A stretch of DNA of 64,000 bases from contig CM075992.1 of NCBI GenBank assembly GCA_038087875.1, positions 4,714,001 through 4,778,000 of the forward strand, written 5' to 3'. This DNA is from Malacoraja senta. Its lineage: Eukaryota. The notes beneath the pieces are model-generated. The model searched no databases, was not told the origin of the DNA, and saw nothing but the letters and a program-made list of their open reading frames with translations. The translations under genes were made by a program, and so were the position numbers. The first letter of the stretch is position 1. The number at the start of each line of letters is the position of its first letter. Below are positions 1 through 64,000 of this stretch, piece after piece.

Positions 1-183
1 TGTGTGTGTGTATGTGTATGTGTGTGTGTGTGTGTGTGTGTTTGTGTGTGTGTATGTGTATGTGTGTGTGTATGTGTGTGTGTGTGTATGTATGCGTGTG
101 TGTGTGCGTATGTGTGTGTGTGTGTGTGTGTATGTGTGTGTGTATGTGTGTGTGTATGTATGCGTGTGTGTGCGTGTGTGTGC

Positions 184-218
<35 letters not shown>

Positions 219-651
219 TGTGTGTGTATGTGTATGTGTGTGTGTATGTGTGTGTGTATGTATGCGTGTGTGTGTGCGTATGTGTGTGTGTGTGTATGTG
301 TGTGTGTATGTGTGTGTACGTGTGTGTGTATGTGTGTATGTATGTGTGCGTGCGTGTGTGTGTGAGAGAGAGCGTGTGTGTGTGCGTGCCTGTCTGTGTT
401 TTTCTATGTCTGTGTGTGTGCCTGTGCGTGTGAGCGTGGGCATGTGTCTGCGTGTTTGTATGTGTGTACTGCGTGTGTGTGTTTCTGTGTGTGTGTGTGT
501 GTGTGTGCGTGTGTTTATGTCTGTGTGTAAGCATCTGAATATGTGCGTGTACGTGTATGTGTGTGTGTGTGTGTGTAAGCATCTGTATTTGTGCGTGTAT
601 GTGTATGTGTGGTGTGTGTGTGTGTGTATGTGTGTGTGTGTGTGTGTGTGT
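1..651. repeat. (TG)n-rich degenerate microsatellite
   Basis: Directly visible TG/TA/CG dinucleotide array. The Cys-Val ORFs over it are artefacts. Confidence 0.98.
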
Positions 652-753
652 TTTCCGAGTATATATGGTTGGGGGCGGCGATAGGAAAGCAAATAAAGGG
701 GGGAAATCTGTGATAGAGTAGTGACCAAGGAAAACTGCGAACCAGACACTTAC

Positions 754-3700
754 AGGGCATTCGTTCGTAGTAGACGATGATGCATTGTGTGTGATTGGAA
801 TCACAGGAGACAACGGAATCGGTGCATTTCTTCCCTTTGCCAATGCATTCACAATGGTTACACTCAAGGGCATGGGCTGCAAGGAAAAGCGAGCACTCGT
901 TTAGACACGAATTGTGGCATTCAAATCTCAAAAGGAAACTGCAAAGGTAATTGAACGGAACGAACTTGTCGGGTTAACTGGAGAAAGTATATAATTGCCA
1001 CGAGCTCTTGGTTCAGCTCTGGGGATAGTATGGACTTGTCCGGCCAAATAGCTACCTTTACCGCCGTGGCATTGAGAGAGGTAAAGTCAATGTGCGAGGT
1101 TGAGGAGGGTGTTAGCAGGTAGGTCGGAGGACGTTGAAACATTATCAACTAAGAGGAAACATATCATTGCAAACAGGTGACGATGCTGGAAATAGATAAC
1201 TTATTAGGCATGGTGGAAAACAATTCCTCCAGTTTGATGACTTCGAAAAGATCATCCACACATTTATCTCCTCCCGCCTAGATTACTGCAACTCCCTCTA
1301 CACTGGCATCAGCCAATCTTCCCTGTCCCGCCTGCAACTGGTCCAAAACGCCGCAGCGAAACTCCTGACGGGCACCCGAATAAGGGACCACATCACCCCG
1401 ATCCTGGCCCCTCTCCACTGGCTCCCTGTGCGGTTCCGAATAAATTACAAGATCCTCCTTTATGTCTACAAAGCCCATAATGGGCTTGCTCCCACCTACA
1501 TCGAAAGTCTGCTTATCCACCACTCCACCTCCAGGCCCCTCAGATCGGCCGACTTGGGGTTACTGACCATCCCGCGGTCTAGGCATAAGCTCAGGGGCGA
1601 CCGCGCCTTTGCGGTTGCAGCTCCTAGACTGTGGAACAGCATCCCTCTTCCCATCTGAGCTGCCCCCTCCATCAACTCCTTTAAGTCGAGACTTAAAACT
1701 CATCTTTACTCTCAAGCCTTTCTTGACGTCCCCTGAGTGAGGGCTAGATGTATGTATTTATGTATGTACTTAATCTATGAACCACTGTTGTATAACGTTA
1801 GTACCTCCACCAATGTAAAGCACTTTGGCCAACGAGAGTTGTTTTTTATATGTGCTATAGAAATAAAAGTGACTTGACTTGACTTGAAAGAAGTTATGCG
1901 ATTTTAAGTTGAGCGTGCGCGTGTGTGTTTGTGTGGGTGTGTTATGCATGTGTGTGTTTGTATTTGTGTGTGTGTTGTGTGTGGGTGTATGTGTGTGTGC
2001 GTGTGTGTGTGTGTGTTGTGTGTGTGTGTGTGTGTGTGTGTGGGTGTGTGTGTTGTGTGTGTGGGTGTATGTGTGTGTGCGTGTGTGTATGTTGTGTTGT
2101 GTTGTGTGTGTGCGTGTGTTGTGTGTGTGTGTGTGTTGTGTGTTGTGTGTGTGTGTGTGTGTGTTGTGTTGTGTGTGTGGGTGTATGTGTGTGTGCGTGT
2201 GTGTATGTTGTGTTGTGTTGTGTGTGTGCGTGTGTTGTGTGTGTGTGTTGTGTGTGTGTGTGTGTTGTGTGTGCGTGTGTGTATGTTGTGTGTGTGTGTG
2301 TGTGTGTGTGTGTTGTGTGTGTGTGTGTGTTGTGTGTGCGTGTGTGTATGTTGTGTGTGTGTGTGTGTGTGTGTTGTGTGTGTGTTGTGTGTGTGTTGTG
2401 TGTGTGTGTGTGTGTGTTGTGTGTGTTGTGTGTGTGTTGTGTGTGTGTGTGTTGTGTGTATGTTGTGTGTGTATGTGTGTGTGTGTGTGTGTTGTGTGTG
2501 TGTTGTGTGTGTGTGTGTGCGTGCGTGTGTGTTGTGTGTGCGTGTGTGTATGTTGTGTGTGTGTGTGTGTGTGTGTGTTGTGTGTGTTTGTGTGTGCGTG
2601 TGTGTGTTGTGTGTGTGTGTGTGTTGTGTGTGCGTGTGTGTATGTTGTGTGTGTGTGCGTGTGTGTGTGTGTGCGTGTTGTGTGTGTGTGTGTGTGTGTT
2701 GTGTGTGTTGTGTGTGTTGTGTGTGTGTGTGTGTGTGTGTTGTGTGTGCGTGTGTGTGTGTGTGTGTGCGTGTGTGTGCGTGTGTGTATGTTGTGTGTGT
2801 GTGTGTGTGTGTGTGTTGTGTTGTGTGTGTGCGTGTGTGTTGTGTGTGTTGTGTGTGTTGTGTGTGTGTGTGTGTGTCTGTGCTTTTGCGTGTACCTGTG
2901 TGTGCGCGTGCATTTGTGCGTGCGCGTGTGCGTGTTTGTGTGCGTGTTTGTACGTGTGTGTGTGTGTACATGCGTGTGTCTGCGTGTGGGTGTTAATCCA
3001 AGAGCTGTTAATCATTGCTAAACCCTCTGGAACAGATCTAAATCGAGTGAATTGAATGGGGACAGAGATAAGAGACAAGAATAATGTAGGAATGGTGAGG
3101 AGCAGAACACGACTGCTGTTGAAAATGTGAGGTACTAGATGCTGCGGGAAAAAAGCAAGTGTTTACAAAGTGTTCGAGTAAAGGGCCTGTCCCACTTACG
3201 TGTCCTTGGCACGCAAATTACGCGACCTCAGCGGGTCAGGCGGATATATATGGAGAAAAGGGATGGGTGACGTTTCGGGTCAAGATCCTTCTTCAGGCCC
3301 CTACGTGGAATCTGGTTATTTGCTTCAATATTTTATTTTTCCAAAATGCTTGAGCCTAAAAGTTAAATTAATTATGAAATGACTCTCTCTTTGCGATTTA
3401 AATGAATTTGGCTCGGATATTCTTGGAAAGGACTAAAATATATCGAGAGTTCCGCCCTCTTCTGTTCCCGATACACACCGTGTCTTGTGTTACGGAGCAG
3501 TGAGAGACACAATGGGTGAAACTCTGGAGAGACCATTATTTTTTCAAGCCAACACAATCTCACGTTTGTCTTCAAACAGCCTGGGGCATAGCTTGTAATG
3601 ATCAGTGTTACAGACGCCATTAGGTGGGGCACACAAAGCAGAGACTAGATAGAGTGTGTTTACAGGATGACCTCGTTTCGCTTTTTCAGCCTTTGCTTAA

Positions 3701-4184
3701 ACTTTAATCGCAGGCTGTATGCCCTCAAAAACTAAACTTATTTTTCTCACTCGCTACTAATCTGCAGTGGTCTCCCGGTGCTTTGGGTTACACTCCTTTA
3801 TCCGTGGATAATCTGCCTTTCCCAATCCCCTTCCCCAACCCAGACAAGTGCACACACACACTTCCTTAACTCCTACATTTCACCATCTCTCATACATTCC
3901 GTGTTTGGGATGCCCCGTAAAATATTCATTTTCTATGCCACGGCACTCTGATGTATCTGTGCGAAGATCTCTTGATTCTCTCTTTCTTTGTATCTGATAA
4001 TGTATTTCTGATCCTTCCCTTCAATCAATGAAGGCCCCTCAACCCCCTCTCTCTTGTACCAAGGGTCCCGAAAGTGCTTCTATCTTCTCATTCCCTGGTC
4101 CCTCCAACCCCTATGTCTGAGAATGTCCCTCCCTCTCTCATTTCTATCTATCTATCTCCCTCTCTCATTTCTATCTCTCTCATT

Positions 4185-4263
<79 letters not shown>

Positions 4264-5295
4264 ATTATACACACACACACACGCGCGCGCGCGTTTTCTT
4301 GCATGAATACCCAACTAACTATTTCCCCCTGTACAACACTAGACAGGACCCGCCCCGACAGTCGCCAATCCATGTTATCCAGAGATGCTGCCTGACCGCA
4401 GTGTTATTCCAGCACTTTGTGCCTTTATTTTGTAAACCAGCATGTGCAGTTCTTCGGGTCTACTCTCTCTGTCTCTGTTTCCGCCTGTACCAGTGCGGGT
4501 CTCCTGTATCCGAGGAGGTCTCTGTACCCCTCCCTCAAGTATCTGTAAAGATCTCTCTTATGCTTCCATAGTCTATCTGATAAAATCTTCCTAGCCTTCT
4601 TTCTGTATCCGGAAAAGTCCACCTACCCCTTTCTCACGCACCTTTATCTGAGAAGGTGCAATGCGCTCTATTGACATTCCTATTTTTAGGGTCTTCCACT
4701 ACGACACTACTCCCACCACTGCCGCCCTCACATCTCTTTGCCCATTGATATTCCCGGGAAAACACATCACGGAGCCCTGTTCCATGCTTCTTGCACCTCG
4801 GCCTCGAATAATGAAAGGCTTTGATGGAGTAGATGTGGAGAGGATGTTTCCACTATTGGGAGAGCCTAGGACTAGAGTCTCAGAATTAGAGGATGTTCCT
4901 TTAGGAAGGAAATGAGGAGGAATATCTTTCGTTAGAGCGTGGTGAATTTGTGGAATTCTTTGCCATAGACGGCTGTGGAGGCCAAGTCAATGGACAATGT
5001 TATGGCAGAGATAGATAGATTCTTGATTAGTACGGGTGTCACGTGTCATGGGGAGATGGCAGGAGAATGGGGTTTGGAGGGAGAGATAGATCAGTCATGA
5101 TCGAATGGCGGAGCTGACTTGATGGGCCGAATAGCCTAACTCTGCTCCTGTCACTTATGACCTTCTGACCTTATGGCCTTGCCCCGATCTCCTTTCAACC
5201 CTCAGGTGAGGATTGCTGTCAAAACGTGGACGGCGTGGACACTCACCCCAAGAGGCAGCAGCAGCGACGAACACGAGAATGTGTGCAATGGTCAT
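754..5295 (-). CDS. Secreted Ly6/uPAR (three-finger, LU-domain) protein, 5' part: exon 1 5295-5247, exon 2 876-754; the rest lies left of the window
   Basis: Exon 1 has a good start context (gacgccATG), encodes MTIAHILVFVAAAASW and ends in a phase-1 donor G|GTGAGT. Exon 2 has acceptor ttccttgcag|, encodes AHALECNHCECIGKGKKCTDSVVSCDSNHTQCIIVYYERMP and ends in donor T|GTAAGT. The phases match. A signal-peptide exon followed by an LxCxxC...C...C...C exon is the standard Ly6/uPAR layout. Confidence 0.8.
1218..1886 (+). mobile_element. L2-clade LINE 3' fragment
   Basis: Translates to ...ISSRLDYCNSLYTG...LQLVQNAAA...HITPILAPLHWLPV...RAFAVAAPRLWNSIP, an L2-type ORF2 C-terminus. It ends in AATAAA plus a (GACTT)n tail. 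Confidence 0.9.
1912..2990. repeat. (TG)n/(TTGTG)n microsatellite array
   Basis: Directly visible. Confidence 0.98.
4130..4292. repeat. (TC)n plus (CA)n/(CG)n microsatellite
   Basis: Directly visible. Confidence 0.95.
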
Positions 5296-5910
5296 GGCGT
5301 CCTTTGTGTGTGTTTACCGGGGCGCTGAACAGAGACCGCCAGTGAGTCAAATATACGTCCGATCGCACCATCCGTGTCCGACCCTTTGTGTGAGAGTTAG
5401 TTTACTTTTGTCATTAAATCTCCGCTATCTGGGTCAGATGGTAATCCGTCAACAGCCCATCCCGCGAAATATAATTCAGTGGAGTCTGATTTCCAAACCC
5501 TTTGTTATTTTATACTGCGAGCCCGGCTTATTATTTTACCGCCTTCTTTTCTCTACATTTTCTGAGTGTGTCCCCTTAACTTATACAGATCCCGACTCAA
5601 AATGAAAATAAAACCAGTCACCGAACGTGTCACTGAACACGATGGGTAAAAGAAACAAGAGTTTAAACAACATTTCTAAGGTCAGGAAACTGACCGGGGA
5701 ATTCCAGAGGACAGGCGCTGAACGAGTTAATGTTGGCACCGAATCTCGGAAAGACATATCAAAGCAGGTGACAAAAAGTGTACAGGAAGTAACTGCAAAT
5801 GTTGGTTTACACCGAAGATAAACACGAAAAGCTGGAGAAACTCAGCGGGCCAGGCAGCATCCCTGGAGAAGAGAGAATAGGTGATGTTTCGGATTGGAGC
5901 TTTACGTTTT

Positions 5911-6078
5911 TAAGAAGGAACTGCAGATGCTGGAAAATCGAAGGTAGACAAAAATGCTGGAAAAACTCAGCGGGTGCAGCAGCATCTATGGAGCGAGGGA
6001 AATAGGAAACGTTGCCTATTTCCCTCGCTCCATAGATGCTGCTGCACCCGCTGAGTTTCTCCAGCATTTCTGTCTACC
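5911..6078. mobile_element. Palindromic Penelope-terminus insertion with 17-bp TSD
   Basis: Fold-back of the Penelope terminal sequence. TTGGAGCTTTACGTTTT flanks it at 5894-5910 and 6079-6095. Confidence 0.85.
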
Positions 6079-7529
6079 TTGGAGCTTTACGTTTTGGGTC
6101 AGGACCCTTCTTCTGACTGGTCACAAGGAAGGCGAGCAAAGCTTCAGAAAGGCAAGAGAAAGAGTCTGAAGAAGGGTCCCGACTCCCGACCCAAAACATC
6201 ATACATCCATGTTCTCCAGAGATGCTGCATGATCCGCTGGCCCAACACAGCACTTTGTGTCCTTAAATCAAAATGCCTGTCAGGGTACCCCATCGGGAAG
6301 TTGCTCTTGATAATAGACACAAAATGCGGGAGTAACTCAGTGGGACAGGCAGCATCTCTGGAGAGAAGGAATGGATGACGTTTCGGGTCGAGACCCTTCT
6401 TCAGACTGGTGTCAGGGGAGTGGGCGGGACAGAGATAGGATGTAGTCGGAGACAGTAAGGCTGGGAAGGGGAGGGGATGGAGAGAGTGGGAAAGCAAGGG
6501 CTATTTGAAGTTAGAGAAGTCATTGTTCATACCGCTGGGGTGTAAGCTACCCTAGCGAAATATGAGGTGCTGTTCCTCCAATTTGCGCTCGGACTCTTTT
6601 TTTCCCTTCTTCTGACTGGCCATGGGAAAGTCTGAAGGTCCCAACCCGAAACGTCACCCATTCCTTCTCTCCAGAGATGCCTCCTGTCCCGCTGAGTTAC
6701 TCCAGCATTTTGTGTCTAGGTGATGTTTGGGGTCGAGACCCTTCTTCAGAACGGTGACAAAAATCTTGGCGAATTCAGAACATTTCTACACAATTTTTTA
6801 TTGTCGACTACCGAGAAGTGTTGTAGCTAAACTGGTACTGGTTGGCTATTTCTGTATTGTGTCTGTATTGTGTCTTAGTATTACAAGCCAGATATCAACA
6901 GTCTGACTTCGTAGCTCTCGAGAACGGACCGAGGGATTTTTTTAAATATTTTCCTTCACACAGAAACCCTAGGAAGAGAGGACGATTTCTTCCCCTGAAG
7001 TATCTTCAAGCTACTGCCAGATATCCAGTCATTGTGCATCAATCCTTGCATTAATCTCATTTTGTCCATCCCCAGAGAGAACATACTGCGCTTTACAGAG
7101 TGTGGGGAGATTCTAAGACATTATGTGCGGGGGGACCGTACTCGTTGTTTCAACTAAATGCGAACACGGATTAATGATTAATGTTGGCAGAGCATTTATT
7201 TTCAGGCAGGCTCTACCGATTTGTTTCGTGAAGTGTGCAATTGCCGTTTGGCTCGCAATCAGGAAGGATTCACTTTGTAATTGATCAGCTGGTTCCAGGA
7301 ACTTCGGAACCTCTCTCTGCTCCTGTTTCCGTTCGCGTGTGAATGTTTAACCAGCGGCTTCAGAGCCAAAAGTCATTAACACGGACAAAAATACACACGC
7401 GTGTTCATGTGTGACAAGCGGCCCATAGACCAAAGCCAAGAATAACTCAACCCACAGTCTCATCCAGAACTGGACAGACATCCTCAGTTGTACAGACCAC
7501 AGCCCAACCCAATAATTCTCCCCAACACA

Positions 7530-10156
7530 ATGAAAGCTTTGATCCTGATTCTTGGCCTTCTATTACTTCCCCCAGACCTTCAGTTGGTGGGTGAGTATAT
7601 CTCTGCTTCTCCGATCCCCATCCAAAATATATGGGTTGTTTTAGAAAGAACCCCCGGTTTCTGTTTTTGCGCGAATAAGACTCGGGACTTACGTTTGCCG
7701 AACCATGGGTGGTAGAGCTGCTGGCTCGCAGCGCCAGAGACCCGGGTTCAATCCCGGGTGCTGTCTGTGCGGAGTTTGGGTTTCCTCCGGGTGCTCCGGT
7801 TATTTCCCCCACACCCAAAAACTGTTAATTGGCCTCTGTTAATTTCACCTGGTGAACAAGGAGTGGGTGACCAAGTGGGAGAACGTGGAACTAGTGTGAA
7901 AGGATAGTCGATGGCCGGCGGGCCGAAGAGCCTGTTTCCATGCTACATCTATGAACCTAAAAAAACCAAGCTAAACTGGGCATCCTGTAAGGATTGGAAC
8001 TGATGGTTGTAGGCGATGCTTCTCCCTCCTTCTTACTCTAAATCAGAACCCAGGAATCCCCGGCTGATGGGATAATCTGGACCTCTGCCTGTCTCTGTTG
8101 TAAACTGACCCAGTAACTTTGCTGGAAGCGGAGAACAAATGTAAAGACGGACCTTTCATGTCAGAGAGAAACTCTCCTGATCCGATGCTTCTGAATCATG
8201 AGAGAGGGGGTTGGGGGGCCTTCATTTATACAGAAGGGAAGGATCAGAAATACATTATCAGATACAGAGAGGGGCAATATAGCTGCTACAACACCGCTCT
8301 TAAAACCCTAAATCAATATAGACCCCCGATGCTGTCTGTGTGGAGTTTCGTGTGATCGCGTGGGTTTTCCTTTGGCATCACAAAGCGGCTTGGGTAAATT
8401 AAATGTTCTCGTTTTCCCTCTTGAGTGTGGCAATCCGGGGGCAGATGGTGGGAATGTGGAAGAATAAAAAACAATGCTTGATTGCCGATCCAGACTGATT
8501 GGCTTCAACCGTGGCTCATTGGGCGGTTATCTCGCCTCACGGATCCAGATTCTGGGGGTCAAATGCATAACATTTTTTCAGTGCAGGATGGAGTGAGCGC
8601 TGCTATTTCTCAGCTCGGATGTTAACCTTTTCCTTTCCCAGCCTCGAGTAAACAAACCCACAGCGATCTGTTGGAGGTAAAGTATCCCCCTCCCCCCTCC
8701 CCCCCTCCCCCCCCCCCACCCCATCAATAATTCTCTAACAAACACATTAAAAAATGATGATAAATGTCGATTATACAGCGGTTCGATCTCGCTGAGTAAA
8801 AAAATGACTTAGCGGCACAGTAGTTGGTAGAGCTGCTGCCTCACAGCTCTAGCGACCCGGGTTCGATCCTGACCTCGGGTACTGCCTGTGTGGAGTTTGC
8901 ACGCACTCCCGGTGAGCGTGTGGGTTCTTTGCTCCCATCCCACATCCCCAAAACAACAGGTTTGTAGGGTAATTGGCTTCTGCAAAAATGCCGCCGCTGA
9001 TATGTAAGGTGTGGACAAGAAAGCGGGTGGCATCGAAATGGTGTGATGGTCGGCGTGGACTCCGTGGGTCGAAGTGCCCGTTTCCATGCTGCATCACTCA
9101 CCAAAACTAAACTACCTTCCGACTTCACGTGCGGCAATGTGCTGGGGTTGTCCTGATCTTGTGAAAGATGTGATGAAAATGCAATTGACATTAAGGGCGG
9201 CATCGTAGCGTAGCGGTATAGCTGCTGCCTTACTGCACCAGAGACTCGGGTTCGATCCTGACTACGGGTGCTGTCTGTTCAATATCCCTCTTGAGGAATG
9301 TGTCTCTTCTCTTTACACTCATTACCAACATTTATCTGTCCAATGAATCTCCAATTTAGGATATCCTAGAACGGGATAGCTGGGAAAACAAGTTTAATTT
9401 TTTTTTAGATTAGGGATACAGCATGAAAACAGGCCATTCGGCCCACTGAATACACAACGACCATAGATCACCCATTCAAACTAGTTCTATATTATCAAAC
9501 TTTCACTCCCTACACATTGGGGGTGATTTACAGAAGCCAATTCACCCACAACCCCGCATTTCTTTGGGATATGTGGGAACGTCGTGTGTGTTTTCTCAGA
9601 GATCCGGTTTCCTCCCACGCTCCAAAGACCTATAGGTTTGTAGGTTAATTGGCTTGGTATAAGTGTAAAATTGTCCCTAGTGTGTGTTGGGTCGTGTTAA
9701 GGGCCTGTCCCACTTGGCGATTTTTCGGCGACTGCCGGCATCATGGACTGACGTATCAGGTCACCAAAAATTTGCGGCGTGATGGCGTATTGACGCGCGG
9801 TGTTTTTTTCAAGTGTCGCAACATTTTTTTTTGTCGCCGCTAGAATTTGAAATGTTCAAAATCTTTTGGCGACCCTGATATGACGCCGGCAGTCGCCGAA
9901 AAAAAAAAATCGTCAAGTGGGACAGGCCCTTAAAGTTGCGGGGATCGCTTGTCGGTGCGGACTCGGTGGGCCGAAGGCTGTATCTCTATACTAAACTAAA
10001 CTAAGACTATTAACCATTGATTCATCTTGGTTTACAGATTCGAGCACCATAACCTGCAAATATCTCAAAGGATCCTGCAGCGTTCTCCCGTGTGAGCCGA
10101 ACTATAACGAAGGAAAGCGACTGTGCGATGATGGGACCGATTGCTGCTATCCGTGA
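7530..10156 (+). CDS. Beta-defensin-like peptide precursor, 59 aa (exon 1 7530-7590, exon 2 10038-10156)
   Basis: Exon 1 encodes the signal peptide MKALILILGLLLLPPDLQLV and ends G|GTGAGT. Exon 2 follows tttacag| and encodes DSSTITCKYLKGSCSVLPCEPNYNEGKRLCDDGTDCCYP*. The spacing is C-X6-C-X4-C-X10-C-X5-CC with a GxC motif. The phase-1 intron matches, and AATAAA is at 10283-10288. Confidence 0.85.
7705..7965 (+). mobile_element. HE1-type tRNA-derived V-SINE (one of many copies in the window)
   Basis: tRNA-like head (GGTAGAGCTGC...GGTTCAATCC), central V-like domain and CR1-like GGGCCGAAGAGCCTGTTTCC tail. Confidence 0.8.
9700..9930. mobile_element. MITE (non-autonomous DNA transposon) nested in a SINE
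   Basis: TIRs AGGGCCTGTCCCACTT / AAGTGGGACAGGCCCT in a TA/TTAA context. The superfamily is uncertain, possibly PIF/Harbinger-like. Confidence 0.85.
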
Positions 10157-11509
10157 TGGTCCACATTGCCCGGTGTGGCCGTCCAACCTGCATCACCCCA
10201 AGCTCACACTGGGAGAAAGGTTCAGCCTTCCAACTCACCCTGAATTTGCCTCTGATGGTTAAACAATGGGCGGATTTTAAGAAATAAAACTCTACCGACC
10301 TACCGCTGGTAGTGTCCTTTCTTTGTCTCCTTCTTGTGCACCGTGTGTGGCGATTGTGACCTGGGAAATGTAAAGTGTGAAAGGTGGGGATTGTGGTGAG
10401 ATGGTGAATATCTCGTCTTTCCATCTCTAATGTTCACTATCACACTCCCTCTCTTTAGCGAGCCTTATTTCTGTCTAACCAGCGGTAGACACAAAATGCT
10501 GGAGAAACTCAACGGGACAGGCAGCATCTCTGGAGAGAAGGAATGGGCGACGTTTCGAGTCGAGACCCTTCTTCAGATTCATCTACTCTTTGTCACATTT
10601 CCAATCCTTATGCATTCCTAAATGTTTTGTCTCACGCCACTGCAAGAATTTCGTTGTTCCGTTTATCAACATCACAATGCAACACCCTTGACTCTTAACT
10701 CTTCAATCCTTGATCCAATTTCTTCCTGTCCGTTTTTCTATCTGTCTGGATTGACAAGGAACTGCAGATGCTGGTTCGCAAAAAAAAAGGCTCAAAGTGC
10801 TGGAGTAACAGCGGGTCACGCATCATCTCTGGACAACATTGTTAAGTGACGTTTCAGGTCGGCACACTTCTACGGTCTCAAGAAGAAGTGTCCGCTACCC
10901 GAGACGTCACCTATCTATATTTTCCAGACATGCTGCCTGACCCGCCGTTACTCCAGCACTATGTGCCTTTTTTTGCTATTTGTCGGCCTGTCTATCTGTC
11001 TCTCCCTCTAACTCTCGTTCTCACCTATATATACCCTGGCCTCTGCCTTTGATGTCTATGGATCAAGAAGACCACGACAAAGTAGTCTTTCTAAAATTCT
11101 CTATCGCCGTCACCCATCGCCTGAAATGTCCTCATATCCCTATAATTCCGTCCGATCCCATGACATTCCTTCCTCCCTCCGGTCCTTAAACCTCGACAAT
11201 GGATTCTGAATTGTTTAGGCACTAGTAGCGCTCAGCTCACAACACGGGTAAAGCTGTAACAAGAGCTGTAAAAATAGGGAGAGAAAGGGGATATTTCTTC
11301 AGTATGCGATGGAGTAAATGAATCGCAGCAACAACAAAAAAAGACACTAGGTGCCGGAGTATCTCAGCGGGATAGACAACTCTCTGGAACATGGATTGGT
11401 GACGTTTCGTGTTGGGACCCTTCACACATTTTGGGGGGTGGAGGGGGATCCGCATCGATTTCTCCCCCGCCCCATCACCTTCGTCCTCTACTTCCTCTGA
11501 CTCCACAAT

Positions 11510-11850
11510 TTGCACCTAATCCTTATCTCACCAAACGGATCTTTGCCCCAGCCCCGCACGGCCCTATTTACCTTCTCCCCAAAATGCACAAACATGACTG
11601 TCCTGGCAGACCCATTGTTTCTGCCTGTTCCTGTCCTACCGAACTTATTTCCACATACCTCGACTCCATCCTATCACCCCTGGTTAAATACCTGTCTACT
11701 TATGTTCAAGACACCTCAAACGCTCTTCGTATACTCCTGGACTTCCGTTTTCTAGGGCCCCATTCCCTCATCTTCACCATGGATGTCCAGTCACTCTACA
11801 CCTCCATCCCCCACCAGGAGAGTCTCAAAGCCCTCCGTTTCTTCCTCGAA
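11510..11850 (+). mobile_element. Penelope-like element reverse transcriptase fragment
   Basis: IYLLPKMHK...PGRPIVSAC...YVQDT...IFTMDVQSLYTSIPHQE are Penelope RT motifs. Confidence 0.9.
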
Positions 11851-13388
11851 TCCTCAGGGTGTGTCTTTGCATCTCTCGCATTGGTCCAACCATCTGTCAT
11901 GTCATAAGTGATAGGGGCAGAATTAGGTCATTCGGCCCATCAAGTCTACTCCGCCATTCAATCGTCTGTCTGCGAATCCCCCTCCCTCCCTCACCTCTAT
12001 CTACCCATCACTTGCCAGGCTTTGTCTCGCGCCCTCTTCCGTTCAAGTCCCCCCTTCACTACCACGATCAGTCCAAAGAAAGATCTCAAGCCGAAACGAT
12101 GCAGTGTATTTCATGTCGCAGCGTAGAAGGGGGTGCAACGTATAATAAGATAGAAATCAAGAGGAGCTGAATTGCAGAAGCTGTCTGAAGGAGGTGTGTA
12201 GGTGTGTTAATCACAGCTGATCTGTCAGGACGACTGCACAACGATGCAGATGAATGAGAATATGGGAGAAAGGAGGAGTGCTGGAACTCTGAGTGATGGA
12301 GTATATATTTGTGTCATAGAATCATACAACTTCAAAACAGGCTATTCGGCCCACCGCATGTCTGCCAACAATCAGTCACTCAACCACGGATCCAATTTTC
12401 TTCTGAATTTGGGTTTCGACCCCAAACGTTGCCTATTTCCTTCTCTCCATAGATGTTGCCTCACCCGCTGAGTTTCTCCAGCATTTTTTTCTATCTCCCA
12501 TTTTCTTCTCCCTACATGACATCGACTTCCACCAGATTGTACTATTCATCTGTGCACCAGGGAATATTTACGGTGCAATGACCAACCAGTTTGCATGTGC
12601 TTCGGACGTTGGAGTTAACAGGAATGTCACCAATCAGATCACATTACCGCACCTCACACTCAACACCACATTTCTGGAATTTGTCTGCATCAGAACTGAC
12701 CAACTTTGTTATAGATCACGATCTACGATACCAGAGCCCTGTTACTTGAAAAACATGGTTTATTTGTTTGTATCATTCCCCTCCAACAGGCACCATTAAC
12801 CGGGCAGCTTTAACAAGGTTGGCCTCGGCATATCTCAAGCGTTCCCTTTATATCTAGGCCTGGATATAGTGGATGTTTCCACTTTTGGGAGAGTCTATGA
12901 CCAGGGGCCATTGCCTCGGAATGAAAGGACGCGGTGAATCTGTGGAATTCATGGCCACGGGCGGCCGAAATTTCGTTCAGACCGAAAGGTCTGAATGACA
13001 AATAAAGGAATCTCTAATCTCTAATCTCTGTAGAGGCCAAGTCACTTTATACTTTTAAGATTGTGAAATTCTTGATTAGTAAGGATATCAGGAGTTATGG
13101 GGCGTGGGCAGGAGACTGGGGGTTGAGAGGGAGAGCTTGAGAGGGAGAGATAGATCATCCATGATTGAATGGCGGAGTAGACGATGGGCCGAAGAGCCTC
13201 ATTCTACTCCGAGAACGTATGGACTTTTAGATACACCCGCATCTCCTACAACTCCTCTACAACTTTAAATGAACTCTCCCGTTCGTGACGGGGCATCTTC
13301 GACCTTAAAGCGAAATAGAGGGCCATTGGCCCTGTGAAATGGGAATTACCTCTGTATCTCGGTGGAAAACGTGGACATTTAGGCTGAT

Positions 13389-13442
13389 TAATTGGCTAAA
13401 CGTGTTTGTTGCTGGTCAGCTGACGGCAAATCTAGTATAAAA
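13389..13442 (+). promoter_or_regulatory. Proximal promoter of ZP3 copy A
   Basis: TAATTG at 13389-13394, E-box CAGCTG at 13417-13422 and TATAAAA at 13436-13442, 51 nt before the ATG. A homologous arrangement lies upstream of copy B. Confidence 0.7.
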
Positions 13443-13486
13443 GGTGATGGCGGAGTTGTGTTGATATATCGGTGTTGGGCAGCACA

Positions 13487-16256
13487 ATGTATTTGTTTGA
13501 AGGTCAGAGTTTGGGGCTGCTGGTTGCACTAATTGGAGTAGTTTGTTGCTCTGATGTTTGGCAACAGTTCAGAGGGCAGCGCTTTCCATGGAGGAAAGTG
13601 AAACCCAAGGATGAATCGGTTTACAGTTCCCAGTTCCAAGCGCTTGAGGTGCAAAGCGTTTCCCCCTTACGGTCTGTGACGGTGGAGTGTGGCGAAGAGA
13701 ACTTGTTGGTTAAGGTCCACTTGGATTTATTTGCAACTGGGCATTTGGTTCAAGCTGCGGATTTAACGCTGGGAACAGCAAATTGCCGGCCAACAGGGGT
13801 TTACCAGCGGAACTCCACTGCTGTCTTCGACTACGCGCTGCATGAGTGTGGTACCAAATTACAGGTGATGATTCTTTGCACTATTATTGAATATTTGTTT
13901 AAACAATTTTGATTTAACATTTGGTGTGGGGAAATTGTGTTTTAAATCCGTCTGGCTAATTTTATTGAAGATAAAATACAAAATACGTGTTAGAACGGAG
14001 ACGAGGAAACACATTTTCTCACAGAGTGGCGAGTCTGTGGAATTCTCTGCCTCGGAGGGCGGTGGAGGCAGGTTCTCTGGATACTTTCAAGAGAGCTGAA
14101 TAGGTCTCTTAAAGATAGCGGAGTCGGGGGATATGGGGATAAGGCAGGAACGGGGTACTGATTGGGGATGATCAGCCCTGATCACATTGAATGGCGGTGT
14201 GGGCTCGAAGGGCCGAATGGCCTACTCCTGCACCTGTTGTGTATTGTCACCCCCGATAGCACGACGTCTTATTCGCTTTATTTACCTTTCTAAACGAGTC
14301 TACCGGTGGATTCTATTTGAACAAGCCAACTAAGAAAGCTAAAAACCATTGCTTCCAATAATGTTGAACGGGGCTTGAACTGATTAAACCATGTTCTCCT
14401 GTATAACTCTTGTAACCCTATTGAAATGTATCTTCACACTAAGCTGTTCAGTTAATATCAATTGATCTGGCTTGGTGCAGTGGTGTCAAAAAGGTACATT
14501 AACGTATTGAAATGTACACCAGGTCTTACAATAATCGCCCGTATAACAAGGTATTCTAAAAATCTCCCAGATCAGTCTGACAGTGCGCTTTACTTTGTCA
14601 CCTCGGTCGAATATTGACCCATCTATAGTCCATATCTTTCTATACCACCTGCGATCCACTCTCCTGTAACAACCAACCATTCCATCGAAGAGTACTTCCC
14701 TCTCGCCCAACTGATGATGTTCGACGCATTGAGCTCCCTTCGCCAAATTGCTACATCTTCAATACGATGGCTTGCTCTGAAACCAACTTTGCTTATCTTT
14801 CAGATGGTCGGAGATGATCTTATTTACACAACCCATCTGAACTACACCCTCAAGGCTCGTGGAGCGATCACTGTGCGAACTCATGGAGCAATCGTTCCTA
14901 TCCTGTGCCGTTATTTCAGGTAATCAGTGTGTGATTTATATTGTTCTTCTATTCATGACGCGTTCTCTAATCTGCTTGATGCCATTGACTGTACTTCCCA
15001 GTAAAGGCAACGTGAGCAGTGACCCGATCCAACCCACCTGGATCCAGTTCAGCTCCACCAAGTCAGGAGAGGGGCATCTGTCATTCTCCCTGTGTCTAAT
15101 GAATGGTTAGTGAGGAGCGAGGGGACTGACTCGAGGGTTAATACACCGCCTCTAACCCATGTTGTCTTGTCCTGTAGATGACTGGCTTACAGAGCGCGCC
15201 TCAGCCACCTACTACCTCGGTGAGCTCATCCACATCGAAGCTTCAGTTTCAATGACTAATCACATGCCCCTGAAGCTCTACATTGACCGCTGTGTGGCCA
15301 CGTTGAGCCCGGACAAGGACTCCACCCCGAGCTACAACATCATACACTACAATGGGTAAGGAGCCTACTGATTCTCCCAACTATTTTAGATTCACAACTT
15401 GTTCAGTATTTTTAACGCCATTCTTTGTCCAGTTGCCTCGTGGACAGTGCGGCCGAAGATTCCTTTTCTACCTTCGCGTTGCCAGGAGATGAACGTGAGC
15501 CGGACAAGCTCCGGTTTGACCTGGACGCCTTCCGTTTCTTTGGGGATGAGCGTTCCTTGGTAAGTGGAAGCGAAATCATTGGTTCTGCAAGTAGAACGGG
15601 GTCGCAAATATGACTAATTGTTGAAATTAGTATGTTTTGTTATTATTGGTTCGGTGTATGACTGCAGGCATCACAATTTCGTTCAGACCGAAAGGTCTGA
15701 ATGACAATAAAGGAAACTTGATTCTTGACTTGATTCTTGAAATGTCCCTCAGATTTTCATCACCTGCCTCTTGAAGGTTGCTGCAGCTGAGCGGAGTGAT
15801 TCGATGAACAAAGCTTGTACTTTCCAGAAAGAGCAGAAGATGTAAATAGCTCCTCATCCGCCCCCCTCTCTGTCTGTGGCCAATGTGTTTGGTTCACCAA
15901 CAGATTCTCCCTCCTTTAGTTGGACTCCATTAGAAGAATCGAGCGCTGATGTCTGTGCATGTTGTCGTGTGGGTGACTGCGCCGCCACAAGGGGCGCTCT
16001 GTTTACTTCTGGAGGACGGAGGGACATTGTGCCCGAGGCTGGTAAGTCATTGAACCCCGAGGCGGGCGGTTGCTCCGTCTGCTCTGTAACTGGAAACTTT
16101 GGTCTTGCAGAGGATGATGTTGGAGTGAAGCGGGAGGGCAAGGCGTCGCTGGGACCCCTGATCATTCTGGACCCTGATGTGAGCAGCCTGGCAACAGAGT
16201 CGCTAAATGAGACTGAGGGGCGCGCACTGAGGGAATCGAGCGTTGGTTATCTGTGA
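13487..16256 (+). CDS. zp3: Zona pellucida protein ZP3/ZPC-like, copy A (419 aa if exon 8 reads through to TGA; no intact TM exon)
   Basis: Exons 13487-13864, 14804-14919, 15002-15105, 15178-15355, 15433-15559, 15753-15841, 15920-16041 and 16111-16256 are all GT-AG and phase-consistent. The protein has a signal peptide, ZP-N (VTVECGE...LHECG...CRY), ZP-C ([34 protein letters not shown]), the ZP3 cluster CACCRVGDC and the EHP SLGPLII. Confidence 0.9.
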
Positions 16257-16313
16257 TTCTGCTTCATTCCTACCCCGGTATTTTCTTCATTAACTTCTTT
16301 TGGTTTCCTGTTG

Positions 16314-16355
16314 GGTCTCGTATCGGAGGTGGTCCTCGCCGTGGCTCTGACAGTT
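16314..16355 (+). pseudogene. Remnant of the ZP3-A transmembrane exon 9
   Basis: GLVSEVVLAVALTV aligns with copy [16 protein letters not shown] polypyrimidine tract precedes it, but the acceptor reads GG at 16313-16314 instead of AG. Repeat DNA truncates it at 16361. Confidence 0.75.
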
Positions 16356-17370
16356 AAGACGTACCTCCACCAATGTAAAGCACTTTGGTCAACGAGAGTT
16401 GTTTTTTAAATGTGCTAATGAAATAAAAGTGGCGACTTGAATCATGGCTGATCTATCCTTCCCTCTGGCTTGATAAAAATGTTAAATTGCCCAAGTTGGC
16501 AATATGCAGAGTACTGCCCTGCCGACTACAAAATTCAGAAGGATTGTTGAGATGGTCCTGTGGTTGGCCCCTATCCATGTACCTATCACAAATGTTTCTT
16601 AAACGTTGCTTCAACTACCTCCTCCGGCAGTTCATTCCATACACCCGCCACCTTTGCGTGAGACCTTTGGATTTCATTGATTCCATGTCGGGTTGATCAT
16701 TGGCTTTGGGACTCGGCGAATGGAAGAGAATTGTATTGAAATCCTACGAATAGTTATGGTTCTGGCCAGCGGATGAAATCAACTCTGAACCAACCCCGAG
16801 GTATTCGAGGTACATCACCCGAGCGAAGGACATCTCACAGGCAGCGCTGTCGTTATACGGAGCCTATCACAGTTGACACATTCTTTCTTATTTTTGTTCA
16901 AAATGGACCCCTTACAATTATGAAAAATCTGCTGAAAATCGTTATAGGGCCAATTATAGGCATTTGTATTAATTTTGATTGAAATATGCAAGATTAAAAA
17001 CTGGCCATTCGGCTACACATTCGGGGCAATTTACAGAAGCCAATTACCTTCGAACCCGCGCGTCTATGGGACGTAGGTGGAAAAATGTAGACATCGATAT
17101 CTCTGGAGAGGATGTTTCCACTAGTGGGAGCGTCTACTGCCAGAGGCCATAGCCTCAACATAAAAGGACGTGCCTTTTAGAAGGGAGATGAGAAGGAATT
17201 TCTTTAGTCAGAAGTTGATGAATCTGTTGAATTCATTGCCACAGACAAGTCAATTGATATTTTTTTGAGGTGGAGAGGTTCTTGATTACCACGGGAATCA
17301 GAGGTTATGGGTTGTGTGGAGGAGGCAGGCAAATGGGGTTGAGAGGGAAGGATAGATCGGCCATGATTCA

Positions 17371-17647
17371 AGTCAAATCACTTTTATTTCTATAGCACAT
17401 TTAAAAAACAACTCTCGTTGGCCAAAGTACATTGGTGGAGGTACTAACGTTATACAACATTGGTTCATAGATTAAGTACATACATAAATACATACATATA
17501 GCCCTCCCTCAGAGGACGTCAAGAAAGGCTTGAGAGTAAAGATGGAGGGGGCAGTTCTGATGGGAGGAGGGGTGCTGTTCCACAGTCTAGGAGCTGCAAC
17601 CGCAAAGGCGCGGTCGCCCCCTGAGTTTATGCCTAGACCGCGGGATG
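17371..17647 (-). mobile_element. L2 3' fragment inserted into a CR1 tail
   Basis: Reverse complement of the 1570-1886 L2 end. The CR1 tail (ccatgattca...ttcagtggcggagtag) resumes on both sides. Confidence 0.85.
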
Positions 17648-18032
17648 TTCAGTGGCGGAGTAGTCTTGATGGACCGAATGGCCTCATTTTGTTTCTACAA
17701 CGTATGGACATGAACTACCAGCATCCTACGGGAACCTACGCGGGGAGAACGTGCAAACTCCACAAGGACAGCATCGGAGGTCAGGGTCGAACATGGGTTC
17801 CTGGTGCAACTCAATCATCTGTGCCGCCCATTCGTTATTAGGTAAATCCGTGTTATTTCTATAGATTAATGACCAAATGTAATTTCCACGTGGGTCCTAC
17901 AGATAGCGATCTTTATCGGCTGACGCGAGAAATATAGTAGCATTCCTATGGGCCCCAATTAAATGAGTCTCACGTTACAATAATTGCATCCGCTGTGTAA
18001 TTGGATGGAGAAACGTGGAAATTCGTGCTGTT

Positions 18033-18085
18033 TAATTGACTCAATTGGCATGTTATGGTCAGCTAGTTGACGGCCTTGTATAAAA
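18033..18085 (+). promoter_or_regulatory. Proximal promoter of ZP3 copy B
   Basis: TAATTG at 18033-18038, then GGTCAGCTAGTTGACGG, then TATAAAA at 18079-18085, 52 nt before ATG 18131. Confidence 0.7.
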
Positions 18086-18130
18086 ACTAGTGATTAGGCT
18101 ACCGAAGGCACGTTTGTGTTGCTTGGCGTC

Positions 18131-21100
18131 ATGGTGGTCTTTGAGATGAAGGGTTTGAGTTTATTGCTGTTACTGTTATTTGGGGCAGTTGGTGCTGCGG
18201 ATGTTTGGCGTCAATTTGAAGGGCAGTCATTTCCATGGAAGAAGGTGAAATCTACAGTTGAATCTGTTTTGCCATCGTCTGCGGTGCCGAGTGTGTCTCC
18301 TTTGCGTACCGTGGTGGCGCAGTGTGGGGAGCGCAATCTGCTGGTCTTGGTGCGAATGGATTTATTTGGAACGAAGCACCTGGTTAAAGTTGCGGACTTA
18401 ACACTGGGGCCGGGAGGGTGTCGGCCAACGGGCGACTACCCTCAAAACCAGACTGCTTTGTTTAATTATGGACTCCACGAGTGCGGGACTAAACTGCAGG
18501 TAATACGGTTCTTTACACTGGTGTAGTGTTTCTGGTTCTTTGTGCTATGTTACTCTCGAGATACAACGCGGCCCACAGAGTCCACGCCAATTGCTCTCTC
18601 CCCAGCCACTAACCCACATAAACGAGGGACAATTTTACCACTTATCCAAGCCATTTGACCCACAAACCTGAAAGTCTTTGGAGTGTGGGCGGAACGCACG
18701 CGGTCACGGGGAGAACTTGCAAATTCCCTGCAGACGGATCCCGTAGTTGGGATCGAACCCGTGACTCTGGCTCCGTAAGGCACCATCGTGCCGCCCATTA
18801 ATGTTGAGACACATGCCCGATTTTTTTGAGGTTGTGTTGAACGGCTCACGTGTATTCACTGGTCTCTGTATACGTTTTGTCCCGTAAGTCGCTCTTCCCT
18901 TTATAAAGTACTACCTTGCCAGTCGGGAAGTTAGTTTTAGTTTTTGGTCTTGGAGATACAGCGTGGAAACGGCCCTTCAGCCCACGACGACGATCCCTTC
19001 TATCCCCTCGCACGAAGGACAATTTACAGAAGCCTATTAATTGGAGGAAATGCACCTCATATTACGCTTGGGCAGTCTACATCCTGGGGGCTTGAACATT
19101 GAATTCTCCCAATTCTGCTAGCCCTTGCTGTCCCCTCCCCTTCATCAGCCCTCTGGTTGTCTCCTCCCCTCCCCTTGCCCTCGGGCTCCTCCTCCCCCTT
19201 TTTTCCTTTCTTCTCCCCACCCCCTATCAGTCTGAAGGAGGGTTTCGGCCCGAAACGTTGCCTATTTCCTTCGCTCCATAGATGCTGCTGCAGCACCCGC
19301 TGAGTTTCTCCAGCATTTTTGTGTACCTCCTATTAATCTACAAACGTGCACGCCTTTGAAGGTAGACAAAAATGCTGGAGAAACTCAGCGAGTGCAGCAG
19401 CATCTATGGAGCGAAGGAGATAGGCAACGTTTCGGGCCGAAACCCTTCTTCAGACTTTGAAGTGCGGGAGGAAAGCGGAGAAAACCCACATGGTCACAGG
19501 CTGAACGCGCGAACTCCTTTCAGACAGCACCTGTAGTCCGGATGGAACCCGGGCCTCTGGCACTGTAAGGCAACAACTCCATCGTTGCGCCACTGTGCCG
19601 CCCTTTATAAAAAATAAAAATAAATAAAAAAAAAAAATCTTCGAAAACCAGTCGAATTACAGAAATAAATGACATTATCACGTTAGTTTGGTGGCGTCGT
19701 GAATAGCGCCAAGGAAGCATGCTGGCGCTCGTTCTCCCTACGGGTAAAAAATGTGCGTGGATGTGGTTATTTTAACGATATATTGGAAATACCAATCACT
19801 TCTAAACTGCAGAAGAATCTAAATTTTCTTCCTAACTCCAGGCGATTGGCTTTTTAGCCCCTAAGCGAACTTTAAAATGGCAAAATGTATTCAATTTTCA
19901 GCCTGGGTCAATTCATTGACTTAAGGTCATAAGGAATAGCAGTAGAATTGGGCCATTCGGCCCATCAAGTCTTCTCCGCCCTTCAATCATGGCTGATCTA
20001 TCTCTCCCTCATAACCCCATTCTCCTGCATTCTCCCCATAACCCCTGACACATGCATATACTTGGTGGCCAACATCGTCGTTTAGCTTCCAACAATCGTA
20101 ATTTGAATATTTCAACCTCCATTAAGAAATAACGTTATAATTGAACGCTGTGTTTGATCATCATTGGCACCTAACCTGGTCTCTTTCAGATGGTTGGAGA
20201 TTTTCTCGTCTACGCCACCTACCTGAACTACACCCCCAAGTCTCACGGAGCGACCATTGTACGAACCAACGGAGCAGTTGTCCCCATTCAGTGCCATTAT
20301 TTCAGGTAGTTAGTGCGTGCTCTTGTGTCCGTGTATACCTGAATAAATGTGTGTGTGACAATGTTTCCGATGCCACCATCTTTCCTTGCAGGAAAGGCAA
20401 CGTGAGCAGTGATCCGATCAAACCCACCTGGATCCCGTTTAGCTCCACCAAGTCTGGAGAGGGGCATCTGTCATTCCTCCTGCGTCTAATGAATGGTATG
20501 TGATGAAAGAGGGGACTAATTCAAGGTGTCCTATATTTTCTGAGGTGCAACTTTCATCATTGTTCAACTTCTGTCAAGGAGAAACTATACTTCACCCTCG
20601 TTAGACCTCATTTGGACTACGCAGTTGCAGCATGGGACTCATACACAAATAAAAACATTTCTTCCATCGAACGTGTCCAAAGACAGGCAGCTCGATTTGT
20701 TACTAACACCTATGAGAGAAGCGAGTGTTACCAAACTTCTGAGTTCTCTGGGGTGGAACCCTCTCCAAGACAGACGTGAAGCTCACCGTTTGACCTGTTT
20801 TTACAAAATGTTAAATAGGCAGCTCGACATAGATTACAAGACCTACACCAAACCCAAACCAATTAGGAGCAGACCAGAGCATTCAATCCAATTTGTGATT
20901 CCAGCTACCAAGACAGATGTGTACACCAATTCGTTCTTCCCCCGCACAATTAAAGCTTGGAATAATCTCCACCCTACCATAGTTACCCAACCAGATGCAA
21001 CTAAATTTAAGGTAGCTCTTTCTTCCCAAAAAAACCTTCTGGCTTAAGTCCTCTCTCCACCATCTCCAGTTTAAATTCCATTTGGAATATTTTGGAGGAC

Positions 21101-22924
21101 CAAGAACCAAGACTCCGCCAACGGGTAGTGTTAATGCACCGCCTCTAACCCTTGTCTTTTGCCCTGTAGATGACTGGCTTACAGAGCGCACCTCAGCCAC
21201 CTACTACCTCGGTGAGCTCATCCACATCGAAGCTTCAGTTTCAATGACTAACCACATGCCCCTGAAGCTCTACATTGACCGCTGTGTGGCCACGTTGAGC
21301 CCGGACAAGGACTCCACCCCGAGCTACAACATCATAGACTACAATGGGTAAGGAGCCTACTGATTTTCCCAGCTATTCTTAGAGTCTCAACCTGTTCACT
21401 GTTTTACGCCATTCTTTGTTCAGGTGCCTGGTGGACAGCGCAGCCGAGGACTCCTTTTCTACCTTCACGTTGCCAGGAGCTGAACGTGAGCCGGACAAGC
21501 TCCGGTTTGACCTGGACGCCTTCCGCTTCTTTGGCGATGACCGTTCTTTGGTAAGTGGAAGCCAAACGTTGATCCCCAGTTCTGCAAAAGTGTCACTGGA
21601 TAATAACTCCTTCAATGTGTGTGTCTCTCAGATTTTCATCACTTGTCTGTTGAAAGTCACCACGGTGGAACGGAGCGATTCCAGGAGCAAAGCCTGCACT
21701 TTCCAGAAGATGCATTCCATGTAAGTTATGTCCCATCACGTTGCCTGCAGCTGCGATGTCTGGCCCGGGCTGACTTGAGGTTTCCATTTTAGCTGGACCT
21801 CGCTGGAAGAATCTAACGTCGATGTCTGCGCCTGTTGTCGTAAGGGCAATTGTGCTGTTACAACGCAGGATCTGGTTGCTTCCAGAGCACGGAGGGATAT
21901 TGAGGCGTTACCGGGTAAGACATTGCTCGGAGGTATCCTGTCACCTAACCAGAACGCTTTGAGTGGTAGAGCAAAATGAACAGGCCACGCGGAGTTGGCG
22001 TCCCAAGTAACGGGCGATTACAGTAACAGTCTGAAGAAGGGTTTCGGCCCGAAACGTTGCCAATTTCCTTCGCTCCATAGATGCTGCCTCACCCGCTGAG
22101 TTTCTCCAGCATTTTTGTCTACGAGCGATTTATTAAAAATTGTTGCGCGCCAGGCCAGGGGACAAGCCAACGCTGATATGCGCAGTTTGACTTTTGTACT
22201 ACTTATATATTCTGGGTTGACTATTGCTCAACTTGAATAACTTGCAGAAATGTGTTTGGGTAAACAGCATAAAATTATGATCCTTTGTTTAAAGAAGGGT
22301 CTCGACCGGGAACGTCACCTATTCCTTCTCACCAGCGACGCTGCCTGCCCCGCTGAGTTACTCCAGCTTTTTTATTTATCCACAAGTCTAACTGACAGTA
22401 GATCCACATTTTTTGTTACAATATGGGTGCACGCTATAACATAATGAAGTTCCGAAAACGTGGGTGTCACTGCTGCATTTCATGTCTTGCATTTAGACTT
22501 TATCTGTGGTTCCCAGTCTCCACACTCGCAGTCCCCATCCCTATTAACTAGTTATTTGCCTTCGCTTTTCTTTCCCCTGAAACAGAGAATGATACTGGGC
22601 TAAAGTGGGAAGGTGTCGCTTCGCTGGGACCCCTGGTCATTCTGGATACCCAAGTGTCCTCGTTAACTCTCCCCTTGAATGAGTTTGAGCAGCGTGGGCC
22701 GCAGACTTCTAGGATGGGTGAGTTTTAAGTTTTCAACACCTAACCTTCCCCAGGCCTCAAGGCCCATCCATTCACTCGTGTTTTCTTTTTGTCTTTCCAT
22801 TGAAGGTGGGTTACCTGAAACCATCCTCACTGTAACACTATCCCTGACAGCTGTCCTTCTGGCCTCCGCTACTCTGACTGTCATGTTCCTGTACAGGAGA
22901 CGCAAGCAAACTCTGTTCAAATAG
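18131..22924 (+). CDS. zp3: Zona pellucida protein ZP3/ZPC-like, copy B, complete, 451 aa
   Basis: Exons 18131-18499, 20190-20305, 20392-20495, 21170-21347, 21424-21550, 21632-21720, 21793-21914, 22586-22717 and 22806-22924 are all GT-AG and in phase. The protein has a signal peptide, [15 protein letters not shown], furin site RARR, EHP SLGPLVI, a TM helix and an RRRK tail. AATAAA is at 22938-22943. Confidence 0.95.
20527..21115 (+). mobile_element. LINE ORF2 3' fragment (CR1/L2/Daphne group) in ZP3-B intron 3
   Basis: [18 protein letters not shown]...[12 protein letters not shown], then a frameshift, then [10 protein letters not shown]...[14 protein letters not shown]. It is absent from the homologous 72-nt intron of copy A. 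Confidence 0.85.
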
Positions 22925-25900
22925 ATTTCGATTGCATAATAAAGAAAATCACTGCATTCCTCGTATTTTGTTTTATTGGGAAGGTCTTATCTTTGGGGCG
23001 ATCCAACGGTGGAGACCTAGGTTCGATCCTGACCACGGGTGCTGTCTGTATGGATTTTGTACGTTCTCCCCGTGACCTGTGTGGGTTTTCGAAGAAAACA
23101 TCTTCGGTTTCCTCTCACACAAGTCGCACATGTTTGTAGGTTAATTGGCTTGGTGTAAATGTGAGATTGTCCCTAGTGTTCAGAGTGCGGGAATCGCTGG
23201 TAGGTGCGGATTCGGTGGGCCGAAGGTCCCGTTTCCACGCTGTATCGCTAACCTAAACTATAAACTCTAAACTATAGCAGTACGCCTGTCCGGTCAGTTC
23301 CATCTGGTGTGCCAACTCCACTATAATGATAGGAACATGGTGTAGGGTGATATTCTCGAGCATCAAAAGGCCTTTCTTTGGTAAAGTAGGAATTGCTGTG
23401 CAGTTGCTTATACGTGTTTACATGTTCTGTGCTGCAGAATGTAAGAATGTCATTGTTCTATCTGGGATATATGACAATAAAACATCCTTGACAAGGAGTC
23501 GGTACATACAGTTGAGGATTGGTTTGTTGGCAGGTGTACTGAGACGGGAAAGCTTTGCTTGCTATCCAATCATACTATACATGGGAGGAAGGCAAAAATG
23601 CTGGAGAAACTCAGCGGGTGAGGCAGCATCTACAGATGCTGCCTCACCCACTGAGTTTCTCCAGCATTTTTGTCTACCTTTGATTTTCCAGCATCTGCAG
23701 TTCCATCTTAAACTTATCAAGGGTGATCTGTGTGAAACTATTTTGAAATGAAGCATTTAACATTTAAAAAGCTGTTATCAGGCAACTGAAATACCCTATC
23801 ACCAACTAGCAAGCAGTCCTGAGCTACCTTCTATCTCATTGGAGACCTTAGTATGAATTTTAATTGGACATTGTCATGCATTAAACAGTGTTCCCTTTAT
23901 CCTGTATCTGCATTGTGAAGGGCTTGATTGTAATCGTGTACAGTATTTCCATTAACTGGATGGCATGCAACAAAGGTTTTTTGCTGTACCTCAGTACATG
24001 TGACAATAAACTGAAATAAACATCCATAAGTTATAGGAGGAGAATTTGGCCTATCGCGTCCACTCTACCGTTCAATCATAGATGGTCTATCTTTTTCCCC
24101 TCGATCCCATTCTCCTGATTTCTCCACATAACCCTTTTTAATTAAGAATGTCATTATGTCAATCTCCATTGGAAATAAATGATTTGACTTCCACAGCCTT
24201 CTATGGTAATGAATTCTGCAGATGCATCACCCTCTGACTAAAGGAATTATTCATATCCTTTCTAAAGGTACATCCTTTTATAGGGCCTCTGGTCCTAGCC
24301 TCTCCCACTAATGGAAAGATCCACCCTATCCATGCATTTCACTATTTGGTAAGTTTCAATGATCCTTCTAAGCTCCAGTAATACAGGTCCAATGCCCTCA
24401 AACGTTCATCATATATTAACCCAATCATTCTCGTAAACCTCCCCTGGACCCTCTCCAACACCAGCTCATCCTTCCCCTGAGATGGGGCCCAAAACTGCTC
24501 ACAATACTCCAAATGTGGTCTGCCCAGTGCCTTAAAGGCTCAGCATTACATCCCAGTTTTTTGAAATATTCTTGGCCTCGGGAAATAAATGCTGGCATCT
24601 CACATCACAGATTGAACACTGGAATTCTTACTTGTAGAAGCACACTAGAATATATAAAATAGAACACTGTAAACACTATAATAAATGTGTATACTCACTC
24701 ATACACACATGTATGCAATCCCTGCATATTAACACTATCCTACACACCAGGGACAATTTTATTTATACCAAGCTAATTAACCTATAAACCTGTACTTTGG
24801 AGTGTGGTTGGAACTGAAGATCTAAAAAAAAACCTACGCAGGTCAAAGGAAAAACGTGCAAACTCCGTACAGACAGCACCCGTAGTCAGGATCGAACCCT
24901 GGTGCTGTAAGGCAGCAACTCTACTGCTGCGCCACTGTGCCACCCTAAATTGCAGACTCCCATTTCCTCCCACCTCTCAAAGGTGGGTGCTAAGGTTAAT
25001 TGTCCATTGGACATTGTGCTTAGTGTGCAGGTGATTGTTAGAATTTAGGGGATGGGGGTGGATTTTCATGGGAGAAGGTTACAGAGAAAATTGGGAGGAG
25101 GGAAGTGGGAATGGGATTGTACCTTTGTGCTTTTGGCAATGTTGCAAGTCTTCACCGTGTGAGAGATTTGATCTGTATTCTCTGGAATAGGGTGAAAGTA
25201 AATGGAATATTGAAGCTGAAATACAACATGCTCCACTAGATGGAGCTATTGACCACTTGACCAATTGTGTAAAATAATATCACTTGAAAAACAGTCACAC
25301 AACTACTTCAGGGTTTAACAAAAGAAATATTGAGTATTGTTAAGTATTGAGTATTCATAAATAGCGTAATTATGAAATCATTATAGATGAGAGGTAAATT
25401 GATGCATTGAGCATTTTGTCAACCCTTTCTAAATTAATTCTGTTTCTTATGAGAGATAGCTCGTGCAACTCTGGTTCAAGCCCGATGCTGTCTATGTGGA
25501 GTTTGCATCTGAAGATGGGTCTCTACACGAAACGTCACCCATTCCTTCTCTCCAGAGATGCTGCCTGTCCTGCTGAGTTACTCCAGCATTTTGTGTCTAT
25601 CTTCAGTGTAAGCAGCATCTGCAGTTCCTACCTACACATTCTGTTACTAATGGTTGAGTGAGAAAAGTTTTGACCAGAACTCTGACAGAACTTATTGTTC
25701 TTTAACCTCCAATTTGGGAGGAACTGGAGCCCAATTGGATTTTCCAGGACAGACTGCAGCCCCAGCAATCACTTTTCCCGGAACAGAAACGTAGTCAGTA
25801 ATTGTGACATCCAGGGTGTGTGTCCACTAGATGGAAATACGGGACCATGAGCCGCAATATGGATAATACCACAAGGTAGAGCTATTGACCACAATATTCG

Positions 25901-28464
25901 GCACAGCAGGCAAACAATACATTAATAACAGTAACCCCGGTATTTCCTCTCTCTCTATCCCTCCCCCCCCCCCCCCCCCCCCACCAAAGTCGCGCCAGCT
26001 TCTCGTTTTCACCCAATAAACAGCTAACAATGGCCTGTTGCCTTTATCATTATTACTTTTTTGCATTCTTTCATTCATTGTTTGTTATCTCTCCACATCA
26101 TCGTCTATATCTTTTATCCCTCATTAGTCTGAAGAAGGGTCTCGACCCGAAACATCGCCCATTCCTTCTCTCCAGAGATGCTGTCTGTTCCGCTGAGTTA
26201 CTCCAGCTTTTTGTGTCTGTCTTCGGTTTAGACCAGCATTTGCAGTTCCTTCCTACACATTAATAACAGTAGTTATAGGTTACAATTACAGTGCAAACCT
26301 AAAGTCTGTAGTGTAACCAAAGGCACAGAGCACAAACCATCATAGTTGCTGAGTTAATGGTCAATGTTGTGCAGTGTTCAAGAGCTTGTTGAGTAGTTTA
26401 GTTTATTTTAGTTTAGAGATACAGTGTGGAAACAGGCCCTTTGGCCCACAAGTCAATGCCGACCCCAATCGCCCATAAACTAGTTCTATCCTGGGCACAT
26501 TACGGAAGCCAATTAACCTGCATCTAAAATCCCAGAGCTTCCAGGGCATTTAAGCAGGCCCTGGACCCCAACCGCAAGGGTCTTTGAGCTTCGTGCTTGT
26601 GATTTGTGCTGCGTGCAGTTATTTCACATAAAATTTTTGTAATCCTGCCATGCCACCCCCCTTTTTGAAAAGCTTCATACGGGCCTGGTGTATAATATTT
26701 TTGACACTGGCCTTTCTTACACATGCTGTCACAATGCACTGTAGTCTCTAAACAACACCAGTAATTTTCCTTGCCCTCCATTTCAGAATAATAGTGTTTT
26801 AAGCCGATAACTCAAAACTAGCACTGGCAATAAATAAAAAGCGCAGCTTTCCAACCCTTATCTCATTGGCCACGCTCGGCTGCACATCGGTGTCAGTCTG
26901 TTGGACTCTTCCATCTTCCTCTCGTCGTGGGGGATTGGGAGGGGCCTCACAAGTGGAATAGCCTAGGGCCTCTCTTCATCTAAATCCGGCCCTGGTTGTG
27001 GGGCAGCAAATCTACCGCTGCGCTCCCGTGCCACCCCAATGGTTGCTAAGAAGACACTGTTCTTGAACCCGAGTTAAACCCAAGCTTTGATTTATGATTC
27101 ACATGTAAGGCTGCTCCTCAGACAGTGCAGGACCACCTTTATATGGAACGCCCTGCTATGCTGCAGGAACTTTCTGAGTACATAAAACTATAGACCATTG
27201 TGATTAACTGCCTGCAGCAGTAGAGGAAGATTAATAAAAATACACCTTGTACGACAGGTTTACAGCATGATAAAGCTCCTTAACTTAACAGCCTTAATGC
27301 TGTAGGTTCAGAGAAAACCGCACATCAAAAAAACTTCCTGCTTGTTATTTTCAATTTAAAAGGCAATGTAGATTTCAATTTTATTTCTGCTTGCTGTAAT
27401 GTTAAAAAGGACTTTTATTGTGTGAAATTTCTCACTACATTGGTAATACATTCCACACCATAAGATCTGCTTTGCCAGGTAGCAGGAGGCTGGGAGTGCA
27501 ACTTATATAAGGCTTCAGTCAATAACAAATTGTCTATATGCAATCCACTTAACAGAGTCAAAAGCCCCAAGATGCTTCATAGAAGTATATCAGACACACA
27601 TTTGGCATTGAGTTACATAAGAGCTGTAAAAACGTCTGAGAAAGCTGGAGGCTGTTTGGCCCATTGTTTCCGTGCAAGCCAAAGAGGAAAGTCTTGAAGA
27701 AGGGACCCGACCCGAAAGGTCACCTTTTCCTTTTCGCCACAGATGCTGTCTGGCCCGCTGAGTTACTCCGGCATTTTGTGTCTATCTTCAGTTTAAACAA
27801 CATCTGCAGTTCCTTCCTGCACAGGAAAGTCCAACCCGGACTTCAGGTAGAAACGGGGAAATTCAAACACTGATTTACGCAAAAAGACACAAAGTGCTGG
27901 AGTAACCCAGCGGGTCAGGCATTGTCTCTGGAGATCGTTGATAGGTGATGTTTCGGGCGGGACCATTCTTCAGTGTGAAGGGTCTCAACCCAAGACGTCA
28001 CCAATCCATGTCCTCCAAAGATGCTGCCTGACCTGCGGAGTTACTCCAGCATTTCAGGTAGTTACATACCTGGTTTCAACCAGGTTTTCAGGTACGCACA
28101 TTCCTCGCCTCAACCAGAACTTCGGGTACATGCAAGCAAATCCAGCCGGAAATATCAAACCATGTGTGTAGGAAGGAACTACGGATGCTGGTTTATACCG
28201 AAGATAGTGATGTACAAAATGTGTTACACAAAATGTTGAGTAACTCAGCGGGCCAGGCAACATCTCTGGAGGAAAGGAATAGGTAGTGTTTCGTGTCGAG
28301 ACCCTTCTGAGGATGTGGCCTGGGTGATGTGGGTCTCTGATGAGGCTGGCTGCCTTTTTGAGGCAGCGACTCCTGTAGATCCCTTTGACGGTGGGGAGGT
28401 CAGTACCCGTGAAGCAATGCGATTTTGAATTTGAATTGAGGGATATGGGCAAGACGCGGGCAAA

Positions 28465-28848
28465 TGGGGTTAGAAACATAGAGAATAGGTGCAGGAATAG
28501 GCTATTCTGCCCTCTGTGCCAGCACCGCCATTCAATATGATCATGGCTGATCATTCAAAATCAGTACCCCGTTCCTGCTTTCTCCCCATAGCCCTTGATT
28601 CTGTTAGCCCTGAGAGCTATATCTAACTCTCTGTTGAAAACATCCAGGGAATTGGCCTCCTCTGCCTTCTGTGGCAGAGAATTCCACAGATTCACAACTC
28701 TCTGGGTGAAAAGGTTTTTCCTCATCTCAGTCCTAAATGGTCGACCCCTTATTCTTACACTGTGACGTCTGGTTCTGGACTCGCCCAACCTGGGGAACAT
28801 TTTTCCTGCATCTAGCCTATCCAATCCCTTAAGAATTTTATATGTTTG
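28465..28848 (-). mobile_element. CR1/HER1 LINE 3' fragment
   Basis: TYKILKGLDRLDAGKMFP...RVVNLWNSLPQ...GYGEKAGTGY. Confidence 0.9.
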
Positions 28849-28902
28849 CGTAGAAGCAACACCTTGGTCAGCAAGGTGGGCCAAAGAGCTTGTTCCCCTG
28901 CT

Positions 28903-29042
28903 TCTTCTTCTTGCGTATGGCGTGCACAGCCTAAAGTTGTCAGACAACTTGTTCTATTTGATCTTATTTGATTGTGCACGCCAGTTCGATTGCATTCGTC
29001 GAAACAGGGCGGACCAGGGTGAAGGTTGCAATCTCCCACCCC
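28903..29042 (-). mobile_element. Ribozyme-headed short retroposon, copy 1 (HDV-like 5' domain, 3' stem-loop, (AAG)n tail)
   Basis: Starts GGGGTGGGAGATTGCAACCTTCACCCTGGTCCGCCCTGTTTCGACGAATGCAATC. TSD TTCCCCTGCT is at 28893-28902 and 29043-29052. Confidence 0.85.
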
Positions 29043-29558
29043 TTCCCCTGCTCTTTGACTCTATGAGTCTAATTTCTGGAGAGTCCCGTGACAATTCAGA
29101 AATCGCATTTCCGCTCAGTCTAAACACGCATTCGTGTTCTGAACCAAAGTGCACATTACCACGGAATCACATTTCACGCCCAATGTTTTATTTTAATCAT
29201 CTGAAGTTGTGATTCCACACCCCCTCCATAAAAGAAGCTGATTCCTGCTTCTCACTATCTACTGTACTATGCTTTGGAAACCATCCAGCCATGGTATGAT
29301 AAGAGAAACATTTGGTTCTGGTGGAAATACACAAGGAAACCAGCCAACCATTGTGCATTTGCAGCAATAGAGTTGCTGTCTTACAGCGCCAGAGAACCGG
29401 GTTTGATCCTGTACGGAGTTTGTACGTTCTCCCCGTGACCTGCGTGGGTTTTCTCCGAGAGCTCCGGTTTCCTCCCACATTCCAAAGACATACAGGGTTG
29501 TAGGTTAATTGGCTTTGGTAAAAATTGTAAATCGTCCCTAGTGTGTAGGATAGTGTTA

Positions 29559-29880
29559 AGCCCCTGTCCCACTTTCCCGAGATACTCACGAATTCTTCAG
29601 AGTTTTCCCCTTGATTGAAAATCAGAGAATGTCCGTAGCGAGTCTGTAGCGAGTCCATAGGAGGCTGTAGGTGTCCGTAGATATTTAGTTGCGGATCGTA
29701 ATGCCAGCCGTAGGTACCCAGGGCATCGGGTAAGTCGGGACGTTTTTTCAGCATGTTGAAAATTGTCCACTAGTTTAAAAAAAATAGCCCCGAGGTACCT
29801 AAGGCTGGCATCTCCAAGTTTGAATCAAGGGGAAAACGCGGGAGAATTTGTGAGTAACTCTGGAAAGTGGGACAGGGGCT
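29559..29880. mobile_element. MITE nested in an HE1 SINE
   Basis: TIRs AGCCCCTGTCCCACTT / AAGTGGGACAGGGGCT with a TA target. Confidence 0.85.
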
Positions 29881-30910
29881 TAGTGTGTGGGGATCGCTGG
29901 TCAGTGCGGACTCGGTGGGGCAAAGAGCTTGTTTTCGCACTGTATCACCAAACTAAACTAAACTAAAAATGATTCTTGAATAGCCGAGTCCAGAAGCACA
30001 TTGGGGATGGGGCTTGGGAATGACATTGGCATCCAACGAATAAATAAAGTATCTGGACAAGGAGGGCAGCTTAAAAATAATGACGTGTGGAGTCTCTTCA
30101 TTTTGCTTCATCTACTAATTTACACTTAAACCATGCACCCAATTGCCCCCTCCAATCCTTGTTCATCATCTAAACTTGCATCCAATTTCCCCTTCCCCCT
30201 CCCATTCTGCCCATATTCCTTACTCCAGCTTCACAATTTGTGCCTCTTCTATCCTTATCTCACACCTTTTGTCTTTCCATCTCCAGTCTTTGTTCAGGCA
30301 TATGCCAATTACCCGCCCCCCCTTCCCCCACCCCACACCTGTATCCACCTATCACTCGCCAGGCTTCGTCCTGCCCCTCCTCCCATCCAGCTTCCCCCCC
30401 CCCTATACCACAGTCAGTCTGAAGAGAGTCCAGACCTGAAACATCACCAATCCATGTTCTGACATGCTGCCTGACCCACTGAGTTACTCCAGTACTTTGT
30501 GTGTTTTTTCGTAAGCCACTATCAGCAAATCCTTGTGTCAACATCATTCTGTATCCACTGGCACCTTTGAATTCAAAACACACAAGTTTCATAGATTGAC
30601 ACAAGGCAAGATTAAAGTAAGAAACCTAACTAAAAATTGCAACTTAGAACATAATACTTGATAGTGCAGTTCAGAATACCCTATTGAAGGACTTACGAAC
30701 GCAATAATGATTTTAACTTGAAAAACAGTTCAGGTTCAGTTTCATTATTATTGTCATGTGTACCAAGATTCAGTGAATTGTTTGTGTTCTATCCAATCAA
30801 ATTGGATAATACTATGTTTAGTTTAGAGATACTGCATGGAAACGGGCCCGTCAGCCCACCAAGTCCACACCGACCAGCGATCACCCGTATGCTAGTTCTA
30901 TCCTACACAC

Positions 30911-31300
30911 CAAAGATCCTATAGCGGAGCAAGATAGACCTGCTAAATGCAATGGGCTGACGTGTAGTACGCAACGGAACAGAACGTGGGCCTTTTTTTC
31001 ATCCATTTCCGTAACTGGACCCGACCCGACTCGCAGTGTAATCAATGTTGCGGGGGAACAGTTTGGGTTAATAAATTAAAAATCTGAAAATGAGGAGAAG
31101 ATTTTTACCAAATAACTTTTATTTTTACGAGGATGTTTCTGTAACCGGCTTCCGTCTCCGCACTATTATCCTATGGGATCTTTGGTGCGGAGACGGAAAC
31201 TGGTTATGGAAATGGGGCCGAAAATTACCCATGAATCTGCCCATGACCGTACTACGTCTTTTTTGTCGAGTGGACCATCTTGCTCGCTATAGGATCTTTG
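30911..31300. mobile_element. Non-autonomous DNA transposon with 8-bp TSD (hAT or P superfamily)
   Basis: TIRs CAAAGATCCTATAGCG / CGCTATAGGATCTTTG. TSD CTACACAC is at 30903-30910 and 31301-31308. Confidence 0.9.
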
Positions 31301-33546
31301 CTACACACTAGGGACAATTTACATAAGCCAATTAACCTATGAACCTGGAGTGTGGGGGGAAACCGAAGATCTCGGAGAATACCCACCTGGTCACGGGGAG
31401 AACGTACAAACTCTGTACAGAAAGCACCCATCGTCGGGATGGAGCCCGGGTCTCTGGCGCTGCAAGCGCTGTAAGGCAGCAATTCTACCGCTGCACCACC
31501 GTGCCAATCTGAACCGCCTTTCTAAAGGTAGTCCTTTAATTCAGTGGATATGGCCTCTGGTCCACTTATATATGAACTTGTTGCTGTTCAACCAACAGTT
31601 GGCAATTGATTAAGTTACCATATCCCAGGAACTCAACTTCACTGCATCGTTAGGTAACTTTGCCAGTATCAAGCTACAAAAAGATTGTGGAAGGACAGTG
31701 GATAATCTTGAGGTTATGGGTTGAAGGGTTCAATGAGGTTTGGAGGGTGGCCACATACAATGGTCCACCATAGGTTCCTGTTCCAACCCCACTTTCACGC
31801 TATTTAACTTTAGACTTTGGAGATACAGTGGAAACAGGACCTTCTGCCCACTGAGTCCACACCAACCAGCGATCACCCCCTTACATTAACACTACCTTAC
31901 ACATTAGGGACATTCTTTACTGAAGCCAATTAATCTACAAACCTGAGAAGGGTCTCGACCCGAAACGTTGCCCTATCCGTCTCTCCAGAGATGATGCCTT
32001 TACCGCTGAGTTACTCCAGCGTTTTGCATCTGTCACGCTAGGGGATTCTACTGCGTTCCTGTGGGTAGACTCTCTCTGCTGTGTTGCCATGGAGTGAAAG
32101 GAAAAAACTGCTGAGTGGTTTCAACCAGCTCGATGTCTTTGACCTTGATGTTAAAACCACTTCAAAGATGGAGTTTACGTCAAACAGTTAAGGACAAGGC
32201 AAGATTTGTAGAATAACAATGTACCCTGGTTTTGATAGTCGTCGTGAGGGTTTCTGTGACAAAGAAATAGTGAGAATGTGTTCCGATGTAGGAATATGTG
32301 AACAACTGTGCCAACTGTCAATAGAGTGCTCGGCTGTTATTTTGCAAACTGTGGGTTTATTGCGTTTCATCTCTAACGTACGATTAAAAGAACCAACTGT
32401 GATAGAAAAGTCACGAATTGCATGCAACTTCAGAATCAGAAATATCCTGCCTTTAGTTTAAGGTGGATAAAAAATGCTAGTGAAACTCAGCGGGTGAGGC
32501 AGCATCTATGGAGCGAAGGAAATAGGTGATGTTTCGGGTCGAGACCCTTCTTCAGACTGATTAGTTTAGTTTGGTTTAGTTTAGAGATACAGCCCAGAAG
32601 CGGGCCCTGGATAACCCACCGAGTCCACACCAGCCAGCGATCCCCGCACATTAACACTATCCTACGCACTATCCCACAGGGATAATTTACACTTATACCA
32701 GGCCAATTAACCTACAAACCGGTATGTCTTCGGAGTGTGGGAGGAAACCGAAGGTCTTTGGGGAAAGTCATGGGGAGAACGTATAAACTACAGCCCCCGT
32801 AGTCGGGATTGAACCAGGTCTCTGGTGCTGCAATTGCTGCAAGGCAGCAACTCTACTGCAGCGCCACCGTGACACCCTCCGTGTATATATTCTGCAAAAT
32901 ATCTCTTTCTTTTATTTCTACCTTCACTGACTTTAATCCAGGTCCAACATTTTCCCTGCTGTATTTTATTCAAGGAAAAGGGAGAGTGTGGGGTTGTGGA
33001 AATGACTTTCCTTTGATTCATTTCTAGGAAGTAGGCAGCAGGTATATGGAGCGGGTTGCCAGAGGAGGCAGTTGAGGCAGGTACTATCATAATGTTTAAG
33101 AGACATATGGACAGGCACATGGATAGGATTACAGCGGTAGAAACCCGGGTTTGATCCTGACTACGTGTGCTGTCCGTATGGAGTTTGTACGTTCTCCCCG
33201 TGACCGCGTGGGCTTTCTCTGGGTGCTCCGGTTTCCTCCCACACTCCAAAGACGTACAGGTTTGTAGGTTAATTGGCTTCGGTAAAAATTGTAAAATTCA
33301 CACTAGTGTGTACAATAGTGCTAGTGTACGGAGTGATAGCTGGTCGGCATGGACTCAGTGGGCCGAAAGGCCTGTTCCCGTGCTGCATCTCTAAAGTCTA
33401 AAAGTCTAAAGTTAAATTTCTTTCTGATTATGGTTACATCACTAACATCACTAATTAGCCCAATTGCACTCATTAGTCCATTAGTCATATGTTTCCTGGT
33501 GAGCTGGCTAACTTTGACCTCTGTTATAGGCCTTCAAGAAAATGAT

Positions 33547-33851
33547 TATTTACTTACTGCCTATTATGCCTCCTGGCATGTCGGGCAGCAACGGAGATCC
33601 TCCACTCAGTGGTGTTGATTCCTTCAGTTGCTGTTTCCGTAACATATGTGTTTTACGAGACAGGGTTGTTAGCCCTGTGCTCAACTTCCAACCTGGAGGA
33701 CCAGTGGATCGCTCTTCGTCTCGCCTCTACCCTTCGACCTGTCCAGCATGGGAGACCCTAACAGGAGACGAATCTCCCGCTGGCATAGCTCTAGGGGTCA
33801 CTGAGACACACAAGCTCCCCGACCACGACAAGGTTGCAATCCAACGGGGAG
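33547..33851 (-). mobile_element. RTE-derived short non-autonomous element with 5' HDV-like fold
   Basis: RTE/BovB-like 5' UTR motifs (CCTTGTCGTGG...GAGCTATGCC...GATCCACTGG) and a (TAAG/TAAA) tail. The 12-bp TSD CAAGAAAATGAT is at 33535-33546 and 33852-33863. Confidence 0.8.
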
Positions 33852-34467
33852 CAAGAAAATGATGGTGAGGTGTTTGCTTGATGGACATCAATATATTAGT
33901 GAGGATGTTTAGTAAAGAAGGCGTATGCTATGGTCACCATCAGTGGTCGGGGCATTGAGTGTAAGAGGCAGGAAGTCAAGATGCATCTTTCCATGACCAG
34001 TTAGACCGCATTTGGAGTATTGCGTACAGTTCTGTCAGCAGGAAAGATGTGGACGCTTTGGAGAGGGGGCAGAAGAGGTTTACCAGAATGCGGCCTGGAT
34101 CAGAGGGCATTAGATGTAAGGAGAAGTGGATGTAGGGAGGGGGAACCTGATGAAAGTATGTTAAATCATGAGAGGCATAGATAGGGCAGACAGTCAGAAT
34201 CTTTTTCCCAGGGTGGAAATGTTGTAGATTAGAGGGCATGGGTTTAAGGCGAAAGGGGCAGTTTAAAAGAGATGTGCATGGCAAAGTGTTAACACAGAAG
34301 ATGGTGGGTGCCTGGATTGCGCTGCCAAGGCTGGTGGTGGAGGCAGATACGAATTGAGAGGCTTTTAGATTGGCAATGGATATACAGGGAATGGAGGGAT
34401 ATGGATCATCTACATGAGATGGCTTTTCTGGGCAGATGAGATTAGATTAGCTCAGTATCATGTTCAT

Positions 34468-34812
34468 CGCGCAATGGCGCAATGGGCTAAGTGTTCGGCT
34501 GGCAACCGGAAGGTAGCCGGTTCGAATCCCGCTTGGAGTGCATACTGTCGTTGTGTCCTTGGGCAAGACACTTCACCCACCTTTGCCTGCGTGTGAATGT
34601 GTGTGTGTGAGTGATTGGTGGTGGTCGGAGGGGCCGTAGGCGCAGATTAGCAGCCACGCTTCCGTCAGTCTGCCCCAGGGTAGCTGTGGCTACAGAAGTA
34701 GCTCACCACCACCGAGTGTGACTGAGGAGTGAATGAATAATGCGATGTAAAGCGCCTTGAGTATTAGAAAGCCGCTATATAAATGCCATCCATTATTATT
34801 ATTATTATTATT
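34468..34812 (+). mobile_element. tRNA-derived CORE-type SINE with L2-like tail (resembles teleost AFC-type SINEs)
   Basis: A/B boxes (TGGCGCAATGG, GGTTCGAATCC), GTGTCCTTGGGCAAGACACTT core, TGTAAAGCGCCTTGAG...CGCTATATAAAT end and (ATT)n tail. Confidence 0.8.
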
Positions 34813-37800
34813 ATCATAGACATTGTCAGCTGAAGGGTCTGTTCTTGTGCTGTACTTTTCTATATTCTATATTCTTGGGTTTAAAGTGGTAAGGTTCCTG
34901 ACTGCATTAAGTACAGTCACATGGTCCTTATGTATCCTATTGTGTCTGGTCAGAGCAGGTACGTAAAGGGCAGTCATTTTCTTGATGGTCATTACCGATG
35001 CTAATTCTAGATTCATTGAACTTCTTGCACTTAAGATTTTCAACAGAGACACAAGAAACTGCGGATGCTCGGATCTTGAGCAAAACACAAAGTACTGGAG
35101 TAACTCAGCAGGTCAGACAGCATCTGCGGAGGGAATGGATAGGTGACATTTTGAGTTGGGATCCATCTTCAGTCTATTTCATCCGCAGATGCTGCCTGAC
35201 CCACTGAGTTACTCCAGCACTTTGTGTTAAACACTCCAATAGATGTGGTAGGATGTGAACCCATATTTCTGATTCACTGAATCCTTTCTTTCTTTGTCAG
35301 TCCAATAAACTCATGCAAGATATCTAGTCAAGGACTGACCACTTATTGGAGTATGGAAGCAACAGGTCTCTTTCCATTCACCCCTGTTAAATCCTTTCAA
35401 CCCCCTAAATTAAGTCGCCCTCTTCCATGTACTGTTAGATCTGTGTGCCACTGTATGTAGCATGTTAGTACCTGCACTGATGTAAAGCACTTTGGTCAAC
35501 GAGAGTTATTTTTAAATGTGCTATAGAAATAAAATTGACTTGACTTGACTTGACTTCAATATGTCTTCAGTTGTGTCATCTCTGCATTTACATTGACTCC
35601 AAGCTAGTTCAGAGATATATCATGGAAACAGGCCCTTCAGCCCACCGAGTCCATGTTGACCATCGATCACCCGATCACACTAGTTCTATGTTACCCCACT
35701 TTCTCTTTTATTCCCTACACACTGGTGGCAATTAACAGAAGGCCAATTGCCTGGACCTATTTTCTATGTTTCTATGTAATATCCGTGATTCATTTGAATG
35801 ATACTCAGGAAGTAGAACTTTTCATTTATAGCTTGCTAAAATGGGGAAATGACTCAGATATTAGTCAACCATTGGCTGGAGTAAAGGGGAGAGGAGGGGG
35901 GAGGGTGTCCTTAAATTCCAGGAGGCCCATCCTTGCAGCTGTACACACAGCAGCTCACAGTATATCTCAATATCTGCCTCTGAGGGTGAGTGTCAGCGAG
36001 TGGACCAACTCACTGCGAAAGAAACAAAGAATTCTTTGTAAATTGAATTTCAAGCAGATTGAAATGGGATAGTCACCATGGAAACAAGAAACTGCAGATG
36101 CTAGTTCGTTAAAAAAACACCACAAAGTGCTGGAGTAACTCAGCGGGTCAAGCAGCATCTCTGGAGAACATGGACTGAAGACAGATACCAACACAAACGT
36201 CCGATAGGTGACGTTTCAGCTCGGGACACTTCTCCAGTCTGAAGACCTGAAACGTCACCTACCCATGTTCTTCAGAGATGTTGCATGACCCGCTGAGTTA
36301 CTCCAGCACTTTGTGTCTTTTTCTACCCAGTCATCGTGTTGGGAAACCAATCCTGCCTTCACTCTATATTTGTAGATTTTCCTTCCAATCCTCAATTTCC
36401 TCCTTTCTCGCCACCTCCATCAAGTCCCAAAGTCAACAACTGCTCTCTTACATCCTGTCATGCTGGTGATGGTCCTTATGGATCTCTGCACAATGAGCAG
36501 CAGTGAACAAAGCAATGATGAAAGGAAAGACATCTGCTCATCCAGATGTCCTGTGAATCCTCATTAAATGTCTTTAACTTGACCATGTTTCACAAGAGGC
36601 CATGTCCTCCATGTGTTTTAACTTAATAATCACCCTGTATTCCTTTTAACTTATGCAACAACATTCAATCACAGTGGATCAAGTCCAGGCAGCTTTGATG
36701 TTGGAATTAAGGTCATGTTGGAGCAACAGGTTGAGAAGGGCGTCCCAGTGGCGCAACGGTAGAGTTACTACCTCACTGCGCCAGAGACTCGGGTTCGATC
36801 CTGACTACGGGTGCTGTCTGTACGGAGTTTGTACCTTCTCCCCACGACCGTGTGGGTTTCTCCAGGTGCTCCAGTTTCCTCCCACACTCCAAAGACGTAC
36901 AGGTTTGTAGGTTAATTTTACTTCTGTAAATTGTGAATTCTCCCTAGTGTTTATTCCTAGGATAGTGGTAGTGTATGGGGTCATCGCAGGTCAGCCTGCT
37001 CGGTGGGCTGAATGGGCCTGTTTCCATGCAGTGTCTCCAAAGTCGAGAGTAAAGTCTAAAGAGCCTTGTTGAAGGTATACGGTTTAACTCTGTGGCCCCT
37101 AGTTTAATTAGGACAGAGGTAGAGAGAAGCTCTTTCTATTGGCAAATGGTTCAAGAATCAGGTGCACAGATTTAGAGGAAAAACAATGTAATGGAGATGA
37201 GAGAGAAAAAAATATGCAGAGGATGCAAAGGGCATCAGGGGTTATGGGGAGAAGGCAGAAGAATGGGGTTGAGAGAAAGATAGATCAGCCGTGATTGAAT
37301 GGTGTAGTAGACTTGATGGGCCGAATGGCCTTGTTCTGATCCTATCACTTATGAACATATGAACTTATGATAGTTATTATCTGGAACTCACTGCCAATAG
37401 TTATATTGGATGCTTGGTAACCTGTTGTTTTCATAAGGGAATTGGATAGGACGATGGAAAATAATTTGCAGGGCTAATCTCGAACTTCTACAGGTGCACA
37501 GTAGAGAGCATGCTGACTGGTTGCATCGTGGCTTGGTTCGGCAACTTGAGTGTCCACGAGCGGAAAAGGATGCAGAAATTTGTGACCACTGCCCAGTCCA
37601 TCATCGGCTCTTGACCTCCCCACCATCGAAGGGATCTATCGCAGTCGCTGCCTCAAAAAGGCAGCTAACATCATCAAGGACCCACACCATCCTGGCCACT
37701 CCAAAGACGTGCAGGTTTGTAGGTAAATTGGTTTGGTATGAGTTTAAATTGTCCCTAGTGTGTTGGACAGTGTTAATGTGCAGGGATCGCTGGTCGGTGC

Positions 37801-39951
37801 GGATTCGGTGGGCCCGAAGGGCCTGTTTCCGCTCTGTATCTCTAAACTGAAGTAAAAACTATCCCCTTCCATTTATACCCCTCCCCTTTGGCTTTACACC
37901 TCACTCCTCTTAGACAATAGGCTATAGGTGTAGGAGTAGGCCATTCGGCCCTTCGAGCCAGCACCGCCATTCAATGTGATCATGGCTGATCATCCCCAAT
38001 CAGTACCCCGTTCCTGCCTTCTCCCCATATCCCCTGACTCCGCTATTTTTAAGAGCCCTATCTAGTTCTCTCTTGAAAGCATCCAGAGAACCTGCCTCCA
38101 CCGCCCTCTGAGGCAGAGAATTCCACAGACTCACCACTCTCTGTGTGTGAAAAACTTGTCTCTTGTCTCCTCATCTGTCTCTTTCTCCCCACGCCTTAGT
38201 CACTTACTTTACCCATATGCCAATCACTCCCCCACCGCCCCTCAGATGTATCCACCTATCACTTGTTGAAATAAGGAAGTTCACTTGGTGGGTAACACTG
38301 ACACAAAAGGACACAATGTGCTGGAGCAATTCAGCAGATCAGGCAGCATTTCCGGAGATCATGGATAGCTGACGTCTCGGGTCATGTCGCTTTCACAGAC
38401 CAGACATCTAACACTTGCCAGGCTTTGGCAAGGTTCATCGATCCCCCTCCCCCCCCACCCACAGCTACTACAACCAGCCTGAAGAAAGGTCCCGATCCAA
38501 AACTTCATCTGTCCATTTCCTCCACAGATGTTGCCTGATCTGCTGATTCCCCGCAACGCTTTGCGTTTTGCTCGAGATTCCAGCATCTGCAGTTCTGTCT
38601 TAATTCTATGTTTTCCAGTTTAAATACTAAATAGAAATGTCATACTTCCCCTTTCAAAGTTGAGCAGCGGAGTTCACAGTTTCCTGGTTAACAATGAACC
38701 CTCAACCACCATCATCAAGCCAGATAATGATCATCAGCCTGAAGAAGGGTCTCGACCTGAAACGTCGCCTATTTCCTTCGCTCCATAGATGCTGCTGCAC
38801 CCGCTGAGTTTCTCCAGCATTTTTGTGTACCAATGAGCTCTCAATGACTTGTAATCAAGTAACCCTCGCATTCCCTCTCTCTCCATCATTCCCTCACACT
38901 AGTCGTCTTGCTAGGTTCACTTTTTAGATCCCTTCATTATCACCTCTTCCACAGCCAACAATGGACCATTGTGAACTCCACCTTTCTTGAGTTATCTGTG
39001 CCGGCTGTGATTTGTTCTGCACCTGTTCATAGCTCCAGTTTACCTTCTCCCCTGACTCTCAGTCTGAAGAAGGGTCTCGAACCGAAACGTCACCTATTCC
39101 TTCTCTCCAGAGGTGCTGCCTGTCCCGCTGAGTTACTCCAGCTTGTTGTATCCATCGCTTGTAGTCTGGTGGATACCATCAGGATCGCAGGTTAAGTGAC
39201 AGAAGTTACTCTTACATGTATCTACCCTGCAAGTGTTGGCCATAATGACATGGAACTCGGTCAAATTCACCACAGTTCGTGGTTAGCCCATTCCTTTTTC
39301 AATAACCACTGAATATATTTAAAAATCCAAAATAGATGGATGAAAGGAGGGACAAATTAATCATACTTCCTTTTAATTGATTCATGTGAAAAAATGTAGC
39401 TATGGCAAAAATTCCCCAGTTAGTTTACGAATACATAGTGAGACAGAGAGTGGACACATCATGGCATCAACATGTGTCCAATCAATTTCAGTTCTCTCTT
39501 CCTCTCTATTGTGGCCCAGAATGGGGGATTTTTGTGGTGTTGTCATATTCTAACACTTTGATTTGGTGTAAAGTACTTTATAGTCTTCTGAAGACATAGA
39601 GTCCTAGAGTCATACAGCGTGGAAACAGGCCCTTTGGCCCAACTTGCCCACACCGGGCAACATGCCCCATCTACACCAGTTCCACCTGCCTGCATTTGGC
39701 CCATATCCCTCGAAACCTGTCCAATCCATGTACCTAACTAAATGTTTCTTAAACGTTGCAATAGTCACTGCCTCAACTACCTCATCTGGCTGCTCGTTCC
39801 GTACACCTAGCACCCTTTGTGTGAAAAGTTATCCCTCAGGTTCATAGAGTCATAGAGTGATACAACATGGAAACAGGCCCTTCAGCCCAACTTGCCCACA
39901 CTGGCCAACATGTTCCAGCTACACTAGTCCCACCTGCCCATGCTTGACCCA

Positions 39952-40252
39952 TCTATCTATCTATATCTATCTATCTATCTATCTATCTATATCTATCTAT
40001 CTATATCTATATCTATCTATCTTATCTATATCTATATCTATCTATATCTATATCTATATCTATCTTATCTATATCTATCTTATCTATATCTATACCTATC
40101 TATATCTATCTATCTATCTATCTATATATCTATCTATCTATCTATCTATCTTATCTATATCTATATCTATCTATATCTATATCTATATCTATATCTATCT
40201 ATCTTATCTATATCTATACCTATCTATATCTATCTATCTATCTATCTATCTA

Positions 40253-40299
<47 letters not shown>

Positions 40300-40812
40300 A
40301 TATATAATATTAAAACTCTGTGTGTGTGTGTGTGTGTCTGCTTGACTTGTGCCAGCCAGCCCCTTTGATACCGCGGCTACGCCAACACCGCACGCAGAAA
40401 TGCCGAGATTTTTTCCATTTCGGTAGAGATTTCATTTTTCTTTACGATTAGCCACTCCTGATTACATTTCGTCGTATTTATGTACACATGTTTAAATAAA
40501 ATCCATCACCTCCCCCCCCCCCCCCCCACTCACTCATTTTGTCTCCTCCTGCTGGTCAGCCACCATAACGGCTGCTGTCGACCGCCTCTGCTCCGAAAAC
40601 GAGGCCATCTTTTTTTCGCTAGCGATTTTCACCACGATGTATGAATCACGTTCGGACTCTAAATCCCCGGGTTCTGTAGCACGTTCAGTGTCCAGGGGTC
40701 TGAAGCACGTTCTGAATTTTCACCCCGGGGTCTGAAACATGTTCTGGATCTCACACCCCGGGGTCTTAAGCACGTTCGGTGTCCAGACCCAACGGGTCTG
40801 CACTTGGTCTAG
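39952..40812 (+). mobile_element. Non-autonomous Helitron with expanded 5' (TCTA)n repeat
   Basis: Begins TC and ends CTAG, with hairpin CAGACCC-AAC-GGGTCTG at 40784-40800 just upstream. It is inserted between A and T of a CR1 (gaccca|tatccctc) with no TSD. Confidence 0.85.
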
Positions 40813-41204
40813 TATCCCTCTAAATCTGTCCTATCCATGTAAATGTCTAAATGTTTCTTAAACGTTGTGATAGTCCCAGCCTCAACTACCTCCTCTGGCA
40901 GCTCGTTCCAGACACCCACCACCCTTTGTGTGAAAAAGTTACCCCTTAGATTCCTATTAAATCTTTCCCCCCGCACCTTAAACTTATGCCCTCTGGTTCT
41001 TGATTGGCCCACTCTGGGCAAAAGACTCTGTGAGTCTACGCGATCTATTCCTCTCATGATTTTATACACCTCTATAAGATCACTCCTCATTCTCCTGTGC
41101 TCCAAGGAATAGAATCTTAACCTGCCCAACCCCCTATTGCTCAGACCCTTGAATCCTGGCAACATCCTCGTAAATCTTCTCTGCACCATTTCCAGTGGCA
41201 ACAT
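40813..41204 (-). mobile_element. CR1/HER1 LINE 3' fragment
   Basis: VQRRFTRMLPG...DLIEVYKIMRGIDRVD...RVVGVWNELP. Confidence 0.9.
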
Positions 41205-41887
41205 CTTTCATATAACCTGGTTCCCCTCATGAAAGACACTGCATTAGTGAAGCTCTGATAATCCAGTACAACTAGGATCGATGGCGATTTTTTTCCTTCT
41301 TGTTCTCCCTACTACAATCAGCCTAACAATGGGTCCCCAGCTAAAACGTCAACTCTCCATGTTCCCCAGAGATGCTGCCTGACCTGTTGAATTACTCCAG
41401 CACTCTGTGTCTATCTATGTACGCTGGAGTCTGATGGATAGATTTTCTGGACTATTGGATATTATTCCAATATCTTAATGTACTGTCAATGCTTTATTTT
41501 TAATATGACATTGTGTTATCGTAAGTTGTCTAGTCAACCCAGTGAATTGGAAGTGAGCGCAGGAACCAGGGAATTGGTGAGTTGGAAAGGGCTGTGGGAT
41601 TAGTGGTGACGGGCGGCACGGAGATGCAGCGGGTGGAGCTGCTGCCTCACTGCGCGCCAAAGACCTGGGTTCGATCCTGATTCTTGGTGCTGTCTGTGTG
41701 GAGCTTGCACGTTCTCCCTGTGACCGTGTAGTTTTCCTCGGGGTGTTCTGGTTTACTCCCACATCCCAAAGATTGTAGGTTAATTGACCTCTGCAAATTG
41801 CACCCTGGAGAAATAATATTGAACTGGTGTGAACGGGTGATCAATGGTCAGCATGACCCGATGAGCCGAAGGGCTCTGTATCTCGTA

Positions 41888-42186
41888 GTTTAGAGATACA
41901 GAGCAGAATCAGGCCCTTCGGCCCACCGAGTCCACACCGACCAACGATCCCCGCACATTAACACTGTCCTACATGCACATGGGACAATTTACACTTATAC
42001 AAAGCCAATTAAACTACAAAACTGTACGTCTTTGGAGTGTGGGATGAAACCGAAGATCTCAGAGAAAAGCCCACACGGTCACGGGGAGAACGTACAAACT
42101 CCGTACAGACAGCACCCGTAGTCAGGATCGAACCCGGGTCTCTGGTGCTGTAAGGCTGCAACTCTACCGCTGCGCCACCAGGCCGC
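41888..42186 (-). mobile_element. HE1-type V-SINE
   Basis: Near full-length copy with tRNA head, GGTTTCATCCCACACTCCAAAGAC domain and CR1-type tail. Confidence 0.85.
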
Positions 42187-43671
42187 CTGCTGTATCTTTA
42201 AACAAAACTAAAAAGGTGCACTGCATATGTCACCCAGTGAGCCAGATGCCGTATCCATTGGATAGCAGATTATTGAATTGTTACTGTTGGTGGATGTTAT
42301 TCAATGATTGTTTCCTCTCCCTGGTCCATGTGAGCTCATTTAGAGATAGATTGAGGATGGAGCCTGGAAGTAATTTGGTTTAATAAAAAAGAAACTGCAG
42401 ATGCTGGTATACACCAACGAGAGACTCAAAATGCTGGAGTAACTCAGCAGATCAGGCAGCAAATCTGGAGAAAATTGAGAGGTGATGTTTCGGGTTGGGT
42501 CTGAAGACAGAGGACAAAGGAAATTTATTGTCACTTCCACCAGTTGGTGTAGTGAAATTTGAGTTACCATTGTAGCACACAAATAAAATAAACTCAACAT
42601 TATAGAATTTAACATTCAACATAAAAATCATCCCCCCACAGAGGGATCAACATTTCCCACTGTGAGGGAAGGCAGCAATGTTCAGTCCACTTCCTCCATG
42701 TTCACCCTTGGTCGGGGCCTATTGAGGCCTCCACAGTCGCTGAGGTCCAGATCCCAAAAAATCACCTTTTCATTTTCTGCAAAGATGCTGCCTGACCCGC
42801 TGAGTTCCTCCAGCATTTTGTGTCTATCTTTCGTATGCTTAGTTGGTTTAGTTTAGTAGATGTGGTTTAGATTAGATTAGCCTAGTTCAGTTTAGTTTAA
42901 TTCAGTTTAGTGATACAGCATGGAAACAGGCTCTGGCCCATCAAGCCCGACCTGACAACTGATCATCCTTTCGTACTAGTTTTCATACACTTTCACTATT
43001 CAACTCACCACACACTCAGGGGAATTTTACTCAGGCCAAACACCCTACAAACCCTCGCGTCTTTGAGATGTGGGAGGAAACTGGAGCAACTGGAGGAAGC
43101 CCACACTTTCACAGGAAGAACGTGCAAACTCCACACACACAGCACCCGAGGTCAGGATCGAACCCGGGTCCCTGGCGCCGTGAGGCAGCAGCTCTACCAG
43201 CTGTGTCACTGTGGTTCACTGCCACTGGAAAGCTTTTGCTAAATGAATCACCGGGAAGACATAGTTCAGATCTTATTTTTAGTCTGGATTCCAATCGAGG
43301 CATTATCGGCAATTCAGCTTCAGGAAAAGAGATCTGTTGACGATGCACCAAACCCTGCCCATTGTTGCTCTGCACTCTGCAGGGGCAATGTGGATAGACT
43401 TGGTGGAGTAGAGTGGCAGGAACCTTATCAGGCTAGACAGCAGAATCTGTCGATACAGTCAGCCTTGCCTGTTGGTGCCTCCATTGTCATCGTGGACTCT
43501 GCTTCCTTCCTGCTGGGATGCTATCCTATTTAAACATAACCTCTGGGCAAGGGGGGTATGGGGGCCTGAGTTAAACTTCCATCACCTATCCAAGTTCTCC
43601 AGAGATGCCAGACACAAAACGCTGGAGTAACTCTGCGGGTCAGGCAGCATCTCTGGAGGGAAGGGATATGT

Positions 43672-43804
43672 CTTCTTGCGTATGGCGTGCACGGCCTAAA
43701 GTTGGAAGACAACTTGTTCTGTTTGATCTTGTGTTTGTGCACGCCAGGTTGATTGCATTCGTCGAAACAGGGTGGACCACGTGAAGGTTGCAATCTCCCA
43801 CCCC
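43672..43804 (-). mobile_element. Ribozyme-headed short retroposon, copy 2
   Basis: Imperfect TSD AAGGGATATGT at 43661-43671 and AAGGAATATGT at 43806-43816. It is inserted in a Penelope-derived repeat. Confidence 0.85.
43751..43804 (-). ncRNA. HDV/CPEB3-like self-cleaving ribozyme (predicted, 54 nt, minimal P4)
   Basis: P1 GGGGUGG/CCACCCU (G1.U wobble), P2 GAUUGCA/UGCAAUC, P3 ACC/GGU, L3 UUCACGU, P1.1 C-G and J4/2 ACGAA carrying the catalytic C. Confidence 0.85.
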
Positions 43805-44040
43805 AAAGGAATATGTGACGAATCGGGTCAAGGCCCTTCTTCAGTGAGAGTCAGAAATGAGAGATGTAGGCGGTGATATAGAGAGATATAGAAGAAATGA
43901 ATGATAGGTATGCAAAGAGTAACAATGATCAAGGAAAGATGGAGCCCACACAATGGTGATCAGAACACTGCAGAGATGCTGCCTGACCTGCTGAGTTACT
44001 CCAGCACTTCAATATGAACAGCAGTGACAGCAAGGCAGGA

Positions 44041-44687
44041 ATAGAAACATAGAAACATAGAAAATAGGTACAGGAGTAGGCCATTCGGCCCTTCGAGCCT
44101 GCACCGCCATTCAATATGATCATGGCTGATCATCCAACTCAGTATCCCGTACCTGCCTTCTCTCCATACCCCCTGATCCCTTTAGCTACAAGGGCCACAT
44201 CTAACTCCCTCTTAAATATAGCCAATGAACTGGCCTCAACTACCCTCTGTGGCAGAGAATTCCACAGATTCACCACTCTCTGTGTGTGGAACAAAAATGT
44301 TTTTCTCATCTCGGTCCTAAAAGACTTCCCCCTTATCCTTAAACTGTGACCCCTAGTTCTGGACTTCCCCAACATCGGGAATAATCTTCCTGCATCTAGC
44401 CTGTCCAACCCCTTAAGAATTTTGTAAGTTTCTATAAGATCCCCCCTCAATCTTCTAAATTCTAACGAGTACAAGACGAGTCTATCCAGTCTTTCTTCAT
44501 ATGAAAGTCCTGCCATCCCAGGAATCAGTCTGGTGAACCTTCTCTGTACTCCCTCTATGGCAAGAATGTCTTTCCTCAGATTAGGAGACCAAAACTGTAC
44601 GCAATACTCCAGGTGTGGTCTCACCAAGACCCTGTACAACTGCAGTAGAACCTCCCTGCTCCTATACTCAAATCCTTTTGCTATGAA
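44041..44687 (-). mobile_element. CR1/HER1 LINE 3' fragment
   Basis: LYRVLVRPHLEYCVQFWSP...GDLIETYKILKG...RVVNLWNSLP, with a (TTCTATGT)n tail. Confidence 0.95.
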
Positions 44688-44798
44688 ATCTTTCTTGAAT
44701 TGTTCCCTTCTACAGGATGTGGCCATTGCTAATACAACAGCCACATCCTCAATAGCTTTGGAACCAAGTGGTTGTTTGGCTATTGCAGGGCGCAGTTT

Positions 44799-44935
44799 GG
44801 GGTGGAAGATTGCAACCTTCACCTGGTCCGCCCTGTTTCGACGAATGCAATCAACTCGACGTGCACAAACGGAAGATCAAATAGAACAAGTTGTCCAACA
44901 ACTTTAGGCTGTGCACGCCACACGAAAGAAGAAGA
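44799..44935 (+). mobile_element. Ribozyme-headed short retroposon, copy 3 (ribozyme 44799-44852)
   Basis: GGGGTGG-AA-GATTGCA-ACC-TTCACCT-GGT-CCGCCCT-GTTTCGAC-GAA-TGCAATC. TSD core AGGGCGCAG is at 44787-44795 and 44936-44944. Confidence 0.85.
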
Positions 44936-45206
44936 AGGGCGCAGCTAACCATGCAGCGGTGGGTCTGGAACTACGGGTGGGAATTGAGCGCGGAGGGGGA
45001 GGGGTTGGGAGATCAAGAGTCAAGAGTCAAAAGTCAAAAATCAAGACACAAGTCAAGAGTGTTTTATAGTCTTATGGCTCGTAGCGGAACAATGATTTCT
45101 TAAAGTGCAGGTAGATGGGACTAGGGGAGAAAAAGTGTTTGGCATGGATTAGAAGGGCCGAGAAGGCCTGTTTCCATGCTGTAATTGTTATATGGTTATA
45201 TGGTTA

Positions 45207-45724
45207 AAGGGCCAGTCCCACTTGGGCAACCTAATTGGTGAGTTTAGAAGAGTTTAGTTTGAAAAAAATATCATGTTGAAGACCTCCTTCAACTATGTAG
45301 AAGACTAGCTACGACTAACTTCGGGAAAATTGAACACCGAATAGTGGAGAATGAAGACGACCTCCTTTGACCTCTCTTTGACCTCCGTTTGAGTATGATG
45401 AAGACTATCTACGACTACCTTCGACTACCTTAGACTACCCTCGATTACCTATGAATAATATGCTGACCTACTACGACTAAACTACGAGTAAAAAAAGTAT
45501 TGATTTTTTCCATGGCGACCTTTTTTTACTCGCGGGCATTTTTCAACATGTTGAAAAATACGCCGCGACCTAGCTGAGGCCTCGAGTACACGGGGACTAC
45601 TCTCGAGCATGAAGGAGAGTTACGAAGACCTCCTAGGACCTCGTGTCGACCATGCTGCGAGTATGAGTCGAGGGCAAACTCGCCAGAACTCGCGGATTAG
45701 GTCGCCCAAGTGGGACAGCCCCTT
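45207..45724. mobile_element. MITE of the GGGCCTGTCCCACTT TIR family
   Basis: TIRs AAGGGCCAGTCCCACTTGGGC / GCCCAAGTGGGACAGCCCCTT, with internal CGACTAC repeats. Confidence 0.85.
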
Positions 45725-47621
45725 TAGCTTGCAGCAGTACAACTGATACATAATATATCTGGCAGTACGGTGGCGCAACGGTAGACTTGCTGCCTCACAG
45801 TGCCAGAGACCCGGGTTCAATCCTGACCACAGGGGCGTGTCTCCACAGAGATTGTACATTCTCCCTCTGTGACCGCTTGGGTTTTCTCCGGGATGACCGG
45901 TTACCTCCAAAGACTTACAGGTTTGTAGGTTTGGTATAATTGTAAATTGTCCGCTGGTGTGTGTAGGATAGCGTAAGTGTGTGGGGATCGCTGGTTGGCG
46001 CAGACTCGCTGGGCCAAAGGCGCTGTTTCAGTGCTGTATCACTGAACTAAACTAATCAACGGGTCTGAAGAAGGGTTTAGGCCCGAAACGTTACCTATTT
46101 CCTTCGCTCCATAGATGCTGCTGCACCCGCTGAGTTTCTCCAGCATTTTTGTGTACCTTCGATTTTCCAGCATCTGCAGTTCCTTCTTTAACACTTTAAA
46201 CTAATCAAACTTGTGTTTGTTGTTTATTCCGAGTTTTACAGAATAATATGTTTACATATCAGCTGTGCTGCTGCAAGCAAGAATTTAAATGTTCATCTTC
46301 AGGGGATACACACACACACATATATAAAAAGTCAAAGTCAAAAATAATGCCAAATAGTTTGGAGATTATTTGGAGGTTGTAGTGTTGGTTGTGGGGAAGA
46401 TACTGCTCTTGAACCTGAATGTTGCAGTTTTCAGGCTCCTGTACCTTCTTCCTGATGGTAGGAATGAAATGAGAGCGTGGCCAGGGTGGTGTGGGTCTCT
46501 GATGATGCTGCCTGCCTTTTTGAGGCCAGACTCCTGTAGATCACTTCGACTGTGGGGAGGTCAGTACACGTGATGGACTGGGCAGTGTTCACCACTTATC
46601 ACAATCTTCTTTGTTCCTGCCTGGGCTTATCCTTCCCTTAAGGATAGACTTACCAGAAACACCGTCACTGATATTAGCTCTTTAAGAACAGATTTATTTA
46701 AGTAATTGAGTTCATTCAAATTGCCTTGGGGGGGGGATTTCTTGGATTTATCAATGGAATCTATGAGGCTACAGGTTGTGAACAGAGGTAGGGTGCGGAG
46801 ATCGCAAAAAAAAAAGCATTTGCTTGATCAGATGGAAATGTGGGCAGGGGTTGGGGGGGGGGGGGTGGGTGTGACAACAGGGCTTGATATGGATTCATGG
46901 CCTTAAATGGGAGAGATGGTATTTGGTGGGATAGGCTCAGAACTGAAAGGTCACAAAGATTTTCCACTAGTGGGAGAGTCTAGGACTAGAGGTCATAGCC
47001 TCAGAGATATAGGACATTCCTTTAGGAAGGAGATGAGGAGAAATTTCCTAACCAAAGGGTGGCGAATCTGTGGAATTCTTTGCCACAGAAGGCTATTGAG
47101 GCCAAATCAATTTATATTTTTAAGGCAGAGATAGATAGATTCTTGACTAGTACTGGTATCAGGGGTTATGGAGAGAAGGCAGGAGAATGGGGTTAAGAGG
47201 GAGAGATAGATCCGCCAGGATTGTATAGTGGAGTAGGCTTGATGGGCTGAATGGCCTAATTCTGCTCCTGTGACCTTATGACCAAAGTGATGCATGGTCC
47301 TATCATGCAGCTGAGAAACATTCTGGGTTGCAAGGCACCAAGATCAGCTTAGAAGGGAACGGCTGCTTGTCGAAATGTGTAGGAAGGAACTGTAGATGCT
47401 GGTTTACACCGAAGACAGACACAAAATGCTGGAGAACCTCCAGACAGGCAGCATCTGTGGAGAGAAGGAATGGGTGACATTTCGAGTCGAGACCCTTCTT
47501 CAGACTGAGTGCCAGGGGAGAGGGAATCTAGAGATATGGAAGGGTACAAAGAGCATGTAAGGTGTGAACAGGACGGATCAAAGCAGACAATGGTCACGGG
47601 AATGTAGAATGGTTCTTTGTT

Positions 47622-48253
47622 AAAGAAGGAACTGCAGATGCTGGAAAATCGAAGGTACACAAAAATGCTGGAGAAACTCAGCGGGTGCAGCAGCATCTAT
47701 GGAGCGAAGGAAATAGGCAACGTTTCGGGCCGAAACCCTTCTTCAGACTGATAGGGGGTGGGGGGAAGAAAGGAAAAAAGGAAAAAGGCGGAGGAGGAGC
47801 CTGAGGGCTGGGGGAGGGGAGGAGACAACCAGAGGGCTGATAAAGGGGAGGGGACAGCAAGGGCTAGCAGAATTGGGAGAATTCAATGTTCAAGCCCCCA
47901 GGATGTAGACTGCCCAAGCGGAATATGAGGTGCATGTCTGCCCAAGCGGAATATGAGGTGCATAAATATTCCGGCACCTCATATTCCGCTTGGGCAGTCT
48001 ACATCCTGGGGGCTTGAACATTGAATTCTCCCAATTCTGCTAGCCCTTGCTGTCCCCTCCCCTTTATCAGCCATCTGGTTGTCTCCTCCCCTACCCCAGC
48101 CCTCGGGCTCCTCCTCCGCCTTTTTCCTTTTTTCCTTTCTTCTCCCACCCCCTATCAGTCTGAAGAAGGGTTTCAGCCCGAAATGTTGCCTATTTCCTTC
48201 GCTCCATAGATGCTGCTGCACCCGCTGAGTTTCTCCAGCATTTTTGTGTACCT
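47622..48253. mobile_element. Inverted (fold-back) Penelope terminal repeats with 17-bp TSD
   Basis: Two inverted arms of about 280 bp. TSD TAGAATGGTTCTTTGTT is at 47605-47621 and 48254-48270. Confidence 0.9.
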
Positions 48254-49497
48254 TAGAATGGTTCTTTGTTGGCTGAGGGGAAGTTGACAACGAGGCATAC
48301 AGGGTAAAATTAATCAGGAGGACAGAGAAACTAGTAGGAGAACGAGGGTGGGGGAGGGGCGGAGAGAGAGGGAACATGAAGTTAGAGAAATCGGTGTTCA
48401 TACTGTTGGCTTCTTCTTGTCATTCTGCTCAAGTATGTTGAGATGTTTCAAAGGCTTTGCTTGAATGGAAAGGTAGGGGGACTGTTCTTACCGAAGACTC
48501 CTTGATGTGGCCGTCTCACAAAGAGGAAAGCCCACAGCTATGTCTCATGTCTCACATACAGTGTGGGTTAACAATGACATCTTTGAAATGTCATTGTTAT
48601 GAAAATGAAAGAAAAGTCTGCCTGTTCAATATCACCTTCAGAGAAGGCTACTCTGAGTAAATGAACCCCTGCACATCCTTCCTACCATGGTCCCATCCTT
48701 GTAATATGATGACCATAACTATACACATAGAACATAGAACCGCAACAGGCCCTCCGACCCCCAATGTCCATGCAGAACATCTTACCTACCTGCACATATT
48801 CCATATCCCTCCATTCCCTGCATATCCAACATCTATCCAAAAATCTCCCAATTGCAACCATGGTATCTGCCTCCACCACCAGCTCTGGCAGCAGGTTCCA
48901 GGCCCCCTGCCACTCTTTGTATAGAAATCTTACCTGCACATTTTCTTCAACTTTGCCCCTCTCAGGTTAACGCTATGCCCTCTATGTCCTCTAGTGTTTG
49001 ATATTTCCATCCTGGGAAAAAAAAGATCTGACTTTCTACCTTTCATAGTTTTATCAGCACTTCTCTCAACCTCCTGAATTCCAGAGAAAAGAATCCAAAT
49101 CTGTGCAACCTCTCCCTGCCCCGAATACCCCCCCTAATTGGGCATCATTTTAGAACACATGTTTACAATCAAGTCAAACACAAGTATAAAAGGTAGGGCA
49201 AAGGGGAAGATACAGAGTGTAGAATATAGTTCTCAGCATTGTAGTGCGCCAGTTCCGTAGTCAAAGTCCAATATCCACACAGGGGTTGATGTGAATCGGA
49301 CAGTACCCTAGCTTATGGAAGTAGGGTACAGAAGCCTGATAACAGAGGGGAAGAAGCTGTTCCTTTTTTTATTTTTTCAACTTCTTTAAAGTGATTTCCA
49401 CATCTCCTCGCTGCTTGGCCCCTCCGCATCCAACAATCTCCTCCAGCCTGGCAACCAGGCTAGGAATAACATAGCTCAAGCCACTTGTTGAATTTAG

Positions 49498-50022
49498 TTA
49501 CACGAAAATGCTGGAGAAACTCAGCGGGTGCAGCAGCATCTATGGAGCGAAGGAAATAGGTAACGTTTCGGGCCGAAACCCTTCCTCAGACTGATAGGGG
49601 GTGGGGAGAAGAAAGGAAAAAAGGAAAAAGGCAGAGGAGGATCCCAAGGGCTGGGGGAGGGGACGAGACAACCAGATGGCTGATGAAGGGGAGGGGACAG
49701 CAAGGGCTAGCAGAATTGGGAGAATTCAATGTTCAAGCCCCCAGGATGTAGACTGCCCAAGCGGAATATGAGGTGCATTTCCTCCAATTTACGGTGTTGC
49801 TCGCTGTGGCCATGGAGGAGACCCAGGACAGAGAGGTCAGATACGGAATGGGAGGGGGAGTTGAAGTGCTGAGCCACCGGGAGGTCAGGTTGGTTATTGC
49901 GGAGGTGTTCGGCGAAACGATCGCCAAGCCTCTGCTTGGTCTCACCGATGTAGATCAGCTGGCATCTAGAGCAGCGGATGCAATAGATGAGGTTGGAGGA
50001 GATGCAGGTGAACCTCTGTCGA
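49498..50022 (-). mobile_element. Penelope-like element 3' end: GIY-YIG endonuclease fragment plus terminal repeat with hammerhead core
   Basis: FTCISSNLIYCIRCSRCQLIYIGETKQRLGDRFAEH...HFN...LHPGGLN, followed by CTGAGGA-A-GGGTTTCGGCCC-GAAACGTT at 49561-49592. Confidence 0.9.
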
Positions 50023-50198
50023 CTTGAGGATGTGCCTTCAGCTGCCAGCATGTAAGCTCTGGAATTCCAACCCTCTCTGCACACAACATAATCATTAAGG
50101 TCCTTCTCCTTGGAACCTCACCTTTGATCATTCTCACATATCTCTTTTGAGGCGAGCCAAAGATTTTTTGTTGGTGCTGTTTCCTGTTGCAGCTACTT

Positions 50199-50398
50199 NN
50201 NNNNNNNNNNNNNNNNNNNNNNNNNNNNNNNNNNNNNNNNNNNNNNNNNNNNNNNNNNNNNNNNNNNNNNNNNNNNNNNNNNNNNNNNNNNNNNNNNNNN
50301 NNNNNNNNNNNNNNNNNNNNNNNNNNNNNNNNNNNNNNNNNNNNNNNNNNNNNNNNNNNNNNNNNNNNNNNNNNNNNNNNNNNNNNNNNNNNNNNNNN
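50199..50398. other. Assembly gap (200 N)
   Basis: Run of n. Confidence 1.
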
Positions 50399-51774
50399 GA
50401 GAGAGGGAGAGAGGGAGAGAGAGAGAGAGAGAGAGAGAGCTAGCTAGCTCTGGATATAGACACAAAAAGCTGGAGTAACTGCAGGACAGGCAGCATCTCT
50501 GGAGAGAAGGAATGGGTGACGTTTCTTCTTCAGACTCTGGGTCCACGCAAAGAAACAGTTTAATTCCACGATGGAAGGCAGTGCAAGTTTGCGTCGTACA
50601 AAGAAACAGATATACTGAATAGCCTCCCCCTCCTCTTATCTGCGTGCTTCTGTGGTTAGGGCACTGCTCCGCTTAGTGAAGCGGCCAAGCAACAAGACTT
50701 TCCCACTCGAGAAAAGACACATGATGAGTTGGCGGACCTGGGCCGTTTTGGAACTCACGTGGGGCTGCCCCTGTCCGGTGGTAGGCCCCCTTTGTGTTTC
50801 TGTGCTTGTCCCTAACTGAGGGGGGAAACTAACCTCCTCTGAGGCTATCTGAGTAAAATGTCCAAGCGAGAATGATTCAACTCCTACAACTGCCGATCAC
50901 AACTTTGAGTCACAGCCCCTCATTATATATACTGTAATACACTCTTTTTTATATCAATAATGAAGGTTTAGATGCAGTTGGTTCCCAACAGACAAACAGC
51001 CTATTCACAACGTTACAAAGGTTAAAAAAACTGCCTAAACAAAACAAAAACAAAATGTTGTTTCCCCTTGGCAACTTTCTCTGCTGAAATAACGTAGTGT
51101 TTCTGAGAACAAATGATGTCTTTATAGACACAAAAGGCTGGAGTAACTCCGCGGGACAGGCAGCAGCATCTCTGGAGAGAAGGAATGGGTGACGTTTCGG
51201 TTTCTGAAGAAGTCTCGACCCGAAACGTCACCCATTCCTTCTCTCCAGAGATGCTGCCTGTCCCGCTGAGTGACTCCAGCTTGTTGTGTCCATCTTCAGT
51301 TTAAACCAGCATCTGCAGTTCCTTCCTACACAAACCTTGTCTTTATTGTACTATTCATCGTAGCTTCCTGTCTGGGTCGAGCATCGTGGTGTCCACTCTA
51401 TTCATGTAACCATCTCACCCCCCCCCACCCCCCGCCCATCCGCCTCTTCAGTCACTACCCGAAGCTCCCAGCCTCTGGGGGGAGCCCCTAATGCTGTCTG
51501 TGGTCTGCTAACTAAGGATCTGTAGATGACTGATGGCCTGTGGCTATTCCACTGAACTGCAGCCAACTCAATTCAGACACAACAAGCTGTTCCAGAAAAT
51601 CCAACTCTGCATCCTGTGACTCACTGTTTATGGGAAGGGAACGGAAAGGAAGGGGTTTACAAACAGGGTTTCAATTGTGAATCCCATCCCCGAGCTTAGT
51701 GACACCTCAGCCCAGTCCGGAATTTGCAGGTGTGATCCCCGGGATCTGTTCCACCTGAGGCAATGGCTATGAAC

Positions 51775-52510
<736 letters not shown>

Positions 52511-54474
52511 TGGCAAACACTCACATTCAAGCTGAGACTGTTCCAGTCAAGTGTGGTCAAGTGGTTCTCCCTGTTTCCACACAAGGATAATGTGTTTTTG
52601 CATGGAATCTTTAAAAAATACTACTGCTTCAGGATGTGGCTACCATTGCAACACTGGCATTTACTACCCATTCCTGCTCGCCCGTGAGAAAAAGATGGTG
52701 AGCCACTTCACCGACCAACACTATTGACAAAATAAAGTTGTGGGAGTTGGAGAGGGAGATTTTGGGATTCTGATCCAGCTAAGGCAATAGAAAAAGGGTC
52801 TTGACCCGAATCGTCACCCATTCCTTCTTTCCAGAGATGCTGTCTGTCCCGCTGAGTTACTCCAGCATTTTGTGTCTATTTTGGGTGTAAACCAGCATCT
52901 GCAGTTCCTTCCTACACATACGATGCGATACGATAGAACTCTATTTATCCCAGGAGGGAAATTGATCTGCCAACAGTCATAAAACACACAAGATACAAGA
53001 AATATGAAATTAAAGTGACCAGGGCAAATATTGGGGAGAGGGGGGGGGGGGGAGAGTCAGTCCACCCCACGACCGAAGGGGGAGGAGTCATACAGTTTGA
53101 TTGCCACAGGGAAGAAGGATATGATCAGGCTTGATCTGAGCTCTCTGGTCTCTGTTGCAGGCTCTGACCTTCTGAGCCAAAGGTGAGTGCAATGACCAGT
53201 GAACCACCATAGGCACTCATGGGTGGGAGACATGACCAGGGAAGATAAATTGGTTGGGAATTTTCAGAATTCCACACGGCTAATTTTAGGACATCAATAA
53301 GCCACTCAGGACTTTGGCAAACTTATTACAGCTCGTGTATGCCTGCTGTCTGAACCAGCAAGGAGCTAGACAGTAAATAGCTGTAAGGTATGAGCGCAAG
53401 TCTATTAATGGGCCAGTGTGTTCGGCTCCAGTAAACACAACAGAAACACTCACTGAGTCCGCATATGGTTTTTACAATCAGCACTAGTCTGTGCTGGTAT
53501 CAGTAGTTTAGCAGACGTCCTGTCTGGGAGGCTGGGGTGGTAACAGCAGATAGTAAACACAGCCAAACTCTGTCAGACCTCAGACACGAGCTGCAGATGC
53601 AAAAAAAAATCCACACACACAAAGTGCTGGAGCAATTCAGCAGGTCAGGCAGCATTTTGGAGAACATGGATAGGCAACGTTGCAGGTCGGGACCCTTCTT
53701 CAGACCTCCTTGCCCTGGAAGTATGCTTGACTGATTCTACACTTACCTGCTCTGAAAGTAGCAGGTGTATATACACATGTATATATATACACCTATATAC
53801 ACACACGCATGCACACCTACACTCACACACATACACACACACATGTGCACGCACACAGGTGCATACACACACAAGTGCATGCACACGCACGCACACACAC
53901 GCACGTTCATACGCACGCATACTCAGGATTGTACGAAAGAAGTCAAAAGAGCCAAGGTTGTTTAATTGTCATATTTACTGACAATGGAACAATGAGATTC
54001 TTGCTTGCAGCTGCATAATGCCCTGTCCCACTTAGGCGATTTTTTAGGCAACTACAGGCAACTAGGCTGTCGCCACATGGCCGTCGGGGTGTCCCCTGTA
54101 TGGTCGTGAGTCGTCTCCTCAGTCGCCCAAAGAATCGTAGCGTTTTTCTGGTCGCCACTGGATTTTGAAATGTTCAAAACTTTTCAGCGACAGTCGGCGA
54201 CAGTTGGCTTGATGCCAATGAGCGTAGCTTGACTTCTCCTGACGTAGCTGCTGTTGTAAGTTGTTGCCAGGATGACGTAGGTTGGCGCTGTTGCTGACTG
54301 GTTTTTTTTAGGCCTGTTTCTGCACTGTATCTCTAAAGGGTAGTCTAAAAACTACAGATATATAGGCCTCATAACACTATGAATGTAAAAACTGAAGAAA
54401 GCTGTGAATGTAAAGAAAGCTATGCACTGTTTCTGCACTTCCTATTTCTTTTCAGCGAATTAAACCATATAACA

Positions 54475-54629
54475 GGGGTGGGAGATTGCAACCTTCACGG
54501 GGTCTGCCCTGTTTCGACGAATGCAATCAACCTGCCGGTGCACAATCAAGTAAGATCAAATAGAACAAGTTGTCCTTCAACTTTAGGCTGTGCACGCCAT
54601 ACGCAAGAAGAAGAAGAAGAAGAAGAAAG
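54475..54629 (+). mobile_element. Ribozyme-headed short retroposon, copy 4 (ribozyme 54475-54528)
   Basis: GGGGTGG-GA-GATTGCA-ACC-TTCACGG-GGT-CTGCCCT-GTTTCGAC-GAA-TGCAATC with a long (AAG)n tail. TSD CATATAACA is at 54466-54474 and 54630-54638. Confidence 0.85.
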
Positions 54630-54644
54630 CATATAACAGATGGA

Positions 54645-54832
54645 AGGTACACAAAAATGCTGGAGAAACTCAGCGGGTGCAGCAGCATCTATGGAGCGAA
54701 GGAAATAGGTAACGTTTCGGCCCAAAACGTTACCTATTTCCTTCGCTCCATAGATGCTGCTGCACCCGCTGAGTTTCTCCAGCATTTTTGTGTACCTTCG
54801 ATTTTCCAGCATCTGCAGTTCCTTCTTTAACA
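54645..54832. mobile_element. Palindromic Penelope-terminus insertion with 15-bp TSD
   Basis: Fold-back structure. TSD CATATAACAGATGGA is at 54630-54644 and 54833-54847. Confidence 0.85.
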
Positions 54833-57800
54833 CATATAACAGATGGAGCCTAGCTCTGTAATCTGTAAACGTTGCCGCTAACCTCAGAGGTTAGACTGAC
54901 TGTGACCTTGCTGCGAATAGTGTGAAGGTCACAAGCAAACTGACACATTCACACTTCCATCTCCACAGTAGCTTCTTGCAGAAAACCCTCTCACTCCTTG
55001 GTCCTGGTTCTGCAATGAATACGATTCCGTCGAGTCCGTGCTCTCACCTCCATTGATCCAGGATGGGTGAGAAATGAGATTGGGTGGTATTTTAAGAATG
55101 AGCTTTTCTTTTCGCAATGCTTCTGCTTCAGAACTGGGCTGTGTCTCCATCAGCTTTGTACTTTGGAAGTACTTGGAGTTACCATTTATTGAGTCCCAGC
55201 TTCAATGAAAGTTGTGAACTAATACTGAGGGCCATAATCAGAAGACAAATATATACAAATTGCCCAAACTAAATGTTGTAGGCCGGCACGGGGGGTGCAG
55301 CGGGTAGAGACGCTGCCTCACAGCGCCAGAGACCCAGGTTCGATCCTGACCACGAATGCTGCACATTCAGCATAGTTTGCACATTCTCCTTGTGACCGCG
55401 TGGGTTTCCTCTGGGTGCTCCGGTTTCCTCCCACCTCCCACAAAGATGTGCGGGTTTGTAGGTTAATTGGCCTCTGGAAATTGTCCCTGGAGTATAGGGA
55501 GTGTGTGGGAAAGTGGGATAACATAGAAGTAGTGTGAAGGGGTGATTGATGGCCGGTATGTACTTGGAGGGCCGAAGGGCCTGTTTCCTTGCTGTATCTC
55601 TCACCTTTACTACTTGGATTGCCATTTATTAATTCCCAGCATCAATGGAAAGGATGAAAAATCACTGGGCCCATAATCAGAAGACTAATATATGTAGAAA
55701 CAAAGGGCTGCACGGTGGTTTGGTGATAGAGTCGCTGCCTTATAGCGCCAGATACCCGGGTTCGATCCTGACTACGGGTGCTGTCTGTACGGAGTTTGTA
55801 CGTTCTCCCCGTGACCTGCGTGGGTTTTCTCCAGGTGCTCCAGTTTCCTCCCACATTCCATAGACGTTAAGGTTTGTACGTCAATTGGCTTGATGTCCCT
55901 GGTGTGTGTAGGATAGTGTAAGTGGCGGGGAAGCTGGTCGGTGCGGCCTCGGTGGGCCGAAGGGCCTCTTTCCACATCGTATCTCTAAATCTAAAACTTA
56001 AAACTGAAACTGCAGATGCTGGCTGCAGATGCAGACCCGAAACGTCACCTATCCGTGTTCTCCAGAGATGCTGCCTGACTCGCTGAGTTACTCCAGCACT
56101 TTGTGTCTTTTTTTGTAAACCAGCGCCTGCAGTTCCTTATTTCTCAATCAAAATCAGCGAGCATTTATTAATGACATCAACCATGACTGGATGAGTCTTC
56201 ATCGACTTACAGAGTTAATTGTGTATCTGGCAAATGTGTCTCCCTGCTCACTACGAACGGATGTCAGAACAGCAATGTCAGAAGGTAGCCTTTTGTGTAA
56301 ATAAAGAAACCCTTTGTTTTCCTCAGATAAGAGAGATCTGAGAACATTTTGTTAACAAAGTCAAATGAAGATTTCAAACAGTTTAGTGAACAAAAACAGG
56401 TTGCCCGACCACTTAGGATGTGGTATCACTAATTTATGATGTGGTTTTAAATATTATTATTTTTAAACCAACCTAGACCGTTTCTCACAATGTCAGCCTT
56501 TGTCACTCTACTTTAGCTGGAGTTTCAGAGCAGGTTTTCTGCAATAATCATTGCATTTGCAAATAACTGAAAACAGTGATGAATCAAACAGATTGCAGCA
56601 AAATGGTCTAATTTGCCTCGATTCAAATTCCAATGAATGCCCACAAATAGAAGATGCAAGGAACTGCAGAAGTTGAATTCTTGAGCCAAACACACAGTAT
56701 GCTTGGGTAACTCAATGAGTCACGCTGCATCTTTAGTTTAGTTTGGTTTAGTTTAGAGATAGAGCTCGGAAACAGGCCCTTCGGCCCACCAAATCCATGC
56801 CGACCAGGATATCACTATCCTACACATAGGTGAAGGGGAAAAGTGAAGTTGAAGGGGAAAAGATTTAATAAGAATCTGAGGGGTAACTTTTTCACACAAA
56901 GGGTGGTGGATGTATGGAACAAGCTGCCAGAGGAGGTAGTTGAGGCTGTGACTATCCCAATGTTTAAGAAACAGTTAGACAGATACATGGATGGGACAGG
57001 TTTGGAGGGATATGGACCAAATGCTGGCAGGTGGGACTTGTGTAGCTGGGACATGTTGGCTGGTATGGGCAAGTTGGACCGAATGGCCTGTGTCCACACT
57101 GCATCACTCTATGACTCTATGACACTAGGGCCATTTTTCAATCTTTACTGAAGCCAATTCACCAACAGTTTCCTCCCACAATCCAAATGTCTTTGGATTG
57201 TGGGAGGAAACCGGAGCACCCAAAGAAAACCCACAAGGTCACGGGGAGAAGGTACAAACTCTGTATGGATAGCGCCTGCAGTCGGGATCGAACCCAGGTC
57301 CCTGGCGCTGTAAGGCAGCAACTCTACCGCTGTGCTAACATGCCATCCTTGAAGGAAATAGACAGGTGACGTTTCAGGGATGGACCCTTCTTAATTCATA
57401 ATGGGAAATGGCCAAGTATGGGCAAATGGAAGTCGCTTAAATCTGCATCTTGTTTGGCAAGCTTACCTGGACCTAAGGGTCTGTTTACATTTAGTATTAC
57501 TCTACAAGTCTGACTCTCTTCATCCTCTCAATTCCCTTAATTTCCTAAATCAATTAAATCATCACTTTATAAACGTCATTAGAAACTGTGTGCTCAGATC
57601 CAATTACTTCAGTTCAGTTCAGAGATACAGCATGAAAACAAACTTGTCAAACTCCACAAACCCCTCAATTCCTAATCTTTCAAAATGGATCCATATCCTC
57701 TTTAAATACCTCCAATATTCTAGCCTTGTGGGTATAAGGAACGAGATGCCTGAGGAGGCAGGTATTATCTCAACATTTATAAGACATTTGGAAGGTACAT

Positions 57801-60800
57801 GGATAGGGGCACAGGATTAGAGGGATATGAGCCAAATGGGACTAATGTCGATGCATCTTGGGCAGAATGGGCTAGTTGGGCCGAAGGGCCTGTTTCCCTG
57901 CTGTTTGATTCAATGACTCTTCTACCTCGAGGCTAAAAAGTTGCAGTGAGAAAAAGAGGAACAATTTGCAAATGTTGAGAGTAAAGCCAGCAGACCGACC
58001 AAAGGGTGCAAACACCATTAGTGTGCAGAAGAATTGTAAAACAAGAGCAGAACATTGACGGTTAAATAACTAACTCATTCTGTTTCAGAATCCGTTGGTG
58101 GGTCGACAGTCTAACATTAAACCCATATAAAAATTGTCCTCATTGGTCGACCGTTTACTCATTCTAGAAGTGGTGAAAACTCGGGTAGGTCTGCTTTGTG
58201 GCCTGCCTTACCCGTAGAATCCTTGTAGAATGCTTGTAGATCCTTTGTCAGCGGGTCTCCAACTCAACTCTGAAATTTCGCAACAAACTTTGTGGCCTGT
58301 GCCCAGGCACGGACATCTAGAGTTGTTGCTACCCGACTATTTGCACAGGGACCTTGTTACTCATAGGAAAACCACACTTAACAGCAAACTTTCTTTCAGA
58401 AAGAGAGAGCTGAACACTTTGAGCCGCAACCTTGCTTCTTTCAGTCAACGATCACTCACTATCACTTGCCAAACTTTGACACGCCCCACCTCTCTTCCAA
58501 TTATCCGCCCTCCTACTCCAATCTTCACCCAGAGAGTTGTGAATCTGTGGAATTCTCTGCCACAGAAGGCAGTGGAGGCCAATTCACTGGATGTTTTCAA
58601 GAAAGAGTTCGATTTAGCTCTTAGGGCTAACGGAATCAAGGGATGTGGGGAGAAAGCAGGAACGGGTACTGATTTTAGATGATCAGCCAAGATCATATTG
58701 AATTGCGGTGCTGGCTCGAAGGGCTGAATGGCCTACTCCTGCACCTATTTTTTCTGTTTCTCCTTTTTTAATTAGTCTGAAGAAGGGTCCCGAATTGAAA
58801 CATCACCTATCCATGTTCTCCAGAGATGCTTCCTAACCTGCGGAGTTACTCCAGCACTTTGTGTCTTTCTTATAAACAACATCTAAAGTTTCTTGTGCCT
58901 ACGAATCAGTCACTTTCATCCCCTTAGACTCTTTGTTCAGCTGATGATGTTGGTTATGTCTTTGTGTAGAAAGGAACTGCAGATGCTGGTTTTAAACCGA
59001 AGATCAACACAAAATGCTGGAGTAACTCAGCAGGCTAACAATGGTCTGTTTCCTTTAACATCGTTACTTTTTTGCATATCTTTCATTCATTGTTCTATGA
59101 GTTAGATAGAGCTCTAGGGGCTAGTGGAGTCAAGGGATATGGGGAGAAGGCAGGCACGGGTTGTTGATAGGGGACGATCCACCATGATCACAATGAATGG
59201 TGGTGCAGGCTCGAAGGGCCGAATGGCCTCCTCCTGCACCTATTTTCTATGTTTCTATGTATCTCTCTAATTCATCGTCTATATCTCCCGTTTTGCTTTC
59301 CCGTGACTTTCATTCAGAAGAAGGGTCTCGACCCGAAACCTCACCCATTCCTTCTCTCCAGAGATGCTGCCTGCCCAGCCGAGTTACTCCAGCTCTTTCT
59401 ATCTATCTTTGGTTCTGTCTTTGTCTCATCGAGTGCTTCTGATGCCTTGACTCTGGGGTCAGTAATTCAATGTTGCGCGGGAGTTCCATCAATTGAGCTG
59501 CAGTGGACGAGGCCAAGTTGACACTACCATTGTAGCACTGGGGGTGTACTGAAATATGAAGTGCATAGATAGGGTGGATGGACCAAGTGCGTTCTCCCCC
59601 CCCCCGGGTCGGAGAACGAAGAAGTAGAATGCAAAGGTTCATGGCAAGAGGGGAAAGATTTAATGGGAAGCTGAGGGGGTGAACTTTTCACAGGGTGGTG
59701 GGTATATGGAACAAACTGCCAGAGGTAGTAGTAGAGGCAGGTGTTAGATGTAGTTTTAGTGATACAGCATGGAAACAGGCCCTTCAGCCCACCAAGTCTA
59801 GGCCGACCATTCATCACCTGCACACTAATGCCATGTTATCCCACTTTCCCGTCCACTCCCTACAATTAGGGCCAATTTACAGAGGCAAATTAACCTACAA
59901 ACCTGCACGTCTTTGGAATGTGGAGGAAACCGGAGCACCCGGAGAAAACCCACACGGTCACGGGGAGAACGTACAAACTCCATACAGACAGCACCCGCAA
60001 TCGGGATCAAACCCGGGTCCCTGGCGCTGTAAGGTACTATTGCACTATTAAAACACAAAAGACAATAGACAATAGACAATAGGTGCCCGATTAGGCCATT
60101 CGGCCCTTCGAGCCAGCACCGCCATTCAATGTGATCAGGGCTGATCATCCCCAATCAGTACCCCTTTCCTGCCTTCTCCCCATATCCCCTGACTCCGCTA
60201 TTTTTAAGAACCCTATCTAGCTCTCTCTTGAAAGCATCCAGGGGACCGGCCTCCACTGCCCTCTGAGGCAGAGAATTCCACAGACTCAACACATTATTTG
60301 ACCTGTGTGTGAAGGAACTGCAGATGCTGGTTTAAAAGCTCAGTCACTCAGCGGGTAAGTCTGTTAGGGTGAAGAAGGGTCTCGACCGGAAACTTCTGCT
60401 ATTCCTCTTCTCCAGAGATGCTGTCTGGCGCGCTGAGTTACTCCAGTTTTTTGTGTATCTTACATTATTTGACCTGTTCGGATAGGAGTAAACACAAAGG
60501 TTTTCAATGTGCCTCGACATACATGATGAGAATTGACCCAAACCTAAAAACCTAAACCTAGTGCCAAGAATTCAAGCAGAGAATCCCCTTTTCCCCACCA
60601 CTTCTCATTTGGCTTCCTCATCTACAGTCAAGCCCATTGTTGACTCATACAGAAGGAGTTGACCTTTCCAGGGAACTACTGTACATGTGATGAACACTAG
60701 GTGAATTGGCAACCCTTCTCTATAAAGATAAAGCAAAGGGGGTTCTTTCCCTCAGAGCAAGCAAGATTGATATCAACTATTGAAAACTCTTTCATTGGGC

Positions 60801-61380
60801 TTCTATGTATATAATATTTGGGCAATTGCAAAATAGCTTTTTGATAAGGGTTTATGAATCAGTACTACAGGTTGCAACAAGAGATTCACCACCAAATTTC
60901 TAACTCATGTGAATCATTCAAGCCAGCTGCACGCATCTGATATTAAACACACTTGAGATGAAGTCTGATCTATGAACTGATTGTGTATTAAAGACATGCC
61001 TGTGAAATAATCAAGTGGTCCCGTGGAGAGATATAACACAGAAATAGATTTCCCAGACACCGAGTCCACGCCACACTGACCACCAACCACTCGTTTATAC
61101 CAATCCTACATTAATCCTTATTTTTAATTCTCTCCACATTGTAATTGACACTGGTGGCATGGTGACGCAGCGGTAGAGTTGCTGCCTTACAATGCCAGAA
61201 ACCTGGGTTTGATCCTGACTACGGGTGCTGTCTCTACAGAGTTTGTAAATTCTCCCCGTGACCTGCATTGGTTTTCTCCGGGATGTTCAGTTTCCTCGCA
61301 CACTCCAAAGACGTACAGGTTTGTAGGTTAATTGGCTTGGTAAAATTGTAAATTGTCTCTAGTTTGTAGGATAGTGTTAC

Positions 61381-61960
61381 AATTTTGGTCGCCTAATTAT
61401 AGGAAGGATGTCAACAAAATAGAGAGAGTACAGAGGAGATTTACTAGAATGTTGCCTGGGTTTCAGCAACTAAGTTACAGAGAAAGGTTGAACAAGTTAG
61501 GTCTTTATTCTTTGGAGCGCTGAAGGTAAAGAGGGGACTTGATAGAGGTCTTTAAAATTATGAGCGGGTTAGACAGAGTTGACGTGGATAAGCTTTTTCC
61601 ATTGAGAGTAGGGAAGATTCAAACAAGGGGACATGACTTGGGAATTAAGGGACAGAAGTTTAGGGGTAACATTAGGGGGAACTTCTTTACTCAGAGAGTG
61701 GTAGCTGTGTGGAATGAGCTTCCAGTGGAAGTGGTAGAGGCTGGTTCGATTTTATCCTTTAAAAATAGATTGGATGGGTATATGGACGGGAAAGGAATGG
61801 AGGGTTATGGTCTGAGTGCAGGTAGATGGGACTAGGGGGAAGTATTTATTATTAAAAAAAAAGTTAAAATTTTTTTTTTAAATGTTCGGCACGGACTTGA
61901 AGGGCCGAGATGGCCTGTTTCCGTGCTGTAATGGTTATATGGTTATATGGTTATATGGTT
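61381..61960 (+). mobile_element. CR1/HER1 LINE 3' fragment
   Basis: DLIEVFKIMSGLDRVD...FFTQRVVAVWNELP, with an (ATGGTTAT)n tail. Confidence 0.9.
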
Positions 61961-63234
61961 AGTGAGCGGGGATCGCTGGTTGGCATGGATTCGGTGGGCC
62001 GAATGGCCTGTTTCCGTGCTGTAACTCTAAATGTATCTGTAACTAAACTAGACTTCTCCCAGATTCTACCACTCATCTGCACAATTGTAACAATTTTCTT
62101 TTGCCAACTAACCCGCATGAGCTCGGAATGTGGGAGGAATCCGGATCACACGGAGGAAACCAATGTGGTCATAGGGAGAACGTGCAAGCTCCACACAGGA
62201 AAACGTTCCCGATGTTGGCGGAGTCCAGAACCAGGGGTCACAGTTGAAGTATAAGGGGTAGGCCATTTAGGACCGAGATGAGGAAAAATATTTTCACCCA
62301 GAGAGTTGTGAATCTGTGGAATTCTCTGCTACAGTGGAGGCCAATTCACTGGATGTTTTCAAGAGAGAGTTAGAATTAGTTCTTGAGGCTAACGGAATCA
62401 AGTGAAATGGGAAAAAGTCAGGAACGGGGATCTGATTTTAGATGATCAGCCATGATCATATTGAATGGCGATGCTGGCTCGAAGGGCCGAATAGCCTGCT
62501 CCTACACCTAATTTTCTATGTTCTATGTATCTGTGTCTCCAACATTTTGTGTCTATCTTCGGTTTAAATCAATATCTACAGTTCCTTCCTACAAAACTCT
62601 CTGTAAAATACTGTTAGTTACTCACTAGAAGTGGATGTTGCTAGGGAGACCAGCATTTATTGCTTGTGCCCTATTGCTGCTGAGCTGAAAAGGTCCTTAA
62701 GAACCAATCTCTTTAGATAGACACAAAAAATTCAGGTCAGACAGCATCTCTGGAGAGAAGGAATAGGTGATGTTTCGGGTTGAGACCCTTCTTCAGACTG
62801 ATAGTCAGGGGAACGGGAAACGAGAGATATGGACAGTGATATAGAGAGATATAGAACAAATGAATGAAAGATATGCAAAAAAGTAATGATGATAAAGGAA
62901 ACAGGCCATTATTAGCTGTGGGCAACGGGACTCAACAAGCCGACTTTGTCGCTAGTACGACTTGGGTGGGTGAGGGACGGAGAGAAATGGGGGATGCAAG
63001 GGTTACTTGAAGTTAGAGAAATTAATATTCACATCGCTGGGTTGTAAGCTGCCCATAGGTGATCTGGAGTCACTTATGGGCCAACCTAGGTAATGAGAGT
63101 TGATTGCCTTCCCTGAAGTTCATTAGTGAACTAAAAGCGTTTCCCTGATCCTGTACTTTTTATACTAATGCAGATGCATTTAATTATTTTAAATTACATT
63201 CCCTAGCAGCTATGTAGAAACAAAGAACTACAGA

Positions 63235-63541
63235 GGGTGGCACAGTGGAGCAGCGGTAGAGTTACTACCTTACAGAGCCAGAGACCCGGGTTCCATCCTG
63301 ACTACGGGTGCTGTCTATAACTAGTTTGTACGTTCTCCCTGTGACCTGCGTGGGTTTTCTCCGAGATCCTCCGTTTCCTCCCACACTCCAAAGACGTATA
63401 GGTTTGTAGGTTAATTGGCTTGGTATAAAATGTAAAATTGTTCCTAGTGTTGTAGGATAGTGTTAATGCGCGAGGATCGCTGGTCAGTGCGGACTCGGTG
63501 GGCCGAAGGGCCTGTTTCCACACTGTATCTTTAAACTAAAT
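63235..63541 (+). mobile_element. HE1-type V-SINE
   Basis: Full-length-like copy with tRNA head and CR1 tail. Confidence 0.85.
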
Positions 63542-64000
63542 TAAGATGCTTGTTAATATGCAATAGGACACAAAGTGCTGGAGCAACTCAGCAGATCAGG
63601 CAACATGTTGTTAAAGAAGGAACTGCAGATGCTGGAAAATCGAAGGTACACAAAAATGCTGGAGAAACTCAGCGGGTGCAGCAGCATCTATGGAGCGAAG
63701 GAAATAGGCAACGTTTCGGGCCGAAACGTTGCCTATTTCCTTCGCTCCATAGATCAGGCAACATCTCTGGAGAGCATGGATTGGTGACGTTTTGGGTCAA
63801 TATTGTTTTTCAAAGGTCCAGACCTGAAACATCACCTACCCACGTCCTCCAGAGATGCTGCCCGACCTGCTGAGATATTCCAGCACTATGTGTCCCAAGC
63901 AGGTATGGAAAGGTTTAAACTGATGTTGCCAAAAGCTCCAGATATTAAATCTATTAACCTCTATGCCATCTACTGTACATACACCACAACTGATAGGCAA

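What the first reader, a model, noticed from the sequence alone, without database searches (positions are those of the whole stretch)
43672..43804. A tiny retroposon family whose 5' end is a complete HDV/CPEB3-like self-cleaving ribozyme (4 copies)
Seen: four elements of about 135-155 bp (29042-28903 minus, 43804-43672 minus, 44799-44935 plus, 54475-54629 plus) share one 5' end. They have no tRNA head or pol III A/B boxes, end in (AAG)n and carry TSDs of 9-12 bp. The first 54 nt fold as the nested double pseudoknot of HDV ribozymes: P1 GGGGUGG/CCACCCU with G1.U, J1/2 GA, P2 GAUUGCA/UGCAAUC, P3 ACC/GGU, L3 UUCACGU, a single C-G P1.1, P4 shrunk to a UUCG loop and J4/2 ACGAA. Copy variants in P1 (CCGCCCU, CUGCCCU) keep pairing through G.U. 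The 5' TSD ends at G1, the predicted cleavage site. Established: UUCACGU is the L3 loop of the mammalian CPEB3 ribozyme, and R2 and RTE retrotransposons use HDV-like ribozymes to cut their 5' ends out of host transcripts. Inference: this is a promoter-less ribozyme SINE that frees itself from read-through RNA and is copied by a LINE partner, probably RTE-type given the tail. Four copies in 64 kb suggest a high genomic copy number. I do not know of a description in cartilaginous fish.
Basis: partly seen in the sequence, partly recalled or inferred. Interest (0 to 1): 0.92.

Follow-up and report, generated by a model that had tools for sequence, protein, structure and literature searches.

The report
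Ribozyme-headed mini retroposon family
A short mobile DNA element present in thousands of copies begins with a tiny self-cutting RNA motif of the hepatitis-delta/CPEB3 type, which most likely trims its own front end out of host transcripts before it is copied back into the genome.

Summary
Four ~135-bp elements sit at the stated coordinates, with 10-13 bp target-site duplications (TSDs), (AAG)n tails and one shared 5' end. The family (F1) has at least 3,472 copies in the 1.94-Gb genome.

The first 54 nt fit every defining position of an HDV/CPEB3-type double pseudoknot with almost no P4. Within F1 there is no covariation. Searching the genome with Rfam models uncovered relatives: a 67-nt head on a second ~205-bp retroposon (F2), a 53-nt P4-less head on a third (F4), and a 73-nt head on a ~3.1-kb single-ORF endonuclease/reverse-transcriptase LINE with an (AAG)n tail (F3).

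Across these families 11 of 18 P1/P2/P3 pairs change on both sides, and 96.7% of cells stay paired. In 41 of 53 F1 copies with a detectable TSD, the TSD abuts G1.

39 genomic sites pass Rfam's curated threshold for the "mammalian" CPEB3 ribozyme; F1 itself does not.

Not shown: cleavage, RNA ends, the specific LINE partner of F1, or the host taxon.

Verdict: a real ribozyme-headed non-autonomous retroposon, a new variant of a known kind. It also offers a possible retroelement origin for the CPEB3 ribozyme.

The parts
28903..29042 (-). F1 copy 1, whole element including the (AAG)n tail; older subfamily (G32)
   Evidence: 90% identical to copy 2 over nt 1-133
28988..29042 (-). Ribozyme head of copy 1 (55 nt). 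L3 has one extra nt and G25 is C, so this copy is probably inactive
   Evidence: fails the descriptor
29043..29052 (-). 5' target-site duplication of copy 1 (10 nt), ending at G1
28893..28902 (-). 3' target-site duplication of copy 1 (10 nt)
43672..43804 (-). F1 copy 2, whole element; youngest subfamily (A32), 96-98% identical to the 39 other scored genomic copies
43751..43804 (-). Ribozyme head of copy 2 (54 nt). P1 is 43804-43798 with 43775-43769; P2 is 43795-43789 with 43757-43751; P3 is 43788-43786 with 43778-43776; L3 is 43785-43779; P1.1 is C at 43783 with G at 43768; the catalytic C is at 43761
   Evidence: (RF02682 aligned end to end on exactly this span, 15.9 bits)
43806..43816 (-). 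5' target-site duplication of copy 2 (11 nt, 1 mismatch to its partner; one extra T at 43805 before G1)
43661..43671 (-). 3' target-site duplication of copy 2
44799..44935 (+). F1 copy 3, whole element; inserted beside a 5'-truncated LINE ORF2 remnant (44139-44822, minus strand)
44799..44852 (+). Ribozyme head of copy 3 (54 nt). G25 is C and G8 is A, so this copy is probably inactive
   Evidence: fails the descriptor
44787..44797 (+). 5' target-site duplication of copy 3 (11 nt, 1 mismatch; one extra T before G1)
44936..44946 (+). 3' target-site duplication of copy 3
54475..54629 (+). F1 copy 4, whole element with the longest (AAG)n tail
54475..54528 (+). Ribozyme head of copy 4 (54 nt); passes the descriptor (two G.U pairs in P1)
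54462..54474 (+). 5' target-site duplication of copy 4 (13 nt with 1 mismatch; the last 9 are exact), ending at G1
54626..54638 (+). 3' target-site duplication of copy 4

Best explanation
The four elements belong to a young family (F1) of at least 3,472 ORF-less non-LTR retroposons of about 133 bp. F1 has no polymerase III-type head. Its first 54 nt encode a minimal, nearly P4-less self-cleaving ribozyme of the HDV/CPEB3 type.

Proposed mechanism:
1. A source copy is transcribed as part of a longer host or read-through RNA (inferred).
2. The head folds into the nested double pseudoknot and cuts the phosphodiester just 5' of G1, giving an RNA that starts exactly at G1 (inferred from structure and from where copies begin).
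3. The reverse transcriptase of an (AAG)n-tailed, single-ORF endonuclease/RT LINE of the RTE-like clade abundant in this genome recognises the 3' stem-loop region and the terminal motif plus (AAG)n. It primes on nicked target DNA and copies the RNA to its 5' end (inferred; the specific partner was not identified).
4. This yields full-length inserts flanked by 10-13 bp duplications (shown).

F1 is one of several families in the genome with the same design. They include F2 with a 67-nt head, F4 with a 53-nt P4-less head, and the LINE family F3 with a 73-nt head that passes Rfam's CPEB3 threshold. F1 is therefore best seen as a stripped-down non-autonomous derivative of ribozyme-headed LINEs.
For: Structure:
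- All defining positions are present in the family consensus.
- A strict descriptor hits only F1 copies in 128 kb of window sequence, both strands.
- Rfam RF02682 aligns end to end on exactly 43804-43751.

Covariation:
- F1 against F2: 7 pairs changed on both sides, 98.5% of 274 cells paired, and 0-1 such pairs in slid controls.
- Six families, 12 sequences: 11 of 18 pairs changed on both sides and 96.7% of 212 cells paired, against 38-48% when slid. The covariation score is 0.653 against 0.168 in shuffles, reached by 0 of 500 shuffles.
- Core positions U20, C22, C24, U26, G37, U38, the catalytic C and the two A of J4/2 are invariant in that alignment; G25 is nearly so.

Relatives pass or approach curated models:
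- F2 head: 32.8 bits, E 1.4e-4 on RF02682.
- 39 of the 59 candidate sites that were scored lie over the RF00622 gathering score, the best at 64.2 bits. None of 14 control genomes has a match over the cut-off (confirmed).

5' ends, among 70 distinct F1 copies:
- 54 start at nt 1, 6 at nt 2, 1 at nt 3, 1 at nt 4 (mutated), 1 at nt 6, and 7 are truncated or rearranged.
- A TSD was found for 53 of the 63 near-full-length copies, and in 41 of those 53 it abuts the first base.
- The same 5' boundary is seen in contigs of four public runs from four coded organisms.

Subfamilies: consensus differences in the head fall only at nt 8 (J1/2), nt 32 (U-A against U.G) and nt 45 (second position of J4/2).

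No pol III head: 0 tRNAs in the window, and no small-RNA family at E<=10 on the element apart from two chance-level snoRNA/lncRNA rows.

Partner clade:
- One F3 copy is ~3.14 kb with a 940-aa open frame, RVT_1 at 112.8 bits and Exo_endo_phos_2 at 35.1 bits, an (AAG)4 tail and a TSD.
- There are 6,808 first-look candidates for its C-terminal part.
- 12 of 20 fetched 3' flanks of related LINEs carry (AAG)n.
- The F4 3' part is 89% identical over 63 nt to one such LINE's 3' UTR.

Literature: HDV-like ribozymes at the 5' ends of RTE, R2, L1Tc and of non-autonomous derivatives are established (passages read in PMC6765202, PMC5786205, PMC3414825 abstract, PMC4035085 abstract). P4-less 'minimal' HDV-like ribozymes exist (passages in preprint 10.1101/2023.06.13.544163).
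Against: - No cleavage assay and no RNA-level evidence. The only runs available were contigs, which cannot show RNA starts.
- Within F1, no pair changes on both sides, so all covariation comes from comparison with other families.
- F1 fails Rfam thresholds: 15.9 bits against a gathering score of 44 for RF02682 (E 0.76), and no RF00622 match at E<=10.
- Pseudoknot-free folding of the whole element is no more stable than shuffles, with a z-score of -0.58.
- P4 is reduced to a 6-nt linker, which could lower activity.
- Two of the four window copies have lost G25.
- No LINE with UTRs matching F1 or F2 was found. Two candidate 5' regions of another LINE group showed no ribozyme.
- Assigning the LINEs to the RTE clade rests on architecture only.
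Confidence: 0.8

Rival explanations
1. The head is a relic. It descends from a LINE 5' ribozyme, but in F1 it no longer cleaves because P4 is lost. It is kept for another reason, such as binding the LINE protein, RNA stability or nuclear export, and the 5' end is set by something else.
For: F1 scores far below Rfam thresholds. P4 is reduced to a 6-nt linker. There is no experimental or RNA-end evidence. HDV-like ribozymes of retrotransposons have been proposed to have second roles such as IRES-like activity (passage in PMC6765202).
Against: The catalytic C, G1.U36, U20, G25 and C22-G37 are all kept in the consensus of every F1 subfamily. An independent P4-less relative, F4, also keeps them and passes the CPEB3 gathering score. 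Copies start at G1 to the nucleotide, which a binding role alone does not explain. P4-less HDV-like ribozymes are reported active (passage in 10.1101/2023.06.13.544163, citing Riccitelli 2014, which I did not read).
Confidence: 0.1
2. F1 is an ordinary SINE transcribed by RNA polymerase III from an unrecognised internal promoter that starts at G1. The ribozyme-like fold is incidental.
For: Uniform full-length copies starting with G are also what pol III SINEs show. The linker region contains a 5-nt core resembling a B box (my reading; the B-box consensus is recalled).
Against: ARAGORN and Rfam detect no tRNA, 5S, 7SL or snRNA similarity. No A-box-like motif sits at a workable spacing (my reading). 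A chance fold would not be shared, with 11 compensated pairs, by five other retroelement families, including a protein-coding LINE that pol III would not serve. By my analytic estimate, the strict descriptor is expected about 3e-5 times per window by chance; empirically there were 0 false hits in 128 kb.
Confidence: 0.04
3. The uniform 5' end reflects pol II initiation at G1 in a few master copies with upstream promoters. The ribozyme is dispensable for mobility.
For: Bipartite non-autonomous LINEs are thought to be pol II transcripts (passage in PMC5786205). The 12 of 53 copies that have 1-3 extra bases between TSD and G1 show some 5' junction noise.
Against: The extra bases are not G-biased, as would be expected from copying of a cap (they were t, g, gt, gat, c). 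At least four F1 subfamilies and three other families keep the ribozyme core intact while their bodies diverge or are replaced. That points to selection on the head in the source copies.
Confidence: 0.05

Closest known systems
Mammalian CPEB3 ribozyme (Rfam RF00622)
   Same: The core layout and numbering match: G1.U36, U20 with G25, C22 in P1.1 beside a U-U, and a 4-nt J4/2 starting with the catalytic C (passages in PMC4836649). The L3 sequence is identical (consensus printed). The relatives F3, F4, F5 and F6 in this genome pass its curated threshold with 37-64 bits and share long identical runs with the consensus.
   Different: F1 itself has no RF00622 match at E<=10. It lacks the P4 hairpin and has other P1-distal, P2 and P3 sequences. 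It is multi-copy and sits at the 5' end of a mobile element, not single-copy in a conserved intron. The CPEB3 ribozyme is stated not to have been found outside mammals (passage in PMC8233481).
HDV-like ribozymes at the 5' ends of non-LTR retrotransposons (R2, RTE, Baggins, L1Tc)
   Same: The ribozyme sits at the extreme 5' end, cleavage defines the element's 5' terminus, and promoter-less elements are released from co-transcripts (passages in PMC6765202, PMC5786205, PMC11620745).
   Different: Those described are mostly autonomous elements of insects, nematodes, trypanosomes, birds and tunicates with full-size ribozymes. F1 is a 133-bp ORF-less element with a 54-nt P4-less version. Ruminski et al. 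2011 could not be read, so overlap with their catalogue is unknown.
Ribozyme-bearing non-autonomous derivatives: NARTc/SIDER (Pr77), R2 SIDEs, bipartite non-autonomous RTEs such as RTESINE2 and WALLSI3
   Same: These are short ORF-less elements that keep the parent LINE's 5' end (with its ribozyme where there is one) and its 3' end, and are mobilised in trans (PMC3383444 and PMC3414825 abstracts; passages in PMC5786205).
   Different: For F1 no parent LINE with matching 5' or 3' UTR was found; only the ribozyme type and the terminal (AAG)n motif are shared. F4 does match a LINE 3' UTR. SIDEs are rDNA-specific, whereas F1 is dispersed.
Minimal (P4-less) HDV-like ribozymes from metagenomes, and theta ribozymes of gut phages
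   Same: They have a double pseudoknot of about 50-60 nt in which P4 is replaced by a short linker (passage in 10.1101/2023.06.13.544163).
   Different: Those come from microbiome or phage sequences, next to tRNAs or of unknown context. F1 and F4 are in an animal genome, on retroposons, beside P4-bearing sister families.
Schistosome SM-alpha hammerhead SINE and twister-variant non-LTR elements
   Same: A SINE-like or LINE retroposon that carries a small self-cleaving ribozyme used in processing its RNA (passages in PMC6765202; PMC8501958 abstract).
   Different: The ribozyme class is different (hammerhead or twister). SM-alpha is reported to be pol III-transcribed.

Membership tests
HDV-like self-cleaving ribozymes (structural family) | Nested double pseudoknot: P1 and P2 crossing, P3 inside P1, P1.1 between L3 and J1/4 | tested here: met
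   11 of 18 pairs compensated across six families, 96.7% of cells paired, slid controls 38-48%. Within F1 alone the test is uninformative.
HDV-like self-cleaving ribozymes (structural family) | G1.U wobble closing P1 at the cleavage site | tested here: met
   G.U in 8 of 8 sequences that have a letter at column 1. The four F4/F6 rows lack that position.
HDV-like self-cleaving ribozymes (structural family) | Catalytic cytosine as the first residue of J4/2 | tested here: met
   Invariant C in A4, kept in all F1 subfamily consensus forms. In decayed copies it is lost mainly by CpG transition. The definition is taken from a passage in 10.1101/2023.06.13.544163.
HDV-like self-cleaving ribozymes (structural family) | Site-specific self-cleavage 5' of G1 | not testable with these tools
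   Only indirect evidence: TSDs abut G1 in 41 of 53 copies.
Rfam RF00622 CPEB3_ribozyme | Score at or above the gathering threshold of 35 bits | tested here: not met
   F1 has no match at E<=10 or at gathering level. Relatives F3, F5, F6, L160 and F4 do pass, with 63.8, 59.7, 48.2, 47.7 and 37.2 bits.
Rfam RF02682 HDV-F-prausnitzii | Score at or above the gathering threshold of 44 bits | tested here: not met
   F1 scores 15.9 bits and F2 25.9-36.7 bits. Both align over the full model but fall below the threshold.
Minimal (P4-less) HDV-like ribozymes | P4 hairpin absent, short linker between J1/4 and J4/2 | tested here: met
   In A3 and A4, F1 has a gap across the whole P4 of its relatives, leaving 6 nt (U38-A43) before the catalytic C.
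Classical SINE (pol III head derived from tRNA, 5S or 7SL) | 5' head homologous to a pol III small RNA with internal promoter boxes | tested here: not met
   ARAGORN found 0 genes in the window. Rfam shows no such family at gathering level or at E<=10 on the element.
Bipartite non-autonomous LINE | 5' and 3' parts both derived from the UTRs of an identifiable parent LINE | tested here: inconclusive
   F1 shares the ribozyme type and the terminal motif plus (AAG)n with the LINE clade, but no UTR-level match was found. For sister family F4 the 3' part matches a LINE 3' UTR.
RTE clade of LINEs (for the candidate partner) | About 3.2 kb, single ORF with AP endonuclease and RT, short UTRs, simple-repeat tail; placement in an RT phylogeny | tested here: inconclusive
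   The architecture fits. Homologues are 900-1,000-aa proteins on ~3.0-3.4-kb contigs. No phylogeny with labelled references was possible, and the criteria are partly recalled.

The most novel reading that the evidence does not exclude
The 'mammal-only' CPEB3 ribozyme is a domesticated copy of the 5' ribozyme of an RTE-like LINE of the kind found here. This genome then supplies the missing outgroups: dozens of sites above the CPEB3 gathering score, with long runs identical to the CPEB3 consensus. It also supplies natural P4-deletion variants (F1, F4) that stayed mobile, showing how far the fold can shrink in vivo.
Probability: 0.35. Interest if true: 0.85.

Novelty: new variant of a known kind. 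Interest (0 to 1): 0.72.

Why it matters
1. It adds a vertebrate-type genome in which a whole set of retroelements use one ribozyme design to define their 5' ends. The set comprises a coding LINE and at least three ORF-less derivatives with thousands of copies. The helices carry compensatory changes and P4 is either present or absent, which amounts to a natural structure-function series.

2. A 53-54-nt P4-less HDV-type ribozyme on a mobile element of an animal gives a biological context to 'minimal' HDV-like ribozymes, so far placed in microbiome samples and phages.

3. The CPEB3 ribozyme is said to lack any relative outside mammals. Sequences here pass its curated model at LINE 5' ends. Its origin by retroelement domestication therefore becomes directly testable.

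4. Practically, Rfam-based annotation of such genomes will label LINE 5' ends as 'CPEB3 ribozyme'.

Tried and rejected
- Rfam at gathering level on the window found nothing.
- A possible fifth copy at 33827-33841 is only a chance 13-of-15 match.
- Earlier findings of this scan gave nothing, by place or by sequence.
- RNA evidence: the run search listed 23 runs, all kept as contigs, and none held half of the words. Laying four of them showed that the family and its 5' boundary occur in other coded organisms. It cannot show RNA starts, strand or expression, and the two 'RNA?' runs are only guesses.

Searches for the LINE partner of F1:
- (AAG)n-ended sequences in the window and 30 loci were all F1 copies, apart from 3 unrelated sites.
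- The 30 best RVT_1 loci, from 150 scored of 159,856 candidates, had no similarity to F1 and no (AAG)n.
- 20 places anchored on the 3' motif but lacking a 5' anchor were mutated, truncated or rearranged F1 copies.
- A variant with a replaced middle hairpin proved to be another F1 subfamily.
- 3'-anchored F2 copies were F2 again, except one with a different upstream (L131), which was not followed.
- F3 UTRs and 20 related LINE 3' flanks match F4 but not F1 or F2.
- Two guessed 5' regions of the 52% LINE group showed no ribozyme. One is clearly at an ORF start without a head, so the copy may be truncated.

Other points:
- Within-family covariation is absent and uninformative.
- Host taxon: an Atlas look-up of a LINE ORF remnant gave only 'Eukaryota, commonest Chordata/Echinodermata'.
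- Ruminski et al. 2011 is not held, and Repbase/Dfam cannot be consulted.
Full report
**Observation**

The four elements are real and lie at the stated places. They align over their whole length and are 89-100% identical to copy 2 over nt 1-133. A 17-mer from the head and a 25-mer from the 3' part each occur exactly four times in the window, at these elements, against 0.07 and 0.00 expected. Each copy ends in (AAG)n and is bracketed by a direct repeat of 10-13 bp that stops at or one base before the first G. A weak fifth match at 33827 is not a copy.

**Family size and age**

The window is C16:4714001-4778000 of a 1.94-Gb assembly. Three exact anchor patterns give 3,472, 2,409 and 2,846 genome-wide matches, with 0 for the reversed controls. 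The family, F1 here, therefore has at least about 3,500 copies. The 39 other scored copies are 96-98% identical to copy 2, so the youngest subfamily is recent.

Subfamilies differ mainly in the body:
- A has A32.
- B has G32 and a different middle body.
- C has U at the second J4/2 position.
- D has the C-type head with the middle hairpin replaced.

Contigs of four public runs from four coded organisms also hold the family. They show the same boundary at G1, and head variants above 10% only at nt 32, nt 42 (a CpG) and nt 45.

**5' ends**

I examined 70 distinct tail-bearing copies. The sample is mixed: 29 came from the best-identity hits, which favours full length, and the rest were 3'-anchored.
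- 54 start at nt 1, 6 at nt 2, 1 at nt 3, 1 at nt 4 (mutated) and 1 at nt 6.
- 7 are truncated or rearranged.
- A TSD was detected for 53 of the 63 near-full-length copies. In 41 of those 53 it abuts the first base; in 12 there are 1-3 extra bases, which are not G-biased.
- In the 3'-anchored subfamily-D sample, 9 of 12 independent copies start at G1 and 3 are 5'-truncated.

**The head**

Copy 2 and the consensus carry the following:
- G1.U36, and P1 as nt 1-7 with 30-36.
- A 2-nt J1/2.
- P2 as nt 10-16 with 48-54.
- P3 as nt 17-19 with 27-29.
- A 7-nt L3 with U20, C22 and G25.
- G37 and U38.
- A 5-nt remainder where P4 would be.
- J4/2 as C44-A47.

This layout and numbering match what the CPEB3 NMR paper describes: G1.U36, the U20.G25 wobble, C22 in P1.1 beside a U-U, and a 4-nt J4/2 with the catalytic C (passages in PMC4836649).

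A strict descriptor that I wrote finds only copies 2 and 4 on both strands of the window. Copies 1 and 3 fail because G25 is C. My analytic estimate of a chance hit is about 3e-5 per window.

Rfam gives nothing at gathering level. At E<=10 the only ribozyme row is RF02682, aligned over the full model on exactly 43804-43751. It scores only 15.9 bits against a gathering score of 44, with E 0.76. Pseudoknot-free folding recovers P2 and a long 3' stem-loop domain, but the energy is unremarkable, with z = -0.58. ARAGORN finds no tRNA gene in the window.

**Covariation**

Inside F1 there is none: 0 pairs change on both sides in 36 distinct heads. This is expected, because inserted copies decay neutrally. 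The decay seen is mostly CpG transition, including at the catalytic C.

The informative comparison came from elsewhere in the genome. RF02682 run on the whole genome gave five full-model matches of 25.9-36.7 bits. All belong to a second retroposon family, F2. It is about 205 bp long, has at least 845 first-look candidates and copies 91-95% alike, carries TSDs abutting G1, and has an (AAG)n tail preceded by nearly the same terminal motif as F1. Its 67-nt head has a 5-bp P4 hairpin and scores 32.8 bits (E 1.4e-4) in a local scan.

F1 and F2 heads align colinearly, with a 13-nt gap in F1 at P4. Three P1 pairs and four P2 pairs differ on both sides, and 98.5% of cells pair, against 31-44% in slid controls.

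**CPEB3-type relatives**

RF00622, the 'mammalian CPEB3 ribozyme' model, gave 60 matches at E<=10 on the whole genome. Of these, 39 are above its gathering score of 35 bits, and the best reaches 64.2 bits. Only 59 of about 102,000 candidates were scored. None of 14 control genomes has a match over the cut-off.

Sixteen matches were fetched.
- Seven of the eight best are one family, F3. Its 73-nt ribozyme is followed by about 45 nt and then an ORF that opens with an endonuclease motif.
- One F3 copy, read through as it stands, is about 3.14 kb. It has a 940-aa open frame, RVT_1 at 112.8 bits and Exo_endo_phos_2 at 35.1 bits (PF03372 at 24.1 bits is just under its cut-off). It also has an (AAG)4 tail and an ~11-bp TSD.
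- Six lower hits are F4, a TSD-flanked, (AAG)n-tailed element of roughly 190 bp with a 53-nt P4-less head.
- L150, L161 and L160 are single examples of further types.
- A gathering-level cmscan confirms 63.8, 59.7, 48.2, 47.7 and 37.2 bits for L147, L150, L161, L160 and L158. The printed alignments show long runs identical to the CPEB3 consensus across P2-3'/P3/L3/P3', P1-3'/J1/4 and J4/2/P2-3'.

In a 12-sequence alignment of six families, 11 of 18 pairs change on both sides and 96.7% of 212 cells pair, against 38-48% when slid. The covariation score is 0.653 against 0.168 +/- 0.030, reached by 0 of 500 shuffles. The rows are few and fall into six lineages, so these are about six independent samples rather than twelve. 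The core positions are invariant.

**Candidate partner**

The C-terminal 246 aa of the F3 ORF has 6,808 first-look candidates. Of these, 150 were scored, in identity groups of 91-100%, 85-86% and 50-60%, many with long open frames.

Of 20 fetched 3' flanks from these groups, 12 carry (AAG)n 211-273 nt after the protein match, preceded by short motifs resembling the F1 and F2 termini. F4 nt 119-180 is 89% identical to the 3' UTR of one of them, so F4 is a bona fide derivative.

For F1 and F2 no UTR-level match was found in any sample. Two guessed 5' regions of another LINE group showed no ribozyme.

Database homologues of the F3 protein are 900-1,000-aa endonuclease+RT proteins on ~3.0-3.4-kb contigs from many animals. 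This fits what I recall of RTE elements, but no phylogeny was run.

**What it is**

F1 is an ORF-less non-LTR retroposon whose head is a minimal HDV/CPEB3-type ribozyme.
- Shown: the structure (by comparison between families), the exact 5' boundary, TSDs, tails, copy number, and the presence of ribozyme-headed (AAG)n-tailed LINEs in the same genome.
- Inferred: self-cleavage at G1, dependence on read-through transcription, and mobilisation by that LINE clade.

**Comparison with what is known**

HDV-like ribozymes at the 5' ends of R2, RTE, Baggins and L1Tc are established, and reviews state that some non-autonomous elements use them too (passages in PMC6765202 and PMC11620745). NARTc/SIDER and R2 SIDEs are examples (abstracts of PMC3383444, PMC4035085, PMC3414825). 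Kojima (PMC5786205, passages) links 5' ribozymes to the formation of bipartite non-autonomous LINEs in RTE, Ingi and R2. So the kind is known.

The following appear new, within what I could search:
- A 53-54-nt P4-less form on dispersed, high-copy elements of an animal genome.
- A set of sister families with and without P4.
- Sequence-level CPEB3 relatives at LINE 5' ends.

Searches for 'HDV-like' + ribozyme + shark returned 2 papers, neither of whose titles concerns this topic; I read neither for it. A search combining 'self-cleaving ribozyme' with cartilaginous-fish terms listed 20 papers, none containing the ribozyme term. 'CPEB3 ribozyme' + non-LTR returned 14 papers; of the few I checked by passage, none describes this. 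[quoted passage not shown]

Caveats on novelty:
- Ruminski 2011 and Webb 2009 were not readable here.
- Repbase and Dfam were not available.

**Host**

I could not verify 'cartilaginous fish'. The window holds ZP-N exons and a GIY-YIG remnant of a Penelope-like element. An Atlas look-up gave only Eukaryota, mostly Chordata. A review says Penelope-like elements are absent from mammals (passage in PMC6765202), so a non-mammalian animal is likely. That is an inference.

Noticed in passing
L160 (G000:C10:9303838-9304360), nt 51-120: A single-copy-looking RF00622 hit (47.7 bits) whose P4 and 3' part resemble the mammalian CPEB3 consensus more closely than the LINE-borne copies do, while its P1 5' strand is damaged. 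I did not check whether it lies in a gene or in a retroelement.
   Followed up: no
L170, L171, L173, L175, L176, L177 (3' ends of one LINE group): The last ~40 nt of this LINE group contain an 11-nt stretch identical to nt 8-18 of the F1 head, just before the (AAG)n tail. By my rough estimate the chance expectation is about 0.1, so it may be coincidence or a trace of recombination.
   Followed up: no
L131 (G000:C4263:34154-34324): One copy with the F2 3' half has a different 5' half: no recognisable F2 head and other sequence upstream of the shared part. It could be a chimera or a related longer element.
   Followed up: no
window 43619-43669: This stretch, just downstream of copy 2, belongs to an extremely abundant repeat. 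Summed contig word depth there is about 10-50 times that of F1 in all four runs laid. The same sequence type recurs in the flanks of several F1 loci.
   Followed up: no
window 49707-50084 (-) and 11431-11907 (+): An ORF with a GIY-YIG domain (24.6 bits) and a second ORF that looks to me like a reverse-transcriptase N-terminus (no Pfam hit). Together they suggest Penelope-like element remnants, a class known for hammerhead ribozymes.
   Followed up: partly
window 13472-13912 (+) and 18116-18526 (+): Two similar ORFs, each with a ZP-N domain (34.0 and 28.5 bits). They are probably first exons of tandemly duplicated zona-pellucida-type genes.
   Followed up: partly
window 44139-44822 (-), 28561-28947 (-), 40809-41204 (-), 58230-58682 (+): Four ORFs share a similar C-terminal protein sequence with no Pfam family (two were scanned). 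They look like 3' remnants of one abundant LINE ORF2 family. F1 copy 3 is inserted at the truncated end of one of them.
   Followed up: partly
window 1-900 and 1900-3080: Long impure (GT/CA)n microsatellite tracts produce spurious ORFs of 120-378 aa in several frames.
   Followed up: no
whole genome: Any Rfam-based annotation of this assembly would label dozens of LINE 5' ends as 'CPEB3 ribozyme'. 39 of the 59 candidates that were scored pass the gathering score.
   Followed up: yes
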